A stretch of DNA of 64,000 bases, from assembly GCA_008690995.1 (NCBI GenBank), contig VRMN01000004.1, positions 868,001-932,000 on the forward strand, in the 5' to 3' direction. Below, piece after piece: positions 1-64,000 of this stretch. The translations under genes and the position numbers were made by a program. The first letter of the stretch is position 1. Each line of letters starts with the position of its first letter. The notes below the pieces were generated by a model. The model was not told where the DNA came from. It was given only the letters and a program-made list of their open reading frames with translations, and ran no database searches. Origin of the DNA: Porphyridium purpureum. Taxonomy: Eukaryota.

Positions 1-3000
1 GGATTGCGGCCTCTGCCCATCGTGGCTTCTCTCTGTACGACTCTTGATCTCTATATCCAGAATGCGTTTGCTTCAGCACAGAACTTGCACAAAGTCCGCC
101 ACACTTTTGTTCTCGACTTGTTCTCTGCGCCCAGTTTGTACAGAACACATGGGGGTACAGGCAACTCGATTTGCACAATAAGCTTGCGCGCCAAATGTTT
201 TCAAGTCGATGAGTCACTGGCGGACACACGACTAGGACATATCAAATTGCGTTCATTTTTTATGCTCACAAGCTGCTTTAGTGCTTTGCCGAAGAATACA
301 TACAAATGAATTACATAACAATTGATTTTCACTGATCTCAATAGGAATGCAGATGAACGTGCCAAACGCGTGAGAAAGAGAATTATTTCCAATTACCTAT
401 TCAAATGCCGTATCTTCGATATAAAGTGTGAATCACGCCGCGCAGGAAGTTGGGGAAAGGGTGGACGCGCAGAAAGAAGAAAGCTGAAAGGTGACGAAGG
501 ATTTATGGGACGCCCGTGCGGACATATAAGGGTGAACAGCGACGCCCAACATGAGCGACTGGGTAGACTTTTCATGACGTGAAAAATATCAACAAAACAG
601 AGACTTCAAAGGCACGGGATCGACTGCGCGTCTAAACTGACAGAAGCGAGAAGCTGGTGCCATGTTCTGCTTCATCCGGGGACTAAACGAATCACCGGCA
701 TGCATCTGGATATCGATCACTCGCCTGGCGTTTCGCAAAGCATAACTTGTTTGAATCTGCGACACGTTTGCTCACCAGCATTACATGAGCGCTCGTATGA
801 TATGGACCCTGTACTTTTTGCCATTTCCGTGGATTCATTTCATGAATCATTCAGCATAATCTCACCAGCTTGGAGCTAAAAGTGTTTTACGAACGTATCC
901 CAAAGTGAAAGGTACACGACTCAATGTGATCCGGAAGCGACCCTGTGACTAAATTGTGCTAGCCTTGTTCGGTGGCTGAGGACAATACGCAAAGGGTTGC
1001 AAATAGAGTGGAGAAGCGTCTTTCTAGTATTCTTTCTTTGACCATCATGGATGCTACAGGCATTACTGAATCTGTACTGATTGCATTGTCTTGTTCAAGT
1101 ACAAAGCCTAGACGTTGTTACGTGAGAACTCACATCTGCTTCCAAACAGTACCGACAGTCCTGAATGCAAGAAAGAGGTATGGGCGGAATTAGTCTCCGT
1201 TGACGGGATGAATGTGTCAAAAGCCAGCACTTAGGATTCTGTTTTGTGTTGGTTGGGTCAAAAGAAATGATGTACAGGTACCAAAGTTCAGCCTGGATGC
1301 TGTCGATGTTGACGCTTCATGTTAGCGGAAATTGCAAGGGTTTTGTACACTTTGCACAATGGGCGACATCTTAACGCATTTCATGACGTGTGGTCGAATG
1401 ACTTTCCAGATGATGGCACCTGTTTTGTGGTCGGACTACCTTCTACTCAGATAGTTAGGACCGATAGAGAAGAAGGACATTAGCATGAAACAGGTACGTG
1501 TTTCCTGTTTTAGCATGCTTAGACTGTGGCGAATCTTGTGAAGGCACGATTACGCCGCGAAATGGGGCTTCACGAACTCGTACTGAACAAACAGGGAATC
1601 ACAGAAACTCGGCTTATGGGTTTGCATTTCTGAGCTCGAACATGAAGTGAACTTTACATTGCAAACAGTAACAAAAAGGCGTTTCGATACGATCCACGTG
1701 ATAATCAAGTGTCGGATTTTGTTCATGCCTAATGGTTCAAACGGGAAGAGGCTTTTGCATCCGAACAAGCACGGCCTTCGCAGGGATTTGCACAAGAGCC
1801 ACCCCATTGGGATCATCACTCGGGCTTTGTGAGTGAAGACCTGTGGCCTAATGTTTCAGGCTCTAAAAGAGCGCAGAACTCTATTAGATTGAGACTTCAA
1901 GCAATTCTGATCGGCGGAATTGTTGTGGTTTGGATCGTATTGCACATACAAGTATAAGGCACACGGAGAGAAATAGAGAGGCTCATGCGAGGGATATGCA
2001 GTGGTTCTATGAGGAGTGATTTTAGTCGTTTTATAGCAAGGTCCTGAGTATCGGCCCGTCGCACATCAAGAAAACAATACAGCGCAGGCCTATGACGCGT
2101 GATGATGCAAGCAGGGGACATCTAGCGAATGCCAGCGACAGTGATGGTGAAAGGACATGCCCAGATTAATCTGAAGGGCCGCCCTCATCGCGTGACCAAA
2201 TAATAAGTCAGGATATAACACGGTGAAACGAAGAAAGGCAAGGAAGAAACTGTGGCAATTTTAAAAGATTGCAAGAAAAGAACACACTGCACGCCTGTCT
2301 TGATACTAGTTAATGCCTGCTTGATTCATCATATGCGACGATGGTGTTACTGACAAGAACCAGCTTCAAGTTCATGCAGATTGAAAACTACAAACGTAGC
2401 CCACGGGTTTCTGTCTTGTACAAGCACTAAGCTTGTGGGCTCCTGGCCACTTTCAGAGGTGGACTAATGAAAACGGAAACTCGGGTATTGCTTTTGGAAG
2501 AAGTCCCTTCATGACGTACTCGGAGCGGATGATTCCAAAATCCATTCGGCGAGCTGTCTCGGATCAGAGATTGTTCAGAAAAAGCACTATCACGCTGTGG
2601 CAATGGAAGCAACCCTTATCAGTTAAAGACCGGATAGTGTCATTGAAGTGTAAGACCGACCATTCTGCAGCTTTACGGCCAGCCTCAGGAATCTTGTTCA
2701 AGACAAACGGATCCATTGACACTAATAGGCCCAAGAGTAACCAAATGTCCACTGATGAAGTGCGTTTCCCGTCTATACATGTGGAAATATCTTCGGGAAG
2801 CGCGGGTGCTGCCGGCGCTTTTTGGTGCATCGGAAAGATTGCACCCTTGTAGACAAATTGTGGCTTATAGCTCACTTATGAATCCCATAATAGAAGAGGA
2901 CAGGTCTGGCAGAATATTGCGGACAAACTTCGAAAGTACGTACAAGTGGACCGGAAGGGCGCACGGACTATAATGTGCGTCGTGCCACCAACCTGAGAAA

Positions 3001-4311
3001 TGCCACTTCTTACGGGGGCGCAAACGGATGGGTCGGAACCAGGAACCGTGAATCTGGGGATTATTTGGTCCCTCACTTAATGAATGCCAGAGAGAATCTA
3101 TACCTACACTTTGCAGCTAGGATCTGTGGGAAGGTGCAGTGCGCGCACAGGATGGGTCGGGTACGTTATCGGAAAAGCGATTCCTATGGCTGGCAGGAGA
3201 GTAGAGCCGCTACGCGCCGTGCTTGAAATGAGCTTGCTGAAGAGAAGCTGCAGGATCGTCCACACAACCTAGCATGGTCAAGGTGCGGTATCTGGGTCTC
3301 TGACACGGACCATCCTGGCGTAAGGCGTAAATCGCTTGGCGGTTTCTTTACGCAACACGAATACGAAGCCCTCAAGAACGCATTGGATGAGGCTCATCTA
3401 GCCGTCTAGTGTTCAATCGGTTCAGCATACACAACATGGTGTTTGGGCATACACCTGGGTGAGAGCAGCGATGTCTAGCAGGCACTACCTCCACGAACAT
3501 CGAAAGTTTGGAGTAACCGCTTGCAAGACGAAAGCGACCCAGTCTGAGAGTCGGTGAGAACGTTTAGCCGTAGAAAGGTGGACCAAAGCCTTCTCATGAC
3601 TTTACCCAGGTTTGAGCGAATACGAACATGTGCCCCTATGGCGTTTGGAAATTCCGTCAAATGGCTTACGTGCGCATCTAATCTTTTCTGAGGCGCCACG
3701 TGACTTGTGTGTGGATGCGACATTTGCACGGGCGCGTTCAAAGGAGGGGCTCAAGTGCGGCGGATGCGAGAAATATTATGAGGATTAACCATGCAAAGGA
3801 CCTTTCTAGGTGACCACAACGTCTAATCATAACCAGACAAGCGTCATGAGTAGACGAATCGAAGTGCGATTACATGCAGCATAGGTAACCGACAACCCAA
3901 CTAGCCCAAATGGTGCTGGTCATAATTCTATGCAGAGAATCTCGACGCGTTGTTTCATTTTAATGAACACATTAAAGAGGAGCCCCTGCGGTACTACAAA
4001 TTAAAATTGCTTCTTACTTTTCTAGTCATACTATTGTGCGCATCAGACTGCATGTCACACACGAAATTATGAGTTTCATTTAAAATGTACATTTCGTTAC
4101 ATACTAGATACATTATTCTAGTCACAATTACTGAAAACAGCAGAAGGCACACGCAACATGAATATTTATTGTGGTTTTAAACAATGCATTGATTTTTACA
4201 GTAAAAGTAGTTCAAACCTTCTAAACTTATTGAATTGTATACTATGCATGAAATGCTGGATTTGATTCGAGATACCCTAGATGCGGATTATATTATACAT
4301 TATGATCTACT

Positions 4312-4539
4312 TTAAATGGATAGCGCACCCTTCCGTTGACGGGACGTTCCCCACTTTATGGGTGGTTCGTGGGTGTTACGGAGATTCCTTTTCTGTCCAC
4401 TTTGCATACAGTAATCGTGCCACGCTGATAGTCCCGCAACTGACCTAGGCGCACCAGTATCAATCACGATTGGATACTCCCTGGTCGCGTCTCTCGGCGT
4501 TGTGTAGTACATCGCATACCAATCCTTGCACTGTGCGAG
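4312..4539 (-). pseudogene. Truncated retrotransposon aspartic protease, in frame with gag after a single TGA
   Basis: Minus strand reads CTG CAT TGA CTC GCA CAG TGC AAG GAT TGG TAT GCG ATG TAC..., then DTGAPRSVAG; ends at TAA 4314-4312. Confidence 0.75.
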
Positions 4540-5724
4540 TCAATGCAGAAGATCATCCTCACAGTCCGTCCCTTGATCTTCCGACGGTTGTGAAGTCTCC
4601 TCATGAGGTTCATCTTCCAGATATCCGGTTGGTTTTCCGTATAAAGCCCAGCACTTTCCTTTATCGTGCCCTGTTTTTCCACAATGGGTACAATGCAATT
4701 TCTTCCCAAAGCTTTTCTGCTTCTTCAACCCATGTGGCGACTGTGACACCTTTGCGGTGTGTTCGTCTTGGAATAGAACAGTTCGCTCTTTTCTTTTCTC
4801 CTGCGTTACGAGCACAAATCGGACCCGTGCCAGAGAGCCGGCGTCCGAGTTCTTTGTGACGGCTGCCGCGATGAGTTCGCCGTGGCTAGTATTAAGCATG
4901 GTTTGTATCACAAAGCTGGCGATACAGTCTGGAGTGTCATGGGGAGGACCTACGCGAGTCGCTACATCGGTGACGTCGCGAACCAAGCTATCAAATGCCG
5001 AGCCAACATCAATATGTCTCTTAAGATAAGAGTCGAAGTTCTTCGTGCGGAGCTCCAACATTCTCATCAAACGAACTTCTTCTGTGTCGAATTCTTTCCT
5101 CAGGTGTTCCAGAGCCGCATGCAATCTCTCTTTGCGGTTTGCAGCAATACACGTTTCAGCTGCCCCCTTCACAATGAGCGGCAACGCTCTCAGGGTTGTA
5201 TTTTCGTCGATGTTCATCATTTTCATACCATTGAATACTTTTCGACTCCACACAGTGAAAGGGACTCCTGTGTCAGACCCGTCGAATTGTGCTTCGACTG
5301 GAAACAACCGAACAAACTGTTGAAGCTTATTATGGTCACTCGGTTGTGCTGCAACTGCTACGGTGCCTTGGTATGGATCTGCTTCTGGCTCTGACTTGCA
5401 TTCAGCCTGTGGGGAATAGCGTTCGAACGAATCTTCAATTCTAGTCCCCGCTTCGAAATTTGGAAGACCGCGAAGCCTGCAGTATTGCTGCCACTGAATG
5501 GGGCACACAATGCTCAAGTTTCTCAGCTGCTGCAGAGTAATCGACCTTTCAACCATCAACATCTCGATCTCCGAGTTGGTCGACTCGTTACACATGTCCA
5601 GCAGGTTTTGCATGTCTTCGTTCTTTGACTTCATGCTTTCCCAAGCATTTGCGACCGATCCGATGGCATCGGCGCCAGCACGCTGCTGTGTCTCACGCTG
5701 TGATCTGGTTCCAGACGCCATCAC
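4540..5724 (-). CDS. gag: Retrotransposon Gag (394 aa) with zinc knuckle
   Basis: C-x2-C-x4-H-x4-C motif CTHCGKTGHDKGKC near C-terminus; capsid-like FDGSD..F..W segment. Confidence 0.8.
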   Translation of the reverse strand: MMASGTRSQRETQQRAGADAIGSVANAWESMKSKNEDMQNLLDMCNESTNSEIEMLMVERSITLQQLRNLSIVCPIQWQQYCRLRGLPNFEAGTRIEDSFERYSPQAECKSEPEADPYQGTVAVAAQPSDHNKLQQFVRLFPVEAQFDGSDTGVPFTVWSRKVFNGMKMMNIDENTTLRALPLIVKGAAETCIAANRKERLHAALEHLRKEFDTEEVRLMRMLELRTKNFDSYLKRHIDVGSAFDSLVRDVTDVATRVGPPHDTPDCIASFVIQTMLNTSHGELIAAAVTKNSDAGSLARVRFVLVTQEKRKERTVLFQDEHTAKVSQSPHGLKKQKSFGKKLHCTHCGKTGHDKGKCWALYGKPTGYLEDEPHEETSQPSEDQGTDCEDDLLH

Positions 5725-5929
5725 GAATAAGTTGACAATTTCGAAATGTCAAAGGTAACCGGTTTTTGTTTTCCAACAGAGAGTAAATGATCCGCCGCTC
5801 ACCCCTGGTCTGCCAGTCTCCCGACAAGCGTGCCAGTGAGGTGGGAAGCGTGAGGTGATATCTGTTCTCTCCCGAACAACAGAAGTCACAGAATGTATAT
5901 TCTTTTACACACAAAACATTTACTCTACC

Positions 5930-6190
5930 TGTCCCGACTCGCGAAGGTCTAGTCCCTCCGCCTTTAGGTACTCGCCTTTATACGTGACGCGAGGAGGTGT
6001 GGACGACACTGTAGGTGGGGGACACGGTGCAAAGAAGTTGGACACGCGACAAGTGCACGGGTACGCGTGTCCAAGCTATTTTCCAAAAATAGCTGTTCCT
6101 TCCGGATTGTGCTGTGCTGTCCGCTCCAAATGCAGGATTGACAAAGTATTGCGCTGGAACTGCTTCGCGCCACTATCACACGTTTCGACA
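5930..6190 (-). repeat. Candidate 5' LTR (261 bp) of the truncated Copia
   Basis: TGTC...GACA termini located about 200 bp upstream of gag; no second copy in window to confirm. Confidence 0.4.
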
Positions 6191-6522
6191 CTTACCGTCT
6201 CCGCCGAAACTCCCATCTTGTACTGTACCCCTTTCCATCCAACTGTACTCTATCTTTTCTTCCACGTGGAGTAAATGGTCGAGCGAGCGTCAGACGTTAC
6301 AGATCACGTTCAAAGGCGGTGCCCAGTATTGAGCGGTTTTACCATGCTCAAATCGCGCACTTTGGATGTGGAAGCGATCAAAAGAGCGGTTGAATTGCGC
6401 GCACAACGCCTCTGGAGAGAAGACACGGTGACTGGATGGTTCCGCGACGCTACAAATCGAGAAAGGCTGCAGCACCACGTTGTCTATCGGCTTGTACACG
6501 CGCGTAGAGTGGCCACAAGAAC

Positions 6523-7830
6523 ATGGCAGTGTCGTTATCTCCCGCGTTTGTGGCGCCAGGCATCAGTCGCGTCGCGCGGAAACGGGATGGCTTTGGCGGC
6601 AAGTCCAACATCCGCGTCGGGCTGAATCATGTGCGCGGGACGCGCCCAGCGCACGGGCGTCGTGCATCAAAAGTGCTTGTGCCCAGAATGGCTCTGGGTG
6701 TCGCTTGGTCGCAAGTGACGCCGAGCCAGCTGAGCACAGTCATTCGAACCGTCGCACACCGCGCGTTTGTGCAGGGCCCGCAGAAGTTTCCGTCCAGTTT
6801 GGCAGACTTCTGGGTGGTTGTTTTCATATACGTGCTCGACAAGGTGCAATTCCAGACGGCGCATGAGCTGTACGCTAGATTCATGCGTCGCTTCTTCCCC
6901 CATGTGTTCGTACCAAGGTGGAAGGATTCGATCTTCTACATGCTTGAAGGGGTGTTCGAGGCGCTGTCGCTTGTGCTGCTGTCGGCGTTTGTGGTCAAGT
7001 TTGCGGCCTCTCTGATGCTCTACGGAGGGATCCACATCCCGGAGCCGGCTATTGTTGGGGCTCGGTGGTGCAGCATTGGGACCGTCGTGATTGCGGCTCG
7101 CCTGCTCATTCGTGTCAAGCAGATCTTCCTGAGCCGCAGGCGAAAGGGCTCCGGATTCTTTGCGCTACCTGGCCGCGCGCTTTTCGTTGGGCAGCTTGGT
7201 GACTACATCATCCGCTTGCTTGCCGTTCTCACGATTGCGGACATTGGCGGCGTGCCGCTGCGCTCCGTGCTAACAGTTGGTGGGTTTGGATCCGTCGTGC
7301 TCGGTCTGGCCGTGCGCCAGCTCGCCGAGAATGCTCTGGCTGGTGTGGCGCTGATGTCTGAGCAAATGTTCCGCATCGGGGATGTGGTGCAGAGCAAAGA
7401 TGGCTCGATTTTCGGATTTGTTCGCGAAGTCGGATGGACGCAGACGCGCATTGAGCGGCTGGACTCGAGCGTCCAATTCGTGCCCAACTCGGAGCTCGCG
7501 AAGCAAACAGTGACCAACCTGAGCCGCATGACTATGCGAAAAGTGGAGGCCAAACTGGGCGTGCGACTGAACGATGCCAGCAAGGTTGAAGGGATCGTTT
7601 CCCAGATCCGCAAGCTGATTGCAGCCACGCCCGGCGTGATGACATCCAAGTCCGTGCGGGTGTTTATGGACGGCGTGGAGAATGAGGCCATTGTCATCAG
7701 CATAGCCTTCTACACGATCGACGCTGACATTGATAGTGCGAGTCAGCTCAAACAGGACGTGCTGCTCAAGAGCTTTCAAATTATCAAAGACAGAGGGGCC
7801 TCAGTATGCCAGCTCGGACCACATTTTTAG
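6523..7830 (+). CDS. Small-conductance mechanosensitive channel (MscS family), probably organelle-targeted
   Basis: TM helices followed by GGFGSVVLGLA..ENALAG, FRIGDVV, G.V.EVGW..T, FVPNSEL..V.NLSR motifs; basic Ser/Ala-rich N-terminal extension. Confidence 0.9.
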   Translation: MAVSLSPAFVAPGISRVARKRDGFGGKSNIRVGLNHVRGTRPAHGRRASKVLVPRMALGVAWSQVTPSQLSTVIRTVAHRAFVQGPQKFPSSLADFWVVVFIYVLDKVQFQTAHELYARFMRRFFPHVFVPRWKDSIFYMLEGVFEALSLVLLSAFVVKFAASLMLYGGIHIPEPAIVGARWCSIGTVVIAARLLIRVKQIFLSRRRKGSGFFALPGRALFVGQLGDYIIRLLAVLTIADIGGVPLRSVLTVGGFGSVVLGLAVRQLAENALAGVALMSEQMFRIGDVVQSKDGSIFGFVREVGWTQTRIERLDSSVQFVPNSELAKQTVTNLSRMTMRKVEAKLGVRLNDASKVEGIVSQIRKLIAATPGVMTSKSVRVFMDGVENEAIVISIAFYTIDADIDSASQLKQDVLLKSFQIIKDRGASVCQLGPHF

Positions 7831-9282
7831 TAGAGAATACGCCAATGAGCACGTAAACGACTCGCAATGTTACAATGGATAGCCGATGTAGCCCATGTCA
7901 CTGGGAGCAGAACCCGCCTGGGATGAAGCGAGCACGCAGCTTCGAACACTGCTGCATCCCATCATCCAAGGCGGGTTATGAGCCCAGGGCATGGGCTACC
8001 CCGGCTGATCCATCCGCAACTGCGCTAGACACACCACTCTGCTCGGGATCTTACGCCGTGTGAAGCCTCAGCACCACTCTGTCGCACTCTCCCCCTACAT
8101 CCATATCACACACCACGTCCCCACATGGTCGCGCGCGCATGCCGCTCCATGGCTTTACACATTCCGAGCTGACGAAGCCGCATCCAACTCATCATACGCG
8201 GGCACGACGACACACCGCGCGCCGAGATCGAGATCACGGACCGAGGTCACATATTTACACCGGCGGCCCTCACGGCTCTCCCCACGTATCCCGCTTGCGC
8301 GCGTCCGCGCTTACGCGGATCTGTACTCTCCCATCTGTCCCCTACTCTCTCTTTTTCTCCCCCGCCCGCCCGCCGCCGCTCACATCCAAATCACGCAACC
8401 CTCTCCCGCACCCACACTTGCTTTGCTCCTAAAAAGAAACCCCCCCCACCGACCGCTCAACTATCCTGACAAGCAACAAACACAACAAACACAAAATCAC
8501 AAATCGCTCCTTCGTTCAAACGTGCCACTGTACCTCCTCATGACCACTCGACTCAAACACACGCGTTTTACCATCCCAACCGCGGGAATGGCTGAGCATA
8601 TCGAACGCGTTTATTCAAAAAAAACACTCAGCGCCGACCGTTTTCTTGTCCATTTGCGCGGCGTGCGCTCGGCCGCCAACGATTCTGAATCACACACACT
8701 CACGCGTGCAGTGTTGAGTGAGTGAGTGCTGTTACGGTTGTTTTTGGCATGGCATCGCATCGCATCTTTTTGGGTTGTTGTTGGGTTTGGGTTCTGGGTG
8801 TGTTTTTTTGCCTCTCCACCTTTTCGAAAAAGCGTACGCGGATTGAAAGGAAGGGGTGTTTTTGGGACATGCTGAATTCAGTCGATTTTGCTAGTATCTC
8901 GGCGGCGTGCGCTGTCGGCGCGGCTCGGCGCTCTCGCTTCCAGCCGGCGCAAGCGTGTCACGCTTGCACGCACGCCAGCGCAGATTTTTATGCGTCCTGT
9001 GCCCTCTGCAGAACAGGGTTGGCGTGATTCTATCTTGCGCGAGCGCGCGCGCGTGTCCAAATCTGCTAGTCTCCACGACGTCACTTGGTGTGGTGAGTGC
9101 GAGTGTGAGAGTGTGTGTATATATATAGAGGCGCAGACAAGAATTGTGCCAGATAAGATTTGGGACGACGACGACGGCGGCCGATGAGAACACAGAGAGA
9201 GAGCGAGAGGGAGAGCGAGAGGGAGAAGGAGATAGACAGACACACGGAGAATAGAAGGAGAAAGCAAGGAGGAAAGGACAGC

Positions 9283-9675
9283 ATGGACGGGTTTGTAGCA
9301 GAGGACACAAACTTCATGCGGCAGTGCTGCAATTGCTCGAGAACGGTGCAAGGCGAAGGCGTCGAGTCGAGCGCAGGGTTGTACTGCGGGAAAGACTGCT
9401 TCTGGAGCGCGAGTCTGGACGTGAGCAATTCCCGCTTCATCAAAAAGAAGAAGAGCGCGGCGCCCGTGCCACATCGCAGACCGGCGCACCGGAGTAATGA
9501 GCATTACGGCGATGAGAACAAGATGTCAGGCTCACTTTACAGCGTGCCGCGAAAGTCGTCGCTTCAGAGCGACGAGATTACCCACGCGATGTTTGAGTTT
9601 GACGTCCAGTTCCTCTATGGCCACGCGAGCTCCCTGATCGCAAACAACGCGGCGTCGCGCGCTACAAGATATTAG
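9283..9675 (+). CDS. Small (130 aa) protein with a treble-clef-like Cys motif (FCS/MYM/TRASH-like)
   Basis: C-x2-C-x16-C-x3-C (CCNC...LYCGKDCF), KKKK basic patch; preceded by GA-rich leader like other genes here. Confidence 0.55.
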   Translation: MDGFVAEDTNFMRQCCNCSRTVQGEGVESSAGLYCGKDCFWSASLDVSNSRFIKKKKSAAPVPHRRPAHRSNEHYGDENKMSGSLYSVPRKSSLQSDEITHAMFEFDVQFLYGHASSLIANNAASRATRY

Positions 9676-9763
9676 AGGACTCATAGAGTGCTCGTCGGCT
9701 GTATGAAACCTGAGTAGAGATAAGATAGAAACCATGTGCATAAATAAACAACGGCTTGGAGTG

Positions 9764-10537
9764 TTACTTTGTCTTCTTCGCCGCCTTGAGCTTGACATAC
9801 TCGTTGCGGTACCGCACACCTTTCCCCTTGTACGGCTCCGGTTTACGCATCGCGCGAAGCGCTGCCGCGGCGCCGTGCACTTTTTCGAGGTTGCAGCCGT
9901 ACACTTGCACCACCTGCGGCTCGACGACACGGTACTTGACGCCATCCGCGCGTTCGATCGGCACGTACAACGTGTTGGAAAAGCCAAGCCTGAGCCCAAT
10001 GCGGTTCTTGTCGCGTTCTTCTTCTGCGCGGTACCCCACGCCGTGCAGTTCGAGCGTGACAACAAAACCCGAATGCACACCGGCCACCAGATTGCGCGAA
10101 ACCTTCATGCCTGGCCCGGTGCTCCACATGCCAATGGTGGCGAGCGTGCTCTGCGGTACTTCCGCAGCACCCGCGTTGCCAGCTTTTGCGGCACTCCCTG
10201 CCTGCACGACACCAAGCGAGTTTTGGGGGTCGAGATCGTGGGAGATCTGGACGCGCACGTGTCCGACCCGCGACACAGCCTCGCCCTGCGGGCCTATTGC
10301 AAAGGCGTGGAGCTTATGCACGGCGTCTGCCGGGTAATAGAATATACCAGTAGGTTCTGTTTCCATACCTGGCGCGCGTAGCGCTGTGCGCCATTCTCTA
10401 GGCGGTGGGATCGCACGCCCGGCAGCAGGGTGTCTCCACAACAATCGCCCAAAGTACTTTTTCACATGGTTCAGCGTCACCGTCTTGTGCCGGAACACAT
10501 GCAGCGGGTGCCACATATCCTTCACCGCTCGCGGCAT
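9764..10537 (-). CDS. rpl6: Mitochondrial-type ribosomal protein uL6
   Basis: GV.SGF...LELHGVGYRA, LRLGFS, RKPEPYKGKGVRY signature; N-terminal half divergent. Confidence 0.9.
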   Translation of the reverse strand: MPRAVKDMWHPLHVFRHKTVTLNHVKKYFGRLLWRHPAAGRAIPPPREWRTALRAPGMETEPTGIFYYPADAVHKLHAFAIGPQGEAVSRVGHVRVQISHDLDPQNSLGVVQAGSAAKAGNAGAAEVPQSTLATIGMWSTGPGMKVSRNLVAGVHSGFVVTLELHGVGYRAEEERDKNRIGLRLGFSNTLYVPIERADGVKYRVVEPQVVQVYGCNLEKVHGAAAALRAMRKPEPYKGKGVRYRNEYVKLKAAKKTK

Positions 10538-10737
10538 CTTATCGCACGAAGGTCAATGAATGACAATCCTCCTGTCCGGCCCTACGCTTCCCCGGCCGAG
10601 CCGCGCTTTGTCACGAACCTCTATCGCTTCCCCTCCTGGACTTCACGGCGCTGCATCGTGGGACAAACTAACCCCAGTAAAGCGATGGACGAGAGTGGTT
10701 CATTTAATGGAGGCCCGCCGGATCTTGTGGCGCTGCG

Positions 10738-11748
10738 ATGGAAGTACCCCGGCCGCGCGCGGTGCTGCGCGGCCACACATCGGGCATAGGTGCAGCGGCG
10801 TTCATCGTGCGGCCATCGCAAGCTGAGCCACGAGACTCGGATTACCTCGTTCTCTCCGGCGATGTCACCGGGCGGGTCATGGGCTGGAATCCGGACACGC
10901 GCGAATGCGTGTACGACGCTCCTGCAGCCTTGAAGAGCGCAGCTTGTGATATTGTTCCACTCCAAGTTCAGGACGTGCGCGCCCTGCTGCGCGACAAAAC
11001 CGGCAGGCTGATCGTATGGCGCGAGACGGGCATGCTTGAATTGAGATGCGCCGTCGCGCCCGGGTTTGGCAAGGCGGGGTGGAATGGACACGACTTGGTG
11101 GCGCTAGTGGCAGGGGATAGTGCGAATCAGGTGCAGCTGCTTGATGTGCACAATGACTCGATAGTGAGCACGTTCAGCCACCCGGCCGGGAACCATTCCT
11201 CCGAGCTCGGTATGATAACTGCTGTAAGCTTTTGCGATCACAACAAAGACCTCCTGTGCGTGGCACACGAAAGCGGTGCACTATGCCTTTGGAGCGTTCG
11301 CGCACCTGCCACCTTCCAGCAGCTGGCGCAAGTGCAAGCGGGCAGCGACCCATTGCTCAGCTGCGTAACTTACCGAGACCGCTGCGCGACCGGCGGTGCG
11401 TCTGCGAATATTGGCGTGTACAACACAAGCAAGTTCACGCAAAGCGCGCGGATCGCGCTGCGCAGCAGCGGCGTCTCGCAACTTGCGTGGCGCCCAGACG
11501 GCAAGCTCCTGGCGGCTGGATGCTGGGATGGTCATGTGCGCATTTTCGACGGGCGCGTGCGCACCGAAGCATCGACGAGCGACGAGCAGGGCAGCCTCGC
11601 AGACCCATCGCTGCGCCGACTCGCCGTGCTCAAGTATCACACGCAGTCCACCACGTGCGTCGCCTTCTCTCCTGACTCGCGCAGCTTGCTCTCCGCCTCG
11701 CAAGACGCCAAAGTGGCGTTGTGGGCACTGTACCCACCTGCGTCATGA
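10738..11748 (+). CDS. WD40 protein of the GNB1L/ASA1 type
   Basis: P.P.AVLRGH start, GVSQLAWRPDGKLLAAGCWDG.VRIF, LAVLKYH, SASQDAKVALWALY C-terminus. Confidence 0.8.
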   Translation: MEVPRPRAVLRGHTSGIGAAAFIVRPSQAEPRDSDYLVLSGDVTGRVMGWNPDTRECVYDAPAALKSAACDIVPLQVQDVRALLRDKTGRLIVWRETGMLELRCAVAPGFGKAGWNGHDLVALVAGDSANQVQLLDVHNDSIVSTFSHPAGNHSSELGMITAVSFCDHNKDLLCVAHESGALCLWSVRAPATFQQLAQVQAGSDPLLSCVTYRDRCATGGASANIGVYNTSKFTQSARIALRSSGVSQLAWRPDGKLLAAGCWDGHVRIFDGRVRTEASTSDEQGSLADPSLRRLAVLKYHTQSTTCVAFSPDSRSLLSASQDAKVALWALYPPAS

Positions 11749-12022
11749 GGGTGTACAGACAGATACGTGTACAATCTCTCACAAAAAATCATAAAACGGA
11801 GCCATTTGAGTATGCTTTTCAGCCGACCTGCGAGAGATGGCAGCGCTAGGGAAAATGTCAAGAAAGGGACAGAGCGTCTGGAAGACGAAGAGACGGTGAC
11901 GCAGAAAGCGAACGAGAGTCTTGCGTCCTGTGGTGGCGACATACGACGCGATTGTGGAGCACGGCACGCAGTGCGCGCCAGCAGTTGGAGGATCTCCGAT
12001 TGCCTTTGTTCGGCGGGTGCCG

Positions 12023-12775
12023 ATGGCGGGAAGAGGAAGGAACAGGATGATGAGGACAGACGTCCGGCGAAGGACAGGCACGATGTGGTGCTGGTGGACA
12101 GGCGTGATGGTGGTAGTGGCCTTGGTGGCATGGCGAGTGGACGCGAGAGCTTCGGAGGCAGCGAGTAAGCAGGATGATAAGATCAACTCTCGGGATATGA
12201 AGAAGCTGGTCTTTCGTGCGGGACAATACACGACGTCGCGGCGTGAGCCTGCGATTCCACAGCTGCGTTGCGTCGGCGGAACCGCGCAGGGCGATAAAGC
12301 CATGTATCCGAAACAAGTCACGTGCGTGAACGATCACGCAGATGAGCGCTTTGTGACGTGGACTTGTACCGCGAAGTCGCAGAACACTGACGTCTATTTC
12401 GGACAGGTTGTGGTGTCGTGCGAGGGCTACTCCTACCGGGATGACGAGTACGTGCTGGTGGGCAGCTGCGGACTCGAATACGAGCTCAACTACGTCACGA
12501 AAGATATGGAAGGCCCGAATGAGAATACCTTCAAGGGATTTTACCGCCTGCATAGCAAGCAAGTGCTGTCTGTCATGGGAGTCGTCCTCATCGCGTCCAT
12601 CACGCTGGTTGCCGCAGTGCTGGTATTGGGAACTTTCCAGACCAAGCGGCGGGAGCAGGAGCGTAGAAATGAGCGCAACATGCTGAACAGTGTTGAGGTC
12701 ATTCCTGGCGGTTCGGCGGGCTCCTCTTCTGCTTTCGGCGCGGGTCCGGTTCAAAAGACCTACGGGTCCGTGTAG
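12023..12775 (+). CDS. SARAF: SARAF/TMEM66 (DUF1183) family membrane protein
   Basis: YTTSRR.PAIPQLRCVGG, V.C.N, W.C, FGQVVVSCEGY...DDEYVL.GSCGLEYEL, then a TM helix; start codon uncertain. Confidence 0.85.
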   Translation: MAGRGRNRMMRTDVRRRTGTMWCWWTGVMVVVALVAWRVDARASEAASKQDDKINSRDMKKLVFRAGQYTTSRREPAIPQLRCVGGTAQGDKAMYPKQVTCVNDHADERFVTWTCTAKSQNTDVYFGQVVVSCEGYSYRDDEYVLVGSCGLEYELNYVTKDMEGPNENTFKGFYRLHSKQVLSVMGVVLIASITLVAAVLVLGTFQTKRREQERRNERNMLNSVEVIPGGSAGSSSAFGAGPVQKTYGSV

Positions 12776-12937
12776 GCTCAGTAGGACTTAGTGGCTGCCA
12801 CACTTTACTTTCTCACGCTTAAAGCTTAACTCGAGGTCCACTTCGTCAGAAAGATTGATTTTGGGGCCCTCAGGTATCGCAGTTTAGAATTTAGACAGTA
12901 AGATTTTTTAGTCCTTCTCTCTTCGTTCTTGTCCATC

Positions 12938-14032
12938 ATGGCGTTCATTTCGATCACCGCGCCAGATCTGTGGCCCAGGCAGAGGCGTTGCCGCCATGCG
13001 CAGACCTATGCATGCCTTACTCCTCCTAACGGCGCAGGCGAACAAGAATCGGCTCCGCGTCGCGCCTTTTTATTTGGTCTTGGGTACGTGAATCAGCACC
13101 TGATGAGGGCGCTCCATGCTGATGCGAGCTTTGCATCGGTGTTTGGCACATGCCGAGACGAGACCAAAGCACGGCAGTTGAGCGAAGCTAGTGCGGGTAC
13201 GTATACCAAGGTCTTTGTGTTTGATTCGTCGAGTCAGGAGACGCAAGCTGCGCGCGACCTCGAACTGGACGCTATTGTGCGCGACGCTGATCTCATTGTG
13301 AGTGCCGTGCCGCCGCTCCTAGATGGTCTGGACGTGGATCCAGTAATCTCGCGGTACCGAGATGCCATTTTTGATTGCGCGTGTCGGTCGCCGTCGAAGC
13401 GCAAGTGTGTGGTGTACTTGTCCAGTACATCAGTGTATGGTGATCATGACGGCGCTTGGGTTGATGAGAGCAGTGAAACCCGACCGATCAGCAGAAAGGC
13501 AAAGCGTCGCCTTGCTGCTGAAGCGATGTGGATGTCAGAAGCAGCCAAGCTTGGTTCAGCTGGATGTTCGGTCTTCATTCTGCGTTTAGCAGGCATCTAC
13601 GGCCCTGGGAGAAACATCATCGCATCAATCTTAAGTGGCAGGACGTTCGGCACTTCCGAAGGGTCTCAGGACAAGCCGGTCTCCCGCATTCACGTCGACG
13701 ATATCGTGCAGAGCGTTTTGCGCATCTCAACAGCTCCAATGAACTCTCATGACGGCAGCACTGTTGCAACGATCATCAACGTGGCAGACGACGAGCCTGC
13801 AACAACGGCCTCGGTCCGCGCGTACGCAGCGAATCTGTTGCAAAGTGCTGGTTTTGAAGTCGGAACGGACTCGAAAAGTGCGTGGACTTCAACAAGAGAC
13901 GCGACACGTGAAAGCAAGCGAGTCCTGAACTCGCGTCTCTGCTCAGACTACAGTGTGAAACTCAAGTATGCCACCTTCCGCGAAGGACTCGCGCACGTGG
14001 TGCAAAACATGCAGCGAGCCGATCCCAGCTGA
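12938..14032 (+). CDS. Atypical SDR / NAD-dependent epimerase-dehydratase (YeeZ-like), plastid-targeted
   Basis: MAF- transit peptide; FGLGYV, YLSSTSVYGDHDGAWVDE, LRLAGIYGPGR, SRIHVDDI, INVADDEP. Confidence 0.85.
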   Translation: MAFISITAPDLWPRQRRCRHAQTYACLTPPNGAGEQESAPRRAFLFGLGYVNQHLMRALHADASFASVFGTCRDETKARQLSEASAGTYTKVFVFDSSSQETQAARDLELDAIVRDADLIVSAVPPLLDGLDVDPVISRYRDAIFDCACRSPSKRKCVVYLSSTSVYGDHDGAWVDESSETRPISRKAKRRLAAEAMWMSEAAKLGSAGCSVFILRLAGIYGPGRNIIASILSGRTFGTSEGSQDKPVSRIHVDDIVQSVLRISTAPMNSHDGSTVATIINVADDEPATTASVRAYAANLLQSAGFEVGTDSKSAWTSTRDATRESKRVLNSRLCSDYSVKLKYATFREGLAHVVQNMQRADPS

Positions 14033-14344
14033 GGTACTGTGTGAAACTGTACCTGTGTCAATGGTGATTCGGATGGAAGTCATGCGTGTGCCGTGTCGGA
14101 CACGACGAATTGGATGCCAACATGATGTTCCAACTCGTGACATTTGGTTGACTTCGTTCGTGTCCGCCGACACGGATGTGAGATTTCTGCACGCCCAAGC
14201 TTTGTTGGGCGGTGACGCAATACTTTCGAGGGGGTAGTCCGTGACTTTCCAGTATTTAAGCTGGAAGGATAGCTGCGGAATCAGACGACAGGGATGCTGT
14301 CGCTTGAAGCATGCGTTTGGCCGTGTGGGAGTCTGGCGGCCGAG

Positions 14345-14345
<1 letters not shown>

Positions 14346-14375
<30 letters not shown>
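14346..14375. repeat. (GCT)10 microsatellite
   Basis: Directly visible, about 100 bp upstream of the DUF427 start. Confidence 0.95.
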
Positions 14376-14376
<1 letters not shown>

Positions 14377-14473
14377 ACTTTTCATCTCTCCCTTCGGCCG
14401 TCTCGCTGTGTTGCGCGCTGACTACTGAGGTTAGGAGCCAGCTGCTGGAAACTGAACATCAAGGGCAGCAACC

Positions 14474-14956
14474 ATGGCCAGATTATTTTCTGCAAAGAGA
14501 AAAATGGCAATGCGTGCCGAATGGAACGAGGTTATTCTGGCCGAGTCGCGCGAATGTATCCACTACAATGGGATTGTCTATTTCCCGGGCGACTCACTGA
14601 AAATGGAATGCTTCCGAGCGAGCGACTTTTTCGAAACAGTGCCAAAGTTGGGAAAGCGACAGTACTACCACCTTGAAGTGAACGGCAAGCTTCACACAAA
14701 CGCAGCATTCTACCACGCTGCGCCGATTGCCAAGGACGCGAAGAAAGTGCAGTGCTATGTTGGGTTTTGGAAGGGAGTTCCTGTGACGCCGTTAGACAGC
14801 AGCGCCGAAGGCGCATTGTTTGACTTGGTACTTGAAAGCAGTGATGACGGCGTTCGCTCGCCGAGAATCATGCGAACCAAAGGCAGCGCGCGCCTCATCT
14901 TCGACTTTGATAGCGAAGACTCCGTGCCCTCGCCAACTTTAAACGTGGCAGGTTAA
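14474..14956 (+). CDS. DUF427-like protein
   Basis: AEWNEVILAES, G..YFP.DSL, K.G...YY.L.VNGK...NAA..Y, YVGFWKGV. Confidence 0.75.
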   Translation: MARLFSAKRKMAMRAEWNEVILAESRECIHYNGIVYFPGDSLKMECFRASDFFETVPKLGKRQYYHLEVNGKLHTNAAFYHAAPIAKDAKKVQCYVGFWKGVPVTPLDSSAEGALFDLVLESSDDGVRSPRIMRTKGSARLIFDFDSEDSVPSPTLNVAG

Positions 14957-15248
14957 ACATCACCAGTTAATTAAAACGTAACCCTATACATAACTGAGCA
15001 CTCGAGTTAGACCAAGGGTTTGCGTTTAGAGGTGCACGTCCTATCAACTGAACACCCTCGAGACGCCGTCGTTGAGTTTATGTTAAATTAGCGCGCTTTC
15101 ATACAAGACATTCAGGGTTTTCATTTTCTTGTCTCGTTCCTTTGGTGACGGCGCGCGGGAAGGAGTTAAAGACGAAAGCGTGGATGAAGGGGAGAAGAAC
15201 AAAGGTCGTGCAAAGTTGTTGGTGCGGAACACGCTAGAAAACATCACC

Positions 15249-15581
15249 ATGAAGTACGTAGCCGCGTATCTGTTGTGCGCGCTCGGCGGTAAGGCGTCAC
15301 CCTCAGCGGAGGATGTGTCCGCGGTGCTCAAGTCCGTCGGTGCGGACGTGGACAAGGAGGCGCTCGACAGACTAATTACGCAGATGGAGGGCAAGAGCGT
15401 CGAGGCGGCGCTCGCGGAAGGGTCGTCAAAGTTCGCGGCAGTGCCATCGGGAGGCGGAGCGGCGCCAGCTGGAGGCGCAGCAGCAGCGCCTGCTGCTGCG
15501 GCAGAAGCCCCGGCCGCCGCGGCAGCGCCAGCTGTCGAAGAAGAAGAAGAGGAAGCGGCCGACTTTGATCTGTTCGATTAA
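15249..15581 (+). CDS. RPLP2: 60S acidic ribosomal protein P2
   Basis: MKYVAAYLL..LGG..SPSA.DV..VL.SVG, Ala-rich hinge, EEEEEEAADFDLFD end. Confidence 0.97.
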   Translation: MKYVAAYLLCALGGKASPSAEDVSAVLKSVGADVDKEALDRLITQMEGKSVEAALAEGSSKFAAVPSGGGAAPAGGAAAAPAAAAEAPAAAAAPAVEEEEEEAADFDLFD

Positions 15582-15816
15582 AACATGTCCTTTTTCAGGT
15601 TGCAAGTTCGGACGAAAGTCTTTTTTGTTAACAATCCTGCGGAGTGCAAGTGCCAAGGAGCTGCGAGATTTGGATCTTAGCCGCAATCCGCGATTCGATA
15701 ATGCGAGGGCGACGCAAACGTGCGGAAAAGGGTTGAAGCGTGAATCCTACAAACCTTGTTGGAGTGTCGCGTACAATGCTCGAGGCTTGCGCTCGTGCGG
15801 CGGCTTCTCCTTGCGT

Positions 15817-16392
15817 TCAAATGCTCGGTAGAATCGACTTGGCCTGCACACCAGCACAGTAGTACACCAGCTTTTGCAGCGCGTCGGCAAGCGCCGTTTC
15901 CGCCTCTGCCTGAGCACCTGCGGCCGACGCTTGACGTGCCTGGGTGATTGCGTCCACGATCAGCCCATTGAGTTGCTTGAGCCGATAAGTGCGTTCCGAA
16001 ATCGCACTGTCCGAGTAAATCCCGGGCAAAATGTCCATGCCCTTTTGTGCCCGCACCACGACTTTGCCTTCGAGGATTTGAGCCGCGTCCGCTGTCTTGC
16101 CCTGCTTCAGCAGCTCGCGCGCTTCCAGAAGCGCATCACGCAACGCCTCGATGCGTGGCAAGTACCGATCGCGTGCCTCACGGACCTGCGCAGGATTTCG
16201 ATCTGCTCGTGCAGCCTGCGGAGCCGTCAAGGCCAATGCAGCGACCATCATGCCACTCAAGAGGTCGCGTCTTGTGGTTGAACGAGCCTCCAATCCGGGC
16301 CCAGATCCAGATCCGCTCTGGCACATCCTCACCATGCAGGGAGACCTTGTGGCAACGCCCGCCGGCCTGACCGGCAATCCAGCAAACGCCAT
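15817..16392 (-). CDS. Thylakoid-lumen protein with bipartite Tat targeting signal (possibly PsbQ-like helical bundle)
   Basis: MAF- transit peptide, RRDLL twin-arginine motif, hydrophobic stretch, A-x-A cleavage site (AARA), helical mature part. Confidence 0.7.
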   Translation of the reverse strand: MAFAGLPVRPAGVATRSPCMVRMCQSGSGSGPGLEARSTTRRDLLSGMMVAALALTAPQAARADRNPAQVREARDRYLPRIEALRDALLEARELLKQGKTADAAQILEGKVVVRAQKGMDILPGIYSDSAISERTYRLKQLNGLIVDAITQARQASAAGAQAEAETALADALQKLVYYCAGVQAKSILPSI

Positions 16393-16673
16393 ACCAATAC
16401 ACGGACGGAAACCTGACCGATCGAGGAGAGAAAGAAGGCCTTGTCACGCTTGGCAGAGGTTTCCGCGAAACTGTGTTCAATCAATGGACTCAAAAATGCA
16501 GATGGCACGCACAGATGGTTATCGTTGGCGACAGACTTGCGGTCTGCCTTGATGCACGCCCTCCACCCAATCTCGCATGGAGATTTTGGCGATGCAATGT
16601 CGCATGATAATGCAATGCAGCATTCCAGTGAAATGAATAAAGTACAGTTTATCAGCTGTACTTGGTCTGAGGG

Positions 16674-19600
16674 TTAGAACCCGCTGAGCTCGGTGAAGTC
16701 CATGATGTGCTTCGACAGCAGGCTGATGTTGGCACACAGCTGGAGCCGGTTCTGTCTCAGCGCCTCGTCTTCTGCCATCACAAACACTTGCTCGAAGAAC
16801 GCATCTAGTTCCGGCTTCATTTCATGCAACAGCGCGATGAGCGTCGGGACAGTGGCGCCGCCGTCCTCGGCGACTTTTCCGCTCGCTCGCTTGTACATCG
16901 CAAACAAAGCAGCCTCCACTTCGTTTTCCATCAGCGCCTCGTCAATAGGTCCTGGCACTCCTCGCTCCAGCAGGTCCGCAGCCTTTGATTTTGCAAGGCG
17001 ACACGGTCGACCATACGCTTCGAGCGCGCTCGCAAACCGTTCCGAGTCGGCGCACTGACTGAGCTCTTCCAAACGCACGCAGGCGCGGTACGGATTGGCA
17101 CCATTTTCAGCAAGAACTGCGCGCACAAGATCGTACCGCTCACCAGACTCAATGAGCCACACTTCTTGGCGTCGAGACACGAATGCCACAAGCGCGGCCA
17201 TGTCGCTCTCCTTAACGTCGATCGGCTGGAGCGACGCAGTCTGCATAAACGCCGAGCGCAAGTCGAGCTCCAATTTCGAAGATACCAGGATTTGAATAAG
17301 GCCCATGGCAGTGCGACGCAGACCAAAAGGATCCGCGTTTGCCTTGGGTGCCAGCCCCACACCGAACAGGCCGACCAAGGAATCGACACGGTCCGCGAGG
17401 GCTACTAGGGCACCTGCAGAAGTGCTTGGAACTGCATCACCTGCCTGTCGCGGGAGTACGCTTTCAAACACAGCCTTGGCACACGCCTCAGACCTGCCTT
17501 CTTTAAGCGCGTAGTGCTCGCCCATCTGGCCCGCAAGGTCTGTGAATTCCACCACCAGTTGCGTGGCCAAATCAGCCTTGCAAATGGACGCCGCCTCACG
17601 CGCGGTCTCTAGATCTGTGGCTGAATACCCCAACTCTTTTCCAAGCAAGGGGACAAGCCTTTCCACGCGCCGCGTTTTGTCTAGCATGCTACCCAACTGT
17701 TCTTGGAACGTGATGCTACTCAGAGAAGGAAGAAATTCGTCTAAGGTACGCTCACAGTCGTTATCGTAGAAAAACACTGCATCTTCAAAGCGCGCGCGAA
17801 TGACAGATTCGTTGCCACCACGCACCACACTTGGATTCACTTTGCCGTTCGCCACGGTCAAAAACACATTCTTGAGTGTGCCTGATCCGTTCTTTTCCAA
17901 AATGGGAAAGTATCGCTGATGCTTCTTCATTACCGTGACAAGCACTTCACGGGGCAGCCGCAGGAATGAATCATCAAAGCTCCCTACAATGACAGACGGG
18001 GCTTCCACAAGGTTCGTCACCTCAAATAAGAGCGAACTCTCATCTTCTTCGAGCCACGCGTCCGGAATCACGCCGTCATGAAGCGCGGCCGCGTCTTTCA
18101 AGGCCTTTCGGACGAAGGACATTCGTTCCACAGCGTTTCCAATGATAAACTGGTCTTTCAGGAGTTGGAGGTAAGCCGATGCACTGTCCACCTCAAACCG
18201 CTCCGCCGGCCCGCCACCGGGCCAGCGTGTATTTCTGAGCCCAAAAGACTGGCGACCGCTCGTCACATCCGCGAATTTGAAAGGCACAATTTGCTCGCCA
18301 AACACAGCGCACAGCCAGCGAATCGGACGCGAGAACTGAACACCGGAGAAATTCCACTTCATGGCGCGCGTGAAGGAGATTTTGCCCAAAACCGAAGGCA
18401 ACAGTGTCTGCAAAATCTCGCCCGTGGGTAAGCCGTCATCCTTGACTTGGACGTACAAGTAGTCATCGTCGCGCAGCACTGCCTGCTCAATGCCTACGCC
18501 GTTTGAACGGCAAAAGCCTAGCGCGGCCTTTGTTGGGTTACCTTCCGCGTCGTACGCCGCCTTCTTTGGCGGACCGCGCACGTCGCGCGTTTGGTCGCTT
18601 TGCTTTTCCTCGAGTGCCTGCACGAGTGCGTACACTCGTCGGGGAGTGCCTGAGACCTCAATGTCCTCAAAATGCAGACGGCTCTCCTCTAGCGCAACAG
18701 CAAGATTGGATTTGAGTTCCTCGCACGCCACCGCCACGTCCGCGGCGGGAAGCTCTTCCACGCCAATTTCCAGGACAAAATGACGTGTGCGTCCCTCGAC
18801 CGCCTGCTTCCACTGGGTTGGCACCGATGGGGATGCAGCGGTTTTCAACGAGTCTTCATAGGCCTTGGGTGCGTTTCCCAGTGGAAACTCGAGCTCAGTA
18901 CGACGGTCGACCCACAGCACCGCAACTTCGCGTGCGAGCGCACGCATCTGCTTAAAGTAGCGCGCGCGCTCCGTCACACCAATGGCGCCACGCGCGTCCA
19001 AAATGTTGAATGTGTGGCTTGTCTTTAGCACATAATTATACGCCGGTATCGGCAGGCGCGCCTCGATCATTTTCTTCGCTTCACCCGCGTACGCATCGAA
19101 CAAACTTCGGTTGGTGTCAATATCGGCCTCGTCCAAATTATATTTGCTCATCTCGATCTCGTTTTCCATGAAAATTTCGCCGTACGTGATGCCGGGCGCG
19201 TACACGATATCCTTAAAATGTCGCTTCCCCTGGAGCGCCATGATGATGCGTTCGAGGCCGTACGTGATCTCGACCGGAATCGCAGACATGGAGAAACCGC
19301 CTGCTTGCTGGAAGTATGTGAACTGGGTAACTTCCATGCCATCCATCCACACCTCCCAGCCGAGTCCCCACGCGCCCAGCGCGGGTGACTCCCAATTGTC
19401 CTCGACAAAGCGGAAATCGTGCGCGCTGGTGTCGATCCCCAGTGCGCGATACGAACCAAGCAGCAACTCTTGCACATTATCGGGCGAAGGCTTGAGAATG
19501 ACCTGAAATTGAGTATGACGTTGCACGCGATTTGGATTTTCGCCGTATCTCGAGTCATCCGGGCGGACCGACGGCTCATCGTATGCGACGAACCATGGCT

Positions 19601-19979
19601 CTGGGCCTAGCACACGCAAATAAGTAGCCGGATTCATTGTGCCTGCGCCCACCTCGGTATTGTACGGCTGCCAGATCAAGCAATTCTGCTCAGCCCAGTA
19701 CCTTTGCAGCCGCAGGATTGCGTCCTGAAATGTGACGACCTCGTCCACCGTCTCGACGCTCGGCGTCGCCGGTGCCACGCTGGGCGCTGACTCTGCATGC
19801 TCGACGCTCATCATCCTCAACGCGCATCCACGCATCGCACGCACGTTTGCTCTACCCGCATCGCAGCACACACGCGTCGGCCCCACGCGCGATGCAGACG
19901 CAGCCGACGACACAAACAGCGGCCGCATGGCCGCGAAGCACAGGAGGTGTTGCTTGTGATGCTCATACCGTAACGCCAT
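16674..19979 (-). CDS. glyQS: Organellar glycyl-tRNA synthetase, fused alpha-beta (bacterial type)
   Basis: Alpha motifs [37 protein letters not shown]; beta motifs [24 protein letters not shown]; frame open to 20135, true start uncertain. Confidence 0.95.
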
Positions 19980-20197
19980 CTTCAGCTCGCGCGCGCCACA
20001 GCGCTGTGCACCACGCCACGATCTCAGTGCCCCGCCTTCGGCTCTCCGGCGTTCCACACCCGCTTCCAGCAGCGTTTCCGTCTCTTCCTTCCCTCTGTCT
20101 CTCTCTCTCCTCTCTCTCCATCCACCGTCCATCACATACCATCCGGCAGCTCAACTCAATTGTCCCGCAACGCGCCGACGAGATCGAGGGAAACCGG

Positions 20198-20349
20198 CAC
20201 TGTACCTCTGTCCACTGCGCCCCAAAATGAACTGTACCTTATGACTTTACGTAAACGCGCGTTCACTGTACCTTATGCGTTTGCTACAGGGTTTTCACTG
20301 TACTTCGACAATGCACGTCGCTGTACTCCGTCTGGAGTGGTGTACTGTA
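20198..20349 (+). promoter_or_regulatory. Cluster of CTGTAC motifs in the divergent GlyRS/RsmD intergenic region
   Basis: CTGTAC at 20200, 20232, 20266, 20298, 20321 plus TGTACTGTA at 20341; ACTGTACCTTATG occurs twice. Confidence 0.45.
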
Positions 20350-20984
20350 AACGAGCGATCCACAATGACCCATCGACGGAAGGACGGAAGGGCAGACGAT
20401 GGACTCTGCGCTTGGAAAGCAGTGAGACAAAGACGAAGACGAAGACGACGATCAGGTGGGTTGTATGAAAATCGTGCCGTGCCGCGCCGTGGCGATGTGA
20501 GCCGCTATCTAAAAGCAACTCGGCATCTCGCACCAATGCGAAACGTCGACCGTTTCCAACTGGCCCTGCCGAGCATTCACAATCGACGGCCGACCGAAAT
20601 GGCGTCGCTCGGCGTCGAGCGAACACCATGTGCGGGTTCCGCATGTGTGGCAGTGCGCACATGGCTTGCAGGCTCCGGCCGCTGACCGACAGGGGGCAGC
20701 CAATCGGCACAGGCTTCTCATCGGGAACCAGATGTGCCGATGAACCGGTAAGCCGATACGCCGTTTGGGAATGTCGTTCACATCGTGCCGACGGCGGGAC
20801 GCAGGCGGGGTGGGAACGCGAAAGTGTCGCGGGAGAACGGCGAAGCAGGGGGAGACAGCGGCGTGGTGAGGAGAAGTGCTGGAGTGACGAGTGGCGGGTG
20901 GACGCCGCAGCGCGAAGAGACGTGCTGCCGCGAATACAAGCTGGACAGGGCGTGTCTGAATGCGGATAGAGAAGGGTTGGACGG

Positions 20985-21923
20985 ATGGAAGGGCTGCGAG
21001 AAATGATGGCATTCGTGACAGGCTGGGCAGATGTGCGCACTTGCAAACCGCGCGGGAGTGGCGCGGTGTGCGGGAATGGAGGAGGGAGCAGGACGGTGGC
21101 GGTGCTGGAGATGAAGCAGCTCGGGTCGCGGCGCAGTCGGCGGCAGGATGGGCGCGGCGCGGATGTGGACCGCGTGGAGAGAGCAGACGAGGACTTTCGA
21201 TTGGGCCGCGTCAAGGCGCCACGCCGCGGCGTGGTGGGCGCCAAGCGAGCTAATACACGCGAGCAAGGTAGGCTCTTGCGCGGGGTCCCGGAGAAGAAGC
21301 TCAATGTGCTGCGTGTGTTTGGCGGCACGGCTAAAGGCCGGAAAATCATGTCGCCCGAGGTCTACCATCGGCCCATGATGGGCAAGGTGCGAGAGGCGCT
21401 CTTTTCTATATTGTACGACTTTGATGTGCTGCGACCAGAATGTTCGGCTTTGGATCTATACTCGGGAAGCGGCTCCGTATGCATTGAGGCCCTGTCGAGA
21501 GGAACTGGTTTTGCGCATTTTGTTGACTTTAGCGAATCGTCCTGTTCTGCTATTGCGGAGAACTTGGAGCGCTGCCAATTTGCAGAGCGTGGCGTAGCAA
21601 TTTGCGCGAAAGTGGAGGACGTTCTACAACGGCCGCGCGAGTTTGGAATTGAGCGACACGCGGACTTGATCACCGTGACGCCTCCGTATGAAGAAGTGGA
21701 CTACGGAGAGCTGCTGGTCGCACTCGCCAAGTCAGATTGTGTCGGCGAAGGCTCGTTTGTGGTGGTTGAGTATCCGATAGAGCTAGGTTCCTTGCCGCCA
21801 GTAGTCATGGATCGGCTCATCGGGATGCGCAACCGGAAATACGGCAGGACCGTGCTGGCTATCTATGCGTGCCAACCGCCCGTTGACATGGAACCGCGGC
21901 AAGATGAATTTATTCCGTTTTGA
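20985..21923 (+). CDS. rsmD: RsmD-like 16S rRNA (G966) methyltransferase, organellar
   Basis: LRVFGGTAKGRKI, RPMMGKVREALFSIL, LDLYSGSGSV.IEALSRG, VTPPY, RKYGRT. Confidence 0.9.
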   Translation: MEGLREMMAFVTGWADVRTCKPRGSGAVCGNGGGSRTVAVLEMKQLGSRRSRRQDGRGADVDRVERADEDFRLGRVKAPRRGVVGAKRANTREQGRLLRGVPEKKLNVLRVFGGTAKGRKIMSPEVYHRPMMGKVREALFSILYDFDVLRPECSALDLYSGSGSVCIEALSRGTGFAHFVDFSESSCSAIAENLERCQFAERGVAICAKVEDVLQRPREFGIERHADLITVTPPYEEVDYGELLVALAKSDCVGEGSFVVVEYPIELGSLPPVVMDRLIGMRNRKYGRTVLAIYACQPPVDMEPRQDEFIPF

Positions 21924-22015
21924 AAGACGTGAAGACTCAGTGCAATACTCGGACTCTGGGCGTGTGCCCCTTATTATGAAAATGACAGGCGACCCAATCG
22001 CTTCATTCAAGGATT

Positions 22016-22423
22016 TCAGTTGACGGGCGTGTACGGCTTGGCATTCTCCTCGAGGAACAGGAGGCGAGCCAACGCGCCGAGGAAGCCAATGTTCCCGGTC
22101 AAAAGTGTGAGCACGCCCCAGAAAGGTAAATTCATGTCCACCTTTTTCGCGCGCGGCATCATGAGCGTCCAGCCCACCGCAACGGAAAGCAGCAAATCCA
22201 TCCAGATTTGGACGCCCCATAGGTCGCGCGTATGATCGATCCAAAATCCCATTGGACCCTCCTTGACAACCGTCAAGATCGAGTATCCCAGAAACCCAGC
22301 GCTGGCCACTGCCGGTGCGACCCAACTCTTTTTCACGGGTTTATCCGACACGGCTGTAAATGCCATGTACGCCGCGAGCGCACCACCCGCCACCAGCGGA
22401 GCGACTTTGCAGAATGTTTGCAT
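22016..22423 (-). CDS. Small 4-TM membrane protein of bacterial appearance (DUF2834-like, tentative)
   Basis: 135 aa, four hydrophobic segments, WGVQIWMDLL and LLTGNIG.L motifs. Confidence 0.65.
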   Translation of the reverse strand: MQTFCKVAPLVAGGALAAYMAFTAVSDKPVKKSWVAPAVASAGFLGYSILTVVKEGPMGFWIDHTRDLWGVQIWMDLLLSVAVGWTLMMPRAKKVDMNLPFWGVLTLLTGNIGFLGALARLLFLEENAKPYTPVN

Positions 22424-22647
22424 GGTTGCGAACCGTTTAGAGCACTTTCAATTCCTCACCCACTTGACCCGGCGACGGCCGTTGCACCTGATCGTTCTGT
22501 TGGCCTCACACTTCGTGGCAAACGTCTTGCTCTCGGAACGACGCCATTGGCACAGAGGTCGAACCTAACGGCCGAGGAGCAGGAGCTCCGGTTTCACGTC
22601 CGTGACCGTCGAGGAAGAAGGGAACAGATCAACTGCATGGGTGGGAG

Positions 22648-23577
22648 ATGATTCCGGTTGTCCTGGCTGCGCTGCTACTCGTCGTCGCCCGCGCACGCGT
22701 GCAAGCGCAGTCGTTCAAGTTGTGCGCATATCTTGACGAATTCTGCATCGAACAAGGAACGTGTGCGGTATACAGGAGCAGCTGCCAATCGGCAGCCGGA
22801 GGCTCAACCAATTCAACTTTGTCCTGCTCGACCGGAGAGAATGGCAGCGGCGGAGTGAAAAAGATTGATGCGATTGTCATTAATTACTGGCCGGAACACG
22901 AAAACTGCCCCCGGGATGTGGCGCCTACGTCGAAGCAGTTAGTCACAAACTTCGTCCGGGACGCTTGCGTGGAAGTGAATGGTGGATCATCTTGGGTCAA
23001 AGTGACGGACATTTCGTGCACGCCAAGAGACTGCTTCCCAGCGTTCGCACAGGTGCAGTTGGAGGACGGCTCGCGCAAGGCTATGCACGAGATCAACATT
23101 GGCGACAGGGTCAAGGTGTCTGCCCAAGACGGATACAGCCCGGTCGTTTTTTGGGGTCACAAGGACGCAAATGTCATCGGGAACAATTTTGTGCGCGTGA
23201 CGTTCGAGGATGAGCGCGTGCTGATGCTCACGGCGAACCACCTTGCGTACGTGAACGGCGTGTTGATGCCAGCACGCGACATTCGAACAGGCATGCTGAT
23301 GACGGACGCTCAGTCTGGGCGTGCGATCTTGGTGCAGGCTGTTGAATTTACAATGCTCGCGAAGGGCCTGTATATGCCACACACGGCGCACGGCGACCTG
23401 GTGGTGGACGGGATTGTGCTCTCGTCATACGCTTCAGTTGCGCCGCGCATGGCGCATGCGCTTCTGCTCATCGAGCGTGTCATGCGAGCACTCGGTCTCT
23501 CTGCGCTGGGCAGTCTGCTGGAGCACGAGACCCCATGGCTGCTGGAGCGCGCCATGTTTGCTATGGCATCGGCATAG
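22648..23577 (+). CDS. Secreted Cys-rich protein with C-terminal Hedgehog-type Hint domain
   Basis: Signal peptide; CFPA at 23032, IGDRV, LTANH (TxxH), GLYMPHT.HGDLVVDG.V.SSY. Confidence 0.9.
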   Translation: MIPVVLAALLLVVARARVQAQSFKLCAYLDEFCIEQGTCAVYRSSCQSAAGGSTNSTLSCSTGENGSGGVKKIDAIVINYWPEHENCPRDVAPTSKQLVTNFVRDACVEVNGGSSWVKVTDISCTPRDCFPAFAQVQLEDGSRKAMHEINIGDRVKVSAQDGYSPVVFWGHKDANVIGNNFVRVTFEDERVLMLTANHLAYVNGVLMPARDIRTGMLMTDAQSGRAILVQAVEFTMLAKGLYMPHTAHGDLVVDGIVLSSYASVAPRMAHALLLIERVMRALGLSALGSLLEHETPWLLERAMFAMASA

Positions 23578-24025
23578 AGCATCGGCATGGGATATCGGCG
23601 TAGAGAGCATGGGTAAGCGAGTGCACGGGTGGCCGATGCACGGAAACTCAAAGTGACTGAGGCTTTCATTGTACGCCTTTAAGCACTGGTGTGCGGACTC
23701 CCTTGTACAGTACGTGCATTTCGCTATTTTTCTCGTAAAGACATCTTTTCTCCCATGCGCCCGAGACGGATAGGCTCCTGCATGTCGGTTCCGTTCAAGG
23801 GTTGTCATTGGTTGTGTGCCACACACATTTACTCCTTCCCTTATTTCTCGTAAAGGGATGGCAACAGGCGCAAAGCGTCCTGTCATTTACATAGGCAGGG
23901 GCACTTCCTTGCCGTTGAGCAAGGTCACGCGGAAACACTCCGAAGAACCCCAGACCTACTTTTCAGCTGGTCAGCGACCTGTCGCATGTCAATGTTTCTC
24001 GCAGACAAAAGGGGAGAAGAGAAAA

Positions 24026-26077
24026 ATGAAGCGCGCATTTAAAGAAGATGATGACGGCGAAGTGGCGAGTTCGAAAGCCGGCAACGGAAGTGCACTGGCT
24101 GCGCAGCCCCCATTCGAAGAGCCGGAACTGGGAATGGGCGACACAGAGGCGCACAATGCGGCGTCGTCTCACGAAAACGACATGAATGGTGGTCCCGAGC
24201 AGCCGAGGCCGAAACGCCAAGCGACCACAGGTGCCGGACCGGATGCTGACACAAAATCTTGTATCAATGTTGCGAACGATGTTGACGAATTCACCAAAAA
24301 ACAGACACAGCACGGACAAACGGATGGACAGGGAACTCATTCCGCGTCGAACGACAGTGGTGGCGCTGACAGCGTGTACTCAGGACCACCGAGTCACTGC
24401 TATCGTGAAAATCATGAATGCGGTTCCGAGTCTGGTTTCGAACCTTTGAATTGGTTGATGATCCTGAGCGCATTTCCGGGCCAGTGCGAGCACATTCTCC
24501 AGTTCGAAAAGAGATTGGGCTTGTCTTTCAGCCGTCCGGAACTTCTTTTCGAAGCATTCACGCACCGTTCAGCATTAACCCTTGCCGTCTGGAAAAAGAT
24601 CGCACCATGCGACCGCGTGTCCTACGATATTCTTGAATGTGTCGGAGATTCAGTGCTTCGCACGGTGATCATGGATAACTTGTGCGAGCATGCACGCGAA
24701 TGCGTTGCTCGTTCGGGTACTGCAGACAAGAGGATGTATTTTAATGAAGGGTGGTTGACTCTACAGGCCTCCACATTGACGCGGGCCGAGACTCTCGCTG
24801 GTCTTGCCAAGGAACTCGGTCTTGCTGGTGGCATTATGTTCAATCACGGCTCCGCTATCGACGGCGGAAGCCCTCAATGCCATAGGCACAGTGATAGAAT
24901 CATGGGAGATGTAGTTGAAGCGATCATTGGTGCGCTCTATGTCGACCAAGGCTTTGACCAAACCAAGAGAATTGTAAGTAGGTGGATGAAAGCTCGTGTC
25001 TCCAAGGTTGAACTGGAGAAATCGCAAGACGACGCCAAAAGCCGTATTCTACAAATATTTCAGGCCAAGGGAGCGCAAAATAGCGCACGAGTTTTATGGA
25101 ATACAGAGAAGGTGGCAGGTCCTGACCATTTACCCTTTTTTCAGGCAAGGATACTCGTCGATGGCCGGGAGGTTGCGTCCGCAATAGATACAACCAAAAA
25201 GCAAGCCGAGCAGACTGCATCCATAGCCTTTCTGAAAGCATACTCTTCAGATGCAAAGAAGCCACTGAATGCGCAGCATCCGGTAGCAGCTGGATTTCCT
25301 GCCACGGTTTTGCCTGTGGACAGCCAGCACGCATTTGGGCAACAAAAGCTAGTGCAAGATGATGGGATGCAGCGCCTGTCTGCCGAGCGAGCATCGTTTC
25401 GTTCAGATACAACAGGTTGGCACCCGACCATGTCACCTCATTCTATTGCTTGGTCGGGAGGTTACCATGGTGGAGCTTATACGCACCCGTACGGTGCGAT
25501 GCCGCATGTGTCCGCTGTCCCTTTACACTTCGTGCCAGGTGGCGCGTATGCATCTGCACCTGCTCTGTATGAGCGAAGTCAGTGGATGCCTGCCGTACCC
25601 CTGCTTTACGGTCCGAAAATGAGCCCCGAGTTTTACGATGCGGCTGCATCAGGATATTCCATTCCGGGCATCTCGGACATGATTCCACACGGTCCAATGC
25701 AGCAGGGCCTTGGTCCGCTTGCCATGAGCGGTCTAGAAAGCGCACAAATACCCGTGACCACATCCTTGCACGTTTCACCGCCTGAAGATGAGCCAACTGA
25801 TCGCACGCTAATAGACAAGCTGTGCGAGGGTCGGACACCCATCCAGTATCTGCATGAGACGCTTTTCCAAAAGACTGGCAAGATGATTGACTGGAGATTG
25901 ATTGAAGAGACTGGCGAGGCGCACCGACCCATTTTTGTCATGAGTGGAGAGCTCAGCGGCGTAGAACTTGTTCGAGCTTCTGGACCCAGTAAGAAGGTTG
26001 CCAAAGAGACGGCGGCCCGGGTCCTAATCCAGGAGATCGCACTGCGTGGCATCGAAACCGTGCTACAAAATATTTAA
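24026..26077 (+). CDS. RNase III with one catalytic domain and two dsRNA-binding domains
   Basis: AFTHRS, YDILECVGDSVL, GDVVEAIIGALYVDQG; dsRBD1 GPDHLP.F...KKQAEQ.A; dsRBD2 GEAH.PIF...GPSKKVAKE.AA. Confidence 0.9.
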   Translation: MKRAFKEDDDGEVASSKAGNGSALAAQPPFEEPELGMGDTEAHNAASSHENDMNGGPEQPRPKRQATTGAGPDADTKSCINVANDVDEFTKKQTQHGQTDGQGTHSASNDSGGADSVYSGPPSHCYRENHECGSESGFEPLNWLMILSAFPGQCEHILQFEKRLGLSFSRPELLFEAFTHRSALTLAVWKKIAPCDRVSYDILECVGDSVLRTVIMDNLCEHARECVARSGTADKRMYFNEGWLTLQASTLTRAETLAGLAKELGLAGGIMFNHGSAIDGGSPQCHRHSDRIMGDVVEAIIGALYVDQGFDQTKRIVSRWMKARVSKVELEKSQDDAKSRILQIFQAKGAQNSARVLWNTEKVAGPDHLPFFQARILVDGREVASAIDTTKKQAEQTASIAFLKAYSSDAKKPLNAQHPVAAGFPATVLPVDSQHAFGQQKLVQDDGMQRLSAERASFRSDTTGWHPTMSPHSIAWSGGYHGGAYTHPYGAMPHVSAVPLHFVPGGAYASAPALYERSQWMPAVPLLYGPKMSPEFYDAAASGYSIPGISDMIPHGPMQQGLGPLAMSGLESAQIPVTTSLHVSPPEDEPTDRTLIDKLCEGRTPIQYLHETLFQKTGKMIDWRLIEETGEAHRPIFVMSGELSGVELVRASGPSKKVAKETAARVLIQEIALRGIETVLQNI

Positions 26078-27197
26078 AGCATCTCAACAATCTTCCAAGT
26101 ATCGCCATGCCATTCTCAAAACTTGTATATGACAGAGAGGGCACATCGAACTCCTTTCTTGAGCAAGACACGTTTTCCCTTTGTTGATCCATGTCGCCCC
26201 AGCTTGAAACTGGCAACTCGCTCCTGTATGGCTTCTCATTGCTGCAAAAGCGCGAACTGAGCCTCTGAGTTCAGCGCTAGCAAGGAAGTCCACCAAATCA
26301 AATCTTGAGACAGTTTCGCAGTCCTCCGACTTCAGTACTTGAGGACGGTATCTGTCAACCCGCATTTGTTGGCACCAAGGGTCAAATTAAAACTTGCTTA
26401 TCTGCATCCATTTTGCTGTGCTCGAGAACTTCCCTGTAGCGTAGAACATTCCGCAGGAACCTCGGTGATCCGCTCCCGGCTGAAGGCAGGAATTCTTAGC
26501 GGACCACGAAATCACACTATTCATTCGCTATAAGATCTGAAAAAGCAGGAGGCTTTTCTGTCCCGTTCACGCCCTTGTTAGAAGTCGCAGAATATTGCGA
26601 ACTCATTCAAAAGCTCGGAGAGAATCTTTCCTGCGCAAGGTGGTTGGCGTTTTCGTTTCAAGCAGCCCATGATCGCGAAGGAAACCGTCCTGCAATTTCA
26701 AGATCTTTTTCAAGACTTGAACAGGGCAGAACTCTACAGACCGATTCTTGGCACAATTCTCCAGACTGCTTGCCTGTGCCACGCACGAAGGTACCCAAAC
26801 GCACGCTGTGGCATGGCTATCGCCCGGATATCTCAACCATCATCACATCAAGAGCTTCAAATCGTACTTATCCTCAGAGAGAAATGCGAGCACAGCACGG
26901 TTGGTTGAGAACAGGCCTGTCGCTGGCTCTACGTGTGGGACCATGCTCATTAGGTAGGAATGCGAAAGCAATCCCGCCGGAGCAGACCAAAGTTTGCACC
27001 TCTTCAGAGCCAAACAGCGACACATGGACATGCGAGATTCCTGGTGCTCCACGGGAAAAGATCACAAAATGGAGCCATTTTATTAGAAGTTTTGGAAAGT
27101 GTGGCGTGCGCGGGTCCTGGCACGACGCCCAGCGGAAGAGGGAAGGCGCGAGTCTTGTGAGCGACGAGTGGCCAAAGGAGAGAAGCTTTCACAAAAG

Positions 27198-28526
27198 ATG
27201 CAGCTGTCGATGTACGTTCTTCCTTGGCTCGGACCGCAGTTAGTATCCTGGCGGCCCGAGGCTCGAGAGAGGAGATCCAGTCGCGGGCATGGAAATGCGG
27301 TTTGCATGGCGAAATCGTCGGGGAGAAAGCCCAAGTCCGGGGCAAAGCCGTCGAGGCAGCAGAAGATTTCGGTGAATGGCTTTGGAGGAGGAGGACCTGT
27401 CCGTGGAAGTAGGTCCAAGGAAGTGTCTTCATCTGGTTCGAAGGGGCAAGCTGTCATGGAGCCATTCCGGCTGATCCGAGACCCGAAGATCGATGCGCTA
27501 ATGCGCTGGTTGCAAGCGTCTTCGGCGTCCGCGTCTCGCGTGGGCATCGCGCATTTTGACACATCGGGTGTACGTGGGGTCGTGGCACTGGAACCCATTC
27601 GGCGAGGCGAGGTGATCGTGTCGATTCCAGAGAAGCATGCGCTTCAGCTCGGTGCCACGGCTGGCGAGTTTGCGGCGGATGCCGAGACCAACCCTGGTTA
27701 TGCAGCGGCGGACCTGGTGACGACATTACTGCAGATTCGCCGTCACACAGAGAACCCCAGCGTTCAAAAATACGCGGCGCTACTAGACGCGCTACCCGGG
27801 CAGGAGGATTGCACCACGACAGATTTCTTTCTCGATTCCGAGTTGGAACAGTTGCAGTGGCAGCCTGTGGTCGACGAAACAAAGATGCGGCAGCGTAAAG
27901 TTCGCATAGTCTATGACAAGATGAAGGATTCATACGAGCAGCTGATGGAGACTGAGAAGGACGACGGGTTGGGTGGCGCTGACGCTCGCGCCTTATTGTC
28001 ATATGACTTTTTTAATTGGGCCGTCTTTATTGTGGTCAGTCGTGTGATTGGGATCCACCATCCCCAGGAAGGCATGATGCGTTACCTCATTCCGCTCGTG
28101 GATATGTTCAATCATGATAATCGCAGTGTGCACGAGCTTGCGTTCCAAAAGGGAAACTTTCGAGTGATTGCCGGTCGCGACATTGAAATCGGGGAGCAAA
28201 TCTGCATCAAGTATGGGGGAGGCACACTAAGCAACGATCGGCTTTTACAGGACTATGGCTTTGTTGAGAGCAGTAACATGAACGAACAGCTGATTTCGAG
28301 CCTCACTAAGGAGTGCACGGATAACGGCGAAGCGGCATTGCGTCTCAGGACCATTTTGGATCAGTTCCCGACATCGCTCATCGAAGATACAAAACTGCTC
28401 GCAAGCGAAGAGGATCTAGGTGCCGATCACCGTGATGCACGTCCGCACTTGAAAAAGGCGCTTTTATTTCGTACAAATCTTAAACAGTCCCTCCTGCACC
28501 GCTTATCGCAGCTCGATGTGACTTAA
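27198..28526 (+). CDS. SET-domain protein-lysine methyltransferase (Rubisco-LSMT class)
   Basis: RGVVALEPI..GEVIVSIP, FNWA..IV.SR, LIPLVDMFNH, GEQICIKYG, SNDRLLQDYGFV. Confidence 0.9.
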   Translation: MQLSMYVLPWLGPQLVSWRPEARERRSSRGHGNAVCMAKSSGRKPKSGAKPSRQQKISVNGFGGGGPVRGSRSKEVSSSGSKGQAVMEPFRLIRDPKIDALMRWLQASSASASRVGIAHFDTSGVRGVVALEPIRRGEVIVSIPEKHALQLGATAGEFAADAETNPGYAAADLVTTLLQIRRHTENPSVQKYAALLDALPGQEDCTTTDFFLDSELEQLQWQPVVDETKMRQRKVRIVYDKMKDSYEQLMETEKDDGLGGADARALLSYDFFNWAVFIVVSRVIGIHHPQEGMMRYLIPLVDMFNHDNRSVHELAFQKGNFRVIAGRDIEIGEQICIKYGGGTLSNDRLLQDYGFVESSNMNEQLISSLTKECTDNGEAALRLRTILDQFPTSLIEDTKLLASEEDLGADHRDARPHLKKALLFRTNLKQSLLHRLSQLDVT

Positions 28527-28612
28527 ATTTAATGGCGCCGGGTCTTTGTCTATCTACTTTGCAAAACCTGTGCTTCACTGGTTTTGCCTCGGCTCGGGCT
28601 TCTCTTCTTTGT

Positions 28613-30148
28613 TCATTCATTTGTGAGCTTGGCCAGAAGCGGGTGCTGCTCGCGCTTGAGCTGCGCCAAGAGTTCCTCCAAAAAGATATCCACGAACCCT
28701 TCTCCCGCCGATTCGCCCTCCATTAGCGCTGTGCCCATCCTCGCCATAGCAGTTGACTGCGCAGCATTGTTCGCAATGCGCGGACGCATGCGCGCCAGCG
28801 TGGGCAGCACAACGCGTTGCAAGCCAGGATTTCCCGTGTTGGCAATGGTAGCGACTTTTCTGCGTGCGCGCGAGTCGCCTTTTTGCGCCTCGGCACTGGT
28901 GCCTTTTGACATCGCTGACTTTCCACCTTCCTCGGCCAGTCCACCACTCAGATCGCGACTCTGTGGTGGAATTGACACGGATGCGCTGGAACCCAGTTGT
29001 GCAGCAACGCCATTCACCATATCTTCATCGACGCCACTAGATCCGTCCTGCGCTTGCGCCAGTTGCTGCTGCTGTTGCTCGTGCCGTTGGGCGTCTTCTC
29101 CTTCGGAAACAGAATCTTTCTCTTGGTTTCCTTCCTCGGGCGGTACGCTTAATTTGCCACTATCGGCCCCTTCTTCTTCATCAAAGTCCCACGCAAACTT
29201 TAAAGACTCGGATTTCACTGCGAGCTTTCCTGAGCCACCAAAGTCTGTCATACACGGGCCCTCTGTCCGTTCCGGCGGTCCTAGCGTGCGGACAACTTTG
29301 AGCAGCTCTTGGCGCGTGGCAGCTTCGTCCGCGTGCGCTTTGAAGAACGAGTAGGACAGTAAGCTTTCGGCAGAAGGACGCGCGCGCGGGTCCTTTCTTA
29401 GGCACGCTCCTACAAGTTCCGATAGCTCCGGTCCATAGAGGCGCGGGTCCAGCACTGGAGGATCGTTTCCAGGAATCAAAAACAGTACTTTCATGGGGTG
29501 CAATTGCGAGTGGGGCGGCTTGCCTGTCGCAATTTCGTACAGCGTGATTCCGTACGACCAAATGTCTGCCTTGTGGTCATAATTATTCTGTAGAATCACT
29601 TCGGGTGCCATCCAAAACGGAGAGCCGACCTGCGTGTTGCGCGCCTTCAGCGTGTTGTTTAGCTGCCCCGCCACGCCAAAGTCCGCTAGCTTCACCTCGG
29701 CTGCATCATTGAGAAGCAAGTTAGCGGCCTTGATGTCGCGATGAAGCATTTTTTCTGCGTGAATGTAGCTCAGTCCCTTCAGCACGCCGCGCGCCATTTC
29801 ACAGAACGCGCCAGCGCTAATGAGAGTGTGAACGGGTTGCTGAGTGCTCTTCGTAATGGCCAGCGCACGGTCCAGCAGCTCGCGCACGTTGCCGGCATTC
29901 ATGTACTCCATCACAATCCACAGGTTTGCCTCGTGCATGAACGACGTAAAGCAGCGCACCACGTTGGCGTGCACCAGTGCGCTCATGACACCGATTTCGC
30001 GCTGGATGATCTCGATCTCATCGCGCTGGGCCTCGAGGTCCAGATCCTTCACCGCCACAATCGTCTTGGTCTGCTTATCCAGCGCGCGGTACACCTTGCC
30101 GTACGCTCCGACCCCGGCTACCTCATACCGATGGTAGCGGTCTGCCAT
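28613..30148 (-). CDS. STE20/GCK-family Ser/Thr kinase (MST/STK24-like)
   Basis: G.GAYGKV, VAVK, HRDIKAANLL, DFG, GSPFWMAPE, LHPMKVLFLIP. Confidence 0.95.
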   Translation of the reverse strand: MADRYHRYEVAGVGAYGKVYRALDKQTKTIVAVKDLDLEAQRDEIEIIQREIGVMSALVHANVVRCFTSFMHEANLWIVMEYMNAGNVRELLDRALAITKSTQQPVHTLISAGAFCEMARGVLKGLSYIHAEKMLHRDIKAANLLLNDAAEVKLADFGVAGQLNNTLKARNTQVGSPFWMAPEVILQNNYDHKADIWSYGITLYEIATGKPPHSQLHPMKVLFLIPGNDPPVLDPRLYGPELSELVGACLRKDPRARPSAESLLSYSFFKAHADEAATRQELLKVVRTLGPPERTEGPCMTDFGGSGKLAVKSESLKFAWDFDEEEGADSGKLSVPPEEGNQEKDSVSEGEDAQRHEQQQQQLAQAQDGSSGVDEDMVNGVAAQLGSSASVSIPPQSRDLSGGLAEEGGKSAMSKGTSAEAQKGDSRARRKVATIANTGNPGLQRVVLPTLARMRPRIANNAAQSTAMARMGTALMEGESAGEGFVDIFLEELLAQLKREQHPLLAKLTNE

Positions 30149-30424
30149 CCCTTCCTGCGCGCTGTGCGCGTGCGGGAGCGTCGCGCTCGATCACACGCCG
30201 CCCGCCCTGCTTCGCTGTCGCCACGGGGATGCGGTCAGGACTTGCCGAGCGCCCGTGCCGCTACCCTCCAAGCGACGTCGCGGCCCACACGCACGCAGCG
30301 CGCACTCTCTGTGCGCATCCAGCAGCTTTCACACGCCGCAACGCGATTCCACTCGATCTGCGCCCAAGCCACCCACCCTCCCACTCTCCCCTCTCTCCCA
30401 CTCCCTATCAACCCCAAAAGCACA

Positions 30425-30446
30425 ACACACACACACACACACACAC
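30425..30446. repeat. (AC)11 microsatellite upstream of the kinase
   Basis: Directly visible. Confidence 0.9.
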
Positions 30447-31607
30447 CACGCACACACGAGCACACGTCCAGAAGGTCAACACCTGCTCGTCTCTGTTATC
30501 CACACGACGCCGTGAGTTCCAAGCATATACCCACCAACCCACACGCCCTCTCTCTCTCCCTCTCCCTCCCTCCTATCACTCGCCTTGGTCCCTCCATCAC
30601 GCTCATGATTTTCGTTCGTTTCCACTCACACCGACCAACCCACCCAACCCGACACCGAGAAACCGCGGCGCATCACTGTACCCCGCCCATCCATTTACAC
30701 CGCGCCATTTTCCCCTTGTTTTCAAGCACAGAAATGCGTGTAGGCGGGGGTACAGCGAGTGGCCATGACCACCATGTGCTGCTTCACACACACCGCATGG
30801 AAAACAACACGGTTCACCTGTTGATTCCATCCATCCCGCAACAGCCGACAGCAAATCACCACAACCAATGAAAGCAATGAAAAGCATCCCTGCCAAGGGG
30901 AGGGGGGAGAAGGAAAAAAATTAAAATTTCCGGACTTGGACGCATCCGCGATGCGGTGGTGGGAATCGCGGTGCGCAGTTCGAGTCCCGGCGGCTTGCGT
31001 GGGGGAGGATGCGTGCACAGGCAACGCAGGTGAAGCAGTGGTGTGCGCAGCGCTGGGCAGGCGCACGGCTGAGAGAGAATGGGTTTTGGGAGTGTGTGCT
31101 CAAGTGGGAAGGAAGAGAAGATGCAGAGCTGCCCGCGGCCGCGGAATTAATACGGCGCGCGCGGCTGTCGATGTCGCCGAGCGGCGGATGTTTCTGACGG
31201 CGGCATTTGGAAGCATTGGTGGCGAACATTCACAGAATCAGTTCAGGTTTACATTTCAAGCACTGAACTAGGAACAAAACACTATCGAAGGACATGAAGG
31301 GAAAAAAAGGACATTGCATGCATGGCGCGTCTAGTCGTCCCATGCACGCGCATTGACCGAGTCGCCTGTTCGCGACCTTTGCAGCAACGCGAACTCTCGT
31401 AAATCTGATGCAACTGCTCATCGCGCGGACCAAGTAAGATGGCCTCAGTCCTATTTGAGATCCGCGCATCACGACTCGCGCGCGCTTGAGCATCATTCGC
31501 AGGCAAACAAATAATATCTTCGCAGTCGGTACCGTTGCGATATACAAGAGATGGGCACGGGCTGTCCCTTATTTGCCGCGTGGCGTTCCGGGCGTGGCCG
31601 CGGTTGC

Positions 31608-33308
31608 TCAAGCAAGCTTAAGGGCCGAAGCTTGTGCGAGAATGGCCGTAAATGCCGCCGGACGTTCGCGCTCGAGCAGCATTCCAAGGAGCGACCAGCC
31701 CAGACGAAAAGCTACGCGCTCGACAAGCAGCAAAGCATGCGCTAGGCCAGGGAGAAGTACATCCGTGTAGCAGGAGAACACAACCTGGTTGACAACGATA
31801 CTGCCGTGGCGCGTGTGCGGGTTGTACAAACCTTTCACGAAGCCCGACGGCTGTTCCACCGTCTCAACGCGGAGCCAGCCGTGCGATACGTGTGCCAGCA
31901 AATCCCCATGGCGAACTACGCCGGCTCTTCGCAAACCTTGCTGGGTGGGCACCAGATGCCCAGTGGAAACCGTGATCGCGATTCCACCCTCCAGCTGCAA
32001 GCGAACGAAGCGCTCAGCTGGTACGGCCTGCGGACTCTTGTGCCCCCAAAACACAACCTCGCTGAATTCATTGGCCGATACACGGACACGTGCACCGATC
32101 TGAAGCTCGTCCATGCGCACAAGGCGGCCGTCTTCAAGCTCAACAACGGCATCCGCTGGAAAGCAGGTAGCCTCCGGTTCCGGTATTGGCGTAGGAGAAG
32201 ATGTCGGTGCCGCAGTCGATGTAGGCGTTGAAGAAGTCTGCGACTCCATCCCGTGACCACAGTGGTTGGCCTCGCAGATACGACCCCGATCCTCTAGCCC
32301 TTGCGATGCGAGAAATGCACGCATATAAGTCACTTGCATGTTCTGCGTATTAATAATGTTCCAGAGCAGGTCCACAAATTCTTCGTCAAGTTGTCCAGGC
32401 GCGGCCAAATTGAGAAGCGACTTGGCCATGTTGACTGCATTGAGATGATGCGGAATCATTTGGTCCACAAAAGTAACTCGCTCGTCAGCGCTAATATCTA
32501 CCTGCATTTCCTCGTGCATTGCGCAGTCGAGCGCATTCATGCACTCTCCGAAGACACTGCCGTTCAAATTGCAGAGGAACGTGCGCGTGCCGCATGTGTC
32601 TTGGAAAGGCGCCACGCGGAACGTTCCACACGTCTGATCGAAGGAATCGAGCTCGGCATAATTGTATCCCAAAGGCGGAAGGTCTGCATCTGGCTGTCGC
32701 AGCACATTGTCGTCTGCAATCTTGACGCGAAGACTCATGAAGTCGTGGATGTGACAGAATATGAAGATATCCTCCACAGCGGTTTGCGTCACGTTCAAGC
32801 AGACTTCAAAGTTGCCCCGCTCGGCCCACATCATACGTGGCAGCATGAACGCTGGCTCGTAAACATCAAGCCCAAAGTCCAACACATCCTCCTCGCTGCC
32901 CAGAAACTGGCCGTTCAGAAAATATAAAGGTCGCTGACACGAACTCGTCTCCACACAACTTTCGTCATATGGGTTCACTTCCGGCTCAAGCTCTGGATTC
33001 TCCTTGAGGGCGCCATCAGGAAGGTACCCAAAGCCCAGCGGGTGCATCCAGTTTGAGATATCGTATTGGCGGAAGCAATACATGGTGTTGGCATTCACAA
33101 GCAACGTCGGCTGTACACCTTCGCAGCCGTCGACTGTGAAGTAGCCCGTTTCGCTTGCAAAGGGATTGACCTTGAAGTCAAAGACGCACGTGCCATTCTG
33201 CTCAAAGCAGCTGGCGCGGCACAGTCCGTCTTCATCCGTCGACGCCGCGCTTGCGAGCACGGCCACGTTGAGAATCAGCACAAGCGCAGCAACAATACTT
33301 GCTCCCAT
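31608..33308 (-). CDS. Secreted cupredoxin-like + DUF305/CopM-like + Hint-domain protein
   Basis: Signal peptide; NWMHPLGF and FCHIHDFM (C-x2-H-x2-M); FVDQMIPHHLNAVNMAK; PST linker; CFPA...STGH...GLYNPHT.HGSIVVN.VV.SCY. Confidence 0.85.
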   Translation of the reverse strand: MGASIVAALVLILNVAVLASAASTDEDGLCRASCFEQNGTCVFDFKVNPFASETGYFTVDGCEGVQPTLLVNANTMYCFRQYDISNWMHPLGFGYLPDGALKENPELEPEVNPYDESCVETSSCQRPLYFLNGQFLGSEEDVLDFGLDVYEPAFMLPRMMWAERGNFEVCLNVTQTAVEDIFIFCHIHDFMSLRVKIADDNVLRQPDADLPPLGYNYAELDSFDQTCGTFRVAPFQDTCGTRTFLCNLNGSVFGECMNALDCAMHEEMQVDISADERVTFVDQMIPHHLNAVNMAKSLLNLAAPGQLDEEFVDLLWNIINTQNMQVTYMRAFLASQGLEDRGRICEANHCGHGMESQTSSTPTSTAAPTSSPTPIPEPEATCFPADAVVELEDGRLVRMDELQIGARVRVSANEFSEVVFWGHKSPQAVPAERFVRLQLEGGIAITVSTGHLVPTQQGLRRAGVVRHGDLLAHVSHGWLRVETVEQPSGFVKGLYNPHTRHGSIVVNQVVFSCYTDVLLPGLAHALLLVERVAFRLGWSLLGMLLERERPAAFTAILAQASALKLA

Positions 33309-34098
33309 TTTGCTGGCGATGATCTTTCAAGCAAAGAAAGAATGCCGCCCACCTTATTCAGCCATGAACCAAAACCGAAACCGCCGGCCCGCCCGACAGA
33401 CGGCGCAGGGAACTTAAATGCACTGCGGCGGGTTGGCCTGGCTCCTTTCTTCGTGCGGCAGAGCTGCGCGATCGCGCTCTTCGACAAGTCATCGCGCGAG
33501 AGCTCCGCCGCCGGCCGCAACGGCGTAGCTGCACAGGTTCGTGCAGAACTTTTGGAAGCTCAATCCATGTGCGCAAACGCCACCATCTGCCATCTGAACG
33601 TAGAAAGTCGCCAAGCAACTCCAGTAGTTGACGCTATTTCACAGTGCTGTCTATGAAATTGCGTTGTTTTAGTGTAAACACACGCGTGAACCGATAACGA
33701 AGCGGCGAATCGAGCACGAGGCTACCGCGGCTGTGTGAATGCGGTTCGTGCAAAGCACGAGCGTTCGGTTTCTTGACAGATACGGGTCACAGGGTGAAAC
33801 CGGCTCTTTCTGCCCTTTCAGAACTGGCCGCTGGGCAGGCCAGAACGTTGTGCACCAAGTCGATCGCCATGGACACAGACCCTATGGAGGCAAATCACTG
33901 TGGCAACCGCAGACTTACTTCAAGAAATCAAAGTGCCTCAAAGTGCCGTACAAAGAAACAATGCGTTCGGAGAAGCCCGAGGCAAACATCCGTCGCCGTT
34001 TTATAAACAGCTTCCGCACCGTCTCCGAAGCCTCAGAAATCCCGGTTTAAGTGCTCCTTCACATTCAAAAATGTGCATGTCGTCGGTCGCCCGTTCAT

Positions 34099-35967
34099 CT
34101 AGTCACAACGTGGTTGCGTTGGCGACGAAGGAACAGGATGAAAGTATCGTGTTTGAGATTCTCGAGTTGGATCACGAGCTCGCATTTCGTAGAGTTGCTG
34201 AGACACAGAACAGCGGTACTGGATGTGACCATTGGAAGCGATGGGAACCAGGCGATATCCTTCTTTGCTGACGAATGCATGGACTCGAGCTGGGTTTCCC
34301 CACACCATTTCGTATGCGCCCACGTCCTTGGTGACAACTGCTCCGGCGCCGACAAAACTGAATTCGTGTAGTGTCACGCCGCATACAATCGTGGCATTGG
34401 CGCCAACAGTTACACCGCGCTCCACGCGCGTAGTCACGAACTCGCCTTTTCGCACAATCGCACTGCGCGGGTTCCGGATGTTGGTGAATACCATCGACGG
34501 CCCCAGAAAGACATCATCACCAAGCACCACGCCGTCGTAGATGCTAACATTGTTCTGCACCTTCACTCCGTTGCCAATCTCGCACTGTCCGATAAATACA
34601 TTTTGGCCAAAGCTGCAGTTGCGACCGATCCGTGCAGCAGACATCACATGGCAAAAATGCCAAATTTTAGTCCCAGCACCAATGTGCGCACCCGAGTCAA
34701 CAACGGCAGACTCGTGCTGAAAGTATGCATCTGTCTTTGGCGCGCGCGGCATTGTAGCCATGCTTAAAAGCCGCTCCCGCTCTTGCTCTGAAGTAAGACA
34801 ACGTGCCTTGGCTCCATTCAAAATTCGCAACACATGGAATCCTTGGAGGCCATCTGTCTGCACCATTGCACCACTTCGAATACACTCTTCAAAGTGCAGA
34901 TGCTCCAGCGATAAAGGGTCCGACCAGCCCGACTTGTCAACGTTTGCCAACAAATCCTGCACGGCGCCGCTGCCCGCGTGATCTGATGGAGCGCCTTGGT
35001 CGACCAACCGCACCGTGCCGTCATGCTCCACCACGGGTGCCGTCGAAAAGTATTGTACGTGCTTGCTTGTGTCTGGATGCAGCGCATCATAAACTAAAGT
35101 ACCTCTCTCGCCAGATACAACGAACTGCCGCTGTTTGAAAGGATGAATCCAGCTGATCACAACGTGGGCGTCGATACCCAAGTCATCATTGCGGAGCGTC
35201 AGGCTGGCAAAGTCTGGCTGGACAAATCCTGTTGTTCGGCACTCGGAGGCCGAAATCACGTTGAATTCTGATGCGCGTGTGTGGCTAGTAGCATCGTGCG
35301 GGCCTGAACTCGTTTGGGACGCGACATGGAGAATCATGGCAATGTCATGCGACGCCAGACTGGACGCAACCGATTCCTCAGGTCTGAATCGGCCTAGGCT
35401 CAAGCGTGTCGCATACATGTGCCGCACACGGCCAATTCTGCCTTGTTTGATGGCACGCAACATCACTTGGAACTCGGGATCATAAATCACAAGGTGTCCA
35501 ACCATTAGCACGCGCCTGTTCGCCGAGGCCACCTCAATTAGCTTTAGAGCATGATGCTCTTCCAGGCAGATCGGCTTTTCCACCAGCACATGCTTTCCGC
35601 GCTCCAAGCAAATTCTCGCGACCTCAAAATGCTTGTGCGACGGCACCGCTACCACCACAGCACTAACGCGCGGGTCGGCAAGCGCTTCCTCCAGATCATG
35701 TGTCAAGACTACGCCGGACGCATCCCAAGAGCGAGCAAAGACAGACGCATATCCAGCTTTCTGAGAGTCGAATCCAACCAGCGAGTCACGCAAAGTGTCA
35801 AGCGCCGCCGCACTTTCGTCCACGACGCTTGCCAGTGCGCCGCGTTCGTACAAGCGTAACGTGTGGTTCCTGCCCCAGTTTCCAGCGCCTACGAGCGCAA
35901 ACGCAAGCGATTTCTCATCGTCGCATTGCTGCAAATCGTCGCTCTTCCCAGCAGCCGACGTCGTCAT
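34099..35967 (-). CDS. Fusion of Gfo/Idh/MocA dehydrogenase (WbpB/WlbA-like) and hexapeptide-repeat N-acetyltransferase (WbpD/WlbB-like)
   Basis: GAGNWG.NH, GKHVLVEKP, LMVGH, LASHD; then GTKIWHFCHV, CSFGQNVFI, VKVQNNVSIYDGV, VFLGPSMVFTN..NPRS, GNPAR. Confidence 0.9.
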   Translation of the reverse strand: MTTSAAGKSDDLQQCDDEKSLAFALVGAGNWGRNHTLRLYERGALASVVDESAAALDTLRDSLVGFDSQKAGYASVFARSWDASGVVLTHDLEEALADPRVSAVVVAVPSHKHFEVARICLERGKHVLVEKPICLEEHHALKLIEVASANRRVLMVGHLVIYDPEFQVMLRAIKQGRIGRVRHMYATRLSLGRFRPEESVASSLASHDIAMILHVASQTSSGPHDATSHTRASEFNVISASECRTTGFVQPDFASLTLRNDDLGIDAHVVISWIHPFKQRQFVVSGERGTLVYDALHPDTSKHVQYFSTAPVVEHDGTVRLVDQGAPSDHAGSGAVQDLLANVDKSGWSDPLSLEHLHFEECIRSGAMVQTDGLQGFHVLRILNGAKARCLTSEQERERLLSMATMPRAPKTDAYFQHESAVVDSGAHIGAGTKIWHFCHVMSAARIGRNCSFGQNVFIGQCEIGNGVKVQNNVSIYDGVVLGDDVFLGPSMVFTNIRNPRSAIVRKGEFVTTRVERGVTVGANATIVCGVTLHEFSFVGAGAVVTKDVGAYEMVWGNPARVHAFVSKEGYRLVPIASNGHIQYRCSVSQQLYEMRARDPTRESQTRYFHPVPSSPTQPRCD

Positions 35968-36113
35968 CGCTATCGCTGTGGGCACCCGCGCCGCCACGCA
36001 CCTCGAGTGGCATGTGACGGATGCCTCTCAAACCCTTTCGCTGTCGTGACGAACGCTCCGAACAACGTTGCGAAAGTTATGCGCAGGTGATCTCCTATCC
36101 GGCTTGAAACAGG

Positions 36114-36584
36114 ATGCGGCCGTCGCTGTTCGTACGCGAGGTGGTGAAGAACACCGGCTCGACGGCGCGCGACCACTTGGCAAACGAGCGCACGTTCCTG
36201 GCGTGGTCGCGAACGGGATTGTCGTTCATGGCCGCGTCGGCGGGTCTGTTCAGTGCGTACAGCCTTGGCGGCGGAGAGCGCACATCAACTAGTGACGTAG
36301 ATGCGCACGCACTGCTACCGCGCAGGGTGCGTGAAGTCGTGCCGTCATGCCTCTTTCTGGCCGCCAACGGCGTCGCTTTTCTGGGCTTCGCCACAAAACA
36401 CTACTTTCGCGTGATGAACGAGCTCAAGCGCGGCAACTTTGTGATCAACCGAACAGGGCTTGGTGCGTTGACCGCCTTTACGAGCGTGAACACACTGGCG
36501 GCCATTGGAATGCTGGTCAGTCCGAACCGCTTCTGGATCGTGGCGAAACCAGAGCGCAACGAAGATGCAAGCGAGTTTGGCTGA
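36114..36584 (+). CDS. DUF202 (YidH-like) membrane protein
   Basis: NTGSTARDHLANERTFLAW.RT signature plus three TM segments. Confidence 0.9.
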   Translation: MRPSLFVREVVKNTGSTARDHLANERTFLAWSRTGLSFMAASAGLFSAYSLGGGERTSTSDVDAHALLPRRVREVVPSCLFLAANGVAFLGFATKHYFRVMNELKRGNFVINRTGLGALTAFTSVNTLAAIGMLVSPNRFWIVAKPERNEDASEFG

Positions 36585-36693
36585 ATGGCTCTTAAAAAGG
36601 CACGCGTCCCGCGCACGAGCAGATGGGATAAAAGTGAAGGCCCAAGTGTGATCGAAGCAATACTAACTACTGCAGACTAAACACTGGAGCACT

Positions 36694-37404
36694 TTAGAAA
36701 CAGCAGCTACAGTCCCACGGGCACGGGCCGTTCAGTCCCTCAGGCTGATCTGCTGCTATTTCGTCGTACGTCCATACGCGATACCCTTCATCTGTGTATC
36801 TTGCCGGGCCAGCCTTACCATTTCTCCCTGGCACCGACGACCCAAGCCCTAAGCCCGGCGGTGCCCTTTTTATTGCCATGCCGCCTGACGTGGCTGCCAT
36901 TGCTTCCGACTTTGAGCGCTTTCCTGGCACCGTAGGTTTCTTGGAAGCGAAAAGTGCGTCCAGATCAAATTCGTCCGTGTCACCTCCTTCTTCGGGATCG
37001 CTTCCTCGCGCAGGAAGTCGGTCACTTGCAGACGCGGCATCCTTCTTTCCGGCTCGTGCGTGTGCGGCAATTGAACCTGCGATACCGTCCTTCGCCTCGG
37101 CCACCTCTGTCCTTCTTTGACGCGTTATGAGCTTCTTATGTGTACGTTCGATTCCATTATCGTTAACGCGTCGACTTTCAACAGCAGCCCGTTTGGTCCT
37201 AGGCACAACCGCGCCGAGTGCTGGTGCACTTGCCCTGCGTTTTTCTGGCACGTTCCGCGCCATCCGTGCCGACTTTGAAGACACCCGCTTTCCTTTCCGA
37301 GCCGCAAGGCGCCTTCTTCGCAGCAGCAGCGCGCGAATAATCTTCTCGCGCATCACGACAGTCCCGTCAATCATCTGCATCGATCTCCAATCGCGTACGC
37401 GCAT
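36694..37404 (-). CDS. DUF1764 family protein
   Basis: Basic low-complexity N-terminus, LDALF, RYTDEGYRVW, CPWDCSCCF terminus; first in-frame ATG taken as start. Confidence 0.85.
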   Translation of the reverse strand: MRVRDWRSMQMIDGTVVMREKIIRALLLRRRRLAARKGKRVSSKSARMARNVPEKRRASAPALGAVVPRTKRAAVESRRVNDNGIERTHKKLITRQRRTEVAEAKDGIAGSIAAHARAGKKDAASASDRLPARGSDPEEGGDTDEFDLDALFASKKPTVPGKRSKSEAMAATSGGMAIKRAPPGLGLGSSVPGRNGKAGPARYTDEGYRVWTYDEIAADQPEGLNGPCPWDCSCCF

Positions 37405-37987
37405 TCTCGCCGTAGCCGTCGTCGTCGCTTTCTTCACATGTGCAAATGCAATTCCGCGACGGTTCGGACTTTGCGAAGCGGAATGAGCAGGTCATCGGAT
37501 TGAGACCACTAAAATTTCTCGGGGCTGAAGAGTTTGTAGGCAACGGTTTGCAAGAGGCGGTTGCAAAGGGTCTCGGACGAGGCGTCGGACGCCAGCGAAT
37601 GAGCGAGTTGTGGCGAGGATGCAACGCAGTCACACGAAATCTGCAAAAATGCAACTATCACCAGTGAACTACGAGCAGGCTTCTCTCTTCGCGCTGCTCG
37701 TTCGCGTCGACTAGAGTCGCGAGAAAGCGACAGGTGTGAAATTACTTGCGCGCACTTGTCTTCTTCGTGAAGCGCGGGAAGAAGAGTTGGCAGCGAGGCT
37801 GTCATTCGAGGAGGTACATACGCTTTCTCGCGAAAACAGAGGAAAAGCTGTAAAAGAATCATCAGAATAGACCTTTTTTATTTCTCCTTCCGCACCAACT
37901 CTTACATCCAACCCAAGAATACCGAACAAAACCAATTCCTCGAATAATTGGCGGTCACGAGCGACGCAGGGTTGCAAAACCGAACGC

Positions 37988-38228
37988 TGTTATGCTGTGT
38001 GCGCGAGCTAGGTGAACCGTATCCAGCCAATACTAGTCAGAGACGTGACAGCATGGGAGAATCGTACAAGCATGACATCTCAGAAACGTCTGCGGCGGCT
38101 GCGATAGTTCAAGTTAGGCGAAGAGTGTTTGTCGTGAGTGGTAATAAAGGTTGGAGCGTCGACACGCGGGTGAAGAGTCGATTGCCGAGGGGACCTACCG
38201 GGTGCGTTAGAGTCACGGCTCTATAACA
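37988..38228 (+). repeat. Copia 5' LTR
   Basis: Direct repeat of 43227-43467; AATAAA at 38143. Confidence 0.97.
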
Positions 38229-38346
38229 CAAACACTTTCAACTCCTCCGAGGCGCGAAGGAGCGTGGAGTAAAGCACAACGCGTATTTGGGGGTCCGTTG
38301 TGGGACTAAAAGCTCAGACGCGTGGTGGTAGGAGAGGCCAACAAGG

Positions 38347-39444
38347 ATGGCCAGTCGAGCGAACAAGGGGAAGGAGACTTATCCGCGCAAGGGAGTCGTG
38401 GAGTCCCTCCCGATCCTAGAGTTTAATGCTGCCCATATGCGACCGGCCTATGAAGTTGTGGCATGGTTGCGGGCACTGGAGCATTATACTAAAGCAGAAT
38501 TTGGATCAATCGGAGCCATATTCGAAATGGATCAGGCACGAGCGCGTTATCCAAGCGGGCCGGGCATTCCGGCGGCGCAAGAGCCTGAGAATTGGCGAGA
38601 GAGGGAGTTTGCAAGATTGCAAATCCAAGCGTATGCCGAGTGGCACAAGCACACGACGCTTGTGCGGGAGAAGATATGTGGCTTGATTGTTGGGCAGCTG
38701 TCGCGCACTTCTCTGGATGTGCTGGAGACGATGAGCGCGTGGAAAGACCTGACTGCAGCCGGAAACGATCCACTAGAAATGAAGAAACTGATAGTGGTCA
38801 TGCACATGACACCTGTGGGAGCGAGCGACATGAAGCGCAAGACGTTCGCGCGTGCTCGCTTCCAGGAAACTGCCATGGAGAACGGTGAAACTATCGAACA
38901 ATTTCGGGAGCGTTTCTCTGCCGCTGTCATGGTGATGGCTCTTGTACAAGAAGCGGGAATGGAGGAAGAGCGCATTGCTGAAGAGTTTCTTCAAAACGTA
39001 GCTGTCGGGAAGTATGAAGAAGCGGTACGTAACGCTGCCAACACTGGTAGAGCTCTTGCGACTGTCAATGAGGTAGTTCAGTACCTTCAGACTTACCATT
39101 ATGCAACGAACACAAGCAGTAAGACCTTTGCAATACGCGCACAGAGCTCAAGCATTTCGCAGGATACACCCGTCGTGAAGCCGTGTGGCATTTGCAAGAA
39201 GAAAGGACATTACGCTCGTACGTGTCCTCTCAAGACCAAAGACAAAGGCACAAATGATTCGAAGCTCGTTCTGGAGCTGAGGAAGGAAATAGAGAGCCTG
39301 AAGGCCGAAATGGAAAAAATGGCCACCAAATCCGAGGCTTCAGGGCAGCGTCCGCGTGAAGGGCACACAAAGTTCGCTGACTGGGCCAAACATCGTGGAG
39401 ATGACGAATCGCGTGAGAGCTCAGGCACGGACTCAGAAGAGTGA
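38347..39444 (+). CDS. gag: Copia Gag
   Basis: ME.GETIEQFRERF segment; knuckle CGICKKKGHYARTC; ends at TGA in frame with pol. Confidence 0.9.
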   Translation: MASRANKGKETYPRKGVVESLPILEFNAAHMRPAYEVVAWLRALEHYTKAEFGSIGAIFEMDQARARYPSGPGIPAAQEPENWREREFARLQIQAYAEWHKHTTLVREKICGLIVGQLSRTSLDVLETMSAWKDLTAAGNDPLEMKKLIVVMHMTPVGASDMKRKTFARARFQETAMENGETIEQFRERFSAAVMVMALVQEAGMEEERIAEEFLQNVAVGKYEEAVRNAANTGRALATVNEVVQYLQTYHYATNTSSKTFAIRAQSSSISQDTPVVKPCGICKKKGHYARTCPLKTKDKGTNDSKLVLELRKEIESLKAEMEKMATKSEASGQRPREGHTKFADWAKHRGDDESRESSGTDSEE

Positions 39445-42400
39445 GGATGCGACTTGGAGCGTACGGTTCGCGTGGCTCTCCGGGCGATCAGCACAGAAGC
39501 ACAGTCGATCGGGATCGACACGATGTCCAGCGAGCATGTTTTTGCATCTCGTGCATTGCTGACGAGCATAAGAAAAACCAAAGATGTTATTTTGTTGTCC
39601 GGTATTGAGCGGGGGACGGACGGTGTTTTGATAGATGAAGTGGGAGAGACAATCTTCGGTACGGTGTATTATTCGGACAAAGTGGCAGGAAACGTTCTGT
39701 CCTTTAGCCGTTTACTGGAGTCTGGGCGCCCAGTGCGGTACTCAGTTGAGGAGGATGCGTTCTTTATTGGCACTGGAGCGCGAGGAAACGCGCCCGCGGA
39801 AGTCGGCTTCTATCGAAAGGCTCGCCTCTATGTATCAAAGTTTGATGCCAAGGAGAAGCGTTTGACGTACTCCGCGACTGCTCGTTCATACTCACCGCAG
39901 CAGGTCCCCAACGCAACCAGTGAGCCTGTACAGACCGAAGACAGTTTCACAAAACGAGAAATTAAGCGTGCTGCTGAGGCCATGGAGCTGCAACGGTGCT
40001 TGGGATATCCGTCGATTGATGTTGTGAAAACCATGCTAAGGCGAGGAGACATTGAGCATTGTGACTTCACAGTGGCTGACATCGACAGGGCAGTGTGCAT
40101 TTGGGGTAAGGATGTCTCGAGGATCAAAGGGAAGACAACGGGTCACAAGACGCCTGTGGTACGTATCGTACCGCAACGCACAGAATCCGTTGCGCAGGAG
40201 ATGCACTGTGACCTTATGTTTCTAGAAGGCTACACATTTGTCATCACCGTTGTCAAGCCGATGCATTTCATTATCACCACGATGGCAAAAGGCAAAACAG
40301 CGAAAGACATGAGTGCCGCAATGAAAAAGCAAGTTGCATTCTTGAAGGCACACAGGATAGACGTAAGGGCCGTCAAGACTGACCCCGAGTCGGGACTTTT
40401 AGCAATAGTCGAAGAATTGAGCGAAACAGGCATTTTGCTGAACCAGACCGCGAGCGCTGAGGCGGTCCCTGCGGTGGAAAGAGCGATAAGGACGGTGAAA
40501 GAGATCGCCCGCTCGACATTGTATTCCTTGCCATTTGCGTTGCCAAAGGAGCTTCTGCCTCAACTAGTTCAGTACAGCACTCACAGGTGCAATATTGTCC
40601 CTGGGACAACTGGATGGCATGACGCCGAAACACCTATGTCACGCATGACAGGTGTCAAGGCGAGCATGAAGAGAGACTTGGCTCTCAAGTTTGGCGATTA
40701 CGTACAGGCAGAGAGCGCGAAAGTGGATAATTCACTGAAAGCGCGCACTGTCGGGTGCATTGCATTGTACCCAGTTGGAAACGTGGAAGGCAGTTGGGTT
40801 TTACTCAACTTAAACAGTATGCGTGAGACAAGAAGGCAGCGGTGGCAGAAAGTGAGTATTCCTGAAGAGGTGATATCATACTTGAATGGTTTCAAGGGAA
40901 CTATATCTTTGCTACGTGACAATGAAGCTGATGCCCTGACGGACAGCGAGAACGAAATCGAAACCGCAAGCGCTCAAGAATATCCAAGGTCGCAGGGAGC
41001 ACTGAATATGTCACATACTGGTCCAATAAGTGGAACAGGAGAGCAGCTCGGCGGAGAACAGAGCGCAGCTTCAACAGGACCCGAATCTCAGCATGCTGAG
41101 ACACCACGACATGCAGTTCAAGCCGGGAGTGACAGAGAAACAAGCTGTTTACCGGCAGAAGCAGGGAGTGGCGAGGGCATGCTAGCACTGCCTCTACAAG
41201 TGGGAAGTGCGGAAAACGTTGCAGTTCCTCCAATGGAGCAAGACACAGAAACTACAGGCGGGACTAGGGATGTTCAAGTGCAACCCAGGCCCAGAGAAGG
41301 CATGTGCGATGAGATGAATCCGGTTGATTCCTGCAATGATCAAGACCTGGGCGACATTAAACTAGGCAATATGTCGGTCTCGGACGTCCCAGTACGGTCA
41401 AATGGCACAATGGACAGTGCACTTATTATCAGAGATATAACGTCAAGATTACCGCCAGTGCCTTCGCGCGGTGCGAAACGAGCACGATTCGTACAAAGCT
41501 GTGATGACACTGGCATTCGCTCATCAAAGAAAAGGCGAACCTTCAGAGCAATGTGGAGACTTGTAAAAAAGTCTAAGTGTTTAAGCGCGATAGTTCGGAA
41601 GGCATATACGGAGTACGGAACATCTGGACTTCGTGCAGTTATCAATGAGCTGATGCAGATGTCTGCTTGGGATAAAGATGTGCTAGAACCGATAACAAGA
41701 AAGCTAACAGACGACGAAAAGCGCAGTCTTTTACCTACACACATGATACTTGATGAGAAAAGGAATCCGCAGACAAACGAAGTCGTAAAGATCAAGGCAA
41801 GGCTAGTCGCAGGAGGGCACAGACAAGAGCGGGAACTGTTCCCTGATTCAGCATCACCGACGGTCAGTACAGAAGCGCTACTATCGTTGGCAGCTTTAGC
41901 CGCGCACGAGCGACGCAAGGTTGCGACTATAGACTTTCCTGGAGCGTACCTAAATGTAAGTATGCCAAAAGAAGGACCACAGGTTTTCGTTCGTCTTGAC
42001 AGGGAACTATCCAGCGTGATGGTGGAGATAGACCCGGAACTGGAGCAAGCTGTTGGACAAAGTGGAACAATAATTTGTCGGCTAAAGAAAGCCATGTACG
42101 GATGTATTACATCAGCGAAGCTGTGGTACAATCACTTGGTCAAAGATCTGCAGGATATTGGTTTCATGGTGTGCGTGAACGATCCCTGTGTTCTTAAGCG
42201 AGCAGAAGACGACATGTGGTTGGTGGTGCATGTCGATGACATCAAACTTTTTGCAAAGAATTGTGAGGACATAGCACGTTTGAGCAGCGAGTTGAAAGCG
42301 AGATACCAAGGACTGAAGGTGTGCATCAACCAGACTGTGGAATACCTGGGCCTCGTTTTTCGGTATGATGACATGGGACACGTTGAAGTTAGTATGCCGG

Positions 42401-43200
42401 CCTTTACGGATCGCTTATTGTCAGAAGCGAATGTAACGGGGAGTGCCAAGACACCGGCAACTGATAATTTGTTTGATGTACATGCAAACAGTCAGTCATT
42501 GTCCCAAAAAGAGAAAGCCACCTTTCACACTCTTGTCGCAAAATTGCTTTATCTCGCCAAAAGAATACGACCAGAATTGCTCTTGGTCACATCTCACTTA
42601 ACGAGGCGAGTGATTGCACCAAACGCAGACGACCAAGCAAAGTGGAATCGCGCTTTAAAGTACTTGGCAAGGACCACAGAGCAGGTGCTCAGACTTGGCG
42701 TGAAAACATGTCCAGAAGGTCATGTAGAAGTATCAATCTTTGTTGACGCAGCGTTTGGCGTGCATAGTGACATGCACAGCCATACCGGTTGCGTGGTTTC
42801 TCTTGGCCGTGGGGCGGTATATGCAAAGAGCAGTCGCCATACATTGGTCACTAAAAGCTCGACCGAGGCGGAACTCGTCGGTGTCAGTGATATGATGGGG
42901 CAAAGTATATGGATAGCGGCTCTCCTGACAGAGCTGGATGTGGATGTCAAACGGAAAGTCCTTTACCAAGATAACGAAGCAACGATGGCACTCATCCGGA
43001 ATGGAAGGCCTAACTCGTTTCGAACGAGGCACATCGCGTTGCGATATTTCTTCACGAGTGACCGCATTTCACGAGGGGAGCTCGACCTGAAGCATTGCCC
43101 GACGGAACTTATGTGGGCCGATATACTCACAAAGCCAGTACAAGGTCAACTGTTTCAGAAGCTTCGAGCGTGGATGCTGGGGGCCGAGGAGTCGCCATGA
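39445..43200 (+). CDS. pol: Copia Pol (PR-IN-RT-RNase H), same frame as gag
   Basis: IDTMSSEH; CDLMF..TDPE..VERAIRTVKE; KARLVAGG, DFPGAYL, KAMYG, HVDD; FVDAAFGVH, SSTEAE, QDN, ADILTKP. Confidence 0.95.
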   Translation, partial: GCDLERTVRVALRAISTEAQSIGIDTMSSEHVFASRALLTSIRKTKDVILLSGIERGTDGVLIDEVGETIFGTVYYSDKVAGNVLSFSRLLESGRPVRYSVEEDAFFIGTGARGNAPAEVGFYRKARLYVSKFDAKEKRLTYSATARSYSPQQVPNATSEPVQTEDSFTKREIKRAAEAMELQRCLGYPSIDVVKTMLRRGDIEHCDFTVADIDRAVCIWGKDVSRIKGKTTGHKTPVVRIVPQRTESVAQEMHCDLMFLEGYTFVITVVKPMHFIITTMAKGKTAKDMSAAMKKQVAFLKAHRIDVRAVKTDPESGLLAIVEELSETGILLNQTASAEAVPAVERAIRTVKEIARSTLYSLPFALPKELLPQLVQYSTHRCNIVPGTTGWHDAETPMSRMTGVKASMKRDLALKFGDYVQAESAKVDNSLKARTVGCIALYPVGNVEGSWVLLNLNSMRETRRQRWQKVSIPEEVISYLNGFKGTISLLRDNEADALTDSENEIETASAQEYPRSQGALNMSHTGPISGTGEQLGGEQSAASTGPESQHAETPRHAVQAGSDRETSCLPAEAGSGEGMLALPLQVGSAENVAVPPMEQDTETTGGTRDVQVQPRPREGMCDEMNPVDSCNDQDLGDIKLGNMSVSDVPVRSNGTMDSALIIRDITSRLPPVPSRGAKRARFVQSCDDTGIRSSKKRRTFRAMWRLVKKSKCLSAIVRKAYTEYGTSGLRAVINELMQMSAWDKDVLEPITRKLTDDEKRSLLPTHMILDEKRNPQTNEVVKIKARLVAGGHRQERELFPDSASPTVSTEALLSLAALAAHERRKVATIDFPGAYLNVSMPKEGPQVFVRLDRELSSVMVEIDPELEQAVGQSGTIICRLKKAMYGCITSAKLWYNHLVKDLQDIGFMVCVNDPCVLKRAEDDMWLVVHVDDIKLFAKNCEDIARLSSELKARYQGLKVCINQTVEYLGLVFRYDDMGHVEVSMPAFTDRLLSEANVTGSAKTPATDNLFDVHANSQSLSQKEKATFHTLVAKLLYLAKRIRPELLLVTSHLTRRVIAPNADDQAKWNRALKYLARTTEQVLRLGVKTCPEGHVEVSIFVDAAFGVHSDMHSHTGCVVSLGRGAVYAKSSRHTLVTKSSTEAELVGVSDMMGQSIWIAALLTELDVDVKRKVLYQDNEATMALIRNGRPNSFRTRHIALRYFFTSDRISRGELDLKHCPTELMWADILTKPVQGQLFQKLRAWMLGAEESP

Positions 43201-43226
43201 GCGATGCATGATGACGATTGGGAGTG

Positions 43227-43467
43227 TGTTATGCTGTGTGCGCGAGCTAGGTGAACCGTATCCAGCCAATACTAGTCAGAGACGTGACAGCATGGGAGAA
43301 TCGTACAAGCATGACATCTCAGAAACGTCTGCGGCGGCTGAGATAGTTTAAGTTAGGCGAAGAGTGTTTGTCGTGAGTGGTAATAAAGGTTGGAGCGCCG
43401 ACACGCGGGTGAAGAGTCGATTGCCGAGGGGACCTACCGGATGCGTTAGAGTCACGGCTCTATAACA
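43227..43467 (+). repeat. Copia 3' LTR, preceded by short purine-rich tract GGGAGTG
   Basis: Direct repeat of 37988-38228. Confidence 0.97.
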
Positions 43468-43984
43468 AACGCACACCCTTGTTCTGGATCCCTACCAATT
43501 TTCCGAAACTCTAGCTTTGAACAGAGCCGAAAGAGAAAGAGAGCGAGGTCAATTTGCAATATGATACCGCAGTCTTCCTTCACTTGGTTCCAACAAAAAC
43601 AAAAGTGTAGGACAGTGCGAAGGACCTGCAAACCTTTTCCTCATGTAGACGACTGGAGTCGTGCTTCCGGATTCGGAAGTCCCGGAGCACCCTGAAGACG
43701 CCAACTCTGACGAGTTGGAAGATTTGCTTACAATGTATCTCCGAACGGAATCCAGTCTCCCTTTCGTTTCCTTTTTCGGGTTCCTACGTTTTTCTTTTCC
43801 GGTGAATATGTGCACACCGCGAGTTTTTCCAATGCTTGCACGAGCTTCTTCTTTACTGTGTGCCTTCCCGTCTTGCCTGGCGGTGCGGCTACATAAGCGC
43901 ATGAGCCAGTACCATTGTCTAGAACTCTCTTTGCCTCCCTATTTCAGCCAAGGGGAGTATTCAAAGAGCATAGAACACGTATAT

Positions 43985-44088
43985 TGAGGAAATCAAGCAG
44001 ACTTCTCGCGGACAGTCCGCTCAAACGATCGCCGCCTGCCGCAGTTAAAGGCGTTCTTCTCTCCTTCCTCTCTCTTTTGATTTCCTCG
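43985..44088 (+). repeat. Candidate short 5' LTR (104 bp) of the degenerate Copia
   Basis: TGAGGAAATCAA (43985) and TTGATTTCCTCG (44077-44088) form an 11/12 terminal inverted repeat; no second copy in window. Confidence 0.45.
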
Positions 44089-47000
44089 TTGCCTTAGTTG
44101 TCCACCTTTTGTAACCCCTTGTGGACGACTTCTACGGTCTTTTTTTTCTTTTTCTTTTTCTTTCTTTTTTGTGCACATGTACTTTGTGCCGGCTTGAATT
44201 GGCGCACCAACGTGCCCGTGACGGACTGTTAGGCCGTTGAACCGCTGAACCTTTACCATCTTTTGTGTCCTGTGACAGTCTTCCGCTTACCAAATGTCGC
44301 ATTCTTCCGTCACGAGCAAACTAGCGCCTACTGCCTTTTTCAGTATCAAGATGACGAAAAGGTACCACAAGCAGAATCCTTACAACGCTACAAGCGCTCA
44401 GACTCGCTCGGTTATGAGCCCAGCATTTGGCTACGCAATGGAAACAATGAACCGAGACCCGCTCTCCCCTCCGCCAACAGATAGTACCCGCGACCTGTCT
44501 GGATGGCGTCGGGCCGTCGCACAGTGGAACGAATTGCATAATTTGGCCATGAATTCGACAAATGCTCAGCGCCGCAAAACAGCGCTTCCGCAAGAAGAAT
44601 GAGCATCCCATCAGCAAATGGTGCGTATCGGCTTGGCGCATGGGCTCGCTGACAACCTGTCTCTTGGCCAGCTCCAGTAAGGTTCTGGCCTTCAACTGCT
44701 GATGGGCATGTTTGATCCGCCAAACAAACTTAGTTGTGCCTTAATTCGTGCCCGTCTTATGTCTGACTTATTTCGCCTGTACCGCAATCGTAATGAAGCA
44801 TTGCTACCTTTCAAATACCTCTTTGACGCCTAGAACCAGCAAATGGGGCGCGAAGGCATCAATTTGACACCCCTGGACGAGCTGCTTGGCCTCAGACTGT
44901 TGGACGCTGCCAACTTGAAACCTGAGGAAAGCAACACCATTCTTTTCACAGCCATGCAAGCGTGTGGAGATACGGATTCTGCTCGCACATTGAAAGCAAT
45001 GCAGATCACCTTGCTCTCTACGCGAGATACATCCCAGAACTCTGTATCCTGCACGACGGAGAGTAAGGGGCCAAGCCCCGCTTGCAAGTAGGCTTACCAT
45101 TGGTCTTTGCGCCACCGAAAGCGTCCGAAAAACCGAAAAGACAATGCGTCAAGAAAGGAAAACAGACCACAGGATCCGGTCGAGTCAACGCAAGCAAAGA
45201 CCACCAATGGTTTGTCGTCTGGCACATTGTCCACGACCGCCAGCAAGTTGCTCACGAGCAATCTATCGAACGTGACCTTTGCGTACGCAGCCAGACCGCA
45301 TGCACTCAGTCATACTCACGCCTTGGTTAGCACTGGCGCAGCAAAGAGCATCATTGGCTACATGCAAGCAGCGAAGATTGGAGCCACAATCCTCGAGCTT
45401 CGAGAGAATGGTCCCCAGCTGCACCGTTTTGGCTCTGGCACGGCAGCTGGTGCTTTTACCAAGATTATCGAACGAGCATGGGTTCTCGTGACCGGTACAA
45501 TCGATATGGAGTTCTTCATCATTGAAGGCTTATCACCATGCATTATCGGCAATGATGTTCTTCAGGACGCTCGCATTCAGAATCAGACGATTCTGGTGGA
45601 AGACGAGTCTATTCCTACACTCACAATTGGTGACTTGCAGTATATCAACATTACCCACGCGGCACAGCATGCAGTCAGCAGTACGACCCAGGCTCTTCTG
45701 GATCCCGCTGATGCCGTCCGTCGTTTACATGCCCGTACTCATCATCGTGTGGCAGACATTGAGACTATTCTTCTCCGTGCCGGCGAAATCAGTTCACCTC
45801 TCCAGCCAGAGCTCCGGGAGCTGCTCGAGAAGGAAGTCGAACACTGCAATTCCTGTTTTCGGACGGTATTGCCTCAGCCGAACCGCAAGGCAAGCTTCTC
45901 CCCTGTTGCCGCTCATTTCGGCGAGCGTGTGTCGATGGATGTTGTCTTCTTGAAGTGTGTTTCGCACTCTAAGCCGGTTCTTCACCTTATCGACGATGCT
46001 ACGGCCTACAGCGAGGTCTACCCGCTCAAGTCGCTGCACGACTCTTCCATTATGCATGGCATCGCACTTGCATGGATCGACAGACATGGACCTCCTGCCA
46101 TCCTCAAAGCAGACGCAGCATTCGCGGGGCGAAAAGTACAGGCGTATGCTACGGCTTCCGACATCCAGCTAGCCATTTTGCCATCTCGCCGCCATCAGAA
46201 GATGGGCATTGTCGAGCGAAAGAATCGCGAAATCAGAAAGCATTTTCATCGCCTGCAAGAAAGTGTGCCGTCTTCTCGACGAGAAGCGGACTTCGTTGCG
46301 CACGTCGTTAGAGCTGCTTTTGTCAGCAACATTGCAAACGGACCCGTGTTGCCTCGAGTTTTGAAATGGCGCGAGGATATACTCCAGTAATTGGTACCGA
46401 CGGACTATACCCTCCACTACAGCCGGAGCTGCGACGACGCGAGCAGCGCCGTCAGGCTCGCCGACGTCTAGCCGCTATCACCCGCACGCAACCATTGAAC
46501 CATGAGGACGCACTCTCGCTCACACCCGGCGAACAGGTGTACGTGTATATCAACGACAAAGGCAAGGCTAAGACGCCAAGCGCTTGGCGTAGAGCCAGTG
46601 TTGAGGCCGCCGACGGTACTGGCGTGCATGTCCTCGACCACGGCAACCGTCGCTTTGTTGCGCTTGAGGACGTCGAAAAAGCGCCAATGTTTCAACCATT
46701 CGTTGGTCGAGAATACAGAGACTCTAGCGACACAGATGACCGCACAACCAATGATCAATCTTCGGACAGCAGCGACTCCGAGTCACTCGACGACCAAAAC
46801 CAGAATAACCATGAAATAGACCTGCTTGCCGCTCGGTACAACACGACCGACTTTCGGTTGCTCTCACCGCGTGGAACGAAACGAACAACGATTGACTATC
46901 CTGATGCTCCGGAGCCGTCACCATCTAACGATGATGTTCGACGCAGCGTGCGCGCCCGGCGTCCTACCCAACGCCTTATCGAAAGCATGATGGCTCCTTC

Positions 47001-48235
47001 TCATCCGGAGCTCTCTCGTTTGCTCATGCTGTTTGGCAACAAAACGTTTGGCCAAAACGCCGCTCTGAACTCCGGGTGTTCACCTGCGCTTTTCGAAGCC
47101 GCGCTGAAAACGGAAATGAGCAAATGGGAAAATCAGTATACCGTGTATTCGCGCAAGGAAGTTCCTGTTACGGCAAACATAATCGGCAGTCATGTACTGT
47201 ATCAAGTCAAGGACACCGATCCCGTTGACGACAATGCCGCCGAGCTGAAGTTGAAGGCAAGACTATGCCTGTGGGGGCACAAAAATCAGGAAAAAGACTC
47301 CATCCGGGGCGACGCTCCAACCCCTCCGCTCGTCGCAATTCGTTTGGTCCTGGCCTTGGCGGCCGCTTTTCCAGCTTTAACTCTTGCTAAGATAGATGTC
47401 ACTGGGGCCTACCTGCAGAGCGGACCAATGGACCGGACAGTCTTCGTTCGACCTCCGCAGCATTTGAGCCAAGGAGATGTTTTGTGGAAACTCACCGCAA
47501 AGCCCTATGGCCTTAAAGATGCTGGGCGACAATGGCTTCTTCGCAGTGACGCAGAAATTCGAAGCCTTGGACTGGTGCAGTCCAAGCTTCTTCCGCAAAT
47601 CTTTTTCGGAAAAGTACTGGTAGTCAAATATGTTGATGACTTGCTTGTTCTCGGCGAGGAGGATGATGCTGAGAGTTTCCTGACCCGGTTTGCAGAGCGA
47701 TTTCGCTCGTCTCCTCCTGTGACTAATCGCTTCTCTTACATTGGCTGTGAAGTGTCACGCAGCAACCAAGGGGTATCTATTGACATGACTCGCTATCTGG
47801 AAAAGATTCAGAGTGTGTCGGTACAACGCAGACAGGATACAGTGCCCCCTTCCGCCATGCAGCTCAGTCAGAAACTCGCCGGGTCAATCAACTGGCTTGG
47901 TCTAACGGTCTCCCCTTTCGCATGTTTTACCGCATCGTACATCCAGCAACAGTTGCCTTATCGGTACAAATACTTCGAGATATCAGTGGAATTGCGAAGG
48001 AGTTGATGCGTACGCCAGCCAAACTTTTGTACAAGGAATCATTCAGTTTCGCAACAGCACACATCCTCGTTTACTCGGATGCAGGCTTCCCATTTGGAAA
48101 GAACGTGGTGTATACGGAAGCAGCCTGAGTCCTGCCGTTGGCTGACGAGCAGAACCATGCTCTCCTCCTCGATTGGGAGAGTAGCAAATCTAAGAGGGTA
48201 ATCTGCAGCCCTCTCCACGCTGAGGTGCGTGTCTT
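43985..48235 (+). mobile_element. Degenerate Copia (GalEa-like), cut within RNase H by a Gypsy LTR
   Basis: Stops and frameshifts (about 44600, 46370, 47970, 48120); PR VSTGAAKSIIG; IN SMDVV, LIDDAT, WIDRHGPP, GIVERKN; RT LKARL, DVTGAYLQS, YGLKDAGRQW, YVDDLL; RH VYSDAGF and DWESSKSKRVICSPLHAE. Confidence 0.85.
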
Positions 48236-48531
48236 TGTTACCAATGCTGTGCCTTTTTACTCTCTCTCTCTCTCTGCCTTTTCTGTCTCCGAGCAAGACC
48301 TGACCGGCTAGTCCGGGCAGGCGCGCCGCCTTTTTATACCCTTACTTCCGCCAGGGACAGCAAGGTGCCAAGAGAAATGACAATGCAAATCATTGGCATT
48401 TCTGTGCAAGTCTAGAAGGTTTTGGAACCTCTAGAAGCTTCTAGAAACGGTTAAACGGTCTACCGGTTTAACGGCTTACCGGTTTCGGATTAACTGAACC
48501 GTTCTAGGTCACTGGGGTCGAACGGATAACA
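48236..48531 (-). repeat. Solo Gypsy LTR (LTR-A, 296 bp) with non-matching flanks
   Basis: Homologous to 54022-54322 and 59194-59474; TGTTA...TAACA; flanks GTCTT / CTTAA. Confidence 0.95.
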
Positions 48532-50525
48532 CTTAATATGACGAAGGCTGTGCTTCAACGGTGCGGACGATACTTTGTGCGGTGCATGACACGACGATAG
48601 CATCACTTCTAGTCAGACGACACAGCAAAGCAGAAATTGTGCATTACAAGCATCGCGAATTCTGCAAACTTTCTAAGAGCTTGCACTCTACTAAGTTTGC
48701 ATCGAAGGAGGTTATATTTTTGTTCTTGATCGCTATTGCGAATTTTCTCGTCAATGTGGAATACGGAGAGCAGTTGGCGACTTCATTTGAAGTTGTCCGA
48801 GGATTTGCGCTACTATCGCGCTAATTCTCTCAACTGACAACCAATACACGCGCTCCTGAAAAGGCACGTCGGAACAAGCAAGCAGTCAAAGGTGTTGCTG
48901 GTAACCCGTCTGAGAAACCAACAGCTATAGGAGCTGGGTACACGCTCAATCAGGATGCACCACTTCTGAAATACGGCTCACTGCTTACACCGTAAGTCAG
49001 CCTTGTGCGGCTCATTCCGTTCTATTCGCGCATGCATTCGCCTATATAAGGGTGCCCCGTGACAGAAATCTTCTTTTCTTCGCTCTTCTAGTCCTCTTCC
49101 CCCTTAAGGGGAGTCACAGTAAAAAGAAACATATCGAGTTGGCAAAGAACAAGCGTCTGGATTTTACGATATGGAAACAGCCAAAAAAGGCACACTGAGG
49201 TCTGGACGTGTCGAATTGAATGTTGATATTTTGAATCGCTAGCTAGGAGATACCGCTCGTGCTTGCGTCAAGGAATCCGCACTTGTGCGAGGCATGTCAC
49301 AAACTTGCCTCATCAAATCTCTTGACGGTGCGAGATCTACCTTTGTGAATCCCAATACCAGGAAACTTCGATTCGCTACCATTGCAGGCCTCCGCGTCGA
49401 CTCTCACGCCAATTCTTCCACCATCGAAAGTGACTATAAAAATGATCATGACGAAATGATCAGGTAGATCAGGAAGAGGAGATGAATTCCAACATGGTTG
49501 AAAGTAAAATCAAATTCAACGGCCGCGAGAAAATTGAATCCAACGAAAGTGACACTTATTCCCTGAGAGATCACAAAAAACTAAGAAATGAGAACCATGG
49601 AGATTGAGTGATTGAAGCTGGCCAGAGCCTCATGGCTTAACTTGATTGCGACTCGGTTCGCAATCTGGATCTTCAAAATCTGAGTCTGAGCCTGAGCACA
49701 CTTCTCCACATTGCGAGAAAAAGGAAGCAAGGAGAGAACTGCCGGAAACGAAAATATCGCAAAAACGACAACGGTGACGTATGCATCTGTATTTTCGCAG
49801 AGTCCGTAGGAATGTAGTTGTGCTGGTAGATCTCGTCTTCTTGGAAGTTTGCGCTTCTGCTCTCATAGACTAATTGAGATGATAATCGCAATATAAATGC
49901 GATCTGATATTGCCAAATCACACAGCATCCATCGCGAACTTCCCTTTTTATGCCACTCAGCAATTAATTCTGGGATTGAACCAAGTATCACACAGAAAGC
50001 ACTTCATGCAGAACTCGATGAGTAGCGGAATGGCCCGTATGATGAAGTCTCACGTCTCAATTCCTGCGAGATCAAATAATATGGGATGACACATGGTGTA
50101 GAAAATGAATTTTGAAACTCAACAAGTGCTGAAACTTCAAGCTGGGCCGGTGTCGAAAAGTAACCGTGGCAAAGACAAACAGTGGCTGTTGAGAGATGCT
50201 TTCGCTCCACGGATAGCCGCATTGCGCCTCGTCTGCATGACCCCACCAATTCATAAGTACTTAATTTACAAAATTGACCTACGAGAAACTTAATTGAAAT
50301 GTGGCCGCAAGGACCGAGACATGTATGTGCGACCGCGTCCTAAAACATCAGGTTGAAATACTGTGCAAACTGCATGCAAAAACTCACAGTCACATTGGCA
50401 CAGGAAGACACTGGCTCTTTGCCGGCGAAGAAGATTTGGTAGAAATGGGATTGCAGCGACTGTCGCGAGCGACCTGATGCAGGTCTCAGTACAGCGAGTA
50501 CGCAGAGGTACAGTCCCAAAGTGTA
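48532..50525. repeat. 2.0-kb duplicated non-coding segment, copy 1
   Basis: Colinear with 59475-61468 at constant offset 10943; about 15 substitutions seen by eye. Confidence 0.97.
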
Positions 50526-50775
50526 AACAGTCCATAACCGTGTTTTTAGGGTTACTCGCCCGTTAATACTCCCGTTAATACTCTCCACTAATGCGGAGAT
50601 GTAATTCGTTAATACTAGAATCCTTAACCGTTAAGGATTTTAGGGTTCCTCGTAACCATTTGGTCTGACTGTACCTCCAGGGACAACAAGTTTTGTTTTC
50701 TACGCCAAAGAATTTATTTTTTTGAATTTACTAATATTTAATATTTTTCAACCTCCTGTACCCCGTCTACATGGA

Positions 50776-53700
50776 TCATTCTGTGCTGTGAGCGTGGTCA
50801 CGGAATTGACTCGGTGACCACGTCAATATTGACGGCACCTGGTAAGTATTAAGCGGCCCCGTCACCGAGCCGTGGTTCGCATATGCGATGGCCTTCTTGG
50901 CAAGGTACCACGCGATCTTCATGTCGTCCGCCAGCTCTGGGTATGTTCTCATATGAGCAGCCACGCCTTGTCCTGTCCTGCACTCGTCGCATACGCAGAG
51001 CTCTCGCAGTGGCGGCGGTATTAACCCGGTGCCGCCTTCCTGCAGCGAGACCAAATGATCGCTTAGTGCCTGCCGCATGCGGAGCTTGGTTTCCGACACG
51101 AAGTAATCGCACCAGCAGCGAGCCCGCTGTCGCTCATATGAAAGGATATCCTCCATCATGCGCTGACCCGGATAATGCCGGATATACCCAGGTCGCCACG
51201 TACTGTTCATATGTTGGCACCAGGGCAAGTTCGGCGGGTGAGGCCAATCTGGGCTCGAGCCAATTGCCTGTACGACCGGTCGGATATCCCAGTACATGTT
51301 GTACTCGTTGACGATATCGTCCCACACAGGAAATCGGCGCGTGTCCAGAACGTCAAACGCAAGCTTGCGGGATATTCCATACGGCCTGCGTCGATTTCCA
51401 GGGAAGTACTCCAGCAACTCCTGGATATCCTCCACTTGCAAAGCCATCTGGCGAGCCCGGGCCCGGCGCATTTCGACGAGCATTATGCGCACAATATTGT
51501 GGCATATGCTGTGCGCGAAGTGGCGCCGCGCCTGGCCTGCTACCAGTTCGACGAGCGGTGGGTTCGTGGATATCCGCCACCTGCCCGGTCTTCTGGGTTC
51601 GGCGATGCAGCCGGCTAAGGCAGCAAAATCTGTGACGTGCCATGTTAAAAGACATCTCTCCATATGGTCGACGAAAGCGTCCGAGAAGCCTTCCGTACAG
51701 ATTGCGCCGGCAAAAAGGAAGGGCGCGAATGCGTAATTTTGTTCGCATATGCGGCAGACGCCAACGGCCTTCCTGCACAATTCGCACATGCTATAATTGC
51801 GCATGAACCTGTCATCCACGTGAAAGTTCGACAGTTCTATGCTGTACATGTTCGCCACCTTAAAGGCATATGTCATGCGCAGGCAGCTAGTGCATGTCGG
51901 GTGCAGGGTCGTGCACTCGTAGATGAACTGGTCTGTCACCGGAAATTGACAGATCAAGCAGTCTTGGATATCCACGTGTGCGGACGCGGGAAGTGCACGC
52001 ACAGCTGCTGATATCGGACTTCGCACGATGTCCACATCGCTCCAACTTTGGCTGGCCGCTGGCAATCGCATATGCCCATAAGTACCGCCTGCGAGGCTGG
52101 ACGTGCGGTACGTTTGCGGGGCAAAAGGCTCCTCAACACGGGTGCCATGTGGCGTGCGCGGCTCGGATGGGCGTGGTAGCATCTCCGCCGCACGTTCAAG
52201 GCCCCTCTGCAGCTGCCAGCCATCCACCCACAATCGCCTGAGCATGGCGACCCAGACACTATATGGCGCGGACCCCCCATACTCTATTGATCGCACATTA
52301 GATGTGCACTGGTGTCCGCGGTACATATGTCTTCGGGTCACGTTGCCAGATAACCATTGCACCCACACGCTGCTGCTCCCCCGATCCCAGGCAAAGGCAG
52401 TCTCTTGCGCCTTCCAATACTGGATTGCTGCCGTGTCGAGCTCGATGGATGCTGCGTGCGAGGCTGCATCAATATTGAGGTCTTCAGGAAGGCCAAAGTT
52501 GATCCTGCTACCTCCGTGCTCCATATGGAAGCTGCCAAACACCTTGGCAATGGCTAAGTCCGTGTCCCTCGGTGTGGCATGCAGTTCGGGCAGGTCGTCC
52601 CACAGGTAGTCATGCGTCACATGTGCGAATATTCGATTGTGCGCCTCTACCGTGTGGTCCCATAGCTCAATGCCCCATTCCAGGATGTTGCCCATGCCGA
52701 CATCGAAGCGTGGTGCGAGTAATTCTGGGACGTGCGTTCCATCTGGATTTATCGCGTCCCGGAACGCATACAATTGCGTCCTCGCAATCGAAGGCCAAGC
52801 ATACAGCTGAGCGCTCCGCAGCCGTGCTACACATATGTCGACGGCGTGCCGCTCGGAGTAGCGTGGGACGGTATAAGTCTGCCCATCTGCAGAAATCTGC
52901 TGGGTCGGGACATTTTCCATCCTGAAGGCTTCGCGCAGCCGGCGCCCATGATACTCTGTATGGTGTGGCGGCCAGCGAAACACCCTTTGCGGCTGTTCAT
53001 CCATCTCGGTGGGTCCATATGGGAAGACCGACCCCGAGTAGTCAGCGGATACGACACGGCTCCGGAGCTCTTGGACCAAGTTTCGCATATGCGCAAGAGC
53101 AGCATCTCTGCCAAACCATATGGTAGCATACGTGCTGATATCGAGGAGCGTTGTCGCAAAGTCCATCATCACGCGCACGGCGCGGATGCGTTCTAAGCGC
53201 GCCAAGCATCCCTTCGGGAACAATTCGTCACCGTCTCTTGCCCTGCGCGGACGTGTCGGCATCGTCTCCACATGGAGCCTTGGGCCTTCGTGGACGAAGA
53301 TGACGGCCGGGTATCCTGTTGTGTTGCACGGGCATGCAATATTGCGCGGCAATTGAGGAAGCCGATAAGCGTTGCGAGTAAGCCTCGAGATGCGCTCCAC
53401 CGCATCATCGTGGCCGCGAACCACCAACGCAGCATCATATGATGGCGCACCGTGCGCAGCAGGCATAAGCGTGCGCAACTGGTAAAAATGAGCATATGCA
53501 CTGTTCCAGCCGTCACTTCGTGTCGGCTTTGGGCTGAGCTCATATGGACCAACGGTTGTCAGGCGGCGAGGCCATTCGCACCTCTGCTTCAGCAGCCACG
53601 CCTCCAAGTCTAGACTCTCTTGAATGCGCGCACGTCTCGGATATCCGAGTGCACCTGCGTCAGTGCGCCTGCGCTTATGTCCATATGACAGCTGGCGCGG

Positions 53701-53988
53701 AGCACTTTGGTCGGCAATTGCGCCCGTGAATTCGTCATATGACCACGCAAAGAGGCGTTCCGTGCGCTGCGCCGCCAGAAACATGCGATACAGTGCCACC
53801 TCCCACTCTCCCATATGAGCTGAATAGTGGTGCTGCCCATATGGGGTTTCTGCGATCCAGTGGGCCACCGTGACGCCACCACGTAGACACTTGAGAGCTC
53901 CAACAATATTGCTGAAGTACATCAAAAACGCATGGCTCACTGCGATGCCCAGGTGCGCCTCGCGGGCTCCGATATCGGCGTGAGACAT
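50776..53988 (-). CDS. Orphan 1070-aa protein with C3HC4 RING finger and extra Cys/His clusters
   Basis: Uninterrupted 3.2-kb ORF; CLIC-x11-C-x3-H-x2-CTSC...CELC then CRIC; HKRRR NLS-like; AT-rich 3' region with AATAAA (minus strand, 50718-50713). Frame stays open into the LTR, so the N-terminus may be truncated. Confidence 0.75.
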   Translation of the reverse strand: MSHADIGAREAHLGIAVSHAFLMYFSNIVGALKCLRGGVTVAHWIAETPYGQHHYSAHMGEWEVALYRMFLAAQRTERLFAWSYDEFTGAIADQSAPRQLSYGHKRRRTDAGALGYPRRARIQESLDLEAWLLKQRCEWPRRLTTVGPYELSPKPTRSDGWNSAYAHFYQLRTLMPAAHGAPSYDAALVVRGHDDAVERISRLTRNAYRLPQLPRNIACPCNTTGYPAVIFVHEGPRLHVETMPTRPRRARDGDELFPKGCLARLERIRAVRVMMDFATTLLDISTYATIWFGRDAALAHMRNLVQELRSRVVSADYSGSVFPYGPTEMDEQPQRVFRWPPHHTEYHGRRLREAFRMENVPTQQISADGQTYTVPRYSERHAVDICVARLRSAQLYAWPSIARTQLYAFRDAINPDGTHVPELLAPRFDVGMGNILEWGIELWDHTVEAHNRIFAHVTHDYLWDDLPELHATPRDTDLAIAKVFGSFHMEHGGSRINFGLPEDLNIDAASHAASIELDTAAIQYWKAQETAFAWDRGSSSVWVQWLSGNVTRRHMYRGHQCTSNVRSIEYGGSAPYSVWVAMLRRLWVDGWQLQRGLERAAEMLPRPSEPRTPHGTRVEEPFAPQTYRTSSLAGGTYGHMRLPAASQSWSDVDIVRSPISAAVRALPASAHVDIQDCLICQFPVTDQFIYECTTLHPTCTSCLRMTYAFKVANMYSIELSNFHVDDRFMRNYSMCELCRKAVGVCRICEQNYAFAPFLFAGAICTEGFSDAFVDHMERCLLTWHVTDFAALAGCIAEPRRPGRWRISTNPPLVELVAGQARRHFAHSICHNIVRIMLVEMRRARARQMALQVEDIQELLEYFPGNRRRPYGISRKLAFDVLDTRRFPVWDDIVNEYNMYWDIRPVVQAIGSSPDWPHPPNLPWCQHMNSTWRPGYIRHYPGQRMMEDILSYERQRARCWCDYFVSETKLRMRQALSDHLVSLQEGGTGLIPPPLRELCVCDECRTGQGVAAHMRTYPELADDMKIAWYLAKKAIAYANHGSVTGPLNTYQVPSILTWSPSQFRDHAHSTE

Positions 53989-54021
53989 CGGGTCCGACGC
54001 GGCCGTCTCGTCACGGCGCAA

Positions 54022-54322
54022 TGTTACCAATGCTGTGCCTTTTTTTACTCTCTGCGTCTTCTTCTTACCTCTTCTCTCTCCGAGCAAGACCTGACCGGCT
54101 AGTCCGGGCAGGCGCGTCGCCTTTTTATACCCTTACTTCCGCCAGGGACAGCAAGGCGCCAAGAGAAATGACAATGCAAACCATTGGCATTTCTGCGCGC
54201 GTCTAGAAGGTTCTGGAACCTCTAGAAGCTTCTAGAAACGGTTAAACGGTCTACCGGTTTAACGGCTTACCGGTTTCGGATTAACCGAACCGTTCTAGGT
54301 GACTGGGGTCGAACGGATAACA
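54022..54322 (-). repeat. Gypsy 3' LTR (LTR-B, 301 bp)
   Basis: Adjacent to PPT; TATA-like GGGTATAAAAA on minus strand at 54132-54122. Confidence 0.97.
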
Positions 54323-54336
54323 TCTCCCCCCCTCTT
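54323..54336 (-). other. Polypurine tract AAGAGGGGGGGAGA
   Basis: Abuts the 3' LTR. Confidence 0.95.
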
Positions 54337-54441
54337 GGCTCGACGTCTCGGCGAGACTTCAAACTAAGTTGCATTCTTGGCTCGAGGAACCCGCGCTCCG
54401 GGAGAAAACCTCTGCCTAGCAAACTTCTCACAATACCCAAG

Positions 54442-57400
54442 TCATTCAGAGTCAGACTCTTCGATAATTTTCATCAAGTCTGGCTCAGAATCGGACGCCG
54501 GCATTTCGTCGGGTACTTCTTCATCATTTTCCCCTGCCATGTAGTCTTCGCGTCCATAGTATGGCTTCAGATGTTGGATCGGAAAAACATCATGACAAGC
54601 CACACCCTCAGGCAAAACCACTCGGTAAGCATGCGAGCTTACCTTCTCAATGACAGGCACCGGACCAAGAAACTTTGGTGCCTCCAAATCACTCTTGTTC
54701 GGCCGCAGTTGCGGCGCCGTGACCAACACTTGATCACCAACTTGAAACTCCCGGGCATCCTTGCGTCGATCGAAGAACTTCTGCATTCTCCACTGGGCTT
54801 CGATCAAATTGTCGCGGACTTCTTCATGGACTTTGCACAGGCGAAACCAGTGCTCCGCCATGTCCTTTGTCTGTCCGTCGCGCGCAGGCCTCCACCCTTC
54901 GCTCGGTGGAAACCAAGGATCCCTTCCATATACCACTTTGAACGGCACGAATCCAGTGGCACTGCTTGGTGCAGAGTTGTACGCAAACTCGTACAACGGC
55001 AAGTCTCGCACCCAGCCACTATTCGTCGCCATTAACTTGAGCATTTCCCGAATCACGCGGTTCACTCGCTCAGTTTGGCCATCTGTCTGCGGGTGGTTGG
55101 CGGTAGACATTGCCAACTTCATGCCCACCCGCTTGCTCAGCTGCTGCCAAAATGTTGACGTAAACAGCGGATCTCGGTCCGATACAATCGACTTGGGGTA
55201 TCCGAAGCGGCTCACGACGTGCTTCACGAACAAGTCAGCGCAACGCTTTGCTGTCAAGTCCTTGCGCGTCGGGATAAACAGCGCCATCTTCGAATAGCGA
55301 TCCACCACAGTCATGATTGCATCACAGCTGCCTTCGCTCCGAGGCAGCTCCGTCACGAAGTCCATCGAGATGTCGACCCAAGGTCCTTCTGGGATCGACA
55401 AGGGCTTCAGCTTTCCAAACGACCGATTCTCTGACTTTGTCACTTGGCATGCATGACAAGTCTTCACAAAACGGCTCACGTCTCGCTTCATCTTTGGCCA
55501 GTAGAAGCGAGTGATCAAAGATGCATACGTCGTGTCTGCCCCACGGTGTCCTGCTGTCGGGATATCGTGGTGGAGTTGCATGACACGCTCTCTGAACTTC
55601 CTCGGCACGCAAACGCGATTCCTCAAGTACAAGAGCCCAGCTTCGGTTCGAAAACCCTGGTGGGTCGGTAAATTACCCATCAAAGTACCAAAGTCTGGGT
55701 CACTCGAGTACGAACCCACGAATGCTTGGAAACTCGTACCAAATTCATCACATCGAACCTGGTACTCTAGCGCATGTAACTCTGGCTTCCTCGACAAAGC
55801 ATCGGCTACCACGTTCGACTTTCCCTTCACATAGTCGATTATGATATCAAACTCGGCTAAAAAGTCCAGCCACCGTGCTTGCCGGCCATTCAGCTCCTTC
55901 TGCGTCATCAAATGTTTCAACGCCTCATGATCTGTATGCAGCACAAACTTTGCTCCGTATAGATAAGGTCGAAACTCTCGCAGACAGTGAATGACGGCCA
56001 TGAGCTCACCTTCATAACTGCTGTACCTGGTCTCTCGGTCCAGCAGCTTCCTTGACGTAAACGCGACCGGTCTGCCTTCCTGTGCCAGCCATCCCCCCAC
56101 CGCGACTTCAGAGCGGTCCGTGTACACCTCAAATGGCTTTTCAGGGTCTGGCAAGGCCAACACCGGCGCTTCCGTCAACATCCCGACAATCTTCTTGAAG
56201 GCCGACTTGCCTTCATCTCCCAGTTCGATCAGCTGCTTCTTCGACTTTGCGTTCTGCAACAGCGAAGTCAGCGGCGCCACGACGGTAGAGTATCCTTTGA
56301 CAAACCTGCGAAACCAGTTTGTCATTCCCAAAAAGGATCTCAACTCCGTCACCGTCTTTGGCACGGGCCAATCTCTCAAAGCTTCCACCTTCCGTGGATC
56401 CATCTTCACGCAACCGTTTCCCACAATGTTCCCCAGGTATTCGACTTCAGAAACGAAGAAGCTGCACTTCTTGCGCTTCAAACGATACCCCGCCTTTTGC
56501 AAGCGCGACAACACTTCCTTCAGGACCTCAGCATGCGACTGCCTATCCTTGGTAAAGACCAAAATATCGTCCAAGTAGACAATGACGGTCTTGTCCAGCA
56601 GATCTGCAAACAGCTCGTTCATGGCCCTCTGAAATGTTGCCGGCGCGTTGCAAAGACCAAACGGCATCACATGGAACTCGAACTGTCCGTACCTGGTCTG
56701 GAACGCGGTCTTCGGCACGTCCTCTCTCCGAACACGCAACTGGTGGTATCCCGATGCCAAATCCAACTTTGAAAAACAATGAGCTGCGCCCAGTCGATCC
56801 AGCAACTCATCCATGTTTGGCAACGGATACCGGTCCTTCACAGTTGCGTCGTTCAACGCCCGATAATCGACGCACATCCTCATGCTGCCGTCTTTCTTCT
56901 TCACGAGCAGCACGGGTGCTCCAAACGGGCTCTGACTCGGCTGGACGAATCCTTTGTCCAGCAAGTCATCCAAAGTCTCTCGGAGGACTTTCAACTCCGC
57001 AGGGCTCAGTCGGTAGACCCTGCCCACTCTCACAGGCTTTTCATCTTTCAGCCTAATCACATGCTCCACTGTTCGGCTCTCAGGCAGCCCTCGCGGCTCC
57101 TCGAACAGATTTTCGAAATCATTGAGCATCTTCTTCACAGAGTCAGCTTCTTTGCGCTCCACTGAACAGGGCTCCTCCCTTCCTTTCAGCACGCCGAGGT
57201 AGCACTCTTCTACCTCCTGACTCTTCAACAGCCGACGGAGCTCTTTCCGCGGCACCAGCATCTGCGTCATGCTCCAGGCCCTCTTCTCTCCGTAGGCCAA
57301 CATGCCAGACTGCCAATCAATCACTGGGTTCTCCCGCTTCAGCCACTCCATGCCCAAGATTGCGTCTTGTCCCGCAATCCGGCAAATGGCAAAGTTAGCG

Positions 57401-57840
57401 GTTCCTGAGTACCCATCGCTCAGTGTAAACTTGACATTGGAAATTTCTCCGGCTGTCTCCAATACAGACCCGTCTGCCAGGGTCACATGATCTCTCTTCC
57501 ACGACGCCTTCTGCTTCAGGCCGTCGGATTTCAGCACAAAGTCCACGCTCATAAAGTTGTCCGTCGCGCCACTGTCAATCAAAAACGTGGCCTCTCCGTC
57601 GGACTTGTGCACTTTTCCTCGAACTCGAAGAAGCATGGCAGCTCCCATCCCTCCAAGTTCCTTGATCACGGGCTGATTTGCGCTCGAGTTTCGCCCACAA
57701 GGTGTCGGACAGCCAGACCTTGGCTTACCAAGGCCACCACAGCGGTCTCCATTGCCGCCCCTAGAGGTCTCGTAACGTCTGCGAGCCTCCTTTCCCTCTG
57801 ACTGTCCGAGGAACCTCTCTACTCGAGCTCCTCGTTTTTT
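54442..57840 (-). CDS. pol: Gypsy Pol (PR-RT-RNase H-IN), -1 frame relative to gag, no chromodomain
   Basis: LIDSGAT; RMCVDYRALN, LDLASGYHQ, MPFGL, YLDD; IN H..AGH..CHAC, SMDFV, SDRD, HPQTDGQTER; GPY/F-like tail. Start given at the slippery site. Confidence 0.95.
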   Translation of the reverse strand, partial: KKRGARVERFLGQSEGKEARRRYETSRGGNGDRCGGLGKPRSGCPTPCGRNSSANQPVIKELGGMGAAMLLRVRGKVHKSDGEATFLIDSGATDNFMSVDFVLKSDGLKQKASWKRDHVTLADGSVLETAGEISNVKFTLSDGYSGTANFAICRIAGQDAILGMEWLKRENPVIDWQSGMLAYGEKRAWSMTQMLVPRKELRRLLKSQEVEECYLGVLKGREEPCSVERKEADSVKKMLNDFENLFEEPRGLPESRTVEHVIRLKDEKPVRVGRVYRLSPAELKVLRETLDDLLDKGFVQPSQSPFGAPVLLVKKKDGSMRMCVDYRALNDATVKDRYPLPNMDELLDRLGAAHCFSKLDLASGYHQLRVRREDVPKTAFQTRYGQFEFHVMPFGLCNAPATFQRAMNELFADLLDKTVIVYLDDILVFTKDRQSHAEVLKEVLSRLQKAGYRLKRKKCSFFVSEVEYLGNIVGNGCVKMDPRKVEALRDWPVPKTVTELRSFLGMTNWFRRFVKGYSTVVAPLTSLLQNAKSKKQLIELGDEGKSAFKKIVGMLTEAPVLALPDPEKPFEVYTDRSEVAVGGWLAQEGRPVAFTSRKLLDRETRYSSYEGELMAVIHCLREFRPYLYGAKFVLHTDHEALKHLMTQKELNGRQARWLDFLAEFDIIIDYVKGKSNVVADALSRKPELHALEYQVRCDEFGTSFQAFVGSYSSDPDFGTLMGNLPTHQGFRTEAGLLYLRNRVCVPRKFRERVMQLHHDIPTAGHRGADTTYASLITRFYWPKMKRDVSRFVKTCHACQVTKSENRSFGKLKPLSIPEGPWVDISMDFVTELPRSEGSCDAIMTVVDRYSKMALFIPTRKDLTAKRCADLFVKHVVSRFGYPKSIVSDRDPLFTSTFWQQLSKRVGMKLAMSTANHPQTDGQTERVNRVIREMLKLMATNSGWVRDLPLYEFAYNSAPSSATGFVPFKVVYGRDPWFPPSEGWRPARDGQTKDMAEHWFRLCKVHEEVRDNLIEAQWRMQKFFDRRKDAREFQVGDQVLVTAPQLRPNKSDLEAPKFLGPVPVIEKVSSHAYRVVLPEGVACHDVFPIQHLKPYYGREDYMAGENDEEVPDEMPASDSEPDLMKIIEESDSE

Positions 57841-58625
57841 GACTCCAGCGAGTCTCCCTCCAGCTGCTGGATAGTCTTCCTTGCCTCGGGACACTTCCTG
57901 GCGATGTGTCCCGGCCTTCCACAATTCCAGCATTTGAGCTCGGTACGAACACGCCTCTGACCCTGCACATGTCCCAGCTCCATCGGGACAGGTCCTTCCT
58001 GCGCTGCGCGACCGAAAAATGGCGTCCTCACACTTGAATCACGCACGCCGCGGGTCGCATGAATGGCGTCGTCCACGACCACCGCCACCTGCGCAGCCTC
58101 CGCGAACGTACTCACTCCTCGCTTGTACACTTCCAAGCGGACCTCGGGCTTCAGACCCCTCACAAAGCGGTCCATCATTTCTGCGTCCGACAAGTCCGGA
58201 ATCACGAGTGCCGCGTCCTGAAAAGCCGCCACATACGCATGGGCCGGGCCTTTCTGCGAAAGACGCGTCAACTTGTCCCTTGCACGCCTGATCGAATCCT
58301 GCGGCGTGAACCGAGCACTCACGAGGGCAGCAAAATCATTCCACGTCGTGGGGATCTCCTGCGGGTAGCGCTCGCAGTTCAGAACCCACCAATGAAGCGC
58401 CTCTCCCTCGAAGTAGTCTGATGCCAAGTCCACAGCACGCCTCTCCGCAAGCAGACGTTTCTCCAAATCGTCCGGGTGGATGCTCTCCAACAACCGGCCC
58501 AAGATCTTCTTTCTCGCCTGGAACAACCACGTCTTCACAACCAGAAGGTCCCTCTTCCCGTCGAACCTCATCAGACGGGCCTCCTTCGGGCCACGTGGTC
58601 CCAGCGTCTCCGAATCAATCTCCAT
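57819..58625 (-). CDS. gag: Gypsy Gag
   Basis: FDGKRD..VKTWL, GEALHWW, F.RGLKPEVR, GPVPMELG, knuckle CWNCGRPGHIARKC. Confidence 0.93.
   Translation of the reverse strand: MEIDSETLGPRGPKEARLMRFDGKRDLLVVKTWLFQARKKILGRLLESIHPDDLEKRLLAERRAVDLASDYFEGEALHWWVLNCERYPQEIPTTWNDFAALVSARFTPQDSIRRARDKLTRLSQKGPAHAYVAAFQDAALVIPDLSDAEMMDRFVRGLKPEVRLEVYKRGVSTFAEAAQVAVVVDDAIHATRGVRDSSVRTPFFGRAAQEGPVPMELGHVQGQRRVRTELKCWNCGRPGHIARKCPEARKTIQQLEGDSLESKNEELE
57834..57840 (-). promoter_or_regulatory. -1 ribosomal frameshift heptamer A AAA AAC
   Basis: In gag frame (TCA AAA AAC) four codons before the gag TAG; pol is in the -1 frame. Confidence 0.85.
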
Positions 58626-59176
58626 GCTTTCTGGAAACAAGCACACTCAACGACGACAACGACACAAACAGCGAGTCTCCGCTGCTCACACTCTCGAACA
58701 GCTGCGCGCAACACGAACGGGCTTCGATTGCCCTCACGAACACGAACCGACACACGAAGCAGTCCTCTCACTCACACACACGCACAGCAATCCGCTCACG
58801 CACACACAACAAAGCACACAGCAATCCTCCTCTGTTGCGCTGGATGGGGAGCGGCCCGGGCCTTTGCACTGGGGCGGGGATTATAGATGCGATCTTGTAT
58901 GGAGGTGTTCGGCGCCTACCTTCGCAAAGGTGGTCGTGCGACACTAAGATGAATCCTAGTGAAGGCTGACCGTTACGGCTCTTGCCTACTAATACGTGCT
59001 AAGGCAGAGAGCGAGTCCGCCGTCAAGGCCTAGGCCTATCGTACAGCCAAGACTGAGACCCGCTTCCACCCGTCGCACCCTCCGGATCGACTTACTCGAA
59101 CCCCCTTACCCGCAGACTCTCCCACCCAGGCAACCCCAGAGAAACTCTAAGAGAACCTTAGAGCAACCCCAGGTAA

Positions 59177-59191
59177 CCAGCGATGATACCA
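59177..59191 (-). other. Primer-binding site TGGTATCATCGCTGG (initiator tRNA-Met-like)
   Basis: Starts 2 nt inside the 5' LTR boundary; first 8 nt equal the common TGGTATCA iMet PBS. Confidence 0.8.
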
Positions 59192-59193
59192 AA

Positions 59194-59474
59194 TGTTACC
59201 AATGCTGTGCCTTTTTTTACTCTCTGCGTCTTCTTCTTACCTCTTCTCTCTCCGAGCAAGACCTGACCGGCTAGTCCGGGCAGGCGCGTCGCCTTTTTAT
59301 ACCCTTACTTCCGCCAGGGACAGCAAGGTGCCAAGAGAGATGACAATGCAAATCATTGGCATTTCTGGAACCTCTAGAAGCTTCTAGAAACGGTTAAACG
59401 GTCTACCGGTTTAACGGCTTACCGGTTTCGGATTAACTGAACCGTTCTAGGTCACTGGGGTCGAACGGATAACA
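59194..59474 (-). repeat. Gypsy 5' LTR (LTR-C, 281 bp), chimeric, with 20-bp deletion
   Basis: Deletion between TTCTG direct repeats; left part identical to LTR-B, right part shares SNPs with LTR-A. Confidence 0.95.
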
Positions 59475-61468
59475 CTTAATATGACGAAGGCTGTGCTTCA
59501 ACGGTGCGGACGATACTTTGTGCGGTGCATGACACGACGATAGCATCACTTCTAGTCAGACGACACAGCAAAGCAGAAATTGTGCATTACAAGCATCGCG
59601 AATTCTGCAAACTTTCTAAGAGCTTGCACTCTACTAAGTTTGCATCGAAGGAGGTTATATTTTTGTTCTTGATCGCTATTGCGAATTTTCTCGTCAATGT
59701 GGAATACGGAGAGCAGTTGGCGACTTCATTTGAACTTGTCCGAGGAATTGCGCTACTATCGCGCTAATTCTCTCAACTGACAACCAATACACGCGCTCCT
59801 GAAAAGGCACGTCGGAACAAGCAAGCAATCAAAGGTGTTGCTGGTAACCCGTCTGAGAAACCAACAGCTATAGGAGCTGGGTACACGCTCAATCAGGATG
59901 CACCACTTCTGAAATACGGCTCACTGCTTACACCGTAAGTCAGCCTTGTGCGGCTCATTCCGTTCTATTCGCGCATGTATTCGCCTATATAAGGGTGCCC
60001 CGTGACAGAAATCTTCTTTTCTTCGCTCTTCTAGTCCTCTTCCCCCTTAAGGGGAGTCACAGTAAAAAGAAACATATCGAGTTGGCAAAGAACAAGCGTC
60101 TGGATTTTACGATATGGATACAGCTAAAAAAGGCACTTTGAGGTCTGGACGTGTCGAATTGTATGTTGATATTTTGAATCGCTAGCTAGGAGATACCGCT
60201 CGTGCTTGCGTCAAGGAATCCGCACTTGTGCGAGGCATGTCACAAACTTGCCTCATCAAATCTCTTGACGGTGCGAGATCTACCTTTGTGAATCCCAATA
60301 CCAGGAAACTTCGATTCGCTACCATTGCAGGCCTCCGCGTCGACTCTCACGCCAATTCTTCCACCATCGAAAGTGACTATAAAAATGATCATGACGAAAT
60401 GATCAGGTAGATCAGGAAGAGGAGATGAATTCCAACATGGTTGAAAGTAAAATCAAATTCAACGGCCGCGAGAAAATTGAATCCAACGAAAGTGACACTT
60501 ATTCCCTGAGAGATCACAAAAAACTAAGAAATGAGAACCATGGAGATTGAGTGATTGAAGCTGGCCAGAGCCTCATGGCTTAACTTGATTGCGACTCGGT
60601 TCGCAATCTGGATCTTCAAAATCTGAGTCTGAGCCTGAGCACACTTCTCCACATTGCGAGAAAAAGGAAGCAAGGAGAGAACTGCCGGAAACGAAAATAT
60701 CGCAAAAACGACAACGGTGACGTATGCATCTGTATTTTCGCAGAGTCCGTAGGAATGTAGTTGTGCTGGTAGATCTCGTCTTCTTGGAAGTTTGCGCTTC
60801 TGCTCTCATAGACTAATTGAGATGATAATCGCAATATAAATGCGATCTGATATTGCCAAATCACACAGCATCCATCGCGAACTTCCCTTTTTATGCCACT
60901 CAGCAATTAATTCTGGGATTGAACCAAGTATCACACAGAAAGCACTTCATGCAGAACTCGATGAGTAGCGGAATGGCCCGTATGATGAAGTCTCACGTCT
61001 CAATTCCTGCGAGATCAAATAATATGGGATGACACATGGTGTAGAAAATGAATTTTGAAACTCAACAAGTGCTGAAACTTCAAGGTGGGCCGGTGTCGAA
61101 AAGTAACCGTGGCAAAGACAAACAGTGGCTGTTGAGAGATGCTTTCGCTCCACGGATAGCCGCATTGCGCCTCGTCTGCATGACCCCACCAATTCATAAG
61201 TACCTAATTTACAAAATTGACCTACGAGAAACTTAATTGAAATGTGGCCGCAAGGACCGAGACATGTATGTGCGACCGCGTCCTAAAACATCAGGTTGAA
61301 ATACTGTGCAAACTGCATGCAAAAACTCACAGTCACATTGGCACAGGAAGACACTGGCTCTTTGCCGGCGAAGAAGATTTGGTAGAAATGGGATTGCAGC
61401 GACTGTCGCGAGCGACCTGATGCAGGTCTCAGTATAACGAGTACGCACAGGTACAGTCCCTAAGTGTA
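59475..61468. repeat. 2.0-kb duplicated segment, copy 2
   Basis: Matches 48532-50525; homology ends at AAGTGTA. Confidence 0.97.
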
Positions 61469-61513
61469 CTAAACGTACAATTATGGGGTGTACCGTGTGG
61501 TACAGCTGACTTA

Positions 61514-61699
61514 TGTTGAGGGCCGCGGGATTGGGTTATTCCGAGGGCTGAACCCGCCGGGCAAGCCGTTGCGGCGCCGGAAGGCGGGTATAAAACAGAG
61601 CCAGCGGCAGCTGAACGGAGAAAAGGCTAGGAAGAAGAGAAGAGGTAGAGGAGGAGAGAACGAGAAAAAAAGGAAAAAAGCTCCGTTTGTGACGCAACG
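61514..61699 (+). repeat. Possible LTR fragment of a related family
   Basis: GGGTATAAAA then purine-rich GAGAAGAGGTA and AAAAAAAGG blocks in the same order as in the Gypsy LTR; TGTTG...CAACG ends; no TSD. Confidence 0.3.
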
Positions 61700-64000
61700 C
61701 AAACTTTGCCCACAATTATTGTGCGACACATCTCTCCAGCTTACAAATTCATGGATGATATATTTCTGTGTGGCCTAGACACAAACAAGAATTCCTTTGT
61801 CCAAAACCTCAACTCGAGCTTCATGACTTGCAAAATTGAAATATGAACATCTAGTATCCGGGAAAAAGCATTTCGTATGCTTTGGTATACCGTTTTCACG
61901 AAAGACTACGCAATAAACTCATTTCCAATAAGGATTCGGGGACAACCGTCTGCGCAATTTCAAAGCGTGTGTTTACTTCAGCTGGAGGTCTGAATGGATA
62001 AAGGCATTCGAGTTCTCCGGTTGTAGCATTCATGGCCTCGTAGCTGCATGAGTTACCGCCGATCGGACTTGACAACAAGCTGCTACGAATCAACGATTTT
62101 GTTCTGGAAAAGATGCATCGCTCCACTCAAAACACTTTTTGTCAAGTTGATTTTGCATTCGGAGGCAAATGCATGATCACTGTCTTCTCTGACGCTGAAT
62201 ATCCTCATGGGAAGAGTATTTCATACGTGCAACAATCTTGTGTCTTCAGATTGCTTAATACAATCAAATAACTTGCTGTCATTTCGAAGAAGTGCGGCAA
62301 AAAGAAGGTTGTAACTTACGACACTATCCATACCAAGTATACGATCATTTTCAATGAGCTTTTCTATGCCAAACTCTAACGAGAGATCGATCTTCGAAGT
62401 TCCCGGTGTGAACTTTCGCATTGCAAGAAAGTTCGACTGAAAGGAAGTTGAGGAGATCCTGGGTACATTGAATGTCTAGAAATATGCACATATCGAGAAA
62501 TCTTTCGCTTGCCTTCGAAAAGCTCAAGATGGTGACCGGATCAAATACATCTCGTGCGAGGGTGTTCACAATCTGACTGACGTCGCCACCAAACGCGGCT
62601 CAAAAATTATATAAATTGGTCACTGGTACGTTGATATAGATTGCCATGGAAACCTGAACGCAGGCGAGTGGTAGAGTACGCAACTAGTAAGTACTTTTTA
62701 TGTAGACTAGATAGTTTGCCAGCTGAAGCAAATCGAAGAGCGGTGAGACTTGCGTCCAAGTAATGGAAACTCACTTGCGCGCGTTAGTTTAGTAAGCTTT
62801 TTTATACTGTTCTGGTACTCGCAAAGCGCGTCCACGCCCCTTGTCGGTGTCTTCTCCTTCTTATGCCACAGCCAGCGGCCACCATGAATAGGTCACTTTT
62901 GAGCGTGCGGAAGCCGCACGCTCGCACGAAATGTGACCATGATGACCCAGTTTTCAAAGCTTGAGACCGGAAGCGACCACCAATCATTGCGTATGCGTAA
63001 TCAAAGAGTCCAGCGTCTATTAAGAAAAGGTCGTCATGGCAGGCTCTGCCACTCCGAAGCGGGAGTTACAGAGCCAAACAATCCAAATATTGTAATGTCA
63101 GAAAGCAAGATGTTCTTAATCTGTGAATTCGAGAGGAAAGCGTCCGGGCACTCGGTCCTGTCAGCTTTTCGTGGACCACATTGAGTGTGATTCAATATAC
63201 GAGCCAGGCACAACCTACCATAATTATGGGTATCTACGTATGCGCGTGTCCTCCGGAATAATGTAAAACTTGCATTTTTGTGTTGGAGATAAAGCAGCCT
63301 GCCTTGTCAAGGGTCCAGAACCACGAATATGGGTTTGAAAGAGGCCATTCGTTGGAGCGGAGGGCTTTGAAAAGGAAGCGCGTGAGCCCGGACGTTGAGG
63401 GGCGCGACCCGGTGGTACAAATTCCACGGGAGGACGCAGTGTGACGGGATGAATCCATATCCGGGCTCGGACGTGTAAATTGGCGGGCAAGGCACAAACT
63501 AGCACATTTTCCAAGCCGGGCGCCTTCGTAACTGTTGGGAGACTGGAACTCTTTTCAATACGGGGTTACTTAAGGCGCCGCGAAAGGACTTTTGATGCAG
63601 ACTATTATATCCAGTGAGGCATGCTTTAGCCGGCTGCAATATTCATGAGGCCGAAAAAGGGAGACAACGGAGCCGAATCGAATCTAAACAGGAAATAGAA
63701 ACGAACGCGTCAAGAAGGAAAAGGTGCTTTCTTTCGAGGTAAATGTGTGAGCAAAGTGATGTAAGTTGAAGGAGATAGAACAACACTTTGACGGGGATTC
63801 TTCTTTGCTTTGCATCGTAAACAACACATCTATTGACAGGGTGGATTTCGGGCTGCGAACAGGTTTGACCGGAATGGAGTAAAAGACTTTGAATATGTCA
63901 ATATGAGAGAGCGGTATAAAATGAAAGTGTCGCCGCGGTTGTGTGCACATAGCTGTAATACGGCGAGAAGCGCAGACCTCTGGTATAAATGACCTGCTGG

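Follow-up and report, generated by a model that had tools for sequence, protein, structure and literature searches.

A Copia retrotransposon of Porphyridium purpureum predicted to prime reverse transcription with its own RNA

We propose that an intact Copia LTR retrotransposon of the red alga Porphyridium purpureum, found at 37988-43467 of the 64-kb window (the whole stretch of DNA that was analysed), is likely to prime its reverse transcription by Tf1-like self-priming. This mode of priming was put forward in the original prediction from the one copy, and it is now supported by pairing between primer site and LTR that recurs, in register at the edge of the LTR, in 28 of the 39 relatives that could be scored. 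As judged by comparison of the sequences, the pairing is lineage-wide and has been kept with changed letters. We regard the primer-site feature as real and very probably functional.

The element and its primer site

The element is flanked by a 5-bp target-site duplication, AACGC (left 37983..37987, right 43468-43472), and all of its parts lie on the plus strand. The 5' LTR (37988..38228; 241 bp, TGTTA...TAACA) shows 4 differences from the 3' LTR (43227..43467), in which the primer sequence recurs unchanged at 43361-43371. The gag gene (38347..39444) encodes 365 aa with a CCHC zinc knuckle and has an in-frame TGA at its end, and pol (39445..43200) follows in the same frame. The C-terminal half of pol matches Pfam RVT_2, the Copia RT (E = 1e-19), and the match of gag to the Pfam copia gag family is weak. 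The order within pol is PR-IN-RT-RH, the protease, integrase and RNase H regions being assigned by motifs and position; the integrase gave no Pfam match and was placed upstream of RT by its motifs. The polypurine tract ends in GGGAGTG (43220..43226), and relatives mostly have GGAGTG, GGGGTG or GGAGCG before the TGTT of the LTR. With 4 differences in 241 LTR positions, a target duplication and open frames, this is a young and intact element. The gag and pol protein clusters have representatives that carry the name Porphyridium purpureum and derive from a second, slightly different copy (97% identity in RT/RH). The single in-frame TGA that divides gag from pol (39442-39444) may be a site of programmed readthrough, as in Tj1. 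It falls within a stretch of ~46 residues that is missing from the sister family P0007, which has one frame of 1607 aa; the gag of the second copy (P0003) stops at the same place as that of the window, and most relatives have one open frame of more than 1000 codons upstream of RT.

The window holds several other features. A Ty3/gypsy element on the minus strand (54020-59474, LTRs of about 300 bp) has a conventional primer site, TT then TGGTATC..., and so offers a tRNA-type contrast to the Copia element. One of its LTRs is copied, with flank, in a 2.3-kb direct duplication (48236-50525 and 59194-61468, 98% identity). A second, broken Copia remnant at 45107-48006, which by its motifs we take to be possibly GalEa-like, has an RT just 23% identical to that of the element studied here. 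Three minus-strand genes were also recorded: a 566-aa ORF that combines DUF305 with a Hint domain at its C terminus (31608-33308), a fused alpha and beta bacterial-type glycyl-tRNA synthetase of 1153 aa (16674-20135), and a bacterial-looking fusion of a GFO/IDH/MocA oxidoreductase to a hexapeptide-repeat acyltransferase (34099-35997).

The putative primer-binding site, CAAACACTTTC (38229..38239, plus strand), stands directly after the terminal CA of the 5' LTR and is complementary to the element's own LTR. As the original prediction had it, TGG is absent from 38229-38237, meaning that no standard primer site for a tRNA 3' end follows the LTR. The predicted pairing was also exact: the LTR stretch at 38122-38132 (AGAGTGTTTGT) and 38228-38238 form an 11-bp duplex that includes a single G:U (G38123:U38237). 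Its Watson-Crick core comprises 9 pairs, 38124-38132 with 38228-38236, which the G:U and an A:U lengthen to 11; allowing one bulge brings in G38120:C38239 as well. The core forms with a pairing probability of 0.85-1.0 in folds that start anywhere from 37988 to 38123; a fold started at 38125 retains 8 pairs at 0.58-0.98. When the LTR was dinucleotide-shuffled 2000 times, a duplex as good was rare (p = 0.004 for 9 Watson-Crick pairs, 0.0005 for 11 with G:U), and the duplex energy of -12.3 kcal/mol compares with -7.6 +/- 1.5 for 1000 shuffles (p = 0.005). The host flank after the 3' LTR gave just 6 pairs.

The duplex is among the shortest of its lineage and is imperfect past 9 bp. A chance match, or a relic of the lineage's structure that no longer functions, would account for there being just nine Watson-Crick pairs, for the ordinary overall stability of the region 38120-38349 (z = -0.07), and for the up to 8 pairs that the primer site gets with unrelated LTRs; such an origin is nevertheless most improbable given the shuffling results (p = 0.004 to 0.0005), a register that is the same as in the relatives, including the TC after the primer, and a young, intact element with no other primer site. 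Among the variants listed for contigs of 5 runs, the primer site had no substitution or indel, and hence there is no compensatory change within the element's own family. One LTR variant in the RNA reads, T to A at primer base 38130, was seen without its own primer site.

Pairing across the lineage

An alignment of 30 RT/RH sequences was used as the query and led to 78 metagenomic loci (34-48% identity), which come from the best 80 of at least 575 confirmed stretches. An LTR-leader-ORF junction was present in 42 of the 78, and 39 of these had a candidate LTR end and were scorable; the 36 loci without an automatically detected junction and the 3 without a candidate LTR end were excluded before the count. 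In the 28 positive relatives (35-48% RT/RH identity), the primer site is joined to the LTR of the same element by 9-22 contiguous Watson-Crick pairs; LTRs that were shuffled and given the same treatment (best candidate end) average 4-7 pairs. Under an independent rule, by which the LTR end was set by the terminal inverted repeat alone in 31 full LTRs, the window included, at least 9 pairs were found in 22 of 31 and at least 12 in 17 of 31. The cross-pairing controls reached at least 9 pairs in 6 of 930 cases and at least 12 in 0 of 930, and displaced windows reached at least 9 in 1 of 31. A cruder rule that takes the last end before the ATG gave 17 positives in 31.

Offsets from -1 to +2 relative to the LTR end were allowed, and every duplex starts at 0 or -1. 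The primer-site 10-mers of the 29 positives, counting the window, are all different and none starts with TGG, and every primer-site position from 1 to 9 shows 2-4 Watson-Crick pair types across the positives. Loss of the pairing among copies would have spoken against the original prediction; among the relatives it is conserved in sequences that all differ. The compensatory changes that the prediction called for are thus seen across the lineage (28/39, with differing letters), but not within the contigs of the family itself.

These sites also bear on the possibility that priming at or near the site is due to a fragment of a host tRNA or to some other small RNA, and that the fold-back is a masking regulatory or packaging stem. 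This is an unlikely reading, since the 29 positives have 29 different sites, none of them TGG and each matching its own LTR only. On our reading of half-tRNA geometry, the complement of 38228-38245 also lacks the U and the purine that should flank the anticodon at the needed distance. Within the 64-kb window, the part of the host genome that was searched, there is no tRNA gene, and 37900-38450 gave no Rfam match. Half-tRNA priming does exist in Copia (Osser, Bryco and Bianca, as given in the available text of PMC6317226), but the same text describes tRNA sites as conserved within lineages, unlike the sites found here.

Self-priming from the RNA's first bases is favoured by a further landmark in the relatives. 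A TCA, which we take to resemble an initiator element, opens the paired stretch on its 5' side in 19 of 28 relatives against a background of 7.8% (p about 3e-15, with the relatives counted as if independent). From its position in these sequences, the initiator-like TCA suggests that the partner of the primer site is formed by the first bases of the RNA in the relatives. The primer also tends to be followed by TC (18 of 29 positives have the T and 20 the C), and the window element is in the same register.

The 11 first-pass negatives among the 39 were looked at post hoc: 4 proved positive once a mismatch or a changed LTR end was admitted, another 5 consisted of partial LTRs, one turned out to be a 3' LTR plus host flank, and L023 is without explanation. 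In a further post hoc pass, which took in 26 of the 36 excluded loci and allowed one mismatch, 13-17 paired bases were found in 7 (L021, L024, L025, L044, L056, L059 and L073), which are kept outside the headline counts. In the same pass L014 had 8 paired bases, and nine loci that presumably represent a 3' LTR with host DNA had 8 pairs or fewer (L002, L041, L043, L057, L058, L063, L064, L071 and L076). The self-duplex was not seen in L023 and L027. In or near the LTRs of these two and of L048 there is a GGTTCGA..CC-like motif and a common GAGCTAC...AAAAA.GCTC stem (around 300-420 in L023, at the 3' end of L027 and after the LTR start in L048); tRNA genes in these stretches were rejected by ARAGORN and Rfam. 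The diatom-like loci L032, L045, L060, L061 and L077 have an apparent short extra frame between primer site and gag. In viral contigs, 56 pattern matches included 0 relatives.

The relatives are non-independent samples, and their RT/RH tree comes from a quick IQ-TREE search without bootstrap in which the outgroup sits on a very long branch. In this tree the window element and three Porphyridium proteins form one clade (100% SH-aLRT), and weak support (87) places this clade beside L001 and L038, both positives. Pairing-positive elements, the window element among them, occur in most branches. Among those compared, the closest named proteins are from Porphyridium (45-97%) and then from diatoms (about 34%). 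Copia proteins of Nitzschia, Fragilaria and Chaetoceros have 34% identity to the window element and 59-61% to L061, the self-duplex of which is 15 bp, and the look-alike clusters of the Atlas are mostly Bacillariophyta. Plant names number 0 among the 120 best matches listed, most of which are unnamed. Since the nearest named relatives outside Porphyridium among those compared are diatom Copia elements, the window element may be called CoDi-like, at ~34% protein identity to diatom Copia, and is a candidate member of CoDi.

RNA ends, leader folds and the proposed mechanism

An AATAAA polyadenylation signal lies at 38143..38148 (plus strand) and works in the 3' LTR copy, at 43382-43387. A 73-nt contig of run X13, whose library type was guessed, runs from 38112 to 38162 and continues into 22 untemplated A, so that the poly(A) begins 14 nt past AATAAA. 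On this one contig, the likely R/U5 border is at 38162 (plus strand; 43401 in the 3' LTR), which puts the LTR partner of the primer site upstream of the border. The AATAAA had been expected to mark the start of R from its position 21 nt past 38122; the position is correct, but the signal marks the end of R. With poly(A) at ~38162, again from the single contig, the primer sequence precedes the 3' end of the RNA by 30-40 nt, which is compatible with a primer at the start of an R of roughly 40 nt.

No pile-up of starts was seen near 38122 among 55, 215 and 72 RNA reads from three runs, which mostly stem from LTR-only copies; the reads represent about 20-25% of each run, few cross the 5' junction and depth in the leader is about 2-4. 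A dip in depth at 38086-38116 was considered as a transcription start and rejected, the reads of a divergent LTR subfamily being clipped there. The TCA landmark is absent at the paired stretch of the window element. The step C38119-G38120 is the sole pyrimidine-purine step between 38117 and 38126, and the divergent subfamily is alignable from G38120 on, likewise after a pyrimidine. For these two reasons 38120 was picked as the start, a guess made from the letters.

The predicted self-primer would accordingly span 38120..38132 (plus strand), with an RNA start somewhere in 38120-38124 and a 3' end at G38131, the base that sits opposite the first base past the LTR. In the mechanism that we propose, transcription would start at about 38120-38124 and the first 8-12 nt of the RNA would fold onto 38229-38239. 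A nuclease, by analogy with Tf1 the RNase H of the element's RT, would then cut after G38131, and the freed 3'-OH would prime minus-strand DNA from the terminal A of the LTR. That would leave about 30 nt of R (38132-38162) to serve in the first strand transfer.

The partner of the primer site could instead be the 3' repeat copy (43361-43371) or the second RNA of a dimer, in which case the pairing would circularise or dimerise the genome RNA as well as supply the primer. The identical copy in the 3' LTR lies 30-40 nt before the poly(A) site and the conserved pairing fits either LTR copy alike, but the initiator-like TCA that opens the paired stretch in 19 of 28 relatives is predicted only by a model in which the RNA's 5' end takes part, and the intramolecular 5' fold-back is itself predicted at 0.85-1.0. 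The window element has no TCA landmark and its RNA start is a prediction, which leaves room for such a partner; we nevertheless think it improbable, if less so than the involvement of a tRNA fragment.

For self-priming by the 5' end, the structure around the duplex can be compared with the three-duplex "pretzel" of Tf1, in which a side duplex is needed. The central duplex of the window element is strong and its U5-side arm has a probability of about 0.47. This weak second arm (38134..38142, plus strand) is predicted to pair with the U5 end at 38215-38227 with a probability of about 0.45-0.5, and may possibly correspond to the side duplex of the Tf1 pretzel. The original prediction paired GUGAGU with GCUCUAU here. 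Its GAGU:GCUC portion stands, marginally (38136-39 with 38218-21), but GU (38134-35) pairs in another register, with AC at 38226-27; each of these helices has ~0.47, and G38134 and U38135 pair into 38218-24 with a probability of only 0.14. No third duplex to the LTR exceeded 0.25 in the pairing probabilities of the window leader, and an alternative side stem of CGUGA with UCACG was rejected at 0.02.

An ACTCC/GGAGT hairpin (38241-45 with 38266-70) had been suspected of competing with the primer duplex. It is present in the minimum-energy fold when the RNA ends at 38280, and when the whole leader is folded, a long stem that joins 38242-38286 to 38293-38334 supplants it. The primer site is clear of both hairpins, and therefore neither competes with the primer duplex. 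The long predicted stem-loop (38242..38334, plus strand) has z = -2.9 against 300 shuffles and most of its pairs exceed 0.9. Lying between primer site and gag, it is a possible packaging or translation signal, as far as the folding model goes.

Relation to known self-primed elements

In Tf1, the RNA's first 11 bases anneal to the primer site, and RNase H cleaves between bases 11 and 12 (PMC7175516, in the part available), and self-priming defines the Tf1/sushi group of Gypsy elements in the accessible text of PMC10085805 and PMC4600332. As these sources describe them, Tf1 and Tf2 of S. pombe, Tj1, Tosmo1-3 and Tf1/sushi elements have a site after the CA of the LTR, with ~11 nt of complementarity to their own LTR and no tRNA match; the window element is alike in the place of its site and in its complementarity, and lacks TGG. 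Tf1/sushi elements, however, are Ty3/gypsy chromoviruses with the order RT-RH-IN and a chromodomain, whereas the window element is a Copia with RVT_2 and no match to RVT_1 or a chromodomain. Cleavage by RNase H is experimental in Tf1 and a prediction for the window element.

The original prediction overrated the novelty of such priming for Copia. In the available text of PMC6317226, self-priming is predicted for 89% of 203 plant TAR Ty1/copia elements, and an earlier proposal for Houba and Osr-1 is cited there; as in the window element, the prediction for TAR (Houba, Osr-1) comes from LTR complementarity. TAR is a lineage of land plants, whereas the nearest named relatives of the window element are from Porphyridium and diatoms. 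Self-priming in the window element's lineage may have had an origin independent of TAR. CoDi elements (Copia of diatoms; Maumus et al. 2009, PMC2806351) have a related RT/RH and diatoms as hosts, against a red alga here; the main text of that paper, in the portion available, names neither tRNA nor Tf1 nor a primer-binding site.

The fungal GalEa elements belong to the same broad Copia branch and are likewise without a tRNA primer site. In the accessible part of PMC5445492, they have a palindromic Conserved Hairpin Site downstream of the LTR for which no LTR complement was found, whereas in the window element's lineage the site differs from family to family and has its partner in the LTR. GalEa-like elements are known from Porphyridium cruentum (PMC3587641, in part). 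We found no publication on self-priming in diatom or red-algal Copia in the open literature, with GyDB, Repbase and closed-access papers outside the scope and the term "CoDi" blurred by "coding". Self-priming in Copia is not a first; the red-algal branch is new, and the lineage is undescribed in print as far as we searched.

We lean, by a narrow measure, towards the view that a deep Copia lineage of diatoms, other aquatic microeukaryotes and red algae dropped tRNA priming throughout, independently of both Tf1/sushi and TAR. If true, self-priming would be either a solution that evolved three times or the surviving ancestral mode of LTR elements, which bears on the proposal, in the available text of PMC3601003, that among LTR elements self-priming by a hairpin is older than priming by tRNA. 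Annotation pipelines that demand a tRNA primer site would probably undercount the lineage. In the literature surveyed, experimental self-priming is confined to the Gypsy element Tf1, and in Copia it is a prediction (plant TAR). The combination of a young, intact element, a culturable red alga and far-reaching covariation makes it testable whether a Copia RT and RNase H can cut and use the element's own RNA, and on the deep-lineage view the intact Porphyridium element would be the first testable self-primed Copia.

Follow-up and report, generated by a model that had tools for sequence, protein, structure and literature searches.

Palindromes centred on ATAT in an orphan gene

Perfect palindromes that share the centre ATAT crowd a single orphan gene in the window (the whole 64-kb stretch of DNA that was analysed), and their enrichment is confirmed to be confined to the ATAT core and, within the window, to that one open reading frame (ORF). 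The ORF, P0001, lies on the minus strand at 50776..53988 (ATG 53988, stop 50776; 1070 aa) and carries all 41 ATAT, the first core at 53972 and the last at 50826. Perfect palindromes of 6-14 bp, belonging to neither strand in particular, enclose 38 of the 41 (50821..53978, mean gap 79-85 bp). They comprise 22 CATATG, 10 GATATC and 6 AATATT, all exactly as listed in an earlier note on this DNA, and six palindromes which that note had named were each found in place. Two of its counts needed amendment: the sites reaching 10-14 bp number 19 and not 18, and CATATG, rightly called rare in the rest of the window, occurs there 4 times and not about twice. On the coding strand CATATG falls in three codon phases, as had been claimed (8 His-Met, 10 x-Tyr, 4 x-Ile-Cys/Trp), and the His-Met dipeptide is seen 8 times against 1.4 expected.

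Arms of at least 1, 2, 3 and 4 bp were found at 38, 31, 19 and 6 of the ATAT sites respectively. Synonymous shuffles (n=5000) gave means of 20.3 ATAT and of 9.8, 4.0, 1.8 and 0.7 sites in the four arm classes, with maxima of 33 and of 20, 11, 8 and 4, and 0/5000 equalled the observed number of ATAT or of any arm class; the AATATT count alone was equalled in 2/5000. Codon permutation equalled the observed counts in 0/5000 and Markov models of order 2-4 matched arms of at least 1 to at least 4 bp in 0/2000. The enrichment stands out against codon-preserving shuffles, and codon or amino-acid bias as its cause is ruled out by the synonymous shuffles and the codon permutation (0/5000 each). Nor is a comparable density found in other genes, the 18 remaining ORFs of the window holding 58 ATAT in total with arms of at least 2 bp in 8 and of at least 3 bp in 2, and all other 2-kb bins are at background. 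An assembly artefact is excluded by contigs from sequencing run X1, identical to the window over 50749-52606 and 52589-54051 (0 differences), and by RNA reads over the ORF from two runs of another study. These reads place transcription on the coding strand, and their coverage drops off near 50700-50750.

Core and arms

When spacer sequences were compared for arms of at least 2 bp, ATAT reached 31/41 and the next-best spacer 7/42. With the ATAT-centred sites excluded most other spacer lengths from 0 to 10 equalled shuffles, spacers 2 and 6 still lying about 2-3 SD above them; a general excess of hairpins was rejected, the enrichment being specific to the ATAT spacer. Palindromes might also let mRNA copies pair among themselves, in homotypic dimers or in clusters, with co-packaging as one conceivable use. 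Over 31 sites, homodimers have predicted energies between -5 and -25 kcal/mol and hairpins between +3 and -6 kcal/mol; palindromes can drive RNA self-recognition in silico, as far as the available part of that study goes (PMC13079385). However, any self-complementary core would do for such pairing and the others are not enriched (18 with arms of at least 2 bp against about 15-17 expected; AATT 1/12, CATG 2/21), and site accessibility in the RNA is no better than in shuffles. We regard this explanation as quite improbable.

Arm pairing is seen at 38, 34 and 23 of the 41 sites at positions 1-3, and beyond position 3 it falls to background (12, 12, 6 and 6 of 41; chance 25%). The symmetry therefore ends 3 bp past the core, a reach of 5 bp from the axis, the longest palindrome being 14 bp. 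The arms differ from site to site, with 38 distinct 10-mers among the 41 sites and no repeat family in the ORF, which bears out the view that they represent neither one binding site nor a family of repeats. A mobile palindromic repeat family of the Rickettsia RPE, REP or MITE kind was rejected, since the ORF holds no homologous unit copies, the arms differ and there was no Rfam match. A fixed methylation or binding consensus was also rejected: a degenerate consensus predicts pairing of 0.40, 0.32 and 0.26, far under the observed 0.93, 0.83 and 0.56, and cannot produce the arm symmetry. The same difficulty meets a methyltransferase-linked drive like that of cyanobacterial HIP1, or ApT adenine methylation, as something that favours or seeds the sites. 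Such a drive would suit sites that occupy every codon phase and influence the protein sequence, a core never preceded by T, and an axis following ApT, which is the 6mA dinucleotide of green algae in what is available of that report (PMC12633428). But a fixed motif cannot give arm symmetry, the host genes in the window are without the excess and no account of methylation in this organism was found, and we hold this drive to be very improbable.

Pairing takes no account of codon cost, being present at 45/60 positions where the amino acids fix both bases and at 50/63 where synonymous change is free. Neither is there a G·U bias on the coding strand, where G·U and A·C number 10 and 13 at arm positions 1-4. 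Non-palindromic ATAT occurs at 0.93 per kb in the ORF against 0.90 per kb in the host, which leaves about 36 cores in excess and means that core and arm originated together. A purging of unprotected ATAT was rejected, for although their number is low against shuffles (12/5000) it matches the host density. Helical or nucleosome periodicity of the sites in the ORF was sought, not found, and rejected as a reading.

Variation, folding and selection

Variation in the ORF is largely silent, 17 of 30 variant rows being synonymous where 30% was expected (p 0.002), and this excess of synonymous differences shows that the orphan gene is under purifying selection. Arm positions 1-4 contain five of the 30; a pair is restored by 4 of these five and broken by 0. 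Cores are broken by 2/30 variants against about 1.5 expected by chance. Since 16/28 arm mismatches are one transition away from a pair and 2/30 variants break a core, the sites decay and are not maintained in perfect form. Among the 40 of 184 difference rows listed, copies never differed by a multi-base replacement, and the ORF had no in-frame indel.

No support was found for a function as single-strand hairpins: there is no G·U strand bias, flanking sequence favours hairpin folding no more than shuffles do in any of four conditions, and compensation of stability is weak and disappears in stricter tests (Spearman p 0.72, variance P 0.38). These observations bear on the view that the sites are selected signals which, as short ATAT/AUAU-looped hairpins or cruciforms, would be read by a protein of the element in packaging, replication or anti-silencing. 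A self-complementary loop with strict Watson-Crick stems would let such a signal work on either strand. Selection accounts better than copying for several features, namely a spacing more even than random (CV 0.66 against 0.93, P about 0.01), a GC-rich arm position 2 (28/34, P 0.011), the absence of TATATA (P 0.009-0.02; T is absent before the core) and longer arms on A-closed cores (p 0.028). Paired arm positions are moreover broken in 0/30 variants (2.0 expected, P 0.13), and a fixed loop with variable stems, many unstable alone, is the design of packaging signals in ssRNA viruses in the portion of the source available (PMC5699041). Against this, the closing-pair probability in the coding RNA exceeds 0.5 in only 6/41 hairpins, the folding context equals that of shuffles, core breakage is close to chance, and no capsid or Rep gene was found in the window. 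Selected signals are rather unlikely, if far from negligible.

Genomic neighbourhood

The orphan gene lies in a rearranged cluster of transposons, where a gypsy LTR precedes it. LTR-b, the 3' LTR of a gypsy element (54022..54322, minus strand; polypurine tract adjoining, TATA-like box at 54120-54132), lies 33 bp upstream of the orphan ATG, and one X1 contig spans 52589-54051; LTR-b is likely the promoter of the present orphan copy. The reading frame is open upstream of the ATG and into the LTR, and the ORF may therefore be 5'-truncated. Farther upstream are Ty3/gypsy gag and pol (54442..58646, minus), which show no palindrome excess, and LTR-c, the 5' LTR (59194..59474, minus), followed by the primer site TGGTATCA. 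LTR-c is recombinant, with a left half like LTR-b and a right half like LTR-a. An extra ORF inside an LTR retrotransposon was rejected as a description of the gene, the polypurine tract and LTR-b separating it from pol. On the other side LTR-a (48236-48531) and its 2-kb flank (48236..50525, unstranded) are a 98% duplicate of 59194-61468. A primer site after LTR-b and a polypurine tract before LTR-a are both absent.

The orphan segment joins this duplicate at about 50525/6; the junction falls no more than 65 bp into an LTR-like repeat, R, which the segment cuts off here, and the uninterrupted copy of R (TGTCGC...GCGACA) is at 61404..61728 on the plus strand. The 3' region of the segment (50526..50775, minus) contains a motif array of TTAATACT three times and TTTTAGGGTT twice and a 21-nt hairpin at 50619-50639. 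A 156-bp MITE at 50515-50670 was considered and rejected, its terminal match being 5 bp only and its left part being repeat R. As to termini of a replicon, one junction of the segment lies inside repeat R and the other has been replaced by LTR-b. The proposal in the earlier note of a viral, plasmid or transposon replicon found no backing in the window, where no polB, Rep, capsid or recombinase gene carries the palindrome signature and the flanking gypsy and copia genes are without it.

The palindromes could be footprints left as a transposon inserted and excised repeatedly, with AT duplicated or ATAT as the target. The gene is in a transposon cluster, and hairpin-forming transposases leave short palindromic insertions; but such footprints, in the part of the account at hand, usually alter length and are centred on one base (PMC5873905), and the present axis lacks a spacer. 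Over 1070 codons the frame has stayed open, with no indel in the ORF among the 40 of 184 listed difference rows, and the neighbouring LTRs have junctions other than ATAT. There is little likelihood of footprints, indeed hardly any.

A proposed symmetrising copy event

Because arm pairing is codon-blind, strand bias is absent and the differences are mostly synonymous, a symmetrising process at the level of DNA is the best reading. On these grounds the earlier suggestion of DNA being symmetrised under selection for an open frame is supported in part, without the generic template-switch correction of hairpins that had been attached to it, which does not fit an enrichment restricted to one loop sequence and a symmetry that stops 3 bp out. 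We propose tentatively, at somewhat under an even chance, that the sites were built in the DNA of a probable mobile element by copy events that set in after 5'-AT-3', favour neither strand and are blind to codons. A DNA end halting after 5'-AT-3' would be sealed or re-primed onto the opposite strand and then copied back for 3-5 bases, and a single event would yield the ATAT core and a mirror of the upstream bases. Such events would be length-neutral and repeated, and those that broke the frame would be removed by selection on the protein. A perfect palindrome would come back from the same event unchanged, and sites would therefore accumulate. Membership of the gene in a mobile element, an origin of the sites by copying and not by selection, and the involvement of any enzyme are inferences. 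It also weighs against copying that the window yielded neither an enzyme nor a replication gene, and that the listed difference rows hold no multi-base replacement.

It is possible, though doubtful, that eukaryotes harbour a hitherto undescribed family of mobile elements whose members, through an enzyme of their own for replication or cutting, turn their DNA into ATAT-centred 10-bp dyads, or read such dyads by shape on either strand, to a degree that remodels the encoded protein. A centre fixed at 4 bp, with mirrored arms that vary freely and end one half-turn from the axis, suggests an enzyme whose cut or stall site and reach are both defined, or a protein that recognises local symmetry and not sequence. 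Either of these, if true, would mean a mobile element with new biochemistry, and the sites would form a sequence-centred, arm-free symmetry code used by no known motif, repeat or packaging system. As the gene is expressed and diverged relatives exist, drive and selection for coding palindromes can be directly tested against each other.

Comparison with known systems

HIP1 of cyanobacteria is one fixed 8-mer found throughout the genome and over-represented in all reading frames. The present palindromes are likewise enriched in all frames, but there are 38 distinct 10-mers among 41 sites in one gene, and the 18 other ORFs and the remaining 2-kb bins of the window are at background. Mitochondrial genes of Nematomorpha contain perfect inverted repeats in working coding genes, where they shape amino acids, and the authors favour a conversion or template-switch process over function (PMC6649704). 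The palindromes described here similarly lie within functional coding sequence, transcribed and with 17/30 variants synonymous. In Nematomorpha, however, the arms, almost without exception perfect, can run to hundreds of bases and have no fixed centre stated in the available text (PMC6649704); here they end at 3-5 bp around an invariable ATAT centre, in a single nuclear gene. As far as these sources go, palindrome-rich coding DNA has meant one fixed word or long arms with no stated fixed centre. Template-switch correction of quasi-palindromes in yeast perfects imperfect palindromes, also in coding DNA, and in the parts of those reports available it requires an existing inverted repeat, accepts any spacer and acts genome-wide (PMC5677150, PMC3820800), unlike the single core, lack of a spacer, sharp length limit and single gene seen here.

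The AXXA stem-loops of STNV are tens of short, variable and marginally stable stems with a common loop motif spread over the coding RNA, according to the portion at hand (PMC5699041). The 31 sites with arms of at least 2 bp resemble them in being dispersed and evenly spaced around a common loop motif and differ in their self-complementary loop, the lack of a G·U preference, a context equal to shuffles and the absence of a candidate capsid among the genes found. VANC of the VANDAL transposons is an accessory anti-silencing protein whose short motifs have accumulated in its own element; its targets, as the available account gives them, are non-coding and often tandem repeats (PMC5735166), and here the sites are coding and mutually different and P0001 has no Pfam family match. 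P-nucleotide footprints of Ac/Ds are short, length-limited palindromes from the opening of a DNA hairpin, and in the accessible text mark single excision sites and change length (PMC5873905), in contrast to 38 frame-keeping sites with one core.

The share of ATAT with mirrored flanks provides a homology-free statistic for locating the rest of the element. A search for look-alikes by five pattern scans, two of which covered 4 and 35 of 64 parts, in collections poor in eukaryotic DNA, fetched 438 loci (247 viral and 191 further). Among the viral loci, 194 of which had at least 10 ATAT, the best distinct share with arms of at least 2 bp was 0.31 against 0.68 here. The sole striking locus, L113, was rejected as a tandem repeat, and the best of the 191 further loci was 4/8 in one contig, present twice among them (P 0.002 before correction).

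The orphan protein and its relatives

The gene is an orphan without detectable relatives in any of the collections searched, apart from diverged copies in sequencing runs. No homologues of P0001 were found in near, shorter (aa 660-1050) or longer protein length classes, and there was no match by phmmer against 1.84 billion representatives, in Pfam, PHROGs or PDB, by tblastn against plasmids and phages, among related loci in metagenome and viral contigs, in the Atlas for aa 185-620, or by Rfam and tRNA scans. NCBIfam gave one sub-threshold match, to ObgE (E 0.023), and no catalytic domain of a transposase, Rep or polymerase was recognised in Pfam, phmmer, PHROGs, PDB or NCBIfam. Diverged relatives are present in the same sequencing runs, and the gene, which lies in the transposon cluster, is probably multicopy. 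Relatives in run X1 still align at 86-90% over 52454..52694 (minus; about aa 432-512), which is possibly the most conserved core of the gene.

Cysteines and histidines in the pattern of a candidate RING-HC (C3HC4) domain lie at 51775..51960 (minus; aa 677-738). The RING-HC spacing is C-x2-C-x9-39-C-x1-3-H-x2-3-C-x2-C-x4-48-C-x2-C; it is matched from aa 677 and by 0/20000 shuffled proteins. No Pfam profile matched the region, Atlas leads for it were weak (0.80-0.83, <0.9), and single-sequence structure models were poor (pLDDT 34 and 38). P0001 is probably a RING-bearing accessory protein of ubiquitin ligase or anti-silencing type, now read from the gypsy LTR. An overlapping gene in another frame was rejected, the longest alternative having only 175 codons. 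The lysine content of P0001 is 1.3%, low as suits a ubiquitin ligase, and one host gene is equally low.

Palindromes centred on ATAT

The ORF of the orphan gene (53988->50776, minus strand, 1070 aa) had been described in an earlier note as saturated with ATAT-centred palindromes, and a recount reproduced both the counts and the coordinates. CATATG, GATATC and AATATT occur 22, 10 and 6 times in the ORF, and 4, 16 and 12 times in the other 60.7 kb of the window. With arm length taken as the number of mirrored base pairs flanking the core, 38 of the 41 ATAT sites have arms of at least 1, 31 of at least 2, 19 of at least 3 and 6 of at least 4. The claim that coding bias does not account for this was borne out by synonymous shuffles that preserved both protein and codon usage, where the means were 9.8, 4.0, 1.8 and 0.7 and the observed counts were reached in 0/5000; Markov models of order 2-4 gave the same outcome. 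Nor is the density a property of the neighbouring genes: outside this gene the window has 18 ORFs, which include gag and pol of gypsy and copia, with 58 ATAT in all, 8 of them with arms of at least 2.

The signal is specific to a single core. The next-best 4-nt spacer has arms of at least 2 at 7/42 sites compared to 31/41 for ATAT, and AATT, TATA, TTAA, CATG, GATC and four further cores tested in the ORF gave no signal. With ATAT-centred sites excluded, spacers of 0-10 were mostly equal to shuffles, spacers 2 and 6 being ~2-3 SD high. One-mismatch cores have arms of at least 2 at 13/92 sites vs 8.2/122 in codon permutations (22/300 permutations reaching the observed value), so decayed sites are at most a few. 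Counted outward from the core, mirrored pairs at the 41 sites number 38, 34 and 23, then 12, 12, 6 and 6, which is chance level beyond arm position 3, and symmetry therefore extends no further than 5 bp from the axis. Pairing expected from a motif that is degenerate but fixed is 0.40, 0.32 and 0.26 at arm positions 1-3, and there are 38 different 10-mers among the sites. Non-palindromic ATAT occurs in the ORF at host density and thus ~36 cores are additions.

Origin of the palindromes

Tests of whether the sites act as single-strand hairpins gave negative or weak results. There was no G·U excess in arm positions 1-4 of the coding strand (G·U 10 vs A·C 13), 6/41 hairpins had a probability >0.5 in context, and no tuning of the flanks for folding was found when palindromes were fixed and flanks shuffled, as RNA and DNA and on either strand, with 5-15 of 25 shuffles matching the real flanks. 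Overall folding of the ORF is somewhat stronger than that of shuffles (-1046 vs -995, SD 20), which may be caused by the palindromes themselves. Arm length showed no relation to stem strength, and arms were longer on A-closed cores (p 0.028). The lack of G·U bias and of flank tuning, with equal arm pairing at costly (45/60) and free (50/63) codon positions, fits a strand-symmetric, codon-blind copying process, to which we give slightly less than an even chance. An axis would be placed after 5'-AT-3' and sequence copied across it, in the same way on both strands and regardless of codons, either through the sealing and opening of a hairpin or through a brief switch to the opposite strand. Three observations count against copying and favour selection of the palindromes as a two-strand hairpin or cruciform signal: the sites are evenly spaced (CV 0.66 vs 0.93, P ~0.01), the arms are GC-rich and TATATA is absent. 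Such selection is the main rival reading, less likely than copying, and its single-strand form is opposed by the G·U, in-context pairing and flank tests.

HIP1 is a fixed palindromic word and a HIP1-like identity was ruled out because the word in the ORF varies. Quasi-palindrome correction (PMC5677150; PMC3820800) and the palindromes in Nematomorpha coding sequences (PMC6649704) are the closest in working, but the ORF palindromes differ from both in their fixed core and short reach. Packaging signals (PMC5699041) are similar in design, but their single-strand signature is missing here. RNA self-pairing (PMC13079385) leaves the restriction to a single core unexplained. No published description of such palindromes was found in the literature searched, which excludes most subscription journals, and the signature was absent from 438 loci obtained by pattern scans of mostly prokaryotic collections. 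The ATAT palindromes are a real, strong and unexplained feature of an expressed orphan gene, and the gene is probably part of a mobile element that has not been described.

Expression, relatives and variants

In runs X21 and X22, RNA reads span 50711-53998 (mean depth ~3-18 and 16-54, respectively). First mates lie on the plus strand, which in most stranded libraries denotes RNA of the ORF's coding strand. Contigs of run X1 showed 0 differences from the ORF, one of them extending 30 bases into the LTR; the gene is real. The same run contained a relative on a 2490-nt contig matching 52454-52606 (15 differences/153, depth 184 vs 12-16) and a second matching 52589-52694 (15 differences/106). Many variant contigs were present in run X6 and could stem from paralogy, allelic variation or differences between strains. 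Parts of the stretch were present in 20 rows from 9 studies, and half or more in 8.

Variant analysis covered 40 listed differences of 184, 30 of them inside the ORF; of these 30, 19 are third-position and 17 synonymous vs 30% expected (p 0.002). Five fall in arm positions 1-4, all of them where this copy lacks a pair (1.1 expected, P 0.004), and in four of the five the pair is restored; among the listed ORF variants two break a core and one creates an ATAT. These variants among copies are no more than suggestive: they show turnover of sites but do not separate copying from selection.

The encoded protein

Searches for homologues of the protein, P0001, covered proteins of any length, libraries of families and of structures, and collections of plasmids, phages, viruses and metagenomes, and found none. 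A RING-HC pattern, seen in 0/20000 shuffled proteins, begins at aa 677. Most of its language-model neighbours are RING proteins, many of them viral, but with every score <0.9 these are leads only. Structure models built without an alignment were too poor in quality for use. The basic clusters HKRRR and RPRRAR suggest import into the nucleus.

Genomic setting

Next to the ORF lies a Ty3/gypsy element whose gag and pol reading frames are open, and the 3' LTR of this element, LTR-b (54022-54322), is 33 bp upstream of the ORF start. Its 5' LTR (LTR-c, 59194-59474) is a mosaic, the left half being that of LTR-b and the right half that of the solo LTR-a (48236-48531), and no target duplication was found flanking the LTR-b/LTR-c pair. 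Window 48236-50525 is duplicated at 59194-61468 with 98% identity. The orphan segment, comprising the ORF and its 3' region, ends at ~50525/6 within an LTR-like repeat, of which the other duplicate has an uninterrupted copy (61404-61728). In the simplest history that we infer, the orphan element would have inserted into this repeat, gypsy then into the 5' part of the orphan element, and unequal recombination between the gypsy 5' LTR and LTR-a would have duplicated the flank with loss of the remainder of the orphan element. This would account for the absence of a replication gene here and for the frame remaining open as far as the LTR.

The 3' end of the segment (50526-50670) carries a motif array of three TTAATACT, two telomere-like TTTTAGGGTT and a 21-nt hairpin (50619-50639), partly common to a deep repeat in run X1. 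The LTR families at 54022-54322 and 50461-50525 are both abundant in RNA reads, at depths of hundreds to thousands and with many different flanks. In the gypsy gag/pol overlap (57819-58038, minus strand) a slippery-type heptamer, A AAA AAC, directly precedes the gag stop, and gag-pol is likely to be expressed via a -1 frameshift.

Other features of the window

A young copia element (37988-43467, plus strand) has LTRs 98% alike and a 5-bp target duplication, AACGC. Its gag and pol share one frame, parted by a single TGA (39442-39444) that reflects either stop-codon readthrough or a recent mutation. A broken copia-like element (44400-48235 and 48532-48800) appears to have its RNase H region split by LTR-a, and the sequences on either side of LTR-a match over no more than 3 bp (CTT).

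The host is an intron-poor eukaryote, and WD40, kinase, SET and Hint genes are present as long ORFs in the window; two proteins of the window also occur in a eukaryote collection. The host may be a unicellular red alga. Two Hint-module genes, one with DUF305, lie 8 kb apart (22648-23577, plus; 31608-33308, minus). A GFO/IDH/MocA oxidoreductase is fused to a hexapeptide-repeat acyltransferase in one intron-less gene (34099-35997, minus), which is reminiscent of bacterial sugar-modification genes. Bacterial-type alpha and beta subunits of glycyl-tRNA synthetase are joined in a single ORF (16674-20135, minus), and an RNase III protein has two dsRNA-binding motifs (23816-26077, plus). An intergenic imperfect inverted repeat of ~140 bp (79%) lies at 7875-8013.
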